The notes: generated by a model not told the origin, from the sequence alone. Positions 1-64,000 are shown, numbered from the stretch's first letter. The stretch: 64,000 nt of DNA from Raillietiella orientalis (GCA_036172245.1 JAYWIR010000023.1:2294001-2358000), one strand, 5' to 3'. A program made the numbers and translations.

Positions 1-1671
1 TGAACGCTGTATTCAATAGAAGGCAAAAACATAAGCTTCCATTGCTAATTTAGCTGAGGTGAAATATCGGATTTTGTCTCAACGCACATCGGGAATTTTT
101 GTTTACTCAGCATATTGACTTTTTGTGGCTGTTGATCACGTCCGCACGCTTTGTCATTAAGACGTGGCAACCCTGCGAGTTCTTCTATTGAAATTATGCC
201 ACCTTGCTCATTTCGCGCTTCTTTCGTCTTCAGGCTATTTGGTAGACTATTTCCCCATTCTGTTCAGGTACCGAACCGTTTTCGACGAAAGCTCGAAATA
301 TCTTTCCTGCCGAGCACCTTTTTAACGGAAAGGAAAAAAACGTGGGTACACCGCCATTCAAAAAGTGTACAATATACGTTTTAAAGATTGACTTCATCTC
401 GAGCTGGAGAGCTTACTAGACGTGTTATAAAGACACTGCATTATTCTTATTTTGCATCGAAACATATTCAAGAATTATCACAGCATAGGATATCCAAAGA
501 ATACGTGATGATTAAAAAAAGGATCGGAAAGAAAAAGGTTCTGATCTGTTTTGTGTCGCTTGCGCGCAGAATCGCGAAAACTCGATGAACGGAGAATAAG
601 AAATAGAATTCGGATAAATCTACGAATCCTCACTCTTCCATGCTGAAGGACGGCTCTGTCGATTGGGTGCATGTGCTCATGGAGTGGTTGAGGTTCCCTC
701 TATTGTTCCGCACAGCACAGCACAGCACGACCGGTGTCCCGCTGTGCTTACGGAAACTTCATAGAGGATTCGATCGCTGGTTTCAACAAGAATCCCCTCT
801 GCACCTCAGGAATTTTTGAGCCGGTTTCGGTTTTCGAAGCAGCATCCCTTTCCGCAGATCATGTACAGGAGAACAGTCTCAAGGTATGACCGAAGAAACG
901 ACACACGAAGTCGCGGAGTCACACCTCACAATCTTGTCGTCCATATACTTAAAACTGCCGGGAAAAGTGCTGCACTATGCACCAAAGACGGGTAGGTAGC
1001 CTCGGGCGCTTGTTTTTAAACGAACGATCCTTATACCTCCAACGAATTTCCAAGTTTTTTTTTTTTTCCAAGGAGATCGCCTGCGCATTTCATGGCTTCT
1101 AAGCCGATAGATACCACTGATGTTTTCCGACGTAAACAGTATCTTCCGGTCCACGTTTAAAATACTTTCCATTGAAAAGTCGCCTTCGAAGAGACCATCA
1201 CCAGGATCAGGAAGTCAGGGTTATGAACGTTATCTTAGATCTTTGATGGAACCTTAAAATCGCAGAGATTCTTAAGTGGTCGAAGAATTAAGGTAGCACT
1301 TCCAGTGTCACATTCGTCATTCTCAGTGGCGGATAGCAGCAACCAGTCCTTCGATTTGAACCTTCTACTTCTTCCTTGAGGAGTTCACTGTGACTTCGCT
1401 TAAAAGTCTTCTGAGATGATTTCGCCCATCGAAAGGAAGATATGTATTTCTGGACACACGTAGGCAATCCACACAAATCGGTTGCTCAGGTGCCGAAATG
1501 ACGTCGGCCGAGCACGCGAAGATCGGTCTTGCGTGATCTTGCGTGCGGTTCCAGAAGCAGGCAACAGGCGGCAGCAGTTGCTGATCCCGTTTACAGATGT
1601 GGCTGCATTTCCCACGTGAGAGCGGTTCGGGGCACTGTTTCCAAGATGGCAACCGCGAAACAGAAGATACA

Positions 1672-2870
1672 TTATCTGTTCTATCTGTTTATTGAGACAA
1701 AGTAAACAACTGGGTGCAGCAGGCAGGATCCGGGGGGAAGGCGCAGCGCGCGCGAATCACTCTGTCCGGGCACGGAGAGTGAAATACCTGACATCGCCGC
1801 CACCTTGCAGCAAATCAAACCAACGCCGCCTGTCGATGGCTCTCCCCCAATTCGATGAAGCCGCAAAAAGAGCTCTTTCGGCACAGCCGCGTGAAATGGG
1901 GATCTCCACCGCAGCTGCAGCTGACCACCGCATCCCGGTGCGCTCCGCGAGCGTCTTGGCGACGCACGCCAAGCAAAGCACAGCGTGCACACTCGGTGCA
2001 CAGTTCCGCAGTGCACGAACACGACTGGGCTGTGCTGCTGGACGACGACTTCCTTCTGCAGAGAGTCGTGTTTCCGGACGGGGCGTCGGGGCCATTCCAA
2101 CGGCCGCAAGATGCGGAATCACGCGGATGATGCGGGGGTGGGGTGGGGTTGCCGGCAACCGCGTCGCACGCTTGCGCGCGCGGACGGGGCGCCGTTCGAA
2201 AGGGGGTGCGCAGACACGTGGGCGCCCCTTCGGGCTCTGCTGCGTGCTGCCATCGGGCTATGGCACGCAGCAGGCTGGAGTGGATGTGTTGGTGTCGGGG
2301 CTTCGCGGTCCGGGCGAAGCGCGCGGGCTGGATGCAGCGATCTGTGCGTCTCACGCTGCGAGGGAGATGCGCAGTCGAAGATTCTGTGGAGGAGGGTGGG
2401 GGATCTCCCGAGACGGAACGATCGGTCGATCGCCACAGTCTCGCCGGCTGACTCGGGTCGTACTCTTCCCCGTAAGGACACGTGAAAGGCATTGTGTATG
2501 GAACGATCCCGTAGTGGAACGGATCGCGACCTGTTGTGGAAGCAAAGGATGCGTGCAGCAGGATGATCGTACCGGATTTGCTGCAGCGCACGGGAACGGA
2601 AGCGGATTCGAGTTTAGACGTCGTCTCGGCGACAGGAGGTGCCCACTTGAAGCTCGGTCGTTGCCAAATCGATTACGTAGAGGGAGAGCTTCCACTGTTT
2701 GCAAATTTATTACGTAACCAAAGTGAAGACGTCTCGATGAATCTGCGCGCCATCGGGCATGTGCAGCTCATCAGCTGGCATCATGGGATGCACGCGTTGT
2801 CGACACTGTTTGATCCCGTCTCAACGCCTTTGTAAATCTCTGCGCGCCTTACGCTGCTCCCACTCTTCAC
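1672..2870 (-). mobile_element. Decayed RTE-like non-LTR retrotransposon, 3' part
   Basis: Frameshifted minus-strand translations resemble RTE ORF2 C-terminal blocks: HQHIHSSLLRAIARW (cf. FH.RCLR.IL...W) and NWGRAIDRRRWFDLL (cf. W...A.DR..WR). Ends in AATAAA plus an ACAGATA doublet at ~1672-1693, typical of a LINE 3' end. Boundaries approximate. Confidence 0.4.
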
Positions 2871-3349
2871 ACCAATATCATTTTCTGTCCGTCTTTCCGC
2901 GAAAGCCGAAGGATAGAACAGCATGCATTTGGAAATCTCAACATTTCCTTGAATTTATGAACAGTAGGGCAAGCAAATGAACATCCGATAAGGCACTTTG
3001 TAGCAAATGAGTATTAATGACGATAAGGCACTGTAAGAGAAATTTCGAATGATACAAATTCGCATCATTAATGTACGTAGTCCAATAATTTCAGCATGGC
3101 AGGAAAATGCACATTATTTTAATCTGAAATACCCGAGAGTAGCTCGACAAGTTGGAGTTTTCGGAGATGCGACTTTCAAGTTTGTGCCGACGAGAAACCG
3201 ACATGCAGCTCCTTGCACAATTGGTCAACAAACCGCAGGCGTATCTAATGGGAAGCATCTCTTAACATTCTCTCCGAGATGCTCGCAGTCCATCGTTTGC
3301 TTTCATTCCTCAAAATTCTTTTACAGTCCTTCACAGCTGCTGTAGCTTT

Positions 3350-5460
3350 AGTGATATATCTTCACAAGAGTTGGTAGTCCAACGTGGGTTTTTGGAATAC
3401 GAGATGCATATAAAACTTTACGAGTCCGGATTTGTGAGCAGAACTTTATAAGTGTACTTCCGGAACACTTTTGTGACTGGCACGGTCGAAGCGTCCACAG
3501 TCTTCGCGTCCCAACGAGTGAGGTGTAGGGAATCCGCGAATCCACAGTTTAGGAGCAGAGTGAGACCAGTCTTCTACGCACCCAAATGGCTGATTCTGTA
3601 AAGTACCTGGACCATTCTAATTCCAATCCACATTTAAGTGTCCGAATCTCCATATCATCATCTCTAAAGATATTTTCGTACTTATAATCCCCATCAGTAT
3701 TTCAGAACAGGAAGAGTGGCTGGTTGAACATTTGAGACTCTCTGTGTGGAAGGTTGATGGGAATAAATTTTCCAAGACTTCTGTGGATTTTCTAGCTCGA
3801 GGCATCATCGAAGATGCCGCACTTCACATTCAACTCTCTCATTAACTGCTTTCAAATTTTGCATCCATGGGTGTTTCTTGATTATAGTACAAATTCAACC
3901 GAAAAATAATAAACTTTTCTGAGTGCTCATCAGCATTCATCTTGGGTGCGGGCGGGCTTCCTCGTACCACCATGACAGCAGCAGAAAGAGAACTTCGTGT
4001 CTCAGTTCAGATCTCATAACTAACACTTGAAATTTCGTTCCATGATTCTGGGTGTTGCTATGATCATGCACTTTGCATTTTGGGCTGCCCCAACTCTTTG
4101 CTGATCTTTGTTTTGACACCTGCAATTTCCAGCTCGGAATTTTCAATATTTTAGATAGTCGCGTCTGCATCCCTCTTATTATTTGGATGCGCATGCAAAG
4201 AACCGTTTAATCTTTCCTGCAGCTTATCATACTGTTTTATCGCTGTGGAGAAGAATAATGGAGCTACTCTGAATGAATGAGCCCCAGCTACATTCCAATT
4301 TCGAGTTGAACAGGGGGCGAAGTAAAGCAGGGAAGATTATCCTAGGTCGACTGCTTTTCTACGCTCCCACTTTTTGCTACATCTCTGATCTTGATCACCC
4401 TGCAGCCCGAATCCTTGCCTTCGAATTCCCCGTTGAGTTTTCTGAATCCTGAAGAGGCCATTTCGTTTACTTTTAACAAGCCAACAAGTTTCTCTCACTC
4501 CATTAATCATTGTCACTTTCCCCACGTTCCGTCATTGATTAGGCGATTTGCATCCGAAAGACCTACGCGATCCCAGATGTAAAACAGTCATCGAAGCAGT
4601 CACCTAGAAGCTGGAGGCCGTTCACTTGCGCAGAGCACCCTCTGATTTTGTTTCGGATGAACGTGGACTGGATGATTCAAGTGAAAAGAATCAGACGCAA
4701 CTCTTGCTCTACCTTTAGCTGTTACGTTGCCACTTCTTGGAAGCTAACTGTCAGCATCTAACGAATGATGGAACGCCGATCCTTGGAGCTCAGCGAGGGG
4801 CTTCGTGTCTTGCAGATGACGTCATGCAGATGGCCAGTTTTAAAATGCCGTTCCACTTCGGTTTCCTCTCTGCATCAACTCATGTGGGAGTGCAGCACCG
4901 ATTCAGTAGATCCCAACATATGTAACTTGGCTGGAGTTTCAGACGTCTTGGTCCTCTGATGCTGAATGCTGCTGCCAATCATCAACAGCGCCTCCTCTGG
5001 ATCAGCCAGTCTAACTGGACTTGTGCTTTTCTTTCTTTCTTTCTCGCCATTTTCCTTCCGGCTTCCTTTGTTACAAAGCCACGTCTTCTGCTTTCACTGA
5101 AGAAAGGAGGCTGGAAAAGCCTGTCTCCGATTCCATCTCAATCACGATGCTCATGTGCCCTGCTCCAACTTGCCCGGTACTTTCCTGCCTCGCTGGAAAA
5201 TGCCATCGAGGCTTGCCGCATCTGGTGGAAAATCACCCTCTCACTCTTTGCCACGGAGCCTCAGAACCGAGTTCCTCCGTGGTCTCTCGCGCCTTTGGGC
5301 AGCATACTCCCCTACTTTATTTGAAGTCTCTGACTCGTCTCGATTTGAGTGAGCTGGCCACGCTGGCTTCGGCTCATGTCACCATGTTCCGTACATCTGC
5401 TTTCTTTTCGTTTTGTTCTTCCTAGCTTGACCATCTGAGCTCTTCGGAGCCTCGATCTCT
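3350..5460 (-). mobile_element. Highly decayed CR1/L2-like LINE (ORF1 to start of RT)
   Basis: Minus-strand blocks in the expected order: KSTEVLENLFPSTF (cf. KAE.LN.YFSSVF), HLNVDWN*NGPG (cf. LN..KS.GPD), then an RT-start-like segment. Many stops and frameshifts. Confidence 0.4.
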
Positions 5461-7635
5461 ACGGAGAGCAGAGCTCCGCGCTGCAGAGCGGTGGTTCACA
5501 TGTTTGCCAGCGCACGCATCCGCGCTTAGGAGGTCGGGGAGCAGGTTGGCAGCACTTCTCCACCTCGACCCGGAGAGAACTCCGAATGGACAGACGGTGA
5601 ATCATTGAATGCTACAGTCCGCTCCGGAAGAACAAAGTAGGGGAAACTAAGCAACGGGGTTCAACGCCTGCCCCTTGTATCTCCTGTGGCTCTACGCGAG
5701 CGGGGTTCGGTTGGCGCTGTTCCGCAAAGCGAAGTAGTCCTGGTTTTTGGGAAACGTGAAAGCGTTCATGGGATGGGTTTCCAGACAGAAGGGGAGAGAG
5801 ATCTCCGTTCCGATTTGCATCTGCATCCGATGCCCTGGATCCTGAGACAGACAAGAAAGGAAAAATTAACGCCCGGAAGTGGAGTTTTCAACCATGGACA
5901 TTACTCGAAGAGATTTTTAAGAAGAAACGGAAGAGAGCGCGGAAGTTCGCAGCGAGGGCGCTTTCATATCCAGCATCTGGACCCTGCGAGTGCATTTGGG
6001 CTCTGCTTAGGGAGAAGTTTCTTCCCATTCGAAACGAACGCTACGGGAGGGAGAGCAAAGCGTCGTCGTAAGGAACAGAAATGAAAACGAGGAGATCTGC
6101 GAGACTGTTCGAGATGAATGCTTTGAAAGGAGGATTCAGATCGGCTTTTCGGCAAGAAAGGCGGTGGGAGAACAGGAAGAGAACCCCGAGAGATAGAGAG
6201 AGAGAGGAAAGAAAAAACCAAGAAAAAATAAAAAAAAAAGGAGCCTGGTCGGGGATGGGCGCAACAAAAAAGAGAAGGAACGGGAAGGAAGCGCGCGATG
6301 CGGATTTTCGCGAGATGTTGCAATCCCCGAGCCTTCCTATCTGGCGGACGGAGACCATGAGGACGAGTCTCAGAACGTGCTGCGGCGTTTTGTGTTTCCA
6401 AACGTATACAGGGAGCCGTTCCGTTCTGCTCCCTGCCGTTCCCTTCTCCAGGACATTCGTCGCGCCTCCCTTTGCTGTAATCCTGGGTGAATCCATGATA
6501 ACTCGTGTGAAGGACCCGGCTGAATCAATGTTCCCTTGATTTAGGAGGGGGACAGACGCTATTCATGGAGTCGATATTTTAAGTAAAAATAGAAAAAGGG
6601 TTCTGGGAGTGACAACGTTTGCTCTTGATCCTTACTGGGGAGCTAGAGGCAGAGAGGACGTAGCAGAGGAAGCAGATAAAAAATCTGTGCTATGATGTTG
6701 AAGAATCCATCTTTCTATGATGCGCAACGAGATCGGAACTGTGACGTTTTTTTTTTATTCTTTTTTCACCGAGAGAGGGGTAAAGGATAGAGATTCTCAG
6801 CATCGGACCTTTTTCGACCACGCGGCACTTCATATTTGAACTCTGCGTAAGACGGACTTGTTTGCACCCCCAGCAAGCGCAGGGGGAGGAGAGAGGGTGC
6901 ATCTTTTCCACAAGCACTCGAGTGCCATTGCAATGCCAGTCGCCAGCTTTTGGGACGCTGTGCGAGGTGACGCAGCACATCGCTCCCTCGATGGAATCGT
7001 CTGATGTCGCGCGGGGCTCTTCCGTGTGATTTCGATGCCGTCGAACCTACTTGCTGACACGAATTATTGGTCCTTGAGGCGTGTTCGCAGCGAAGCTCCC
7101 AGCCGTGCGTCTTCCGGGAGGAGGCCTTCGATTCAAGAACTTGTGGAAATCTGCAAATGCGTCCTTCCCGCTGCCGCCAGAGCCACCGAGCCCAGGAAAC
7201 GGCGTCGTCCCACGAGGCACTGCTCCCTCCCTCCCTTCTCCTGAGAGTCCCTGAGAACGGCGAGGTCTTCCTCGCTCACCTCGAACGCGACAGAGAAACT
7301 CCGCCTGCTTTCTAAACCGCAGTGTCACGCATGCATCTCGCAGCGGACGGGATTCAAATCCAGGAAATGTCACGTCTCGAGGTCTGACCTGTGCAACACG
7401 CCCTCGAGAGAGCCCGCTAACACTTCCTTCCTTGGATCGATTCCTTGCTCCAGCTTTGGAGTTCCGAAGCTCTCTTCGCAACTGCTCGGAAACGAGTCCG
7501 TCCTTCAGCAACCCGAGGATGGGGAAAACTTTCTGCACTCTTCTTACTTTCCTATCCGCCAGCACCGCCTCACAAGCTGCTCAAAGTTACACGCCGGCCA
7601 GTGGGCGAAGTGACAACCTCTTTGTCTCAACAGAT

Positions 7636-9919
7636 CACATGCGGTACCCCCCGGGGCTGCAGGTTAACGCCCCTTGCAAGCGTCCACAGTAGGGGAACAT
7701 TTGAAAAGTGCGTCAGCTTGCTTCCGGCTCCTCTCCCATTCTTGCCGATCAATAATAATGCAGGCTCCCCGACTTCACGCCGTCCCGGATTCCTTCAGCA
7801 CGCTTTCCCCGTTCCTCGAGGCGGTAGCAGAGGCGTTCCCCTGCTCCTGTTGCTGCCGCGTAGGGGAGCGCTGTCCGGCGCTCCCTTCGATCCTCGGAGC
7901 GTGGTGCTTCGCGCGCAGCAAGCCGGTGCGCCGCGGCAGGTAGGGCGGCGGTGACTCGCCCCCACGTCCTTTCGATCCGCGATACCTGGAACGAAAGGCA
8001 GCGAAACGGATGTCCACGGTAAATCCCCACGTAGTGTGTTGCCTACGAATGTATCTACACGCACCTGTGCACGCATCTGTAGGTGTTCGTCTCTCGGGGA
8101 ACACGCCGGTGCCCGCGTTGGCACCCCACAGCTTCTGCAGTCTCCGCTCGCGGCACCGAGCGTTGCGGGTTCGAAGCCCACCCGGGGGGCGATCGACTCC
8201 GAGAAATGGGCGCGTCGTGGGTTTCGAGTTGCTCCTGCAGAATGACGCTGGTTCACCTACGGGCTTCGGGTGCGGCGCTGGTTGACACCCGGTCATGCCG
8301 GAGCGTTTCTTTTTAAACCTCCATGTGTGTGGCAGGACGTTTGATCCTGCCACGTTACTTATGGATACGAACAGGAACGTGCCGGGATCTGGCACGCAGG
8401 CCAGCAGGGTGCGCTTCGGCAGCACGAGGGAAGGGGAGACAAACAAAAAGAGAAAAACGAACCAAAAAAACTGCAGTCGAAAAGGACGAAGGGGGGGGGG
8501 ATGTTCGGGAAGGTATCACTGTGTGTTGGAGGGCGCCCGCTGCATCCTCGTAAGGATGCCGGCAAGTTCCTGTTTTATGGTTCCCAGATGGGGTCATCTT
8601 GACGCTGTCCTCATGTAGAGAACAGCAAAATGGATGGCATCCATCCAGCATCATTCTGGTCTTTGCTCGAAGTTCCACGCGCGACCACGATCCCGCGCAG
8701 GCAGCACAGTGCTGCTAGGGATGCGGCCGGCGAGAGGGCGTCGCTCAGGAAGAGGCACTTTAAAAGGTTCCTGGCGTTGCCGTCGGGGGTTCCAAGGGCC
8801 GTGTCCAAGCGTCCCCAAAGGAGCCGGAGGGCAAGTTCTACGAGGAGGTGCGGGAAGGACTCCTGCTCCCCGCACCGTGCACAGTTTGGGTTCACACACA
8901 GTTTCCGGCCTCCACAGATGCCGGCGGGCATTGCACGGGAGGCACGAATGCAGTATCATGAACGCCGACTCCTGCCATTTTAAAGAGAGGGTGCGGCGGC
9001 ACTGGTGGAGGCCGGAAACCCCCGGATGACCCCGTTGACCGGCCGGGACGAGAAGTCGACGGTCCGGGGTCCTTCCAAGAAATCAAGGAGATGTTCGCCT
9101 CCGGTTTTTGAGAATGAAGACGCCTCCCCCCTCGGGGGGTTGTTGCCTCTCCGGAACGTCAAGAAGCGCGCTGTTCCCTTCGGGGTTGGAAGCTCCCTTC
9201 AGGGAAATCGGGAAGCGTCCCTTCGGGGTTCTCTTCGGAGGGGGAAAGGAGGAGCGATTCTCTCGCGGGTTCCCTCCGAGGAAGAAACGGGGGGGGGAGA
9301 CCCCCGCAAAGCGGAGGGTTTCATCTGGAGAGAATCAGGAAGAGTAGGTAGACGTAGGAGGAGTGCTTTCTGTCCTCCGGAGCCTTCCTGGCTTCACAGG
9401 GTGCCCCCTCCCGGGGTACCCCCTATAGCTTGAAGAGTCACACGCATCCTCGGGTGGTAAAGAGCCTCTTCAGCCCTACGAGGGCGAACGGTTCTTGATA
9501 CTCATAGGACTTCAAAAAGGGAGAAGGCCCGAAAGAAAAGAAAAGTGAAAAAAAAAAAAAAAAAAAAGCAAAGCTGGAAGGAAAACAGCGAAAAGAGAAG
9601 AATTTTCGCCATCTTCGGGAACGCGCATGAGCATTTGCAGGGCGATGTTTTGCGAGGAGAGACGTGGGGCGTCACGGCAGGCTGCGGTGGACGCGCATCG
9701 CCCTGGCGTTTCCCGAGTCTCCCGTCTCGAAACCGGGAGCGCGTGCTGCGCTGAAGATTCCGTCCAGCATCCGAGGGATCCGTTCATGCGAAAAGGATAA
9801 TCCACCTATTTCATGATCTATTCTTTCGCCATGTTTGTCCTTCAGCTTAGTGGACCCTTGCTGGGCTGCAGACTGGGTACTCTCGATCGCGGCGACGGGC
9901 AACCCTCTTGTCGCAACGG
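7636..9919. repeat. Copy A of a ~2.29 kb near-identical duplicated unit (putative non-autonomous mobile element)
   Basis: Direct match to 46189-48482, with about ten substitutions plus homopolymer length changes by eye. The ORF track also repeats (7674..7943 = 46227..46496; 8611..8931 = 47166..47486). Confidence 0.97.
8590..9520 (-). mobile_element. 5'-truncated L1/Tx1-like LINE ORF2 3' fragment inside the duplicated unit
   Basis: Minus-strand NCARCGEQESFPHLLVEL (zinc-knuckle-like) and ASLAALCCLRGIV are homologous to the 3' end of the RT-bearing copy at 31695-33450. Same fragment at ~47150-48070. Confidence 0.8.
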
Positions 9920-11008
9920 GTCACAGGTTGTCCACTGCAGAGTTAAACAGAATTTATGTTGCTAGAGGAGTTGTTTCCTTCCACCCAGCCAGTTGTCTCT
10001 CCAATGCTTTCGAACATTTTCTTAAAATGCTTGGAAGATGTGTTTTTCTTTTTTTCCCTTGCAAAATAACATCCACTCTATGAGATTTACGCTCCAGGTT
10101 TCTGAACTTCTTTCTGCAGGGTAAAAACGGAAGATCTGTCGGACGGGTTAAGAGGGCAGGTCCTCTGTGTTATCCGGTAGGCCAAGAGCTACCTTTAATC
10201 GTGATGTATGTAGCCGCTGGGTATTACGATTTACGAGGGATCCACTAGCCGATACTTTCTCCTCACCGTTGCCACTCACCTACCTTCAGCTCGAGGTTTT
10301 CTTGTTGTATTTTTAAGGAATCTAAGAGCTGCAGATTGTTTCCTCGCATGCCCATCCAAGGGTGTTGCTCTCTCCTCTACGTGTACCCACTCCACGGCAC
10401 TCTAAGTAGAAAACCGCGCTGCGAATGATTTGCAATCTGCTTCTGGATTCTTCCGGAGTACGCATAGTCTCCGATGAAGTTCGAGGAGGCAAGGGCACTC
10501 AGTCTGAGACATCTCAAAGAGAAAATTTGCTAAACTTTTCCCGCGGAATTTCTGCTGCCCACTGAAGAGAGAATTTCCACAATTTTTTAGTCTGGACTCA
10601 TTTTCTAAGGGTATCGGAACCTCAGCGAGTGTATGTGTGTGTTTGTTTGCTTCTGTCAGAGGGAGGAATTCTGGAATCCTCCACCGCGATCTTCTATCCT
10701 CCCCAAACGCCATTTCCTAGTCGTCAAGCAACAACAAAAAGACATGAGAGCAGATAAAGGCTCAAGAATTTATAAATTAAAGGCAGAAGTAATTCTGATC
10801 ATGAGGGCGGTTGTGTTGCGCTAAACATCCCATTACAAAGCACAAGAAGAAATTTTCATCTTATTAGATTCTTTGTGTCTTTTGGATCAGTTGTTTATTG
10901 GCATGCTCTGGAGCCATTTCATCTCCTCCACCCCGTTCCATTCCACCGAAAAGACTACCCTTTCCGGGTGCCAAAGTTGTCCCCATTGTGTACTCATTGC
11001 TCACTTCT

Positions 11009-11014
11009 TTTATT
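11009..11014 (-). terminator. Candidate polyadenylation signal (AATAAA) of the eclosion hormone gene
   Basis: Plus-strand TTTATT about 21 nt downstream of the TGA; a second one lies at 10894-10899. Confidence 0.45.
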
Positions 11015-11035
11015 GCATAGACATCAATGGGTACC

Positions 11036-11288
11036 TCATTCCTTTGATAAGAACGGGATAAGCGAGTCGGCATCTGTGCAGTCAGGTGTTAATTTGCCCT
11101 TTAGAAACAAGCAGGTGTCTGCACATAGCTGGCCATCGAAGAACTTTCCAAACAACTTCTGGCATTGAGCACAGTTTTCGATGCAAACTTTCACGTTTTC
11201 CTGGTACCCTTCTGTGATCTCGACCATCAGAATCACGAGGATTACCAAGCAGTGTATGCTTTTCTCCAGGGTGATGTCGTTCTTCCTC
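11036..11288 (-). CDS. Eh: Eclosion hormone precursor, main coding exon (signal peptide plus mature six-Cys peptide)
   Basis: Reads (x)RKNDITLEKSIHCLVILVILMVEITEG-YQENVKVCIENCAQCQKLFGKFFDGQLCADTCLFLKGKLTPDCTDADSLIPFLSKE*. This matches the EH pattern CI.NCAQC..(M/L)(F/L)G..F.G.LCA..C...KGK..P.C.D..S..PFL. Hydrophobic signal core present. Splice acceptor ttttcattgcAG at 11300-11289. An in-frame TAA just upstream means a full signal peptide needs its ATG from an upstream exon (phase 2). Confidence 0.95.
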
Positions 11289-12399
11289 CTGCAATGAAAA
11301 GTGCATCCTTCATCTTACATGAAGCTTTTTTGAGTCTCAACAGAGAACTGTTTCCCGCATTCTCATCGCAACGCAGTCGCCATTCTAAAAACCATGAAAC
11401 TCTTGGCCCATGTTTGCTGCGACCACGCCTCGCTGGCCTCATGCTTGTGTTCTTCGGGGGAATAGGAACCTCGAAGACACCTGTTTTCCGGTCGAAAACC
11501 AGCGGGTTCAGCTCCTCACGGGTGGAACCGGAAATGCAACCGCAAGCGCGCGATTCTGGGCTAGGGCTCAGGTGCCTCCACGGACAAGCAAAACAAAGAA
11601 ATTCTATCTCCTTTTTCTCCTTCTCGAAAGCAGTCCGTGATTGAGTTAGGTTAGGAGAGCCAGGAAATGAAAAGATACTCGAAAAGTTTTTCCCACTAGG
11701 AAGATCGTCTGCCACTTGTAAAAGAATTTCTCGAAAATCCTCTTTCACGGGAACCTCTGCGGAGAGGCTTCAAGGACCGCAGTTGTGCCCGTTCGGTAAA
11801 ATTTTCAACAAACCACCACTCGTCCTTATCTTACGACCAACTGAGAGCTTTCCCTTGTGGCTAAGAGTATGAGGAAAGGCCACTTCCCCAGATGGCTCGA
11901 GTGCTTGGAAAAAGAAATACGTTGAAAGCGGCGCCGCTGCACTTTCTGACCCTGGAAACCATGTATGCTTTGACAAGGCAACCACGTAGCAACATTCATG
12001 CAGGAGCGTGAAACAATAACAGAGAACATTTACTCTACAGCGTTTCTGCCCTGCTCATCGCACGATTTCACATCTTCATCACATCACGTATCGCACATTT
12101 GCTCATTTTTGGCGGGAGCAAAGAAAGATTCACTCTGGACGTGTACATCGGATTAACTGAACAAAGAGCGGATCGGAAATATACAAACATTTTGCTTTAG
12201 GGTGCCCAAGGTGTCTCTCCTGTGTTCGAGCACTTCTTCAGTCTTTCTCCACACAAAGCTGCTCTGAAGGACAAGTTGAGGGAAATTCCAGCATATATAC
12301 TGATCGCGTCAGAAATTAAATTAGATACAGATTTTGGATGAGATAAGTGGCTTCCTAGGATACAAAAGTGTGCACTCAGAGTCCTGCTGAGGAGGACAC

Positions 12400-12850
12400 T
12401 GGTAATTTTTCCCGGTCGGCTCTATCATTAACCCAATCAGAATGTGGCAGAAACGTGTTCCATGTTGCACTGCACTCATTCACGGAGTTGCTTCATTTGA
12501 GCTAATGCTGTGGTGCCATATTTAAATTCATGGAAAAAACAAAAAAGAGAGAGAAATCACTGTCAAAATCCATGAAGGGCATCAGAGAGACATCAGAGGA
12601 GTTTTCAATGCGCTGCTTTCTGTTTTAAGAACAGCATGTCTTTTACGCATTTCGAACATAGTAAGAAGTGCTTCTTCTATGTCTCTGAAAGCCCAAACTG
12701 GACTCGGGTGGAAGACGAGGGGCGTGGAAACAAATGAAGGAAAAGTCCTCATCCAGTCCAGTAGGGAACATCAATCTGGAAAATTTAGTTTCAGCATGAG
12801 ATTACTAGGAGGAGTAACGTGAATTACGAGTTAATGAAAAGGAACATGGA
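12400..12850 (+). mobile_element. Possible CR1-like LINE 3' remnant
   Basis: Plus-strand TRGVETNEGKVL...KFSFSMRL resembles the CR1 terminal TRGH..KL.....RK.FF..RV block; an upstream VVPYL resembles W.PYL. Very degenerate. Confidence 0.25.
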
Positions 12851-14329
12851 AAAGAAATATTCTTAAAGAAAGCCTTAACGGCCGCTAAGATCATAAGGAA
12901 AGAGGAAAAGGGGTGTGAGAGAAATCCCTTTGGGAAGAAAAGCTTTTATTCTCCTTTGCTTAGGAAGGAAAAAAAAAGTACAAAGAATGGGAATTTATCA
13001 AAGGAAAAATAAAACATTTGATTCAGAATGTTCTTCGAAGGAGCCCAAAGTGGATTCAACAGCCTCAATGCTCCTGCTCAAAATCCTAGTCATTCTGAAA
13101 TTGGATTTTATAATTTTCGTTTTTCTGAAAAAGAAAAAAAAAACTTTTTTTCCAGACCTTCTTAGTACCACTGTAATCGAAAATGGCCACAAGTAGCAGA
13201 AGGATGCAGCTTCTGGATTGGAACCAGTTGGATGCTGATCTTATTTTGCAGTTATCGGCACCCACAATAATTCTATCAAATGTTCCTCGTGTGGAGATGG
13301 GAAACCCGATGATCAGCCGGAACCAACTAAGTGAAGTGCTGGGGATAAATGGAAAGGATTGATGACCCTCTTCCTCAGCCACACTCGAAGCGTCTCTGAC
13401 AGAGCCCGTTCTCCACACCCCTACATTTCACTTTTTGTATTTACTGGGAACCAGTTCAGATGATCAACGATCGGTCACGTCTGAGGAATCCAAGCCAGAC
13501 TGGAACACGAGGAAAGATTCAAGATGGGATTTCTGCTCAGAGCTCAGAGCTCAATCTGAATATCAATGAGCACACGAAATTACTGTTGGCGTGAGATCGT
13601 TTGTGGTGCAGAGAGTACCATTTGCGATGCCAGTCGTCGCATGATTTGTCTCCAATCCTTCTACTTCTCCCACAGTGGTCCATCACTCTCTCTTTTTCAC
13701 AAGTCTCGAGTCTTAAAACTTCTGCCCTGTTGAACGGAGGAAGCCCACTCATCGGAGACCAGGACATAATGTCTTCACACAGGTACTTAAAGTCTTCACG
13801 ACACGAAGGTTCCTTCCGACTGTTGATGGGGAAATTTTCTGCGAGCACCAGAGACTTCTAGAAGTCTCCCCAGTGGCGACGATGAGTGTTTCTGTTCCCT
13901 GTACTACTGTAGAATAAATTAATCACTGAAATAATGTGTTTCAGTTTCTATAATCTATGAAGTTCGTGAATGGGGAGATCTGATTTTGTGTTCCTCATGT
14001 GTGATTGTAAACATTACACAGGATGCCAGATGTGATACAATATTTGATGATAATTCTTTGATTAAATATTTTATGCAATATGGTATACATGATGATGTCT
14101 ATTTTTGATTGAATTAAATCAATATAATATTCCAAGTTACTTTCTGCCCTACCAGCTATCTTTTACTAATCCCTAATTTATTTTTCTAACATTGAAGTTT
14201 ACTACATTTGCTAATGTAGTAGTCATTAATAGACTACTTATCAAAAAAATGTATCGTGATGTGTTTTTCCACGTGTTCTGAGAAGGCAATAAAAGAAAGA
14301 AAGGCAGGAAGAAGCAATCAGTGTTTCGC

Positions 14330-14620
14330 TCCATCCTAGCCCTTTGAGATCTGTGGCGCATCCTGATGCTGGGTAAATGCATCCAGATCGGCAGGCCGAG
14401 AATGACTGCACCAAGTTCTTTCGATCCTAAACTTCGATCAAAAGCAGATTTGATAGACTTTGATAGATCGCTCGTTTTTGATAGACTGCACGGTCCAAAT
14501 CTGGATGAAGGGTGCTGCATATTCAGAGGCATGGAGTTCAAAGGCAACGAATGTCTTCACAGCGCGAAGAGACAGTTTTTCACCTCATCTTCAGGAACTC
14601 GATGGACCTGAGATTCGCAT
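14330..14620 (-). mobile_element. Non-LTR reverse transcriptase remnant
   Basis: DLSKSIKSAFDR...ILGLPIW resembles the RT motif D..KAFD.V.....L...G.P. Confidence 0.3.
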
Positions 14621-14831
14621 CCAATAGAAGATTAGCCTAAAGAGAAATGAGAACACCGGTCCGCAGTTCAACTGTGAACAGGAGGGTGGTCGTCAAATGT
14701 AAGGAGGGATCAAGCTCTCCGTCGAAAACAGTACTACTAAAGATGGTTCCGACAGCGCAGTAGGCGAGTCTGCCGCATTCAGGAACTGAGATTAAGAGCC
14801 GGTTTTCTCCGGCTTCAGTAGAACTGCTTAC

Positions 14832-14842
14832 CGTGCTCTCAT
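14832..14842 (-). CDS. Eh: Candidate first coding exon of eclosion hormone (ATG AGA GCA CG | gtaagc)
   Basis: ACC-ATG context, 11 coding nt and a strong GTAAG donor in phase 2 that joins the 11288 acceptor in frame (MRARRKND...). It could be coincidental, as it lies near decayed retroelement sequence. Confidence 0.35.
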
Positions 14843-16009
14843 GGTCGTGTGGTGTAGCCGTGCTTCGTACGTCTCGTCCAAGTTCATGCGGTCATCCGGA
14901 CACAGATAAATAGTGACGCTGCGTCATCCCAATCATCCCCATTTTCGTGACACGTCACTTCCCCAAAGCTTGTAATGAGGTCTTCGTCCAAATTTCTGTA
15001 CGTAAAAATGGTGGTAGATCGAGAAGAGAGTTTCCATCATCTTATCTTGTACCCTACATTTGACTCTTCATATGATTTGCGCAAATGCTTTCATCACGAG
15101 CGGTGGTCCATCTGATTTTTTAGTACACACCCCGAGAATACTGCATGTACGAGCACAACACTACTTTTCTGATGTAATCCTTAGGAATTCCGAATCCCCA
15201 TAACCATTGTTTGCTGGTTCTCAAGACACAACCACTGTCCTCACGGTGGTGCACGCCCCTCTAGGTGTAGTAGCCAGTCCACGGTACTTGTTCTCTTTTT
15301 TCTGGCTTGCCTCTTTTGATGCCGGTGGTGAATAAGTGACCCCAGAATGATACTTCTATCCCTTAGCACAGCTGGCTTTTGCCTCCAGCTTGATACTGGG
15401 ATGCTCTGCAGCCACTCAACTGCCAGTGTTCAGGGCAGCTCTCTTGATTTGGGTCACCAGCTAGTCGTGCCCCTCCGTAAGGGTCGTCTGGTTGTTGCTA
15501 CCCTTGTTGAGGATGTGGAGGCCTAGCAGCTTCTCCCATCTCGCACACCTTCTGCACGGGAAGTGAGCACCTTCTGAGGTGACCGTGCCGGCACACGTAG
15601 CAGGCTGAGTCGCTCAGGACAAATCAATCACTAATCCAGGAACCGAAGGTGTTCTCTGTTCGCGGCTGCTGGATGAAAAAAAATTCTTCGAGGCCCGATG
15701 GTGCCGGTTTTTCCTGACCTGGGTGTTTTGCAAAAAGGGATTTCCGAGCTCCTTTGCGCTTGTGGGCTTGCAGCGACTTTCCCTTTCACGTGCGCGTTTA
15801 CAGAGCCCCCAGATGTGATCCTGGGTGCTTCTTTCTCCGAAGTTCATTTCGCATGAATTCTTCCGAACATTTGTCTCTCCAGCATCCAGGTGCTCTTCCA
15901 ATGCTGCTAGTTTTTTTTACCGCTATACGTCTATCGCTCCCGAAATGGTATTTCCCAAATCCTCATCCGTCGGTGGTGCCTGTGGCCGTTTTTTTTTTTT
16001 TTTTCCTCA

Positions 16010-16580
16010 TCGCCAAACGCAACGTCCTTCCGCAGAAATCTTCTTACTCTCCCCAGGCGTGATAGAAATGGACTCCGAACCCTTCCTGGATTCTTTCTTT
16101 CTAAAGTGGCAGAAGGCGGCGCTTCTGCTGCTGCATTTGGGCCTCATGCAACGCGCGTCGATGTCACTGAACCCGGAGAGGTGTGGATCCGAACTGCAGC
16201 AGGTGAGGAGAACTTGAAGCCCTCCCGCACCTGCTTGTGGACTGTGTTGCCCTGCTACTGTTGCGGGGATGCTTCGCAGAGACGACCATTAGGATCCCAT
16301 GTGGCAACTCCAGTGACGCCCTGAGAACTCTCGTCTTGCACGACGCATTGCCGCCGGCCGCATCCCTAGCCGCTCTTTGCTGCCTACGTGGGATTGTGGC
16401 GGGGCGGAGCGACGACGCCAGTCGAGCAGGAAGCAGCAGGGATGCCACCCACTTCACCCTACATTTTTTACAGAAGGCAATGAGATATCCCCACCTAGAG
16501 AATAGGGGGGAAGAGCTTGTCAGCATCCTGGAAAGGATTCATAAAACGGGCTCCAACAGGAAGTGATCCCTTCCCACTTC
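16010..16580 (+). mobile_element. L1/Tx1-like LINE 3' fragment
   Basis: KWQKAALLLLHLGL and ALPPAASLAALCCLRGIV...AMRYPHLENRGEELVSILERI*, followed by GATCCCTTCCC; homologous to 32900-33450. Confidence 0.8.
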
Positions 16581-18049
16581 CCCTAGGATTTATTAGTATA
16601 TATATATATACATATTTTTTCATTTTTCCCATCCCGTCTAACTGCCGAGGCTATCTTCTCCTGTCTGCGCACCGGACGTCTGGCAAGCGGTGCAAATGTC
16701 GAAACATGATAGGGCCAGAGACCTCATCGATATTGTAATGTTTATTGCTTTCAATAAACGCCTTCGGTGATCCCGGGTGAAAATCTCAGGAACCTCCTTC
16801 GACTTCCAGATGCGGAGAGGCCAGCAGCTTGAAGAAGACAGGATGATTTCAGCAAGTTGCCAGCGGCCGCTTTTTGTTGCGACGGGTGGTGCAGCACGCC
16901 GCAGCGTGAGGGTATCATTCACGCGTTCCGCATGATAAGGAACAGGGGGACTCCCCCATCAGTGCCCTAGCCAGAAGGCCGTCGAAGCCCTGCCTCCGCG
17001 AAAGAGGGCACGAGCGAGGTTTTTCCTCCTTCTGATTCGCGTGATGGCTGCTGCTTGCATAAACAAAGGGGCCTCCGTCCCCATCTCATCAGAATCCTGT
17101 TCCCTCCCCCCTCGTTGCGGAACTGTCACAAAAGCAGTCTGCCTTCCTTGTCAGATGGTCCGAGGGAAACTTCCGCAATGAGGAAGCCGAACTGATTCCC
17201 AGCGTTTTTCGAAACTCTCTGGACGAGGTCTGTTTCCGTGGGTATGCCCCCGCCTGCTATCTGATCCAGATGAGAGGCTTTCGTTTCCCGCTACTGCTGC
17301 ACGTTCGCAGACTTTGGTGTGGACGCCTGAAGCGCGCATCCCATCTGGTTAGCTCATCTGATTTCAAGAAGATGGAGGAAGAGCTGACATCTTTTCCATC
17401 ATTTGGAGCTGTCTTTCAATTAACAAGGATTCTGGGAAGAATGTGAGTGACGTCTCACGGAAAGCATCGAAAGTAAACTAATTTTTGAACTGAAAAGAGA
17501 GCTTATTCACGATCTCATTCTTCTAAGAAAGGTCACCATCCGATGAGGATATCAACTTGTAGAAGAAATGAGGGCAAAAAAAAAAAAAAAAAAAAACATA
17601 CAAATGAGACTCGTGAACTGGGGGAGGGGGGAAGGGGGGGAGGGAGAGCAGAATTTTGATAAATGCATCCCGGCAGCTGTCACAGGGAAATGAAAGGAAT
17701 TCTTTCCAGAGTATCTATCGATCGTTGCAATTGTATTCCGAAAAACCATCTTACGAAAAACATACATCGATCTTTTCGGAAGATTACTATGGAACCGAGA
17801 GGGGTATTTTTTCCATTTTTTCGAGAAGGGTAGAGAAAGTAATGCACTGCAATCCATCACAACGACAAAAAAAGAAAAAAAAAATCGAACAAATTCCAAC
17901 GGCAATCGGACTTTGATCATTTCGGTTTGCTTCGTTCTTTGCAGCTTCTCGGCATTACGCGGGGAAAAATTCAATTATACAGCAAAAGCACGGATCACGT
18001 AGAAATGTGAGCTCGAATGAGATTTCCCAATGAGGGGTACGGAACTGAT

Positions 18050-19500
18050 AACAGTTTTTTTCTTTTTTTTTGTTTACCAATCCATTGATTGAGGCTGCAG
18101 TCAAATAAACCGGACAGAAAAGATTTTGCGTAGAATAGTCTTTCTACCCGACTGGAGATGAAGCAGAAGCATTCGCGGATCATGCAGGCAGCGAGGAGAA
18201 AAATGAAGCATCCTTGGTTGGACTTCATCTCCTGCTGGTACCTATCGCAGTTTGCACGAAGGAAGGAGCTCCAGAAATGGGCTAAAGTCCCCATCCCCAC
18301 GGCAGAGGCTTTCTTGTGGATCTGAGCCGCACGGTGGGGTGTGATCTTGAGAGAGGAGAGAGTCCAATGCAACCGAAAGTCACGTTTCCCACGTTTGGAA
18401 GAATCTTCCTTTTTGCTCAAGGACACGGATCCAGGGAACTGGCAACTGACTTTAGGCTCCAGCATATCCGGAAATTCCGCTTATCTTTTCATTTGAGATG
18501 TGACACTTGGCGTTCTGTTCCAAGCATCCTGTGCTTTCCGAACATCTTCACTACCGCATCTTCTACTTTTTTGGGATGCGCCAGCTCACCTTCTCCGAAG
18601 AACAGATTTCTTTCCAGTAACGAATAATAGGGCGGGAGCTGATCGTGAGCGCTCGTGGCAACTGCAACATTCATGAAGCAGGTCAGCTCACCCCAGTGAT
18701 CACTCCACAACGTAGAATTTGAAATGTAGATGGATAGACAGATGCAAATGAGCAGAACAGTCTGTCTACCAATTTTCGTCTTTGCATCTTAAACAGCGAG
18801 ACTGTTAGATTACCTTCTTATTCGACTGAAGTCATTCTTAGCTCCCAAGGAAGGGACCTAAAAACTTCCTCCTTCCAGAGTGCCTAGCCTAATCCGAGCC
18901 TTCAGTAACTCCAGTTTTACCTTTTATCCTGCCTGCACACGACATAACCTGCGGGTAGAACCTACATGCTCCAACTGTAAGTACGTAAATTCCTCGTTCA
19001 GGACCACAGATGGTGGTGATTACAGGATCATAGTCGCCTCCTAATTCCTCATCCAGCTTTGTGGTGAACCTTACCGAGGTCCTCATCTTCAAGGAACCTT
19101 AGCTTGCCCACGTCTGAGAATTCTCTCATCGCTACCTCTGAAGCACTTTTTGATGGAAGATATTTGCGCATCCTGGAATTCCACTCTGACACACAGGGGC
19201 AAAAGAACTCGAGGAAAATTCGGATTTGGCGGGATGAAACTGAATCCATAGGTCCTTCTACCTGAACCCACGAGAATATTCCAGAAAGACCATTGAGAAT
19301 TTTGGAGCTTTACAAGTCCGAAGTGACTCATGTGAGGCTTATAGAGTCGCTCACAAGGGAACCAGTTCAACTTAACAACAGACTGAGATAGGGAAACACG
19401 CCAGCTGATGACCATCCTCAGGAAAACCGAAAGAGCGGTAGCTCTTCTACGAAGCACACAGTAGCTGCACACAAGAGTTTCTGTGAGGTGGCGGAGACCT
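18050..19500 (-). mobile_element. Decayed RTE-like LINE (APE end to RT)
   Basis: Ordered minus-strand blocks: FWNILVG (cf. GDFNA.VG), GDYDPVITTI (cf. SDH.PV), VEDAVVKMFGKHRMLG (cf. EV..A..KM..GKA.G), SNQGCF (cf. Q.GF). Confidence 0.4.
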
Positions 19501-19593
19501 CCATCTGGTGCTCATTCTGCTGCCTTTGGCAGAAAGGTGTTTAACATTTGGAAACCGAAAAGTGATCGACGCGTGGAAGACATGTCGCTAACG

Positions 19594-21781
19594 CTCAGTT
19601 ACCCTCCAGTTGCAACAATTATGGTACATACTGAATGGTTCTTTGGTGCAGAATTGTCTTAAAGGGTAATCTCCGTTCGAGGGAAAAAACGCGCGCGCCC
19701 CATGTATGAGAAGTCTGATGAATTTTTGTCTCGCTTCCCCATCCACGAATGACACGAGGGTCGTAAATTTCTAAGCAATTGCAATATGCTTATATTATTA
19801 TTCAGGGAGAACGAAAACAAGGTCTCCTGAGGTTTTGCATCATGGACAAAGTGGAAAGAACAGATTGTATGAGACCACACGAGACATAAGACACGAGGCT
19901 ACAAACGGCAGGAACTGTTCGATTCAGAGTCAGCGGGAAGTCACTTGAAACTGGTTTGATAATTTCTTTCAGCAAGTGGCCATGAGCGGCAAAGCAAGAA
20001 CAATAAGCACGCTGGTTGTCTGCGAAGCATCCGCACAGACTATCAGCTGACCGTTGAAGCATGCATCTGCAGACAAAATTAAGGATATCATTCCAAGCAT
20101 GATAAGAATTCCTAACGAAGAGATGCAGTGATTGTCTTTGCGGAGTGGTAATGGATTCCCGAACCCTGCGTAGGGATATATATATATATATAAAACTATA
20201 CCTTCACTACTTCAGATAAGCGCACTTTCGCTCCCTTTTCGGGTTTGCATTGAAGATGGGTGTCCGAAAGATGGACGTGTTCTCTGGAATATCCATGACC
20301 AACACATTCCACCCGAACGTGTGACAGCTGGTAGGAATATTACAAGATTCCTTTGCGTCACATCCTACATGGCTCATCGAAGATCGTTTATTTTTGTAAC
20401 ATCCACAACATTCTTTTATGATCTATTCGTGCAATTCATGCATATTTATGATATATTCGTGTGATTAACGTTTCAAAGAGAACACAATTACAGCAACCGT
20501 TTATGTGGCTTACCCTTTGAAACGAAGAATGGTTTGCAATTAGGAGTATTACTACAACCACGTTGAGAATCCTATCACATGTGTTCACAAAATCCCTCTG
20601 AAAATACGCTAGATTAAAATTTCGCAGCTTCCGCTTCTAGGAATCACATAAATTACAGCACAAATCATAATAATGGGTGACATATCGTAATCGTGTAATA
20701 AGCAGATTCCTGCTGATCTGGAGTGCTCGATTTCGAGAAACGAGATCCGCATCATTGAATGGGAGAGATCGGTGGCCGCCGATGACGAAAAAGCACAGAG
20801 ATACACGAATTGCAAGCGGATGCAAATGAAGATTCCAGATCCAAGTCGCTTCTCGAAATATCCTAATAATATTCTCCCGACAAAGAAGTCTGGACGAGGA
20901 TTACTTGTACTGAAATATTGCAATGGCTTTTAAATCTCTATCGTTTTGGCTTCCGGGGCTGGAGTTGAACAGGGAGACGCTTCTGCGGAGGGAGATCTAC
21001 ACACGTGCAACCAGGATGCCAGGTTTCGGGAAGCTCATTTCCGGGTCTGCGGAAACATTTCTCGGTCCAATGGCACATTAGCTTGGATCTTAAATTTATT
21101 AGTGGGTGTCTTGGATTTCCTTTCTTTTCTTTTTTTGCTACTCGAAGTATAGTTGGATCTGAAGTCAGCGATAATCAACAGCGGACACCGTGATGTTCCC
21201 AAATTCAGAAACCACTTATTTCGGGAGTCCACTCCGCAGTGGAACGCATCGCGTAGACAAACATTGTCTCAATTCGGTCCAGGCTTTTGAAAAGGTTCTT
21301 CCTTGGAGTAGAATTGTGGTATTCTTTAAAAAGAATACCGAAATAGAGAAACAAGGGAGCTTTAAGAGCTTTATACCGATTAAGCTCTCGATGCAACACC
21401 CAACATGACTCGGTGGTAAACTTTATGGAGATCTATGAGGTCGAGGAATCCAAAACGGAAGAGCACAACTGAAAGCAGTACATAAGAATGATTATAGAGA
21501 ATACATGCTTTGTACTCTTGAGAGTCTGCTCTGAAAGGACTCACCATCAGTCCTCATTGCTTCCAAGAACTTTCTTCTGAAGAAGAAATCCCAAAACGAT
21601 GCTTCGAAGCTGTCTAACACCGAGACGAAATCATCACCAAAGCAATACCCAATTCAGAGGACACTTGAAAAGGTTCAAGCCAATGATATCCCCATAACTC
21701 AGTTATCTCCCCTGCAACAATTCTGGTAGATACTTTGGTGCAGAACTGTTTTAGAGGGTAATCTCAATTCAAGGGAAAAAC
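19594..21781. repeat. Pair of diverged ~85-95 bp direct repeats (19594-19690 and 21698-21781)
   Basis: The pattern ctcagtta...tgcaacaatt.tggta.atact...ttggtgcagaa.tgt.tta.agggtaatctc..ttc.agggaaaaa occurs at both sites. Confidence 0.85.
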
Positions 21782-21959
21782 AGCTGAAGGTCACTGAAAT
21801 AATTTGGAAATGCCATTTCTTAGCGACGGGCTGGCTCACTGCTGCAGCGGGTCGTCCATCTCACATCCTCGGGCAGAAGATGAAAAGAAGGAAGACGGAT
21901 CCTTCCTACTCGGGATGATCCTCTCACAACGGATTCTGAATCTACAAGAACAGAAGGAA

Positions 21960-22530
21960 AACTACAGCTGGCATCCGTGAAAGGGGCTACTGAATAGGCG
22001 TGCTTTCAAAGTCACACGTACACATTGACACGGCGAGTAAGAAGTTTCCCCGTGCCTTCATTATCCGAATCGTTCCTAATAACTTTTAAGGAATAACGTT
22101 AAGTCCAGTTCTCTTTTCATAGTTAGTCCCGGCGGAATACGGACGCAGATGCTGATGGCCAATTTCTGCGTAATGACACTGTTTGCAATTTCCTTTTCAG
22201 AATTGTTGAAGGATGGAGCGGATCGTATTTTACAAGTTTCGATGTCTGCTTGAGAAGAAGAGATAGCATCCGTCCGAGAGGAGCAGCCTCCCGTTCGTTC
22301 TATAATGAATGTCGGCAGATCGAATCATTAAGATAACGAGGATTCTTCCGAACCAGAACTCGTCGGGAACATCATTTGATGTAAGGAAACCAGCGAGTGA
22401 TGTGCGTGCGCATTTCCCGATCAGTTTCAAAAGTTCAACCATTGCGACTCCCGTTCTGCTGGCGGGCGCGGTGTTATGCTGCCAGGCGGCGTTTCCCCGA
22501 TATTCAAGGGAAGTGACCGAGGATCGGACG
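21960..22530 (-). mobile_element. Non-LTR RT N-terminal remnant
   Basis: NTAPASRTGVAMVELLKLIG...NDVPDEFWFGRILVIL...HYRT...LLLSDGCYLFF matches the layout KAPG.DG...ELLK...VP..W....I..I....NYR.I.LL...YK.F. Confidence 0.55.
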
Positions 22531-22559
22531 GAGTCTGCTCCGACTCTTGCTCTTGGCCT

Positions 22560-23010
22560 CTTGCTGGTTTCCAAGCGGGCAGAAGATCCGAGATGAAAAT
22601 CGCAGACAGCTCAAAGAAGAGCGGCTTCCTCGCGCGTTCCCACCGGAGGAGAAATTCAGCAGCAGATCCTTTCCGGGTTCTTTTCGGATAAGAAATGAGG
22701 AGCGGTTCCCTCTGGGGAGTCGGTCCGGAGAGAATAAGGAAGAAATTTCCTCCGTGGTTCCCTCCAGAGGCGGCCAGGGCGAGTTCCCTTCGGGGTTCCC
22801 CTACCATGCATAAGAGGAACGGATTACTTCCTCCGGAGCACCTTCCAGGAACTCCTTCCAAGGCACTCCTTCCTGGATTCTTGGGGTGATCCCCTCCCAG
22901 GATATCCCATAACTTGGAGAGCCACACGCACCCTCGAATGGCATGGGCAGTGTTAAAGAGTTTTGTGAGCCTCCCCTAGGGAGGCGAACGGTTCTTCAGC
23001 ACTCCTTGAG
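22560..23010 (-). mobile_element. L1/Tx1-like LINE ORF2 internal fragment
   Basis: Nucleotide similarity to 9375-9500. The translation EPFASL...LWDIL...LLRWERARKPLFFEL aligns with DRFATL...TWTVL...LERWGEPFFIQL of the 31.7-33.4 kb copy. Confidence 0.6.
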
Positions 23011-23599
23011 AATCAAAAAAAAAAAAAAAAAAAATTCCGAACAAGTTCGTTTCAAACTTTTTCAGTTCAGTTACTTCGTTGCAGAAAGGCTCTCTCTCCA
23101 AAACAACTAGAAGCAAATGGCTGATCTAAAAGTAACACGTCTGTTTCCATGTGAGTATTGCTGAGTATTGGAAGATGTGTGTTTCCAAGGGAACAGTGTA
23201 AGGAGTTGTGCGTCCCGGTTCTCAGTAAGAAAAAAGCAGGTGGAGTAGCCTTGAGTCAGAATGGCTCTTGACTCGGACTGCTTTCAGGGTGCGGGGATCC
23301 GGCAGTAGTATCGAGAGCTTCTGGACAATTGGTTTTTTACCCGATCACACCGGAACGTTTATTTGAAAATAAATAAATTACAAGGCAGAGGGGACCCTGT
23401 CCCTTGAATACAAAAAATAAACAATGATAGCAACAGCAAAAGAAGTTCATTAAGAGTATCATCATCTCGCAGGTCAGCTTCTAAGGGATGCCTTGCTCAC
23501 GGGCAGTATCGTAGGCGAGGAAGGCGACTGAGCCGCGATTTTTGCTAGTTGAAAACTTCTAAGGGATTCAGGAGCGGGACGATAGGAAAATAAGTACAG

Positions 23600-25530
23600 T
23601 TAAAAAAAAAAAGGGACAGGGATCTTTGGTTCAGCTTTTTCTTCCTACTGCTAGCGCTGAATGTTGAGGATCTCCCTGACTACTTCTTGCAGGTGAGGTC
23701 ACCTCGAAGCAGTCCTCATCAAGGCGTCTGTGATTCAGAAGGCCTCTCTTCGCTGAGAACGAGATTCCATCACGAAGCGAACTGTGACTGTGGCGCGGAT
23801 GCAGCATCTCGTTGCCATCGTAGTGCCTTCCGTGAAAAATTGCCGCAGATGGTCCTCGAAGGTGTCCTTTGGGCGGTGGAACACCGAAGCACATCTCTGT
23901 CACATGTCTTCCAGGGTACCGCAGTCAACAGGAGGTGTGGGAATGATCCCATCGTCCCGCACCTCAAACAGTTCGGGGAGGCATCTCCCCCGTAAAGCAG
24001 GTACCTGCGCTGGTTGCACCGGAATCCCCAGTGCAAAAACAGCAGAACATCTTGTTTCCAGCGCGATGGCAACAAGGAGGTGTCCGCACACAGGGAAGGG
24101 ACCACGAGTTCTTCAAGGGGCACTCCGAGCAAGTGAATTCTCCAAAGGAGTCCCTTCGTCCGGGAACGAGGAGTGGCGCCATCCACCAGCCGTCAGAGGG
24201 TTTCTCGGCTCATGCAATGCTGCAGAAGAACTCTCACTCTGCCCGTTGACTACTGTCATTTTCCCCCGAGGGCAGACAGCTCTGCGGCAACAGTTGTGAC
24301 GGCGACTGTGCGGGACCACTGCGTCCAGTCCTGCAGGAGATCTCCCAGCGGCTCGCATGGAAGTTTCCGCGGCGGGCGAAGTTCCTCTGGGAGCGCTTCC
24401 AAAGTGCTAACCCCGTGTCTCCTTCCGCCAGAAGTTTTAGTTTTGGGGGAAGGCAGGAGATCCACAGGTGAGCTATCACAAGTGAGGATAGCTACCTCAG
24501 GTGGTAGTCAAATCCGCTCCTCTTATGACGGCTGCGCGGCAGCAATGAGAGAAGTCATTCGCTACAGGCACATCTCTTGAGGATAAGGTGTGCTGAAATG
24601 CACCAAACAGAGGTCCATTATTAGGCGAAGAGTATCAAAAGACGAAACTTCACTTGTAACCCGACTTTGTGATTGATCAGGATGTCCAAGCCGGAATCCA
24701 GGCGCAGCACCACCAAGTCTTTTAGGCGGATCCGGGACATTGCAGCGCTCTATAGGGCTTTCCTGAGGAGATGCCGCGCCCGAAATATCACCGAATAAGG
24801 GAGTCGACAAACAAAAAATTAGGGAATGAGGAAGGGTCATCAAAGGTGCTCCAGATGGTGTCCCGTTCCAGCAAGAAGAAATTGTCATCAAGGAACGAGC
24901 CGAGAGCCATCTCTGGTCTTCTGAAGGCAGGCCGACCGCGCTTCTGCAGCGCGAAAGTCGTCCAACGGTACGCCAAGGTACCTGCAGTACCTGCCCGTGG
25001 GTATCCCCAAGCGGATCCAGTCTGTCTGCCCCTCTCAAGACGCACTAAAGTCTTAGTTCTATGATCTTCAGCATCTACTTCGAATTGGTGCTGAAGGCTT
25101 GTAGCCTGACGCTGGCTAACCTTCCAAACTCCTGACCATGCACTTCGTCCTGTCGACTCTTATTCCCGCTTCCCTAAAGATCATCTCGAAGACATCCTCG
25201 AGCCCAGCTACAGGGATGGGCATGGGCAACAGAAGAAGCAGGTTGCCTTTGTAGACCGCCACGGACGACGTGCATGGTCGGGAGTTTGGAAGGTTAGCCA
25301 GCGTCAGGCTGTAAGCCTTCAACACTAATTCGAAGTAGATGCTGAAGATCATAGGGCTAAGACTGTTGCCCTGCGTTGCTATGGGCGTAACAGCTCTGAA
25401 AAAGAAATTCAATATCGCACTGAAGCAAGTAAGCCCCGGAAGAATCAGCGTGACCTGGACTTCCGTAAACATTGAGTCTCGAATCACTAGTCCTCGGGGA
25501 CAGAACACTGAAAGAAAGCTCGGACTGACA
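23600..25530 (-). mobile_element. Decayed L1/Tx1-like LINE, RT to 3' end
   Basis: TQGNSLSPMIFSIYFELVL (RT motif B'), degenerate YADD region (VYKGNLLLLLP), NFFLLERDTIWSTF, and NCLRCGTMGSFPHLL; 3' GATCCCTGTCCC plus a T tail. Confidence 0.85.
25049..25364. repeat. Inverted repeat with 102-bp arms (25049-25150 / 25263-25364) and a 112-bp spacer
   Basis: Arm 1 equals the reverse complement of arm 2 with 8 mismatches by manual alignment. Confidence 0.92.
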
Positions 25531-25619
25531 GGGAAGGGAAGAAGGAGAGGCCATGTCTTGTGTGAGACAGCATAGTGCACCAAGATAGCTCCTCCTCAAC
25601 GAGGAGCACGTAAAAGTTC

Positions 25620-26150
25620 GATGAAATACGATTCGCAGATGAAGTGCATCTGAAACTCATTTTGATACGAATTGTGCTCATGGTCAGGAATGGTGCAGAC
25701 AGTCTGCGTCGTACTGCATCTAGAGCCCAGCTCCAATGGCTCTGAGGTATGACGAAATGGTAACGCGTATCCCGAAAACATCTCAAGAGGGGAGGAGCTA
25801 TGCACAGCTTTTATCGAAGGTGGCGTTCGCGGCAAATGGTGGCTGCAGAACTGGGACCGATCCTCTGCTTAGAACCGATTTAGTGCAGCGAGAAAAGATC
25901 ATTCTGGATGTCGCATGCCCCTTCGAAAGTTTTCCAACCGTCTGATAAACAAAGGGAAGAATGCAGACAACTGGCGCTCCATTTCTCGGCCAAAGGGGTC
26001 CGTATGTCATCAAGGACATTCGTTGTCGGATTTTTGAAATTCTGGGACCCTGGGAACGATGCAGTGTTGAAGGGAGCTCAGAATCCAGAGGCAGCAGGCG
26101 AAACATGCCAGGAAGGAGCTCACATGCTCAAATATCCAATTCAACCGTGA
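25620..26150 (+). mobile_element. Decayed RLE-type (NeSL/Utopia/R2-group) non-LTR retrotransposon, C-terminal endonuclease remnant
   Basis: LRYDEMVTRI (cf. RH(N/D).IV.RI), LRTDLV..EKIILDVACPFE (cf. RPDLV...IDV.CPFE), then after a frameshift LALHF...FVVGFLKFWDPGNDAVL (cf. FVVGALGSWDP.ND.VL). Confidence 0.7.
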
Positions 26151-27479
26151 CATTTTTCGGAAGCGTCTTCCGAGGGGAATGGGTTGTGAAGCAGGAACTT
26201 GGCCAATGAAAGAGAAAAGCAGTGGACATGATGATAAATCTTTCTCTATTCAGCCGATGAAAATCTTTCTTTTTACAAGAGAATAGAATAGGAGGGATGA
26301 AGACCAATATCTGTAAAAAAAATTTGCAATAACTGTTTGCACCCGAGTCTCTGCAAGTGAATTTAATGAAATTCGTCCCTTCTCATGGAAGAGTTTCTTT
26401 TTGGTTCTGGAATCTTGCCTCAAGCTCCCTTGCATGGGTTAGTCTGCCACTTTGGAACGCCGCTCAAGAACTCATTCCTTCCGTGCTGGTGTCATTTTCC
26501 CGTGTAAAATTCAGCCATCGTGGACTTTTTGCTTTGCTCCTTGATAATTGCGGGAAACCTCCAAAGACTTTATGTGCTTTGAACAATTTTCTCTTCAACG
26601 TCTAAACTATGGCGGCTCCAAGACTGTTCGAACGACTAATTTCTTTACACCCATTATTCTTCACAGCAGCACTGCTATAAGGCAGTTTGTCTTTCTGAGA
26701 TTCAGATCTTCACACTTTGTTCGTAAGGAATTCGATACAGATATCAAAGTCTTTAGGAGATCTGATCTCTTCTCTGCCGACTCCTGAGAGCCTACAGATT
26801 AGAAGTCCTAGGGAGATTAGAAGCATGCTCCCATGAAGCTGAGGTTTTTCAGAGGAATAGCTGCTGTCTATGCTCATTTTACCCAGACTGTTCTCCCCCA
26901 TCACGTTCTCTTTCTCTACTGGACCAAATCACCTTTCTCAAAGGGAACAAATGTCTCCGGAAGATGAGGCCTCTCTACTGGCTACAGAGTCGGCTCACAC
27001 GATCGCTCCCACTGCAAGCATCGTCTGCAATAGAAGGTGACCAAACAATATTAACCCTCTTATGCAATGCTCGCAAAGGGTGGATAGATGAGCGAAACTC
27101 GTCTAGTAGAGAGTGTCATTAGGGCGAGTCGTTTTCTGCATGCAATTAATGTTTTTCGTCAGATCTCGAGATCCAACAGCAATAGTGACAAATGAATGCC
27201 AGCATGGAGTTCTCTTTAAAGATGTCAGAGATTTCCAAAGAAAAAAAAAAGATTTTAAGCTACATATGATTTGAGGTTTCTTTTTTCTCTTCCGAGGCGA
27301 ATGTGGAGGTGCAATTCCAATGTAATGGAGCTATTGGTAAACTGAGACTAAGGGGCAAAGCTTCTTGAGTGCCAGCTGAAGGATTTTCTAAAGGACGGTT
27401 CAAGCGAGAGCTATTTTTGAGCTCCCGAGTTCGAAGGACAACTCAGCTTAAAGATGGCGCCACTTGCAAGAGTCCCAGA

Positions 27480-28100
27480 GCTCGTCCTGTAGAAAACCCG
27501 CTCTTCCAGCTCGAGACCTTGATACTCATCGGCGCTATTTGCGTGGACTGGCGTGTTCTTCGAAGCGGCCTCTACTCCCATGACTCATAACTGTTTGCCA
27601 CCATCCTGGGTCGTGGACTTCGTTCCCCTGTGACAAACGCATGGTCGCAAAAAGAGTGCCAGGAATGTAACAAATGATGAAGAGATTCTCCATAGCCGTC
27701 AGCATCTATCTGTTCTCCTCCCTCCATTCCATCGTCTACACGTATGACGAGGTTTCCATCTCCTGGATGGTGGCGCATCCTGGAGCGGCGTATGCTGGGA
27801 ACGCGTTCAACTTCCTCCAGATGTTCTCCGCCCATCTCTTGGGGATATCTTCAGTTTCCTTGAGAATCCGTCGTATGCCGAATCCCATCCCAGGGAACTC
27901 ACGACAATCTCTCTGATGGATGTTCGCGCGACTCTGTTGGCGGCTTGAAGAGCCAGTTATTCGCCTTGCATTTCCGAGCAGGGAGGTCAGAGCGCCACTC
28001 TCGCGAGTTTCTCTCGAGAGAGCATGGGGGAGGAAGAGGAGCTCCATCAAGTGCTACTTGTACTGGGAAGGAAGCACTGCGCAAGACACGTTTGTACGGC
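27480..28100 (-). mobile_element. Decayed RTE-like LINE fragment
   Basis: ILKETEDIPKRWAENIWRKLN resembles the RTE ...EI..RW.E(H/Y)F..LLN block; the downstream GERSPRP resembles GK.PGPDG. Confidence 0.45.
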
Positions 28101-30569
28101 TTTCCCCGGATGACGCCCACGAAGACATCTTTTCGGGACGCTTGCGCGCGCTGGACGGTGTGGCGCTCCGCACGTTGGCAGAGCGTCGCGGATCCACCGG
28201 TCTGCCCCGTCTTCGTTGCGTAAGCTAGAAACAGACAGCTGTGCTTTCTGAACAGAGCCTGCGGTCCCGTAGCAGGGCTGGCTCCAGGACGGCCTCGCGC
28301 TTGACAGGAGTTCAATCTGTGGCTCTAGCAAGATTCTACGGTGCCCGGTTCTCCTTCTACGAGGGGGCAGACTCATCCTCCCCCCTCCATCGAAGACAAG
28401 AAATGCGGGCACTTACGAAAGGTGTTCCGTCATAAAACCTGTCGAAGAAGGTGTCTAGGTGACCCTCCCTCCAGGAAGCTGCTCAGCGGCGTCGAATCCC
28501 AGAGGCCAGGATTCGACCTGATCTGTCGATTCTCGCGCGTTCCGGAGCTGGAGGATGCTCGGTGAGTTCGTGCTGCCTCCTCTTCGTGAGACTGAGAACA
28601 CCCCATTCCGGATTTATCGCTCCTCCCGGCGACGAAGCGAAAATGGAGCATCAAAATAGAGAAGATGAACGAATGGGGGAGGACGAGGAGGAGGGAAGGG
28701 TCACCGGACTCGAGTCTTTCCTGGCCTCCAGTCGATGCGTCATGTAAGCAATGTCGAGACCAGCTTTCCCGTGGCTCGAGGGTGAAGGTGTTGCTGGAGA
28801 CGTGGTTTCCTTCTTGACGAAGGGCCGCCTCTTCCTTCCGCGGATATGACAGAAGAGAGTGAACTGCTACTGTGGCAGGAGGAATTCCTTCTGTGGAGAA
28901 GGAAGACCCATGCAAGAGGCCCTTAGGGGCGTAGTCCGGATAGGAAGGGAATCTCGCCGCTCCTAACCCGAACGAAGGGGCCCTGAGGTCCAGGAGGAGG
29001 TGAGGAAGGACTGCCCCGATCCACACAGGCTCGCGGGAGCGTCCCGCCTCTTCGTGTTACAGCTGCGCCTGTTGCATGGAGAGCTCGGTGCGGGAGCAGA
29101 GACATCGTCCAGGAGCTGAACGAGGGGAGGGACGGGGAGGCGGACATCCCGACCCTCATTTTCTATCCCTCACCACGTCCCTCCAACGAACTAGGGCAGG
29201 GGATGCCACCGGCGCGGCGCATGTTCCCCACCCATCCGGAGCACGCTTCCCAGGGTAGCGGATGCAGGGAGCCGAGTGGAAGGAAGACGCTCACGCGGAC
29301 TGCTCCCGAAAGCTGCGGGAGGAAGTGAAGGCGAAAGTCGCTGCCTACGCGACCCGTCTCCGCTCAGTAGATTTTGGGTATTTCCACTTCAACCGCTGGC
29401 CACGCCTCACATCCCTGCAGGTCGCCTTTCCCGGGTCCCCGGCGGTCGTCGGGGAACTTGCTCTGTGGCACCAGGGAAGATGAGGACGCTGGAAGATTTC
29501 ACGAGAGGATTCGCCTCAAGACGAGGACGGGGAACAAAGCAAAGCAAAAAAAATAAAAATAAAACTGCTGCTGCTCCATAATTCATGAACAATTTCCCGG
29601 AGGAAGATCTCCAGGGACAGGCGGCCCCATTTGGCGAACTGCTCAGAAACAGTTCCTCTCTCTAGGAGTCCCAGGCCTGACACCGGGTTCGTCTCAGGCG
29701 GCAGGTCACCTTGAACCACGGAAGGCTGCTGCTTTCGTTCGGCGGTCTCCAGGCAGGGAGCGAGAGCGGCTCTCTCCCTGCCTACCGGATCCTTGCTGGG
29801 AGCTCAACTTGCAGGGCGAGGGGAGCGTTAGCCTGCCGCCACTGCCACGCTCGCGGGCGGCGCGTGCTCCTACCCTGGGAACCTCGGGAAGTGCGGGGGC
29901 AGCTGCACCCCTTTCCGACAGAGGCCACCCTCACAAGCAGGCAGGGGCGCTTAAGGGATGGAAAGGGAGTCGCTGTTTCTTGCAGGTTCCGCTCGCGGGA
30001 GAGCAGCCCCTCCATTTGTATGCGTGCGCCGTGCTCCTCCACGATGCAGAGGGAGAGCTTTCGCTCATTCTCGGGGCGGAGGGAGGATACCGTAAACGCA
30101 AAAAGCTGGGAGATTTCCTCTCCGAGGTGATCGAGGGAGAGAGGAGGGGGCGATCAATCTCTGGACAGGAAAACTGGGATGTGGTTCTTCCTATAAGCGG
30201 GAAACCTCATAGGACTGGCTGCTAATTCGGCAGCGTCCCGGGAAGGAAGCGGAAGAGGGCAGCAGCGGGACGAAGACAGAAATGGGTGGAAGCAGAAAGT
30301 CACTCCGCCCCTGGAGGGCGTTGCCACTCGGTTGGACCACGGCGTTTCCTGGTAACCAATAACCACTCAAAGGAGGCATTGGTAGGACTTTCGGCAGCAA
30401 GCGACGAACCTGCCGAGATGCCGGAACGCGGACCGGCGAGGATCTCCTTGACAGCAGAGAGAGAGGGGTGCAAGCAGGAGGAAGGGCGAACCAAAAAGTC
30501 AATGGAAATAAACGGATAGACTTTGGAAGGTTCGGGAAGGAATCACGATCTGCTGGGAGGCGCTCTCGG

Positions 30570-31240
30570 CCATCCTTCCAAGGATGCCGGCAAGTTCCGG
30601 GGGCACACTACCTAAATGGTCCACCTCGTCGCTGTCCTCAGGAAGCGAATGGAAAAGTGGATGGCGTCCCTCTCGCCCTCGCCTCTTTCGTCAGCGCCCC
30701 AGGCAGTCACCATCCCACGGTAATTGCTTGGGCTGCGGGATGCTAGGGATGCGACTGGCAGTAGGGCATCTTCCGTGAAGAGGCACTCAAAAACGTCTCT
30801 GGAGTTGACCACCGGCATCCGAAGGGCCGTTGCTAAACGCTTCCATGGGGAGCAGAGGGCAACACAATGCACGAGCAGGTGCAGGAGGAATTCGCCTTTT
30901 TCCTCCTTCCAGGGTTCATTGATTCCGGGGTGCGTTGCGTGGAAGATCCCAGGGCAGCAACAGAAGCACCGACTTCCGCCACTTCAAAGGGAGGTGGAAG
31001 TCACCCCTACTTTTGCATAATCATAGGAGACCCGAAACCGTGCGAGTCAGCGGTCGTCGCTTGAAGGGGTGCTCTAGCTGCCGATGCGTCCAACAGATGC
31101 TCCTGCTGTGCGTTACGTGGTGGACGATGCAGCCATCAGCTCTGGTTCGCGTAGGAGCTCTGGAGAAGAATCGCTCGGCAGCAGATCTTCTAGAAAAGTT
31201 TTTCGCCCGGTCATGCCGGGGAGTTCCGAAGACGGAAGAA
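30570..31240 (-). mobile_element. L1/Tx1-like LINE 3' fragment
   Basis: HLLVHCVALCSPWKRLATAL...SRDVFECLFTEDALLPVASLA is homologous to the family 3' end. Confidence 0.75.
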
Positions 31241-31439
31241 GTCTAAGGAGAGAGTCTAACTACATACAGGTGGGAATAACAAAGAGTCCGTAACGGGGGA
31301 GAGGATCAGAGGACAACAAAAAAAAAAAGTCGAAGTGGGATGGGACAGGGGGTCTTTGAGTTTGCTCCATGTGCACCGGGAACAAAACAAAAAACATCGG
31401 GGAAGTTACAGAGCAAACGGGAATGGGAAACGAAGAAAA

Positions 31440-31690
31440 ACATGAAAATAAAATAAATGGAGGCAGGGGATAAGGGTCACCGGTGTCCGCCGTTCTTAGC
31501 TCTCCTCAACTGTCTCTGGATGCCGGCGATCTCTTCCTTCGCCTCTTCTAGGTAAGGCCACCTTGCAGCTATCCTGATGTAGGCGGCTGCCATCCTGGTG
31601 ACCTCCCTCTGCTGCGTGGTGGTCTCGATCACATGGCGGACCGCGACGATGGCGCGGATGCAACCGATGGTTGCGATCGCCACGCCTGAG
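31440..31690 (-). mobile_element. L1/Tx1-like LINE extreme 3' end (diverged subfamily)
   Basis: VAIATIGCIRAIVA...YIRIAARWPYLEEAKEEIAGIQRQL* is homologous to AAIAALCCVRGVVA...FLQIALRWPHLEREKELASILQRM; a T-rich tail follows on the minus strand. Confidence 0.75.
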
Positions 31691-31694
31691 CTTC

Positions 31695-33450
31695 TGGAAC
31701 GCTTTGGATTCCTGGCCGTCTTCCTGGCCTGTCTGCGCCCTAGCTGGCTCTCCGCGCTGATTAATGTTTTCTTCAACGGCCGGCACGTGTACTGCATTCC
31801 GGTGCGGCGCGGCGTGAGACAGGGAGACAGCCTGAGCCGCTTACTCTTCAGCACCTACTTCGAGTTGGTGCTGAGAGCGTACAGGGATACTCTGGCTTCC
31901 CTGCCGAGCTCGTGCTCGAGCTATGCCGTCCGTGTCAGCCTATGCAGATGACCTCTTGCTGCTGCTCCCCATGTCTTCCCCTACAAACGCACTCGAGGAA
32001 TTCTTCGAGCTGTCAAGTAGGGGAACGGGCATGAAGGTAAACAGAGCAAAGGTGCCGATGGGGGATATTTCCCCTACGGAAGCGTGGTCCGACTGCCTAC
32101 AGAAGGCAGAGTCGGTGCTCGGCCCGTTCCAAGGAGGCAACTTCCTGTTACCGGAGCAGGCCTTCATTTGGAGCACTTTTGTGGCCCCCGTCCTCCGACC
32201 TCTGCTTTTCGTGTGTCACGCTCCCCCCGGTGTGGTAAAACGGACAGAGGACCTCCTTCAAAAAACTCTCTGGGGCAATGGGAGGTCCCGAGTCCGATTA
32301 AAAGGCTTGTGTGCTCCTTGTCGCGACGGAGGCCTTGGACTCCTGACGTTGGAGCGCATGGAAGTTCAGTTGAACTTTCGAAGACTGGCCTTCGTGATCT
32401 GGGCCGCCCATTGGTGCGCCTCTGCACGTTTGCTCTCTCGGCTGGCAGTCGGTGGCGACAGATTCGCAACTCTGTTTGCATGTCACCGCCGCCGGCTCCC
32501 ATCCTGCGTCTTCCCTTTCCGGTGTGTCGCTGCTCTGGTGAGAGCGAACAGGTGGATTCGCTGCCGCTCTGCGAACATTCCGGCCTGGCAGCAGTAGGAA
32601 GTGAGGACGTGGACCGTGCTCACTCGGGCTCCGTAGGAAGTTACCCGCTGCCGAGAGTTTCAGAAGAATAGCGGAAGAACACTGGAGGCGGTGGGTAGTG
32701 ATCTGACCACTTGGGCTACCCAGCAGCCACCCCCTTCGCCGCAGCGGTGTCCTCCGCTATCAAGATACATGGCACCTGCCTACCGGCGAATTGGGAGGTT
32801 TCCTGCGAGATCTCGGTCCGCAGGAAGCCTATCAGTGGCTTGACACCGCGTGAGCTGGCTGATGCGGCAACAAGAACCACCTCCAAAGGACTGGAACGTT
32901 GGGGAGAACCCTTCTTCATTCAGCTCGAAGACTTGGACGTGCCCCCCGTGTTTATGACAGAAAACTGCTTCCCTTCGAGTGGCAGCAATCGACGCTGCTG
33001 ATACTGCACTGGGGTCTCCCGTGCAATGAGCGCCGGCACTACTGGACGAGGGGAAGCGCATCGCCGAACCGTGACAGATGTGGAGAGAAGGAGACTTTCC
33101 CTCACCTCATAGTGCAGTGTGTCGCCCTCCGGGAACTGTGGGAACGTTTCTCTGCGTCCCTTCCACACCCCGTGGACGATCCCAGAGACTCTTTGAGACT
33201 CCTCTTCGTGCGGGACGCCATAACGCCTGCAGCCGCAATCGCAGCGCTGTGCTGCGTGCGCGGTGTCGTCGCGGCGAAGTGCGACGCCGAGGGAGTCAGA
33301 GCGCCGGGGGGACTGTCCTGCATGCCATCCGCTTCCTGCAGATAGCTTTGAGGTGGCCTCATCTGGAAAGGGAGAAGGAGCTCGCCAGCATCCTTCAACG
33401 AATGCAAAGGCCTCACCCACCACGAAATGTGATCCCTTCCCTTCTACCCA
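31695..33450 (+). mobile_element. Best-preserved L1/Tx1-like non-LTR retrotransposon ORF2 (RT to C-terminal zinc knuckle), pseudogenised
   Basis: RRGVRQGDSLSRLLF, SAYADDL, GMKVNRAK, TLW...RDGGLGL, DRCGEKETFPHLIVQC. Frameshift near 31920, stop at 32595-32597 and later frameshifts. 3' GATCCCTTCCC and a T-rich tail to ~33530. Confidence 0.9.
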
Positions 33451-33669
33451 ACTAATTTTTGTTTTTGTTATTGTTTCTTTTTTTTTGGGTTGCTTGTTAT
33501 AGTTTGTTTTCATTTTATATTTTTGTTTCATCCCCCCTTCCCCCTTAGAGGACGTAATGGATCTCTCCGGCTGCTCCCTTCTTTCTAGTGTAACAATGGG
33601 AATTGGTGGGCCATCGGTTCCATCGATTCCTGTAACAGAATAAACGTCCCGGCGTACCTGGGTGTGAAA

Positions 33670-35050
33670 TCACCACGCCCGTGGAAAGTTCTTCCGGTGC
33701 GAAGAACCGCCGCAGCACATCTCGGGCGGTATTCTCCTGGTGCAGGGTGCTGACGCCAGCCTCCGCCACAGTTCCTGGAGGACAAGGCAATTTAAAAGCA
33801 GGTTCGACGGGATGGACCCCTCGACCCTCATCTGGCCCAGTTGGAGGACACAACCACAACGGAAGCGAGGGTGCCGTCGCTCATTGCACTGGAATCTCCA
33901 GTGCAGGAAGAGCAGCACGACCTGTTTCCAGAATAGGATGAACACTGAAGTGTCCAAACAATGGAGAAGGACCACAAGTTCTTCAGGGGTTCTAGATACG
34001 TCGGTCCAGATGACTGAGCTCTATCAAGTCCTCAGAAGGAAAGTCCTTAAAGTTCAACTCACTTGAGCAGCTCCTCTGCCCAACGCTTGGGGTCGCTGCC
34101 TCAACCAGCTAGCTGACCCGGCCGATGATGATATACCAAGGGGTCCCGTTGCTTCTGCGAAGGTTCGGGACAACTCTCTCACAACCACCCCATGAGACTC
34201 CCCCAGGGCAGCTCATGGGGGATCTGAGATCATCTCAGCGTGCTTCAGAAGCAGGTCAGGTGCCAACTTGATCCGACAGGGTGCTCAGAAATCATCATAA
34301 TCTTCTCATCTAGGGCATGCCGCGGGCTATCCACTGAAATGGATAAACAAGCTTAGGACTGGTTGGCTTTCTGTGGGAGCGAAATGAGACGGTTCGAGTC
34401 CTGCCGGGACAACACAAATAGGGAAGAAGTGGAGGGTGAGGAGGGAGAGTCGATGAATAAATAAATAGAGGGTGTGGAGAGAGGACTGGTCTCGCGGTGA
34501 CGATCATGAGGGTCTGTTCTGGGAGGGGGCGGGGAGATGGAGGGGAGAATGGAACGCAGTCATCGGTTCAGCCCGTCAGTCAGTCCCCAATTGCCCTGAG
34601 GAGTCCTTTCGCATCACTTTCCAGCTCACACCGTTCGCCGCATAAGGGCGACGGGAAGCGCGGATGGCTCCTTTGGATAGCGGACCCGTTCCTCTTCCAT
34701 ATCGGATGCTGCCGCTGCTCTCCAGAGAGTCAAAAGACTTCCAGTGAGGCAGCAACTGGTGGAGCGAGCATTGATGTGGGAAGGACCATCGTCGGAAAGT
34801 CCGAGCGCTCCTGAGATGAGCATTCGACCATGCTGCAGTTTCTGGAACATTCCAAAAGCAAGTTTGGAAGGGCACCTGCGAATTCCCAATGCGCTCGTTC
34901 CTTGGGAATCCTCCTCCCCGTGGGTGCGTGGAGGCGCTCTGCTTCCGGGGAAGATCCCCAGTGAATCAGCAAGATGGCGGCGTGTCGCTGAAGCGGAGGG
35001 TAGCATGGACGCGTCGGTCAGATCAACCTGGGACGTCAAGATTTTCTCAA
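33670..35050 (-). mobile_element. L1/Tx1-like LINE remnant, tail-to-tail with the preceding copy
   Basis: 33670-33975 encodes FWKQVVLLFLHWRFQCNERRH...NLLLNCLVLQELWRRLA, a clear family 3' block. The upstream part is weaker and its extent is uncertain. Confidence 0.6.
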
Positions 35051-37034
35051 GGGGGTCCGAGAAAGCAACCTTGATCGGGGAAGAGGAGAGGGAAGGGACT
35101 GGATCGCGGACGTTTCCGTGATCCCCTTCCCCTTCCCCCTGCGAAACCGTGCGTGACTGCTGCTGCACGTTTCTGTTCGTCCCGAAGACACGGCAGCGCT
35201 CCTCTCGAGCTGCCTCCGGCGGTGTGGGGAGGGGAGGGGGGAGCACCTGCGGGATCACGGGAAAAGTGGAAACGTTCCTTCAGGGCATTTCGGGAAGGAA
35301 ACTCCGACTATGGGAAATACCGGTTGGTCTGTCTGCGACTCAGTCAACAACAACAACAAAAAAACTGGAGTGCCGACGCGCGGGTACCGTTACGATGGAG
35401 GAAGGGCGGGAGGAACGAGGACTTCCAGGAACCGCTCTGAACCGGACGGGAAGGCGAACCTCTGGTGGCATAGGTTCGGTCAGGGGCATCGACATCAATC
35501 CCAGCCGACATCCCGGAGGGAAGCAGTTCCGGCAAAGAGGAGGAGGGAGAGATCGTCGTCCCGAGAGCCGGAACCGGAAGCTCGGACTACGCAGATGATT
35601 CTGCTGCACTTCGAGAGAGGGCATAAGGGCCGAGTGCCCCGGAGCGCTCCCTCCCTCCCCCCCCCCCGCTCTCTCTCGTCGAATTGCTGCCCGAGCGTCT
35701 TGGAAAAGGAATCCTCTGCGCCGGATGCGAGAGGGCGGGAGCGCCCAGCTGGAGACGACGCGGCAGCGGCCCCGCTCGATGCCTGATCGCCGGCGGCCCG
35801 CAGCAGCGCGCGCGTCGTCAGTTTGCTACTTCATCCCCGCCGCCGCAGCATCTTTCAACCCCCGGGATCGGATCGGATCGGATCTCAGACGCAGGCGATT
35901 GTGAGCTGATGAGCTGGAAAGCTCCTGGAGATTAATTTGTCTTCCCCTTAATGATGTGAGAACCCTCGGGTGCAGGGGATCCCGACGTACCGAATTTGCA
36001 GATCCTCGGACGACGGGCCAGAAATTCATGGCAGAAGGAGAGGGGAGGGGGGAGGAGGAAGAGGAGCCGGGAGATCTCGGAAGGATCTAGGCTAGAGGGA
36101 GGAGGAGGAGGATCCATCTCGGGGTCAGGGAAGTCCTCGAGATGCGCCTTGCCCATCCGCGACACGACGCGCCCCTCCCCCCCTTCCGTTCGCGGCTGAA
36201 CGCTTTCCCCTCGATCCGATCCAAGCGCCGCATCCATCACTTCCTAATCCTCCCCTCCTCTCCTCCCACCATCCCGTTTGCTTTTTTCTTAATTTTTGCT
36301 CGGCCCCTTTTCTCCCCCATTTCGTTGGTCGTTAGGCTCCACGAGGGCTCCCCGTCGCACGGGAACTTCGAAAGCATCAGGGAGGGAAAAAGAAAGAGGG
36401 AAGACGGAGAAGAACCTGGAGCAGAATCCGAACCGGTCGCATCCTCCGTGCATCCTTTGTGCCTCCCTCTGCGTGTGGAAAAGATCCCGCGGAGCGGTAT
36501 CCCCCTCAGGAGTCCAAGATGGAGTCCCCTTTCGTCAGTTTTTCCCGAATGGAGAGAGCGTCCAGCAGCGAAGGGCCGATCCCTTCGTCGTTTGCTTCCT
36601 CAGAGTGCGGTGGGACCTCCACACTTCCTCGAGGCCCACCCCACGGACCCTACGATGGACTTGGACTCATCTGCTCTTCTCCGAAACGCCTCGTCGCCGC
36701 TGAACCTCGCGTGGCCCGCGATGCAAGCCGCTCGCCTGGGCAGACGTCATCTCGGGCATCCAGGGGCGCGCCCTGGAGCGGCGGTGGACCCCGTGCCCCT
36801 CCAGCGCCACTCGGGGGGGGAAGAAGCCGCTAGAGTCGCTTGTGGTATTCGCGCGCTTGCGTCGGCAGAGGAGAAGATTGGCACGGTCCAGCTCTCTGAC
36901 GGGGAAGTTCCGCTGCAACGAGGAACCAACCATCCTAGAAGGGCAGAGGAAAGGAGGTACCGAGGCGTCCAGAAGGGTTCGGAGGAAGCTGCTGAAGCCA
37001 GGGCTTGCGGGGACTCCGAGACTACGCTCCCACC

Positions 37035-38997
37035 AGCATTCAGCCTCGGTTCCACCTCGATTACAGAAAGGATGTCTCTGCCCGCGGACGACTCGGTCAT
37101 CAGAACAGAGCTGGACGGGTTCTCCTCCCTTCAGGGAAGGAGAAGGAAACGCTCGGAGGGAATTCCGGAGAAGGGAGAGCTTCTTGGCGGGGGGTCCCCG
37201 CACAGCCATCCCACAGCCTTCTCGGCTGTCGTCTCCACGCGACGGGGACCCTCTCGCCGATGTCTCCCGGCGACTCTCCTCCGCTTCCGCACATCCGTCA
37301 CCGGCGAACCGTCCGAGAAAAATAGGATCTTCCCGAAGGATAATTGGGAGGAAGAGTTCTCAGATCAACCGTCGAAACTTTTCCGCCGCTGGAGTAATTT
37401 GGTTTCCTCGCGTGCAGGACATCATTTGATGTGATTATTCTTCGGTCCTCCTCCGTCCAGAGATCTCCGCGGAAGAGCGAGAAAATCTTCTCTCCCGAGT
37501 GCGCGCCGGGGACGCACTGGAGCCGCCGCCGCCTACCCGGCTGGTGGGGGAGAGGGGGGGAGCTGCGAGCGGTACAGCAGGATGTCTCCGGGAAGGCGTC
37601 GTGCTCCAGTGCACGCACGGCCGCCGCAGCCGCAAGAGTGAGCGCGCGCGCGCAACCGTTCGAGCGGGGTTCCGGGAGTGTTGCGTGGCTCTGGAGAGGT
37701 GTTCCCCGAGCCCTTTGTTTCCAGGTAGAATCTCGTCCCAGAGGCACGTTCGGACCCGCAAGAGGAGGATGCGCTCCGACCTTGGTCCTCTGTCTGCCAC
37801 GATCGATCTTCCTAAGGGATCCCAATGTCTCTTCGTCGAGAGAGGTGATCTCCCACCCACCCTTTCTAATTGGAAAACGAGCAGCCTCTCTCCGTTCCAG
37901 TTGCCTATATAGCATTATCAAGCTCAAAGGGAGGCCATCCTGCCGCTAAAGGTCTCATCCTGGGAAGTCTTCGGACGCCTTCGCCTTTTGGCTGCAAGAG
38001 AAGAATCGTGCCGCAGCAGCGCAAATTCCACATTCGATCCTCCAGGGGCAAGGAGGATGGCTTCTCTGAGAACGCGCCTAGCCTGAGAACCACCCAGTGT
38101 GCACATCCTGGGAACGGCGCTGATCCGTCGTTAATCTACAGCCTCTGAGTCTGGGACAGAGCTTCGACGCCCGAGACACCCATCCCAGACATTTGGGGAG
38201 CCGTGCTTACGCTTCTCCCGGAACGCGGAGTCAAAGTGGAAAGCTCAGCAGCAGCTACACTGGGTGGCAACGGAACTTCCGCAGATGGAAAAAGAGCGGT
38301 TTCTCGACGGCTTGCGGGCGAAGCTGCTGGCATGAACACGGGATGCACAGAGCCCTCTGCGGTGTGTTCGTGCTCGGAGTTTCCAAGGATGCTGCAACTT
38401 GTCAAGGGCGTATCCGCTGGATCCCTTGGGCGGTCCAATCACGCGACGGCACCACCCCTTGCATTCCTTCTCCTCCGCCCCTTTGCACCCGCATGGCGTT
38501 TTCACACGTATCCCCTCCCCTCCCCCTAGGGGATCGCATAATCATTACCAGCATCTTTGAATCTGCACCCGCTGCACCATTTTTCCGGATCGTTCCAACC
38601 GGCCCTGTCTTGAAAGGAAGGAGAGGCAGATGGGAAGGTGGTGATCGAGAACTCTCGTTCACGGGGGAACGCCGTCACTGTTTCTACCTGTGATCGGGAG
38701 GCGTTGCCTGAGATCCGCTGCCATCCCTCAAGGGCGCACCCGATGGCAGCAGAAACTCGTCCTTGCAATGTGCAGGCTTTAGGTTCCACGCACTCCCAGA
38801 GCCCTTCCTGCTTCGTTGTCCTGAACAAGGGAGCGAGCTCAGAGGTGCGCGGTCTCCTTGGCAGCCCCGCCAATCGCTTCCTTGATGGCAGCCTTGGTCT
38901 CGCCTCGATTCCAGAAAAAATGCCTCCATCCGTGGACGACCCGGTCGTCAGGACAGAGCTTGATCTGGTTCCCTTCCCTTTAAGGAAGCAGAAGGCA
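37035..38997. repeat. Diverged ~110-bp direct repeat pair (about 37035-37145 and 38885-38997), probably retroelement-derived
   Basis: The pattern cagcct.ggt....cctcgatt.cagaaa..atg.ctc...ccg.ggacgac.cggtc.tcag.acagagct.ga occurs at both sites. Confidence 0.7.
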
Positions 38998-39149
38998 GTA
39001 GAAAGGACACCTCATCTTCCCGGAGCACTCCCTTCCTCTGGAAAGACTGCTTCCAGCACGAGTGTCCATCGACCGTTGATGGCTTGCGAGCGAAGAGCTC
39101 CTGTAGAGGTTCCACCAGAAGCGGTCTTCAGCAACACTGCAGGCCTCTG

Positions 39150-39900
39150 AAGTAACACAGGAGAATGCCAACATCGCGAGGGACGAGGTGATCCTTCGCG
39201 ATGCAAGGAGGCTGATGGGGCAATGTAAAGCCGTGCCGGAGGAAGGACACATGGCTCTGCCCCTTGGCCAATCTCTTCCTCTCAACTGGTTTCTGGAATG
39301 ACGCTGCTGCTCTCAGCCACTGGATCACAGCTTCTGGATGGTCTTCCTCCACCTTATTCATATATTGGGAGACTGATGAAGAGCATCTGCTATGCAATCC
39401 ATCCCAATACAAGAGGAGAGCTTGATGTGGGACGATGCGTCTGGGGCACACTGCTCCAGAGGCGCTGGCTTCCGAGGACGGACCAGCTCGAAAGTTCGCC
39501 TTCACCCTCGTGGCTGCCTCCCAAGGGATTCGCCGCAGCTGTGAATGTCCCGACAGGTTTTCTCAGGAGGAACTTCTGGGAACACGCTGAGGTGACTCAC
39601 ACTCGGAACACGTACTCGAACTCTCTCTTGGTTGCTTTTTCCTCCGACCGGAAGACAGGCGGTACCGTAGGGACCGAAGGGAAGACGACAGTCCGTGCAT
39701 CCTTCACCACTAGGAAACTCTTTCTGGAATCTGCATTTAGGGTGACCTCCCGACGTTGCGGTGGGATCTGCGTCCCGCGCTTCTGGTTGCACCGGAGGAC
39801 ATGAGTACGGGTTCCCGGAACACGGCATAAGGGAGGTGTGGATAGAGGGGGTAAGATGAATGCCAGAATATTTGTTGGGACGAAGGACTGTGCTTTCCAG
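39150..39900 (+). mobile_element. Old L1/Tx1-like ORF2 fragment
   Basis: LMGQCKAVPEEGHMALP (cf. LKGLCAPCRDGGLGL) and PKGFAAAVN...NFWE (cf. TPFAAAVS...ANWE). Confidence 0.45.
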
Positions 39901-41099
39901 CATCTGTGGATCCTGGAAAGTGTTTCCTCGTGGAGAGGAATTCCCAGACTGCTGTCATCGCTTTGATCCCGACAGCGCCTCCTTTCTTCCAGGAAGGGGA
40001 AGGTTCTGCGTCGACGCGTTCCAGTAGGCACTGAAAGGAGGAGAGAAGAGGTCAGTGCTCCTGAGTTCATTCTCATGAGAATGGGTCTTCGCTGCTCAGC
40101 ATGAACGCAGATCTCCCGGAAAACTCTCCAGGACTACAGGGAGGATGGAAGAACTGAGAAGGGTGCTACTGGGGAAGCTGTGAGTTTTCGCGGATGCTGT
40201 GTTTCCTGGCAACAGCAGCAGCGGCGGCGGCGGCAGCTCTTCGGCCGCAGGTGCGCCGCAGGAGCTTACCTTCTCCTTCGCTCTTCCTTGCAAGCACGGG
40301 AAGTTTCAAAGAAGGAGGAGATACTTTCTCTGCAAGACTTCCGAGGCTTCTCCGGAGTCCTTCGTTCCTTCTTCTCCAGGGAGTCTCCACAGAAACTTCA
40401 CCTGAATCCGAGGAGCAGATCTCCTTCCGAACCTACAGAGGTTCCATTCGGGAGTGCTCCAGGTTGTGCCGGAACTGCGGGCTTCGCCTGAGACTTCCCG
40501 GTCTGCCCACGGAGGCATGGCGCTGCCGTTCGCCGACCTCACACACGCATGCGCGAGGAAATGGAGAGGAAAGGAACTGCAGCTGGGGGCCGGCGTCCTG
40601 CTGCCAATCCTGCTCCGGGAATCTTTGCATTCCTTTCGGAAGCACGCATCTGGGAGAATTCTGGGCGCGCACACACGGAAAGAACCTCCAGCGGGGAGGA
40701 GGGGGACGAAGGAGCGGCAGGAAGGGCTCCTGTCCTCTCCCCGCACCCTTCTTGTCTGACCCCGATGCTCCTTCCCTTTTCCCGCTGCTCCCTGATCCGA
40801 AGACCTCCCGGACCCCACCCAGGCATTCACCCCGCTCCACTGCCGTCGCGATCCCGCGAAGTCCCCTATGATATTCCATCCGGACCTACTCTGGTCTCTT
40901 CTCCCCCGGTTGCCTTTCCCCATCCACCCCTCTCCCTTCCACACATCATCTCTCTATCCTTTCAGGTATTCTCATCCTATCCCCCTGCTCGAGTTTCCTG
41001 GACAGCGGCGGCGCGCCTCCGCTCTTCCTTCCCGGATGCTTCCGTTGAGGCTGTTCCTCCCGGGGACGCGCGGCAGTGCATCCCCGAGGTTTTTTCGGA

Positions 41100-41366
41100 A
41101 GAGTCCAAGCGTGAGGCTGCGAAGGAAGGGGGAGGGAAAGGAAAGGGAGGGAGGAAGAAGACGTCCGTTCCCCCCCCACCCCCCCCCCCCCCCAACCGGC
41201 GAGAGGGAAGGGACCGAGAGGCGCGCGCAAGAGAGAGAGAGAGAGTGCGCGCGCGCCTCCCGGTCCCTCGGAGGCTGCGGCGGACCAGTTAGTCGCTCTT
41301 CTGGAGGGCAGGAGGCGAGGAGCGTCCTGCTGCCGCCACTGCCGCTGCCGCCGCCGCCTCTCCCCG
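41100..41366 (+). promoter_or_regulatory. Putative CpG-rich promoter/5'UTR of the nAChR gene
   Basis: Very GC/CpG-rich, with a (GA)n tract flanked by (GC)n at 41221-41257 and an Inr-like TTAGTC at 41289-41294, about 75 nt before the ATG. Confidence 0.45.
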
Positions 41367-41582
41367 ATGTGCCGCCGCCGCCCGGCGTGCCTGCGCCTTG
41401 CGCTGTGCGCCCTCGCGTGGCTTGCCGCCGCGCCGCCGCCCCCCGCGCGCGCCATCCCGGATGCCCAGAGGCTGTACGCCGACCTGCTGAGTAACTACAA
41501 CCGGGTCATCCGGCCTGTGTATAACAACTCGGAGCGCCTGATCGTCAAGATGAATCTGAAGCTCTCCCAGCTCATCGACGTG
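41367..41582 (+). CDS. nAChRalpha: Nicotinic acetylcholine receptor subunit (alpha1/alpha8-like), coding exon 1
   Basis: Signal peptide, then [43 protein letters not shown] (cf. [22 protein letters not shown]...LSQLIDV). 72 codons, phase-0 donor GTAAGC at 41583. Confidence 0.95.
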
Positions 41583-44059
41583 GTAAGCGGGTCCGGCGGC
41601 GGATGGGACGAAAGGGAGGAGGGAGGGAGGGACGAAGGGGGAGGAGGGAGAGGAAGAGGAACGGAAGGGAGGGAGGGAGGGAGGGAGGAAGAGAAAGGGG
41701 AGGAAAGAGAGGGAAAATGGCGGAGGCCTCCATCTGTTGCGCCTGCGGCATTTCCTCGGCTTCTGAATATTTCTGTGGCTGGCGGGCGAAGACTAAGCAC
41801 CACACCCACGAACATCTCCCTCTCCTGGGTGGGGGTAGATCGACTCCTCGTTTTCACTCTCCTCTTTCTCCCTGGCATTCGCGAAGGATTGCGGAGGAAG
41901 GAAAGCAGGCGTGGAGGGAGGCTTCTGAGCGAACGGCTGTCCCCCAGGCTCAGTAGCCGCCACACCAGGGCAAGCGGATCGGGATCGAGGCTTCCCCTAT
42001 TGACAGGTCATTGCCTAGTTCCATGCCACTCTCCTGTCCCCTCACGCGCATCGGCTCTTGACTCTCGTTCCCTTCCCCTCCCAGGCACGTTTCCCCTTTG
42101 TCCTCCTCGGGTGGTTCCTGGAGGAGAGATACGAGGTAGCTGTGGATTCTTGAGGAGCTTCTGAATGGCTCTTCCACGGAAGGAGGAGGCGGGAGAGGTG
42201 AAGAACGACTCCGCAATACTGGTGCATGGACTCAGCATCCCTGAGTCCAGAGGCTCACGCAAAAGGAACTGACTTCCGCCCAGGCACCAGCGAAGAGCCT
42301 GGCCATTATATCTCTCTCCCCCTTCATTCCCTCTCCCGTTTCCAGCCATGGTTCGTCCTCTGGTCCAGTGCAGCCTCCCGCTACTAAGCGGCGGCCGAAC
42401 ACCGGGTTCCAACTCTCCCGCAGATGGGGCTTCGGATTCCCTCAAGACAGCGGCAATCTGTTCCCTGTCCTCGCCTCCCCTTCTCCTGTCCCTCCTCCGT
42501 ACGAAGTCTCTGCAAGGACTCCTGGCGGATCTGAAAGAGACTGCCGGCGGCGAACTACTCCCACAACGGATGGCAGCGTCTCCATGTGGCTATTTGGGGG
42601 AGACTCGCTCGCGTCCCTCTCCCCGCCTTCCTCGATCCCGAGCTCGTCTCCAGAAGACCCTTCTCGGAAAAGGGATACCTGGAGCTTCTCCTCCTCCTGG
42701 ATCGCTAGAGGCGTCCTTCCGTCGCCCTGGAACTCTTCCTCCTCTTCCAGGTCGGTATTCGGTATTCCCCCTCCAGTTTCGGGGCCAGAAAATGGAGCAA
42801 GACGGGTTTGAGGGGGAGGACTTCCGAGGAATCCCCAGGGCCATCCTTCTTGATCCCCCCTAGACACACGTGGACCGGAAGGGTGAGCGGGATAGCCGCA
42901 GGACTCCGGGGGCTGGGAACACTTCGCGTTGCCAAGGGAACCCGACTCGCTGCACGGGGGGACCGGTAGGGGAAACGGCTAAGTGCTCCCACACCTATCC
43001 CACCCCAATTGCCTTTGTAAGGATCATCCTGCTCTGCTCCCCTAGCGACCCCTCTCCCAAGGAAGCAGAACGGAAGAAGAAGCGCCTCTGGCGAGTGCAT
43101 CGGGGAACAATAGTCCGGGAAGGTGGGGCGCGCGAGTCTTCCGGAACTAGTAAACCCCGGCTGCCCCCCTTCGCGAAGAGGATGTGGATGCCGCCGCTCT
43201 CTTCGCCACTTTCTCTGCCTGCCTCGCCTTGGAGAGGAAAGAGACAGCAGCAGGAGGAGGAACTTACTCCCTCCTTGGCTCCAGGGACCGCCACTTCATA
43301 CTCGTCCGAACGCAGAGCGGCATCGCCTATCCGTGGGCAGTCCGAACTCGTCCGTTTCCCTTTTGGCTGCTGCCAATAATCCGCCGACCGCTTGGACCTC
43401 GATGCGTACAGTGGGGCGGTTTGTACAGACCTCGACCCGACCGAGGTGCGTGCGGGCCGTTACTTGGGGGGGAACCCGACGGGACACGACGATTGGTCTC
43501 CAACACCTCTCTGCTGCGGCCCTTTCCTTCCTGCCGAATGGTCCCTCAGAGGGCGTCCACGTGTCCTTCTGCTCATGCCCCACGGCGTTCCGCGCGAAGA
43601 CCTTCGAAAGCGGATCCGCCGATTTCTGCCTCCTACGGCTGACCACATCTCCTTAGTGTTCCTCCCCCATCTTCCGTCCACACCGCCAGGTGCGTGACGA
43701 CCGATCCTTCTCAGCAGTAGGTGTTACCAGGATGTCCCCTGGGAGTCGGGGAGTCGATCGATCAAAGAACCCGAGCCTCCTTTCCGGTCGTGCGTTTCGC
43801 GTCCACAGAGAGACCCCAGCATCAGTTTCTTCCCAATTTCTACCGGGACACGCCGGATCGCGATGAACTCTAAATCGTGGTAGGACACGCGTGGTCCCGC
43901 CACGCTCCTGGACCTGCTGACTTGCCGATGTGCAGACCGGCGCGGTCCGCTTCGGAAGCGGAGGGGAAGGGGAGGGGGGACAAACGAGAAAAAAGCACTG
44001 GAGGCCTGGGAAGGGATTGCCGCTCGCTGGAGGGATCCTGTCCAGGATGCCGGCTAGGT

Positions 44060-44720
44060 TCGCTCGCGATGGCACCTGGGAAGGTCCATCTGGCTGTCAT
44101 CCGCGGAAAGCGGAGTGCACATTCAGTGGTGTCCCTTCAGCGCGTTCTTCCCTTCTGTATTGCTCCAGGCTGCTACAATCCTAAGGACTCAGCAGAGGTC
44201 TGCGGCCGGCGGCAGGGCATCCCGCATGAAGAGGAGCTCGAAAGCGTCCCTAGGTTTGCCACCTGGAGTTCGCAGAGTCGTCCACAAAACGTTCCTGAAG
44301 GGCCGCAGGGCAACTGCAGTCCGCCCAGAAGGGTGCGGGAGGGACCTCTCGTTCCCGCGCCTGCGAGCGGTCCGGACTCGCACGCTCGCTGGACATTGGG
44401 GATTGCGAGCCCGGCTTCCTTCCGAGGGGATGTCCGGTCGCTTCCTGATCGGGAAGCCTGCGGAGTTTCCATGACTTTCATGAGGAGAGCGGGTTTCTTC
44501 CCAAGGCGGTCGAGCAAACTCTTCCGCTCAAGTCATCTCCACGGGTCTTGCGAGCGCGATCCTCCCCCGAGGGGGAGGAAAATGTCAACAAAAAGCCTTC
44601 CTGCTAATTTGCCTTCCGTCTTCTCGCTGGCGGAGAGTTTCCTGGAGGCGTTACTGGAGCTGCTCTTGAGCGAACTCGGCTGCTTGGTGCGTTCCTTCCC
44701 GGGCGTCCCTGTTTGAACAA
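44060..44720 (-). mobile_element. L1/Tx1-like LINE 3' fragment in nAChR intron 1 (antisense)
   Basis: RSLPHP...VALRPFRNVLWTTLRTPGGKPRDAFELLFMRDALPPAA is homologous to the family 3' end. Confidence 0.7.
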
Positions 44721-46188
44721 AGCTGCGGGAGATTTCATTGCGGCGTGCTGGAGTGCACGCCGCAATGCAAGGAGGAAAGGGAAGGGAAAAGAAAAGGAAG
44801 GAAAACCGGAATGAAGAACAGGAAGTAGAGCTCATCCTTCACGCGCAGAGGGATGCGGGGGTGGTGATGCTGTGGCTGCTTGCGAAGCTCCAGTCTCCTT
44901 CCGGGACCTTTCCGGAGTCTCTTCCTTTCCTAAGGAGGAAGCGCGTCCTCGATTTTTCTCGGGGATCGCCCTCCCAACGCTGCTTGCCTTCTGGACCGGT
45001 TGGCCTTCCGGGTTTCCCATGAGGGGATTTCCTGGAAACGCGACCGCCAGAGCGCGGTCCGGCACGGTAGCGTCGGAAGGAGCTTTGCTTCGAAGTTTTC
45101 GACTCCCGTAGAGACGAAGTTTCGTCTGAATTCCCGCGCGCGTGATGGATTTGCTGCAGTATCCCGCGGCCGTATCGGCTTGCGCTGCAGTCGGAAGCTG
45201 GAGAGGCGGCCTCACAGCTCCTCAGCTGGGGGACCCCCTCATTAGCATCGATCCCTCCTGGTTCATGAGGAGCGCGTTGGCGCCTCCAATAGGGTGCTAC
45301 CTTCTCCGACTCCTGCTGCCTTCACCAAGGCGGCTTCGGCCCGCCCTTGGCGAGTGGTGGAGCCGAAGAAGACGGAACGATTTAGTACAGTAGCGACTGT
45401 GAGGGTTCCAGCAAGCCCCCCGCGTGCGGCTAGGGCAGGAGTGCGCTGGCGTGCAGGTCAGACGAGGGGAGGAAGCCGCCGGAGCGGTCATCCGCTGTCG
45501 GGCGCGCGCAGCCGACAAATCTTCATAGAGACTGCCGCGAAGAGACGTCCCGCTCCCTGCTCTGCAGCTCCCACTGAGCAGCTATGCACAGCACTTAATG
45601 GAACTAGATGGGAGAGAGGAGAAGCGAAGGAAGCGACGCCTGCGGGGGGTAACAGTGGATGAGATTGCAGTCGTTATCAGGAGTGCCAGATGCCAGTGCC
45701 CGGTGGCGCTCTTGTAGAACTGGTTTCTGACACAAAGAAGACAGGTGTGAGATTTCACCATGGCCACTGTGCGTTGATGCATTATAATCCCATTAACAAG
45801 TTCTGCTACACCGCTGCCATGGTAACACTTGCTGATTACGGATGCTCGATGCGACTGCAAGCAGGCGTTCGGAGGCTTGGGGATGACGCTGTGCTGGGAG
45901 CCGCAAACTGCATTGAGCTCAAGTCGAAGGGAACCCGTGCGGAAGACACGCCTTCAGCTTCTTTTCAAACCCATCGGCTTGGGAACTGGTTTCCAGAGCT
46001 TCTTCGACTTCCGCCGGGAATCCTGCAAGTGTTTCCGTGTTCCTTCGAAAGCTCGCATTTGTCACATTTTCGAGGCAGAAATTCACCGACTCGGAATCTC
46101 CAATAATTTGTTTTCCGACAGCTGATTCCGGTTTGTTTAGCAATTTTGAATGAGTAGAGGGAGGGGCAACCTCTTGGTCTCAACGGGC

Positions 46189-48482
46189 CACATGCAGTAC
46201 CCCCCGGGGCTGCAGGTTAACGCCCTTTGCAAGCGTCCACAGTAGGGGAACATTTGAAAAGTGCGTCAGCTTGCTTCCGGCTCCTCTCCCATTCTTGCCG
46301 ATCAATAATAATGCAGGCTCCCCGACTTCACGCCGTCCCGGATTCCTTCAGCACGCTTTCCCCGTTCCTCGAGGCGGTAGCAGAGGCGTTCCCCTGCTCC
46401 TGTTGCTGCCGCGTAGGGGAGCGCTGTCCGGCGCTCCCTTCGATCCTCGGAGCGTGGTGCTTCGCGCGCAGCAAGCCGGTGCGCCGCGGCAGGTAGGGCG
46501 GCGGTGACTCGCCCCCACGTCCTTTCGATCCGCGATACCTGGAACGAAAGGCAGCGAAACGGATGTCCACGGTAAATCCCCACGTAGTGTGTTGCCTACG
46601 AATGTATCTACACGCACCTGTGCACGCATCTGTAGGTGTTCGTCTCTCGGGGAACACGCCGGTGCCCGCGTTGGCACCCCACAGCTTCTGCGGTCTCCGC
46701 TCGCGGCACCGAGCGTTGCGGGTTCGAAGCCCACCCGGGGAGGGATCGACTCCGAGAAATGGGCGCGTCGTGGGTTTCGAGTTGCTCCTGCAGAATGACG
46801 CTGGTTCACCTACGGGCTTCGGGTGCGGCGCTGGTTGACACCCGGTCATGCCGGAGCGTTTCTTTTTAAACCTCCATGTGTGTGGCAGGACGTTTGATCC
46901 TGCCACGTTACTTATGGATACGAACAGGAACGTGCCGGGATCTGGCACGCAGGCCAGCAGGGTGCGCTTCGGCAGCACGAGGGAAGGGGAGACAAACAAA
47001 AAGAGAAAAACGAACCAAAAAAACTGCAGTCGAAAAGGACGAAGGGGGGGGGGGGAGGTTCGGGAAGGTATCACTGTGTGTTGGAGGGCGCCCGCTGCAT
47101 CCTCGTAAGGATGCCGGCAAGTTCCTGTTTTATGGTTCCCAGATGGGGTCATCTTGACGCTGTCCTCATGTAGAGAACAGCAAAATGGATGGCATCCATC
47201 CAGCATCATTCTGGTCTTTGCTCGAAGTTCCACGCGCGACCACGATCCCGCGCAGGCAGCACAGTGCTGCTAGGGATGCGGCCGGCGAGAGGGCGTCGCT
47301 CAGGAAGAGGCACTTTAAAAGGTTCCTGGCGTTGCCGTCGGGGGTTCCAAGGGCCGTGTCCAAGCGTCCCCAAAGGAGCCGGAGGGCAAGTTCTACGAGG
47401 AGGTGCGGGAAGGACTCCTGCTCCCCGCACCGTGCACAGTTTGGGTTCACACACAGTTTCCGGCCTCCACAGATGCCGGCGGGCATTGCACGGGAGGCAC
47501 GAATGCAGTATCATGAACGCCGACTCCTGCCATTTTAAAGAGAGGGTGCGGCGGCACTGGTGGAGGCCGGAAACCCCCGGATGACCCCGTTGACCGGCCG
47601 GGACGAGAAGTCGACGGTCCGGGGTCCTTCCAAGAAATCAAGGAGATGTTCGCCTCCGGTTTTTGAGAATGGAGACGCCTCCCCCCTCGGGGGGTTGTTG
47701 CCTCTCCGGAACGTCAAGAAGCGCGCTGTTCCCTTCGGGGTTGGAAGCTCCCTTCAGGGAAATCGGGAAGCGTCCCTTCGGGGTTCTCTTCGGAGGGGGA
47801 AAGGAGGAGCGATTCTCTCGCGGGTTCCCTCCGAAGAAGAAACGGGGGGGGGGGGAGACCCCCGCAAAGCGGAGGGTTTCATCTGGAGAGAATCAGGAAG
47901 AGTAGGTAGACGTAGGAGGAGTGCTTTCTGTCCTCCGGAGCCTTCCTGGCTTCACAGGGTGCCCCCTCCCGGGGTACCCCCTATAGCTTGAAGAGTCACA
48001 CGCATCCTCGGGTGGTAAAGAGCCTCTTCAGCCCTACGAGGGCGAACGGTTCTTGATACTCATAGGACTTCAAAAAGGGAGAAGGCCCGACAGAAAAGAA
48101 AAGTGAAAAAAAAAAAAAAGAAAGAAAAAAGCAAAGCTGGAAGGAAAACAGCGAAAAGAGAAGAATTTTCGCCATCTTCGGGAACGCGCATGAGCATTTG
48201 CAGGGCGATGTTTTGCGAGGAGAGACGTGGGGCGTCACGGCAGGCTGCGGTGGACGCGCATCGCCCTGGCGTTTCCCGAGTCTCCCGTCTCGAAACCGGG
48301 AGCGCGTGCTGCGCTGAAGATTCCGTCCAGCATCCGAGGGATCCGTTCATGCGAAAAGGATAATCCACCTATTTCATGATCTATTCTTTCGCCATGTTTG
48401 TCCTTCAGCTTAGTGGACCCTTGCTGGGCTGCAGACTGGGTACTCTCGATCGCGGCGACGGGCAACCCTCTTGTCGCAACGG
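46189..48482. repeat. Copy B of the ~2.29 kb duplicated unit, in nAChR intron 1
   Basis: Near-identical to 7636-9919 in the same orientation; 10 bp longer through G-run and A-tract expansion. Confidence 0.97.
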
Positions 48483-51400
48483 TCCCGCGTGACCTGTGGA
48501 CCGAAGGCCGCCCCCTGATGTGTTAAAAGGATGGCAGAGTCCAATGCGAAAATGCTTGGGAAAACCCCAAAGGTTATCTTCCTCTTGCAGCATTCAGCAT
48601 CGCGAAGAGGGGGCCATGTGACAGCAAGAAGAGATAGGACGTGACATCAGCTTGCTTGTCAATCAACGGCCGCAAAGCAGAGGTTGTGTGAGTGGGATGC
48701 GTGCTCGGGAATCTTGAGATAATTTGAAAGGCTACAGAATTGCCTAGGGACTTTGTCGAGCTCCCAAGATGGTCGCGAAGAAGGGACCAAGTTTTCTGAA
48801 GCCAAGAGAGCGGATCTCGTGCAGCGGACTCTCTGCTGGAAAATTCCAACGGCGCCTCCATTTTCAAGTCGCAGTCTGAGGCTCTATGCGGCGCACGAAT
48901 CGGATGCAGCTCAGAGCATCCGCAAACTCACATGGATCGTTCCCCGCCTTGTGTTGCTCAAGTGATGGAGAATGAGCTCGAGACCCAGATTGTCCTTGAA
49001 TATCCGCATAGGCTTGCCCGTGAGGTACATCCCACGTCCTGGAATCGTCTTCCCCTTGACAACGTGCTGGTGCAAGATCTGGAAGCTGGAGAATGCAAGC
49101 AGGATGGCACGGAAAAATCCTGCGAGACCCTCGTCTCAATCTAGGCATCTGGAAGAAGCAGTTGCGCAGGTGCCTCGCCGCACCGATGCCGTCACTGGGA
49201 CTCGCGAAACGCACGCGGATCAAGACCGAGAGACGAATCGGCCCGGCGTGTGACCTTCTTTTGTCCCCGGTTTGGCCCCCACCTGCCCCGATGCCGCTTT
49301 CACCTTACAACTTGCTGAACGAGATTGGTAGGTTTCTGGACCAAGACAGGAACGAGGCAGCACCCGACAGCAATCCATTTGCCAGAGGTCGAGGAGAGCC
49401 TTCGAAAAAATCTGGCACGGTTCCTGAAACTCAGAGGCACTCGGTTGACACCCGATCGGCACCAGTGAGTGGTGGTGATGGACTGTGGTGACAAGCTTTA
49501 CGACGCGACCAGACGTAGCAGGCTGAGGGAAGAAGCAGGCAGGCACAGAGGAACACCGTCTCCGTGATCAGCCAGGAAGCTGCTTCGAGTTCTTGCCAGA
49601 TGTCTCCGCCAGGTTGAGAGCTCCCTCCGATTCCGGGATTTTCCTTTGTTTTGGCTTTCTCTTCTTGCTCACCAGGAGAAGAGTGTTGAGGCATTTTGCT
49701 TGAGCATCCAAGGTGGTTTGGAGACTTTCAGTGCCACCCGAAGATTCGAGATCTTATTCGTAATCTTCTCTTTTGGATGCTGGTCCGAAGATTTTTTTTT
49801 TTTTTTTTTTGCATATCAAAGAGATAAGGGAATGACTGACTCGAGCTATTTTTAGAAACTCTGGGAAGAAAGCTTTGGGAAAAGACAATGTGAGGTTCGT
49901 GAAAAGAAATTTGCCGGTCCGAGATGCTATTAAAAGATTCAAAAGATTTGCATCGAGGGCAAGATTTAAAAGGGATTCAAACGTAATGAGCGCTCCGTTG
50001 CAAGTCCATTAATATAAAACAAAAAAAAAACTTGGAGAGGATTCAAGTATCGAGAGAATTCTCGTAGACAGGCTGCGCACGGGCGCAGCCTTCTACGAGA
50101 AGCGCAGTCGGTAAAGCTAAAATCTTCGTCTCCCGTGAACTACCACCTGGGATGGGCGAAACGATCCTCTGCACCACGCCAGGTCCGGACGAGTCCGGAA
50201 TCTCCCGGACTGAATGCCTTCAGAGGAAACGGGTCGGTCGTTCTACTTCGAAGGGAACGTGCTCTTCCCGGGGTTCTGGGAGATATCGTCCACGTAACTA
50301 TCGTCATCAGTGACTGCCAGGGAATGGTCGTACGGGAGTGAGCCACCTAGTTCTGGAGGGAAATTTCCCTTCCGGAGATGGCAAGCTGCTATGGAAACCG
50401 GCACTTGGATCCGATCCTGCATCACGTAGGCAAAGAAGGGTGCGGTTCATTCTCTAAACCTCCTGCACGAGCAAGGAGGCTGTAACCGGGAATCTTCCAG
50501 AGGGTTCCCCGCAGCCCTCTTCTCCGGGATGCTTCGGGGCGTGCAGACGCGAGGAGGCGCCACGTGGGGAAGAGCATGGCCCCGGAACCGAAGGCCTTGC
50601 CTCCTCTCTCGCCTGCAGCAGGGCTGTCGGAAGCGACCGGCTCGTGTTCCACGCTCAAGGCGGTGCCCGGTGTATGTGATGGTGGTCAGACAACAACCCT
50701 CTGTGCCGTTGCCAGTGTGCTGTGAGAGCGGTGGTCCATGCTCATTCCACTGTCACCTAGCGACCATCTGGTCCTGCTGCTGCTGCTGCCGCTTTTCGAG
50801 TGGTGTCCTGACAGCAGCACAGGTTCGAAGTCCAGCCCCGCGAGGGAAGGAAAGGGTCAAGGAGAGCTGAATTCCTGACCCCCTACGTTTGCACCGGAAG
50901 GAAAAATCCCGGAGTCATGCTGAGGGCGGCGTGCGCAAGAGACGAACGGAGTGGAGCCGCCCTCCTGGGAGGAGAAGCGTGAGCGTCAAGGCTGCTCGCT
51001 TTCTCGAAGGAATCCCGGAAGATCCTGGAAGAGGGGGAGGAGGAGGAGACTCCCGTTTATCCCGGGATTCGTTCGGCGGAGCCGGAGAGAAGCCATCCGG
51101 AGTTTTTCCCACCCCTTCCCCGAGAGGGGCTGCCGCTCCCGAGCAGCTGCATCTCAGGATTCCCGTTTTCGTCCGAGCGGCTTCGGAGTGAGGGGACGAC
51201 GATTCTCCCTTTGAGAAAAGGGGAGAGGAGGGGGAGAGGAACAAAGCACGAGGGAAGAAGTGGGAGACTGGTCGCGAGCTGGGTCTGCAGATCATCAGGG
51301 AGGGTTGCAATTTGCTCCCCATCTTTTTGCTCCTGCTGCCTCGATTGAATACGAGGGAGCTCAAGAGCCGGCAAAGAATAACCATCCCGTTCACGTCCGT

Positions 51401-54274
51401 GCGTTGCCATAGTTCTTGGCCGGGGAGCGCGGCGGAAAACAAGTTTTTCCCCCTTCTCCTGGACCGGTTTAATCCCCGTATTCCCTTCCAGAGTTTGTCC
51501 CTACGTATCAATTATTCAAAAGCGAAAAAATCCAGCACAGATCCACAGATTCATATCGGCTGCCTGCGGATCTTCGCACAACAATGCGATTGGTCGGATC
51601 CACGGTCGATGCTCCACGGACGCAGCCTCGCACGCGCCTCGATCCTTCCGCGCCACGTGCTTGCCTCCCCTCTTTCCTTTCCGTACTTCAAATCCGAGAT
51701 GCGAGTGTGAGCGAAGCGGGGAGCACCTCCTTGCGGGGGGAGAAGAAAGGGGGAGGAGTAGCGGATTGAGGCGGGAGATTCTCCTCCCCTTTCCCTCCTC
51801 TCTGCGGCAAGGGGTCGTTGCTTTCCGGACGGTCTTGCGGCTGGACGAGTTTCCCTCCGCGTCCTGCCTGAGGCTGGCTCCCCATCGGGTACAGAGGGAA
51901 CTCTCGGGTGGGTCGTAAGGAGGAGAAGGAGGAAGAGGCGAGCACGGAGCTCCGGCCCCACGCTGGCACCCCCTCCTGCCCGCCTGCGCTCTCTTGACTC
52001 TTCACCCGACAGAGGCGTACCCTCTCTGCCCGACGGTCTTCTGGGAGGTCGGAGACGTCTGCTCCGCCACGGGAGATTTCCGTTTCGAGAAGGGGCGGCT
52101 TCTTCTCGAAGGCCTCGAGCACCTGCCCTCGGGGCTGGTCTCGGAGAGATCTGCCTCTACAAGGTGCGCGGCGGTTTCTTTGGGGTCAGGGTAGGTCAGT
52201 CCCCCTCCTTCCAGTGCAGGAAGCGCTCCCTGCTGCAACTGAGGAGGGATGCTGCTGCTAGTCCTCCACGCCTTGCCCTTCCGGCGTTCCTTCCGCCGAT
52301 GCCGGAGGCGCAGCGAGTCCCGTCGGCGTTCCTTCCTCCCTCGGGAGGACCGGTGGTCGCTCCGGCACGCCTATAGGTAGGAGGATCCGGGAGATCCCTC
52401 TCAAGAGAATGCGGAGGGGGAGGGAGAACTCATCTCGTGACTCCCGAAGGGTACCTGTTCTCCCGTTCGCCTTCTTCGCCCCTCCTAGCCCCGCTCGCTG
52501 ACTTCCCGCTCTTGCTTCCCGCTTCGGAGGCGAACGGGGTTCGCGGCGCGATCTGCCAGCGCAGGGAGGGCCACCGGACGGACGTGTTTCCCGGAATACC
52601 CGGTGGCGCGTCTTGGGTGGGTCCGCGGGCTACGAAGGCACAAGGACAGACTCGGAGGGATCTCAGAGGGATCCTCTCGCCTCTGTCTTATCCGTACCTG
52701 CCCTCTCGTCCCGAAAGCGCCCGATGAGGCCCGGGATGCCTTCTGGAGACCTGAAAGAGTGCGGGACCCTCCCGGCGTCGCGCCGCGCAGCCTCCGCGTC
52801 CCCCTTCCTCGCTCCCGGGATGGAGACAGAGAATGGATTCCCCTCCTCCCTGAGAGGAGCCCTCAGGCAGATCAGGGGGGTACCCTCAGCTGAAGAGGGG
52901 AGGGGTTTCGCTCAGCCCCTTCCCTTCTTCCGCCGAGCAGGGGCGGTCTCTCCTACGCCTCCGCGAGGGAAAGGTCGCCGTCCCTTCCAGAATCCACGGC
53001 GCGCGCGCTATCCCGGGGCTGCACTACTGGGAATCCCTGGAGTCGCTCTTCCCTCACTCCCGGGCGGGAGGTACCGCCCTCTTTGCGGTTAGTTGCTTCT
53101 TCAGCCGAGGAGGCGCACATTGGCGCTGCCTCCTGATCGACTGAGGTGAGGGGGCTCGTCGGGGAACGGAGGTCGACCTCGAGCGGCGGAGAGCCAAGAC
53201 AACGGAGAGGGATCATCGATGGGCACCCCTCCTTTCCCCTCTCTTCCTTTTCTCTTGGAAGGAAGGGGGGGGGGGACGGAAGGATGCTTGGCATCTACCG
53301 CTCCCATCCTCGTGCGGCGGCGCCGCAGGGCGTGGACCTCGGGAGGCCATCCCTTCCACCGGGGAAAAGGTGGGAGGGGCGTCCACACTTCCCCTCCCTT
53401 CCTTCCCGGAGCGAGCAAAGGACGGCCATGGGAGGGGAGCCGGGAAGGAGGGGTTCCCCGCGATGGTGTGGGACGAGCCCCGAACGACGCCAGGATTATC
53501 TGGGGATCCGATCGGACGCCCGGGAGGGGGGGAGGAAGGGCGACGCTCTCTCTCATCGAGTCGCAGGGAGATTTGGGAGGGTTTCGGGATCGTGGGGGAA
53601 GGGGGAGGAGAGACGCGGATTCGCCGGCCCACGTCCCGGTTCTCCACTTTCTCCCACCCCCTATTCCACCCCCGTGGGCGCGTCTCAGCAGTGCTGCACA
53701 CGTGACCTCCGGCGCGACGTCCTCCCTGCCCCGCTTCCCCTCGGAGGAGGGGCCGACGGATGGGGAAGTTTCTCGCCCCCACTCCACCCCACCCCGCCCC
53801 TTCGCGCGCGTCGCGTTCTTTCCCTCCCTCCCCTTTACACTGGGGGGGGGGGGGAGGCAGAAGAGGGGTGGGGGAAGCGGGGAGATAAAAGGGGAGGAGC
53901 CTCGGACGGACGCTCCCCTCCCCTTCCCCTGCTGTCGTGGGCGCCGAGCCCCTTCCTGACGCTTATCGACCGCGTGGCTGCTGCCTCTCGACGGCGCTGC
54001 CACCTCTCGGAGGTGAAGGGCGCGGGGAAGGGAAGGAAGAAGAGGGGGGCGGATGCAGAAATCGAGACGCAGTGTCGGAACCCGACCCCGAAGACAGGGT
54101 GGGGACAGGCGAGGGCGCGCCGTCCCCCGGCAGGGCAGCAGCTCGTCGAGGATCCCCTTTAGGGGTAGGAAAATGAAGGAAGGGGAGGAGGAGGGAGGGA
54201 AGGAGAGGGGGGGGGAGGAAGGGGAGAATCCCTCGAGGCGCAACTGATGCAACTTTTCCCTTCTTTCTTTGCAG

Positions 54275-54319
54275 AACCTGAAGAACCAGATCATGACGAC
54301 CATCGTCTGGGTCGAGCAG
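54275..54319 (+). CDS. nAChRalpha: nAChR subunit coding exon 2 (45 nt, includes the loop D Trp)
   Basis: NLKNQIMTTIVWVEQ. Branch-like CTGAT, polypyrimidine tract and CAG acceptor ending at 54274; donor GTAGGC at 54320; phase 0/0. This is the 45-nt exon typical of nAChR genes. Confidence 0.95.
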
Positions 54320-57300
54320 GTAGGCCACGGGGCATTCCTGCTCCCACCCTCTTCCCTGCCCCTTCTCTCCCCTCTCCCCATCCGGCCCTGCCCACTGGGC
54401 CTCCCTCGCCTTCCGCAGGCGTCTCGGCGGCGCTGGGTGCAGAGCTCCTCCGACCGGTCGGGCGCGCAGTTGTGACGGCGGCTCCCCCGCTCGGATCCAC
54501 CAGCAGCGGGGTGGCCCGCAGGGAGTGTCCACGATTCGCCTCCCCTTCCCTCCCCGACCCCGAAAACGGACGCCCTAAGACGGTTCCTTGCGGCGCTCCG
54601 GGGAACCAAGGCTACGGGAAATGGAAAGGCGATGAGCGCTCTTGGTCAGCCATCTTGGTTTTCTCGGCCGGACGACTACACCCGATGTTCCCTTCCGCAT
54701 TCCCTTTTTTCCTCCTCTCCAGAGTTTTTTTTGTTTTCCTTTCCCTCTTCCCCCTCCCTTCCGCCCTCTGGACTTGCGTGAGTGTCACCAGGAGCGAAGT
54801 GAGCCGGAGACTGCACTCCGCCGCTCGCGCCGGGGGCAGTGGCCGAAAATCCTCTGTTTCCCGTCTCCTCGTGGCTCGTGGGTGGGCAAAATTTTCGGTC
54901 CAAGGGTACTGCTTATCGGGAGTGCTTCTAGGCAGTGATCCACGGGGCTTCACTCTCGAAAGAAGATCGCTGCGCGTCAGGAGGAGGTTCGTTCGCGCCG
55001 CGGGTGGAGGCGACCCACGCGCCTCCTTGGCACTCCACTGCGGCGCCGGTCGTGGAACGGCACCACGGAACACGGCAGCAGCCGCTTCCGTGGCTTCTGG
55101 CTGGAGCGAGCGGTTCCTGCGGTGGGAGGAAGCGTCTCGATAGCCCAGCACGCGTTCAGAGGGAGCGCTGAGCGTCAGCTCTCGGTCGTCGGTGGCGCTG
55201 CTGAGTCCGCCAGGTCACGCAAAGTGCGCCGGAAAAGTTCCTTCGTCGGTCCTGCGATCCATGCGCCCCCTCCCCCTCCATCTGCGGAGCGCCGCGGCCG
55301 TCGAGGAGACGGCAGCCGAGGGAAGCTCCAACAGCACTGAGCGGAGGTCACGCTGCGGGCTGGCGCCACCTCGTCAGCGCGTCGGTTCGAAACGCCGACC
55401 TTCTTCCGTCGCAGCACCTTCCGTTCGCAGTCTCCTCTAACCTGAGAGAGTCATTTTTTCCATTCGATTCCATGCGGAACGCCCCCCTGACATCGAATTG
55501 CCTCAGGCATCGACAGCCTCTGCTCGCGAGATTTCTCTATCCCACTAGCTTCCGTCGCATCTCCACCCCTCCAAAAAACCGCGTGTTTTCTATAATGTTC
55601 TTTGCAAAAAAAAATGAAAAAAAACTTTTCCTCTGTTGGAATACGAATTTTCTCCATCTTCTGGTGCCACCTCCAAGCTATGCGCCATTTGCTTGCTCTT
55701 TCGGCCGGACCTTGTCTTTTTCGCATGCCTCACCTGCACACGGTCGGTCCTTTCCCGGGAGGCTGAGCACCGCAGCTCACTCCGGGCAAGCGGAAAGCTC
55801 GAAGGTCCAGAGGGTGCAGCATTCGAGTCCACCTCTGTTGGGAATTTCTCTGGAAGTGTTCTTTTCTTCTTCTTCTTGAAAGTGTTCCTTGCATTTTCCT
55901 GACCCTTTCCATGAGATAGCCTTCCACGGTAGCAACAAGGACGGGAATATCAGCATCTGCTTTTTCCTCTTTACGGATATCATGCAGCGGTGATGAAAAT
56001 TTCTGCTTTGCTGAAAATGATTCATCAGGAAGGAGTCAAATCTTCAAGGAGAGGCTGAGATTATCCGGCGAAATTAAAAGGCGAAGATATTGATTTGCAG
56101 AAGAACTGGGCAGGAAGCAAAATCGTCCCTGGATAGAGTCCCGTAAATGAGGTACCATCTGTTTGCATCATCTTTTCGTCAGTAATATCATAATATATTA
56201 AGCCAGAGGAATCTCCGCTCACTGAAATTCAATCAAGTCGACCACGTGAATAACCACATCAGGTTCGAGGAATCACCTGCAGATCAGAACGCAGGGAAAA
56301 TGAGACTCGTTGGGACTTTTCTCGAGGAAGGATGCCGCCGCTTCCAATCTCCCGGTCAGCCATCGTGACACCAGCTTCCGAAAGCCTGGTGACGCTCGCT
56401 GCTGTCACTCCATTATCCGTCCATGGAAAACAAAGACAACAAAAAGTTATCTCCTTCCTTTATGATTCTGGAGAATTATCGATCTGGGGAAAGTGTTGTC
56501 CATCAGCTGTTTGGAAGATCCGCATCGAGTGTTTCTGCAGTATGCTCCAGCCGTCTGCCAGATTCTGATACCCACATCCTTGGAAACCACACTGCCAGTG
56601 GCTTTTAGCGATCCGAGCCGCAGGTTTGGACTCACGTCGCATTAAGACATCTGAAGGAATGGCATCGATACTAATGCATCGCAGCATGCATCAGTATCGG
56701 TAACTATGGCTGTTAAAATGAATAACCACAAAGAGTACGTCTCGAGTGTGTTTCGAACCGGACATCCGGTAGCCGTTAACACAACTTCAGATACAAATGT
56801 CAGCATTTTTAGAAGACAAATGGTTCCATTCAGCCACGGCGTTACCATGCGCCCATCTTTGGCGACGTCAGTTCCATTTTCATCGAGAGGACCGAAGTTT
56901 TCGCTTAAAAACTTTGCACAGACAAAGCAGAGCTGATGAAGCTGCTGCAGAACGTGCAGTGAAAGCACGAAGAGAAACCGGGGGAATCACTGTAATGAGA
57001 ACTGACAGCGGCAAGTAAATGAAAACTTGTGGATCAGGATGAGGCATACTTTGGACGGCAGCAAGATCCATAAACCCCCGAACTTCTACGAATCGATGTT
57101 TATGAATTGCAGCTCACGACCAAGCTTCCAGACGGAGTTGCCAGTTGCTGCTGGCAGGGTTGTTAGTCAAGCAAGAGGGACAAAAATCATCGGCTCGTTG
57201 TGGACCGCTCGATCAGCAGGATTCTCCTCGTGTCCAGATTTCAAAGGTGGAACTCATCAGCAGAAATTCATTGGATGACTGGAAAATGGGTGCTCAAGCC

Positions 57301-60300
57301 TCATGTGTGTGACAGGATCCGCATGGAGCAGCTTCTTTTCTCTGGCGAAAACACCACCTTGCGAGGAAAAAAAGGGAAATTGGGCGGTAGGGTTTTCACT
57401 TTGGTGGCTGCTTTCTGGAAGATGCCTGCTCTGCTTGCAGTATCGATTACGGTGCCAGCATCTGATGCTCAAGTAACTCACCAAACGGATTCCCTAATAG
57501 CAAAAAAAAAAAAAAAAAATTGAGACAATGATATGTTTGCGTCTCATGAAGATGCGAAATCTCAAGCGTGATTGAGTTCTGATAGGATCCAAAATATCCT
57601 TTATTGAAAAGGGAAGTTATCGGGGTGTATCCACAGAGGAACAGAACGGATAAACGGTACTTTAAGAAGAGTATCAAAAACATTTGGAACGCATCATTTT
57701 TTTTTGCCATGCCATTTTTGAAAATGAAGACCAATCTTGGAATGTCCCTGGAAGTCTTCGAACTAAAACTGAGAAGTTTCATTTGTTTCCTGAAATAATT
57801 GACCACCTGAGTGATGCATGAGTTCAAATGGAAGGAGACCCAAGTCCATACCGAACAGCACATTTTAATAAATACGCTCGTCTTGGCATCTAAGGAAGCT
57901 GGGTGCCAGCAAACTAGGAAAAGACAGTTGGATCGACTTCTCAGGGACGTGTTCGCTCCCGCTGCTGGCAGTTTGATCGCCTCAGAGCACAAGGACTGTG
58001 AGTTGCGGTCAAATGGATTTACGAGCAAAAGATCTGCAGAGATGCTGTAGCTGCAACGCAAAGCAAATTACTGGGTGCTCAAACGGATGCTCGAATGGAT
58101 TCCGGAAGCAGTGTCGCTGAACCAGAACGGCGACTGTTTAGACTTTTCCATTTACTGCTTTCTCAGTTTCCGAGAGGAATCTCCACCGCTTCTTCTGCCT
58201 GTGACCTGGAAATGCAGAGTTCGAAATTTCTGTAGGCGTATTTTCTCTCAATGCAAAGAAGAAAAAGAAGAAGAAAAAACCAGAATAGAAACGATCGTGC
58301 ATCTTGCTGATTATTCAGTTCACGAACGCTTGATTTGGAAGCTTCTCGGTGAAAGATTGTAGAAGAGCATCCAAGAGACACCAGAGAAGAACGAATGATT
58401 CATGGAAATAAGTAGCTGTGCTTTCGTTAAGCGCAAACGAAACTGCGAGAACCTGTTGAGTTTCGAACGATCGATGAAGAGCAGCTTACAAACGGAGTCG
58501 GGAATTCGATCGAGAAACAGGAGAGTTTCGTGTTTGTCAATTCCTACATGCAGCCCCGGATTTCATCGTTCTGGTGGAAACACCTCAATCTCTCAAGGTG
58601 TCGATTAATCCCTGCGTTCAGCGTTGCAATCCAAATGGTGCAGCTACCAGACATCCCCCCTCCCCCTTCTTCAAACTGTACAGTCACCTTCTTCCCCGTA
58701 TGTTTGGGAGGAACAAGAGCCATCCATATGCGGGTCAAAATAGTTGCCACCATGATGCGCAGTCACTGTGATAGTTGGAGTGAGACAGGGATTGACTTTC
58801 TTTTCACGGTGATGATGCTCATGTTCTTTTCACGATCAGGTTTGAAGAACATGCGGTGCACGATGTGGCGTGTGTGTGTGTTATTTCTTATGCGAGCGCG
58901 CATGTAATCAAGTAAATCTTGAATGTGTGATTTCCTTACGCAGTTACGTCCTAGACACGCATGTTCGTCGCGTACTTATCCCCTGTACATACTCCCTGAT
59001 AGCACGAGCGTACGGTGCTGTGCAATCAAAATAATACTTGGCTTCGCTGATGCATGCGGCGCTAACAGCAAGTGGTCACCAAGCAGATGTAAGTGCAGAT
59101 CATCTTGAAATCATAGGATTGGAAGAATGATGCCTCAATCGAAGTAATAGGAAATTGCATCCTCGAAGCGACCATCCGTGTCTCGGTTCGTGGAATCGCC
59201 CTTAGCCGTCACTGTCGCTTCGCGGACTTTATAGAAAGCTCCATGTGAGTGGTCAGGACAGCAGTATCATAAAATCAGCATATTGCGGAGTGTGCTTGCA
59301 GCAGCAGGGTTGAGAGATGTATGATCATGTGAGCTGCTCCGGCGTCGACACAGGGCTTCCATTTTTTGTGCTGTGTAGCAATCTTTCGCGCTAATGCTGT
59401 GTCTGCAGCAGATATGCTCTTCCACCTCTCTCAGTCATGGGTGTTTTGCACCTGTGCACGCAGTCCCCGCGGTTAAGGGAGAGTTTTCCCACATTCCGTG
59501 GAACGTGGACTAAGCTGGAGAATACCTGGGAACGGTCAGCCAGAAGTGTTTCCATATGGTGTTCCCATAAGATTCTCTCCATTCTTATGAGACGATTAAT
59601 AAGTATTCCCATAAGGTGCTTTGAGTGAATGCGCCTCATCACGAGCACTTGGTTTTGGTGTTGGAGCAGTTATATCGCAACTCCTAAGGGTACATCACCT
59701 TGGGATGTATCAGTTCTAGCTAAGCACTCTACACTCCTATGTACCTGTTTGTACAAACGCAAATGCGTATAATCATAACGGTAGGATTCACGAATAACGT
59801 GAGATTTCCGTTTGAGTAGTAGCGGGTGCTGATTAAATATCCGTTTCTGGTGTTAGTCAAATAGACGCAATTTATTGGGTGTGGGAACTCATGCACGACG
59901 CAGGAATCAGCTAGTTTTTGTACACTTATTTATCCAGTCAGTAAAACTGCCTTTATGTCATGGAGCTACTCAGCATGATGATGAGCTATGAGGTGGATGA
60001 ATTCCACATTCTGAGGTGAAGAGCGTGGTGAATCAGGTTTTCACTATGCTCCTCTGATCATCAGAGCTGCTGGTAGCGCGTCTTTTGTTTGTTTCGATGC
60101 AGAATTTTCAGCTTATCCAACATGCGCAAAATTGCGTTTCGCTTGCATTCTGTACGAAAAATCGTCTGCTACGTGATTTTCAACGATGGCCGGAGGCAAC
60201 TCCCTCGAGAAGACCTGTCGGAGGTCCGCAAGTGCCTCTGCGTGCCGAGCGAAGTGACTCTTTGCAAGCCGAAGTGAAGCGAAGGCTCGCGTGATTTCAC

Positions 60301-61149
60301 TCTCAATTCCGGGTGATGGACACTTCGAGTCCTCTCTAACCGTCATTTTGAAGTGTCTCAGAAAGGATGGTGCGAATAAATTACAACTAAAAATGGAGGT
60401 TTCCCTTCGGGGAGGGAGGTGTGTGTGCACCCTTCCCATCTCCGGAAACTTAAAATCGTTGAAAAGTATTCGAGCCTGGGGAGATGAAGTTGCGCAGAAC
60501 TTCAAGAGAAATGCATCATTTACATGTGAATGCGTGGCTTCGATGAGAGACCATTGAGCTGCCTTTCGTTTCGGGCGGGTATTTCCTGGTTGCATTTTCC
60601 ATTCCCATCTCACCCTTCAAAACAGCTATTCAATCCTTTGACGGTCTTGAAAAACATATTCCAAGATTTTGTCGATCCTAGATAAGTAAGTGGTTCAACA
60701 GGGAGAGAAAATCAATGCGTGCAATTAGCGTTTGTTGATGCTAATGGTGATCTGGTAATGACTCAACATTCTTGAAGTAATTCTTTTAAATTTACAAATG
60801 ATACATGAGGCCCTAATGCTCATCGCACGTGACTGCATCTTGTTTCGGGTACCCCATATCCATTCCAGTCAATTAAGAGTTGATTAAAAATGTTATCAGA
60901 AACAATTTGGAGTACTGGGAAACGGAAAATCCAAGCATAAGGCACTGCTGCCTAACGTTCTCATTGGAGGGCTTCGTCATCGATGACGTCAGCTTTATAA
61001 CTTGTTTGTTCATGAGCGGACGTGTACGTTTTAATATTGGTGTAAGCCAAGACCAAAGCCCATGCTGATAAATTCCCACACTGCCTCACTATATATTGGA
61101 AAAAAAAAAGAAGAGGAAGAAGCATACACTATGTTTCTGAGATGTCTAT

Positions 61150-62150
61150 TGCCTGGATGATGGAGATATCCTGGATAGGTGACTCGCAGCATTTGTCAAA
61201 ACGAAACTTCGTTTCACAAGATGTCGGTCTCATGTTCTCCTCGCTCTCACAAAACAAAGGGATGATGTCCTTATCCTCGCCATCCTGTTCTGCGTGATGT
61301 ATAAGATCTTGAACATTAATTCCGAGATTTTAATTTATGATGGATGCTGGAGCAAGTCCGGAGGCATCGCTGCAGACTTGGGTTCCGATGGCGCTTCGAG
61401 AAGTTTTACTAGTTCCTGCATTCGCTTCATGATCACGTCTTCGGAAGGATAAGATCGGAAGAAACCTCTCATTCCTTTGCCTTCTCGAAGAATCCGTGAG
61501 TCACTAGTGCCAGCAGGTGTGCCATGTTTTTATAGGCATTTGGAAATGTTCTGCACTCGAGCAGGAATGGGTAGAGTGAATTTGGGATGCACGCCGCGAT
61601 GGTTTTTCTCCCCCGCAGCCATCGACCAGTCTTTCCCGAGAATCGGGCCTTGATCTTCTGGAGGTGATAGAAGCGTTTACGTGTTATGTTGACAGTAGGC
61701 AACCTCATGCCTCACATTCATCATTGATCCGAGTGTATTAATGAGCGCGCTTTCGTCCAAAGCAAAAGCAACCAACTCGGTAGGCAAAAGTCTTAAAGTT
61801 GACTTTTGCAATCAGCTTGTCCGTTGGAGAGATAAATTACTGTCGGTCTGTTTGATTGGGTATGTAGTGAACCCTCCTTCGATTTTCTCCATTAAATCCA
61901 TTAGCAAGTAACTACTCGTAGTTACTTACAGGTTGATTAAGAAACGTGAAATTCAATCAAATTTTGTTTTGCCACGTGAATATCCAGGACGAAAATCGTG
62001 CACGTTCACTCATTGTGAGTTCATGTTCGTATGGATGGAACTTCCCGGACACGTGGACGTCACAAGTACGCCAAAGTGGTGTTGAGATTTTGGGGAGGAA
62101 AGTTCCAATTCTACAGAGGTGGACTTTTGCATTCGTTGTCATTCTAACAT
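61150..62150 (-). mobile_element. Highly decayed CR1-like RT remnant in nAChR intron 2
   Basis: FALDESALINT (cf. LD.G..VD) and HLQKIKARFSGKTGRWLRGRKT (cf. LL.KL...GI.G....WL..RKQ). Confidence 0.35.
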
Positions 62151-63037
62151 CTGCGCTGTCTGTTCATCGTGTATGTCGAGTCCCTATAGGCATTTGAAAA
62201 CAGGAAGTTCTTTCCTGAGGCTAACAGTGTTATGGAGGGGATCCTGCTTTTTACTGACTGTCACACCATATTGAGGAAACCATTGGGTTCAGAACAGCAA
62301 ACACGCGCTGTTAGGTTGATGATGATCAATTTACGTGTGTACTATGACTACAGAATCAAATCACTCTCTGTATACAGATACGGTCTTCTGATCAAACGAT
62401 CTGTTACATGTTTGTTTTTTGTTTTTTTTCAACTGATTCCGAACATCAAGCCATTTGTCAGTCATCTGCGAGCTTCAGGTGTTTGTTAGTTTTGACTTTA
62501 AGCAGATCGGAGTTAACGAAGTTTGGCTAATGATCATCTGTTGATACAAGGCAATTCTGCCAAGTGCAGTTCTGCTCACTTTGATCGAATGAGGACGCAA
62601 TCCCATTTGGTTGGGAATGAGGATTCACCTGCTGATGGGGATAAACACTGGTAGTTATAAAATACTCCAGCTGCTCCAGGGGAAAACGCCATTTGGAAAT
62701 CTGAAGTGACGAATTACGTTTGCATGCCAGGATAGTGCACCTTGGAAAGCTTTTTCTTTATGATCCATTGTGTCAATTTCCAGGAGTCTTCAGAATAAAA
62801 GGGTGGCAACTACTCTTTCACATTAGGTACCACAATAGGAAAGCGGTATCCGCTATTTCATGTTGAGTGTTCTCTTGTTACGAGCCTGCCTTGGCTGTAG
62901 AAATCTTTGTGCGTGTGTTTTGAAAAAAAAGGAAAAGAGAAAGAACTTCCTCTTCCGATGATTTCTTCATGTAAGCTGGATTGACCACACCGTTTCGTAA
63001 GAAAGGTGCTCAAATCACAGACATCATTTTTTCTCAG

Positions 63038-63147
63038 GAATGGAATGACTACAAGCTTTCGTGGGACCCAGAAGAGTATGGAGGTGTGGAATCTCTTTAT
63101 GTTCCTTCTGAACACATTTGGTTGCCTGATATTGTTCTCTATAATAA
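63038..63147 (+). CDS. nAChRalpha: nAChR subunit coding exon 3 (110 nt, loop A); gene continues beyond the window
   Basis: [36 protein letters not shown](N). Acceptor ttttttctCAG ends at 63037; donor GTAAGT at 63148, phase 2. The ORF track does not show this frame. Confidence 0.96.
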
Positions 63148-63227
63148 GTAAGTACATCTTCCATCCCTATCGTAATTTTATCGATCAAAAACAAAGATTA
63201 GGAGGAGATTACGTCGTAATCTTGTTC

Positions 63228-63251
63228 TTGTTGTTGTTGTTGTTGTTGTTG
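63228..63251. repeat. (TTG)n microsatellite; others are (GCACA)n ~709-728, (TA)n ~16596-16609 and ~20176-20192, and (GGATC)4 35865-35884
   Basis: Directly visible simple repeats. Confidence 0.85.
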
Positions 63252-64000
63252 TGTTTTTCCTCTTGCCAAGAAAGTCGATAGAATTCTCTCGTTTTCCGCC
63301 GAAGATTTCTGACATGCTAAGAAAGAGCGCAACCAATTCATCTGTCGGAGCAACCAAGAGTATCGTAGGGAAATTCGGTTTTGCACAAGCAAATTCTGGA
63401 AGAGGACTAGGGACTGGCAGCCCGCTTCGCAACTTGAAACCGTTGTTTATGGGATGGTCCGACTAAGTCTAGAGATCGTGCTCTCCGTCTGCTTGGAAAC
63501 GAGAGAGCAAATAAGTATCTGTTGAAGATTGATATCAAAGACCGAGTTCCTTGCTATGGTGCTTCGAAAACAGAATCCGTGACAGTGATTTAGGTCACCT
63601 CGGCGGATGTGTCCACGAGGTCCGCCTCTGATCACTGGATTTTCTGAGCACAAGAACTTTCTAAAGCTCCAGTTTTCTTGGAAACATCGAGACCGATAGA
63701 CTCGGGACCGGGAGAGATGTGATCAGGCAGAGAGAGATCTCATCCATCGACATGCTGGATGTCGGGTTCTGGTGTTTCCATCGTTTCTTGTTTCATCCCC
63801 CATCCGCCAAAATTCTCACTTTCATGATACAATTCCATGGGGAGTGAAGATTTCGAAATTTGAGATCGAATGGCTGCTGCCTCGGAACTTTGCTTCCATG
63901 GATCGATAGCAGACCAGAGCAGCTTCCTTTCTCTTTATTAGTCTTCTCCCACCTAACTTCATCTACATTCGAGAATACACAAAGGAACTCGTCAGTGTCT

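Follow-up and report, generated by a model that had tools for sequence, protein, structure and literature searches.

The window, a 64,000-nt stretch of Raillietiella orientalis DNA, contains two nearly identical copies of a 2.3-kb unit, and all four of their junctions lie in a related motif of about 30 nt. We put at about 0.5 the probability that the pair is a dispersed, same-strand intrachromosomal segmental duplication produced by homology-guided break repair (SDSA or DDSA), with the motif at the breakpoints. The pair more closely resembles the product of copying during the repair of a DNA break than a new kind of mobile element.

Local alignment of the two copies gives 2293 identical columns out of 2316 (99.0%). 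The differences are 13 substitutions, 9 of them transitions and 4 transversions, and 10 gap columns in three indels, each within a run of G or A. The offset from copy A to copy B is 38,553–38,563 bp and the strand is the same; the pair of about 99% identity and 38.55 kb separation described in the initial annotation is thus real. Only these two copies are visible within the window, and the 800-bp flanks on both sides of both copies are unique in it. Homology between the copies ends abruptly at both outer boundaries. The substitutions are distributed unevenly. Their density in the first 60 bp is 10% (binomial P 4.6e-7), compared with 7 in the remaining 2246 bp (0.31%) and none in the last 386 bp. 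One left-edge substitution falls in the left arm of the left motif (7623), three in its NNNN spacer (7632, 7634 and 7635) and two just inside the unit beyond it (7643 and 7673); the seven others are scattered through the unit. The earlier description of the differences as lying only outside the CAAC-NNNN-CACA core is therefore inaccurate.

Table 1. Positions of the duplicated unit, its junction motifs, nested repeats and neighbouring exons, counted from the first nucleotide of the window
Feature	Position	Strand	Details
Copy A of the unit	7614..9919	+	2306 bp; local alignment with copy B, also repeat-family search
Copy B of the unit	46167..48482	+	2316 bp; blastn with copy A, 99.0% over 2316 columns
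Left-edge zone of raised divergence	7614..7673	+	6 of the 13 substitutions (first 60 bp)
Left motif, copy A (GACAACC...CAAC-AGAT-CACA)	7612..7639	+	profile match, E 8e-24
Right motif, copy A (GGGCAACCC...CAAC-GGGT-CACA)	9897..9925	+	profile match; homology with copy B stops at 9919
Left motif, copy B (GGGGCAACC...CAAC-GGGC-CACA)	46163..46192	+	profile match
Right motif, copy B	48460..48482	+	profile match, E 4e-8; same as copy A through CAACGG, then unrelated flank TCCCGC...
R1, old interspersed repeat nested in the unit	8237..8992	.	copy B equivalent about 46790-47547; nhmmer, blastn
R2, old A-tailed retroposon-like repeat nested in the unit	9204..9567	+	copy B equivalent about 47759-48130
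Eclosion hormone exon	11039..11314	-	Pfam PF04736, E 8.6e-24; 1.1 kb right of copy A
Nicotinic acetylcholine receptor subunit, first ligand-binding-domain exon	41466..41582	+	Pfam PF02931, E 1.6e-6; 4.6 kb left of copy B

The junction strings quoted in the initial annotation are present as written at all four junctions, and left and right motifs are more alike than expected by chance. Local scores between them are 14–21 against a null of 5.9 ± 1.4 (empirical fraction ≤7.5e-4), where the null was drawn from 20,000 window pairs of equal spacing, the real pairs not being excluded. When a profile of the motif is run across the window, it matches the four junctions only (E from 7e-25 to 4e-8, the next hit at E = 3) and no empty motif site; in this stretch the motif is thus no common dispersed repeat. 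The left motif sits within the homology of the two copies and not outside it, and the right motif of copy B is broken off after CAACGG. Leftward of the left motif there is no further homology between the copies, and the flank that follows the break in copy B has no resemblance beyond chance to the right part of the motif. The left arms of copies A and B are identical at 18 of 20 positions, and four of the five positions at which they depart from the right-motif arm are shared (P ~6e-5 for independent arms). Judged by these shared differences and this identity, the left motif is therefore common to the copies by descent or part of a shared older repeat.

The unit itself is a mosaic. Two old nested interspersed repeats, R1 and R2, make up 1120 of its 2306 bp (49%). 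R1 has seven further diverged copies in the window by nhmmer, at 16095–16718, 30320–30996, 32972–33682, 43805–44361, 23586–24041, 31412–31674 and 33752–33918, with 67–72% identity by blastn. R2 matches 22651–23033, which likewise ends in an A run (E 6e-20); over a wider alignment (9150–9600 with 22600–23060) the mean column identity is 74%. The A runs of the unit are internal only, the one at 9544–9567 being the tail of the nested R2. Outside R1 and R2 the unit has no relatives in the window, older or fragmentary copies included, and none of its ORFs of at least 80 aa matches Pfam. Its content is ordinary repeat-filled arthropod non-coding DNA.

The initial annotation was also right in finding neither target-site duplication (TSD) nor terminal inverted repeats (TIRs), and no recombinase encoded in the unit or elsewhere in the window. 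No word of at least 4 nt is shared across the junctions of either copy. Aligned with the reverse-complemented last 50 nt, the first 50 nt of the unit score 6–7, where the null is 6.6 ± 1.5. A search of the 389 stop-to-stop ORFs of at least 80 aa in the window (Pfam, E ≤ 0.001) gave no match to a recombinase, transposase or reverse transcriptase; the two ORFs with Pfam matches are the eclosion hormone and nicotinic-receptor exons of Table 1. The absence of TIRs and TSD rules against a TIR transposon or MITE. For an LTR or solo LTR (TG...CA ends, 4–6 bp TSD), the ends and flanks do not conform, and between the copies there are exons of host genes but no retroviral domain. A non-LTR retroposon copy is rejected as well, neither end having an A-rich, simple-repeat or microsatellite tail and no TSD being present. 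Helitrons have 5′-TC and 3′-CTRR ends and a 3′ hairpin, and insert between A and T. The unit resembles them in lacking TIR and TSD and in having a short stem close to its 3′ end, but it starts with CAACC and ends with CAACGG, with flanking bases A/G and G/T. The 5-bp stem (GCGAC...GTCGC, 5 nt before the right end) is about as stable as shuffled sequence (z 0.7–0.9), and is thus not significant.

Break repair could have produced the pair as follows. The donor locus would have carried the 2.26-kb body between two old, diverged direct copies of the motif. If the other locus broke within or next to motif-like sequence, a 3′ end could have paired with the donor's left motif, at a distance of 38.5 kb, and repair synthesis would then have copied the body. 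The new strand may have been freed and captured upon reaching the next motif copy, at ...CAACGG. Such a homology-guided event would leave hybrid-looking motifs at both junctions, as in site-specific recombination, without a recombinase. The pathway would be of the SDSA or DDSA type, and copying may have run from A to B or from B to A. The mismatches in the first 60 bp may have come from the motif copy of the acceptor, kept in heteroduplex, or from error-prone early repair synthesis. Alternatively, they may be the unconverted edge of an older duplication, the interior of which was later homogenised by gene conversion. Re-integration of an eccDNA guided by the motif, which the initial annotation offered as one possibility, holds up in part: motif-guided placement of a copy is close to break repair, and hybrid junctions can arise without a recombinase.

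In the sections of PMC3420103 and PMC3276153 drawn on here, DDSA is SDSA that follows a break in repeated sequence and uses an ectopic copy of the repeat, and intrachromosomal segmental duplications of Drosophila have a mean length of 3.1 kb, half of them lying less than 14 kb apart. Repaired breaks that captured nearby chromosomal DNA are documented in PMC2671141; in its vertebrate survey, as far as cited here, most events are below 5 kb and the longest acceptor sequence is 3.4 kb. As these sources describe it (Fiston-Lavier et al. 2007 via PMC3276153 and PMC3420103; Pace et al. 2009, PMC2671141), DDSA/SDSA capture resembles the present pair in being kb-scale, intrachromosomal and non-tandem, in involving ordinary DNA, and in having repeated sequence at the breakpoints with no TSD, TIR or element-encoded enzyme. 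The size of the unit is near the Drosophila mean, and 2.3 kb on the same strand at 38.5 kb fits the duplications reported there. The spacing is nevertheless above typical, and far in comparison with the vertebrate survey; moreover, the breakpoint repeat is just about 30 nt long, imperfect and not a recognised transposon.

Within the window, break repair is favoured by the ordinary, repeat-rich content of the unit, the presence of two visible copies only with unique flanks, the repeated sequence at each breakpoint, and the relatedness of the left arms. It is also favoured by the absence of TIRs, TSD, Helitron, LTR or poly-A ends, and recombinase. The pile-up of substitutions at one edge adds to this, since such asymmetry is expected of one-sided invasion, heteroduplex or a conversion tract and not of clean cut-and-paste. 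However, break repair requires three motif-like sequences, two at the donor and one at the acceptor, within 41 kb. With the motif absent elsewhere in the window, their placement has to be a coincidence, which a dedicated recombination site explains more neatly. Annealing at the right junction of copy B also predicts a motif-like acceptor flank, and TCCCGC... is not one.

The step in divergence near the left edge can be read differently. The pair may be an old duplication, roughly 10% diverged as its left edge still is, in which gene conversion homogenised the sequence rightward of about 7680 up to the end of the unit, and the 99% identity would then overstate its recency; we consider this unlikely. 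The contrast between the first 60 bp and the rest, the substitution-free last 386 bp and the sharp, one-sided step, like the end of a conversion tract, all agree with it. Nevertheless, 60 bp is a very small sample, and three of the six left-edge differences fall within 4 nt. The abrupt ends of homology at both outer boundaries also count against it; gene conversion would therefore alter only the date of the pair, not the origin of its motif-bounded ends.

It is similarly unlikely that the unit is a non-autonomous mobile element moving as a circle and inserted in trans by a site-specific recombinase, either a tyrosine (Crypton- or Tn916-like) or a serine (IS607-like) enzyme. The motif would then be the recombination site, insertions would be flanked by hybrid attL and attR in direct orientation, and a circle junction ...GTCGCAAC-GGGY-CACATGC... 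would be expected. The restriction of one motif to the four junctions agrees with this, as do the missing TSD and TIRs; so does the fact that the unit-proximal motif halves are identical in both copies while the outer right halves differ. However, attL, attR and the reconstructed attP and attB show no dyad symmetry around CAAC-NNNN-CACA, with only 0–2 of 11 positions complementary between the arms. Across the whole of these sites dyads reach at most 7–8 of 11, a score equalled or exceeded by a fraction 0.22–0.66 of random 60-mers from the window. Of five differences from "attP", the left arms, which would be the "attB" targets, have four in common; this makes them homologues of one another and not independent targets. 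Within each copy the 4-nt spacers of the left and right ends are unequal (AGAT/GGGT in copy A, GGGC/GGTC in copy B), and old nested repeats make up half of the unit. Together with the lack of a recombinase among the 389 ORFs and of further copies or empty motif sites within 64 kb, these observations speak against the target-specific element moved by a staggered-cut tyrosine recombinase that the initial annotation proposed.

According to the account of Cryptons cited here (Kojima and Jurka 2011, PMC3212892), these resemble the unit in having no TIRs and no classical TSD, and their junctions look as if an element site had recombined with a similar target. Insects do have Cryptons with non-autonomous derivatives, which favours a recombinase, but the 50 copies given there for an insect Crypton and its non-autonomous derivative have no terminal repeats (PMC3212892). 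In the same account, tyrosine recombinase (YR) sites typically consist of two inverted repeats, and terminal direct repeats are 4–6 bp and identical in fungal and oomycete Cryptons and none in the animal Cryptons described, whereas the repeat of the unit is about 30 nt and imperfect, with unequal "spacers". Unlike Cryptons, the unit has no YR gene and no dyad core site, and there are two copies in the window. Tn916-type conjugative transposons are bacterial, encode an integrase and an excisionase, and have ends with inverted repeats. Their junctions carry non-identical coupling sequences, one of which may come from the previous site. The unit is like them in its non-identical short sequences at the two junctions, and differs in having neither integrase, excisionase nor inverted-repeat ends. 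The spacer GGG(T/C) stands at the right end in copy A and at the left end in copy B, as if a coupling sequence had been carried over; this favours a recombinase and counts against break repair. There is a smaller chance still that an undescribed arthropod family of mobile elements includes the unit as a non-autonomous member, which moves as a circle through a site-specific recombinase acting on an asymmetric CAAC-N10-CAAC-N4-CACA site of about 30 nt. Such a site would have no dyad, would lie in direct orientation at both ends, and would carry over a 4-nt coupling sequence as in Tn916.

Transposons account for most 2-kb repeats in arthropod genomes, and the unit might belong to another class with degraded or atypical hallmarks, such as a Helitron-like rolling-circle element or a tail-less retroposon mobilized in trans, whose family members landed close together. 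The missing TIRs and TSD, as in Helitrons, and the stem near the right end would suit this. It is improbable given the terminal and flanking bases, the ordinary stability of the stem, the lack of an A tail or microsatellite at either end, and the fact that the window contains no older copies or fragments of the unit's unique parts. It is very improbable that one copy is an assembly artefact, a segment mis-placed or used twice: all three indels do fall in homopolymer or A-rich runs, a typical class of long-read error, but the copies are separated by 13 substitutions with a normal transition bias (9:4) and have unique sequence on both sides, and artefactual duplicates are usually tandem or at contig ends.

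If made by repair, the pair is an ordinary case of the origin of small segmental duplications in arthropods. Given the empty site, short imperfect repeats at all four breakpoints together with a one-sided cluster of mismatches could help to read the direction and mechanism of the event. If many copies with the same ends exist, the unit would represent a new animal element of recombinase type, with unusually long, asymmetric att-like ends unlike those of described Cryptons. Between the direct repeats lie 36 kb with the eclosion hormone gene, a sequence resembling U4 snRNA, and the nicotinic receptor gene's 5′ exon, which also matches nAChR subunits in the PDB (E 1e-4). Since the direct repeats bracket this interval, they are a possible substrate for its deletion or duplication by unequal recombination.

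The unit occurs twice on the same strand, as copy A (7614–9919) and copy B (46167–48482), and 2293 of the 2316 columns in their local alignment are identical. The copies differ by 13 substitutions (9 transitions and 4 transversions) and by 3 indels covering 10 columns in total, each in a run of G or A; that one copy is an artefact of assembly is highly improbable. The first 60 bp of the unit hold 6 of the 13 substitutions (binomial P 4.6e-7), the remaining 2246 bp diverge by 0.31%, and the final 386 bp carry none. Comparison of ends and flanks revealed neither terminal inverted repeats at the unit ends nor a target-site duplication at the junctions of either copy, as the initial annotation had stated. 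With the duplication found where it was proposed, a motif observed at the junctions, and both kinds of terminal feature missing, the underlying observation is confirmed: the duplication is real and precisely bounded, and each of its four junctions carries an unusual motif. The claim that the copies differ only outside the CAAC-NNNN-CACA core does not hold, since 3 substitutions lie within the left motif's 4-nt spacer.

The motif is a related sequence of about 30 nt. The left form reads G(G/A)CAACCTCTT(G/T)GTCTCAAC-NNNN-CACA and the right form is GGCAACCCTCTTGTCGCAAC-GGGT-CACA, the copy B version of the latter being cut after CAACGG; all four junction strings originally quoted were found in the window sequence. 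Left and right forms align locally with scores of 14–21, against 5.9 ± 1.4 for 20,000 segment pairs taken from the window at the same spacing, an empirical fraction of at most 7.5e-4 under a null whose draws can include the real pairs. When the four junctions are made into a profile, it matches nothing in the 64 kb but the junctions themselves (E 7e-25 to 4e-8), the next best match having E = 3. The similarity does not extend significantly past the core on either side. Neither the extension past CACA into the right flank of copy A nor that upstream of GCAACC is significant (fractions 0.05–0.6), so there is no ground to name copy A as the donor; the base composition of the unit and its flanks also gives no direction of copying. 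Hairpins at the four junctions are no more stable than those of shuffled sequences (z 0.01 to 1.16).

ARAGORN detected no tRNA genes, Rfam at the gathering threshold returned only a U4 match outside the unit, and a permissive Rfam scan of 7400–10200 gave 3 sub-threshold matches (E 0.28–3.4), none at the motifs; by these scans, then, the motif does not correspond to any recognisable RNA-gene target. In public collections, a pattern for both motif forms matched 3 stretches of metagenome contigs, none of viral contigs and 3 of bacterial genome contigs. These six loci have nothing in common with the unit apart from the motif, with matches of 26–37 nt in two of the six, and are matches at chance level. 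The motif as a splice site or introner was dropped, CAG being present solely in the left motif of copy A and the homology crossing it.

The unit pair is most likely an ordinary segmental duplication guided by homology. To mend a break at or next to a short repeat, the cell would use another, ectopic repeat copy as template, and repair synthesis would continue until the next repeat copy permitted re-annealing. Hybrid-looking repeats at both junctions are an expected product of homology-guided break repair as well. Such a course is that of the SDSA variant called "duplication-dependent strand annealing", which has been proposed for segmental duplications in Drosophila, where intrachromosomal duplications are described as 3.1 kb in mean length and half of them as less than 14 kb apart (PMC3276153, PMC3420103). 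In vertebrates, repaired breaks are also described as taking up chromosomal DNA from nearby, most events being shorter and closer (PMC2671141). A pair of 2.3-kb copies on one strand and in one chromosome segment, with a repeat at each breakpoint, fits duplication by such repair.

Repair could also account for the pile-up of substitutions at the left edge of the unit, in three possible ways. The acceptor's own copy of the motif may have been kept in heteroduplex; early repair synthesis may have been error-prone, repair synthesis being described as mutagenic (PMC12891019); or the duplication may be older, gene conversion having homogenised its interior and left this edge unconverted. Taken as the history of the whole pair, an old duplication followed by gene conversion is a variant in dating and is rather improbable. 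Against repair, three motif-like sequences would be required within 41 kb, whereas the remainder of the window has none; the right flank of copy B is unlike the right part of the motif; the distance between the copies is large; and the placement of GGG(T/C) would suit a carried-over coupling sequence. With these points for and against, the probability of a repair-made duplication is rated at about 0.5.

As one of two alternatives, the initial annotation had proposed an element moved in trans by a tyrosine recombinase, with attL- and attR-like junctions, attP- and attB-like sites rebuilt by joining ends or flanks, and a core, CAAC-NNNN-CACA, here taken as the crossover. Its remark that GGG(T/C) lies on opposite sides in copies A and B is true, and a coupling sequence carried over by an element moved by a recombinase would neatly explain it. 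Core sites of tyrosine recombinases are described as typically two inverted arms flanking a short overlap (PMC3212892). Around CAAC-NNNN-CACA, the arms are complementary at 0–2 of 11 positions, whether in the attL and attR sites of the two copies or in attP and attB as rebuilt; the highest-scoring dyad at any place in the sites reaches 7–8 of 11, and random 60-mers from the window score as high or higher in a fraction of 0.22–0.66. If the att model held, the two left motifs should have left arms that are independent targets, yet these arms are identical at 18 of 20 positions, and each is identical to the "attP" arm at 15 of 20. Of the 5 differences that each shows from the "attP" arm, 4 are common to both and involve the same base (P ~6e-5 if independent); the arms are thus related by descent, within the duplicated unit or as members of one older repeat. 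To the left of the left motifs, copies A and B have no homology. The 4-nt spacers differ between the two ends of each copy. The window has 389 stop-to-stop ORFs of at least 80 aa; Pfam matches at E≤0.001 were obtained for 2 of them, neither to a recombinase, a transposase or a reverse transcriptase, which agrees with the earlier statement that no recombinase is encoded in the unit or the window. Fungal and oomycete Cryptons are described as having terminal direct repeats of 4–6 bp, whereas the unit has a motif of about 30 nt; in the same source, a Crypton from an insect, examined with its non-autonomous derivative in 50 copies, is described as without any terminal repeats (PMC3212892), and the same is stated of Cryptons in general (PMC13465315).

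Without a core dyad, independent left arms, matching spacers or an enzyme gene, the att proposal is not upheld. The mobile-element reading failed every membership test run, no defining feature of a recombinase-moved element being found among those tested; movement of the unit by a recombinase is unlikely, and a new kind of recombinase site is possible. The unit contains no split direct repeats and no internal complementary regions of the DIRS/Ngaro type. A transposon of another class is very unlikely.

The content of the unit, ordinary DNA, also fits duplication by repair. Two old interspersed repeats, R1 and R2, are nested in it and make up 1120 of its 2306 bp; the rest has no relatives within the window, and unit ORFs of at least 80 aa have no Pfam matches. 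With its decayed nested repeats and no Pfam match, the unit looks like ordinary non-coding DNA, passively copied, and not like a coherent element.

Features of the window, by window position
Feature	Position	Strand	Basis or remark
R1, old interspersed repeat in unit	8237–8992 (copy B ~46790–47547)		sensitive search of unit against window
R1 relatives	16095–16718, 30320–30996, 32972–33682, 43805–44361		
Further R1 relatives	23586–24041, 31412–31674, 33752–33918		
R2, old repeat ending in A run	9204–9567		A-tailed relative at 22651–23033 (sensitive search)
Eclosion hormone exon	11039–11314	-	Pfam PF04736, E 8.6e-24
Nicotinic acetylcholine receptor subunit, first ligand-binding-domain exon	41466–41582	+	Pfam PF02931; PDB nAChR chains E 1e-4
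U4 snRNA match	23489–23563		51.4 bits, gathering score 46 (Rfam)

The R1 family, of about 750 bp, has at least 9 copies or fragments within 64 kb. The 7 further copies are diverged (67–72% blastn identity), and 3 of the 7 end at one unit coordinate, 8985–8992. A Cys/His pattern in a minus-strand frame of the unit's R1 is reminiscent of the zinc knuckle at the C-terminal end of non-LTR retrotransposons. The reading that R1 is a 3′ portion of such an element was rejected: the frame has no Pfam match even at E≤10, and a protein atlas pointed only weakly (rank 10, score 0.91) to a cluster with zf-RVT in 44% of members. The R2 family, of about 360 bp, has a SINE- or retroposon-like A-run end; the region 9150–9600 aligns with 22600–23060 at 74% mean column identity, and a weaker relative lies at 17063–17596.

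The window is eukaryotic and, to judge from its genes, arthropod. Unequal recombination between the unit copies, with 36 kb between them, would delete or duplicate the eclosion hormone and nicotinic receptor exons. The U4 match sets 75 nt of sequence against model positions 1–138 and may represent a U4 gene that is short or partial, or else a pseudogene; an R1 fragment starts directly after it. A near-palindrome of 316 bp at 25049–25364, with 102-nt arms that are 92% complementary and 112 nt apart, has a diverged relative at 31820–32012 and is possibly a MITE-like foldback element. A long G+C-rich stretch (28000–56000, 57–67% G+C, with flanks of 42–50%) contains polypurine tracts of (AGGG)n type at 41605–41714 and 54175–54226, and yields many spurious long ORFs without a Pfam match.
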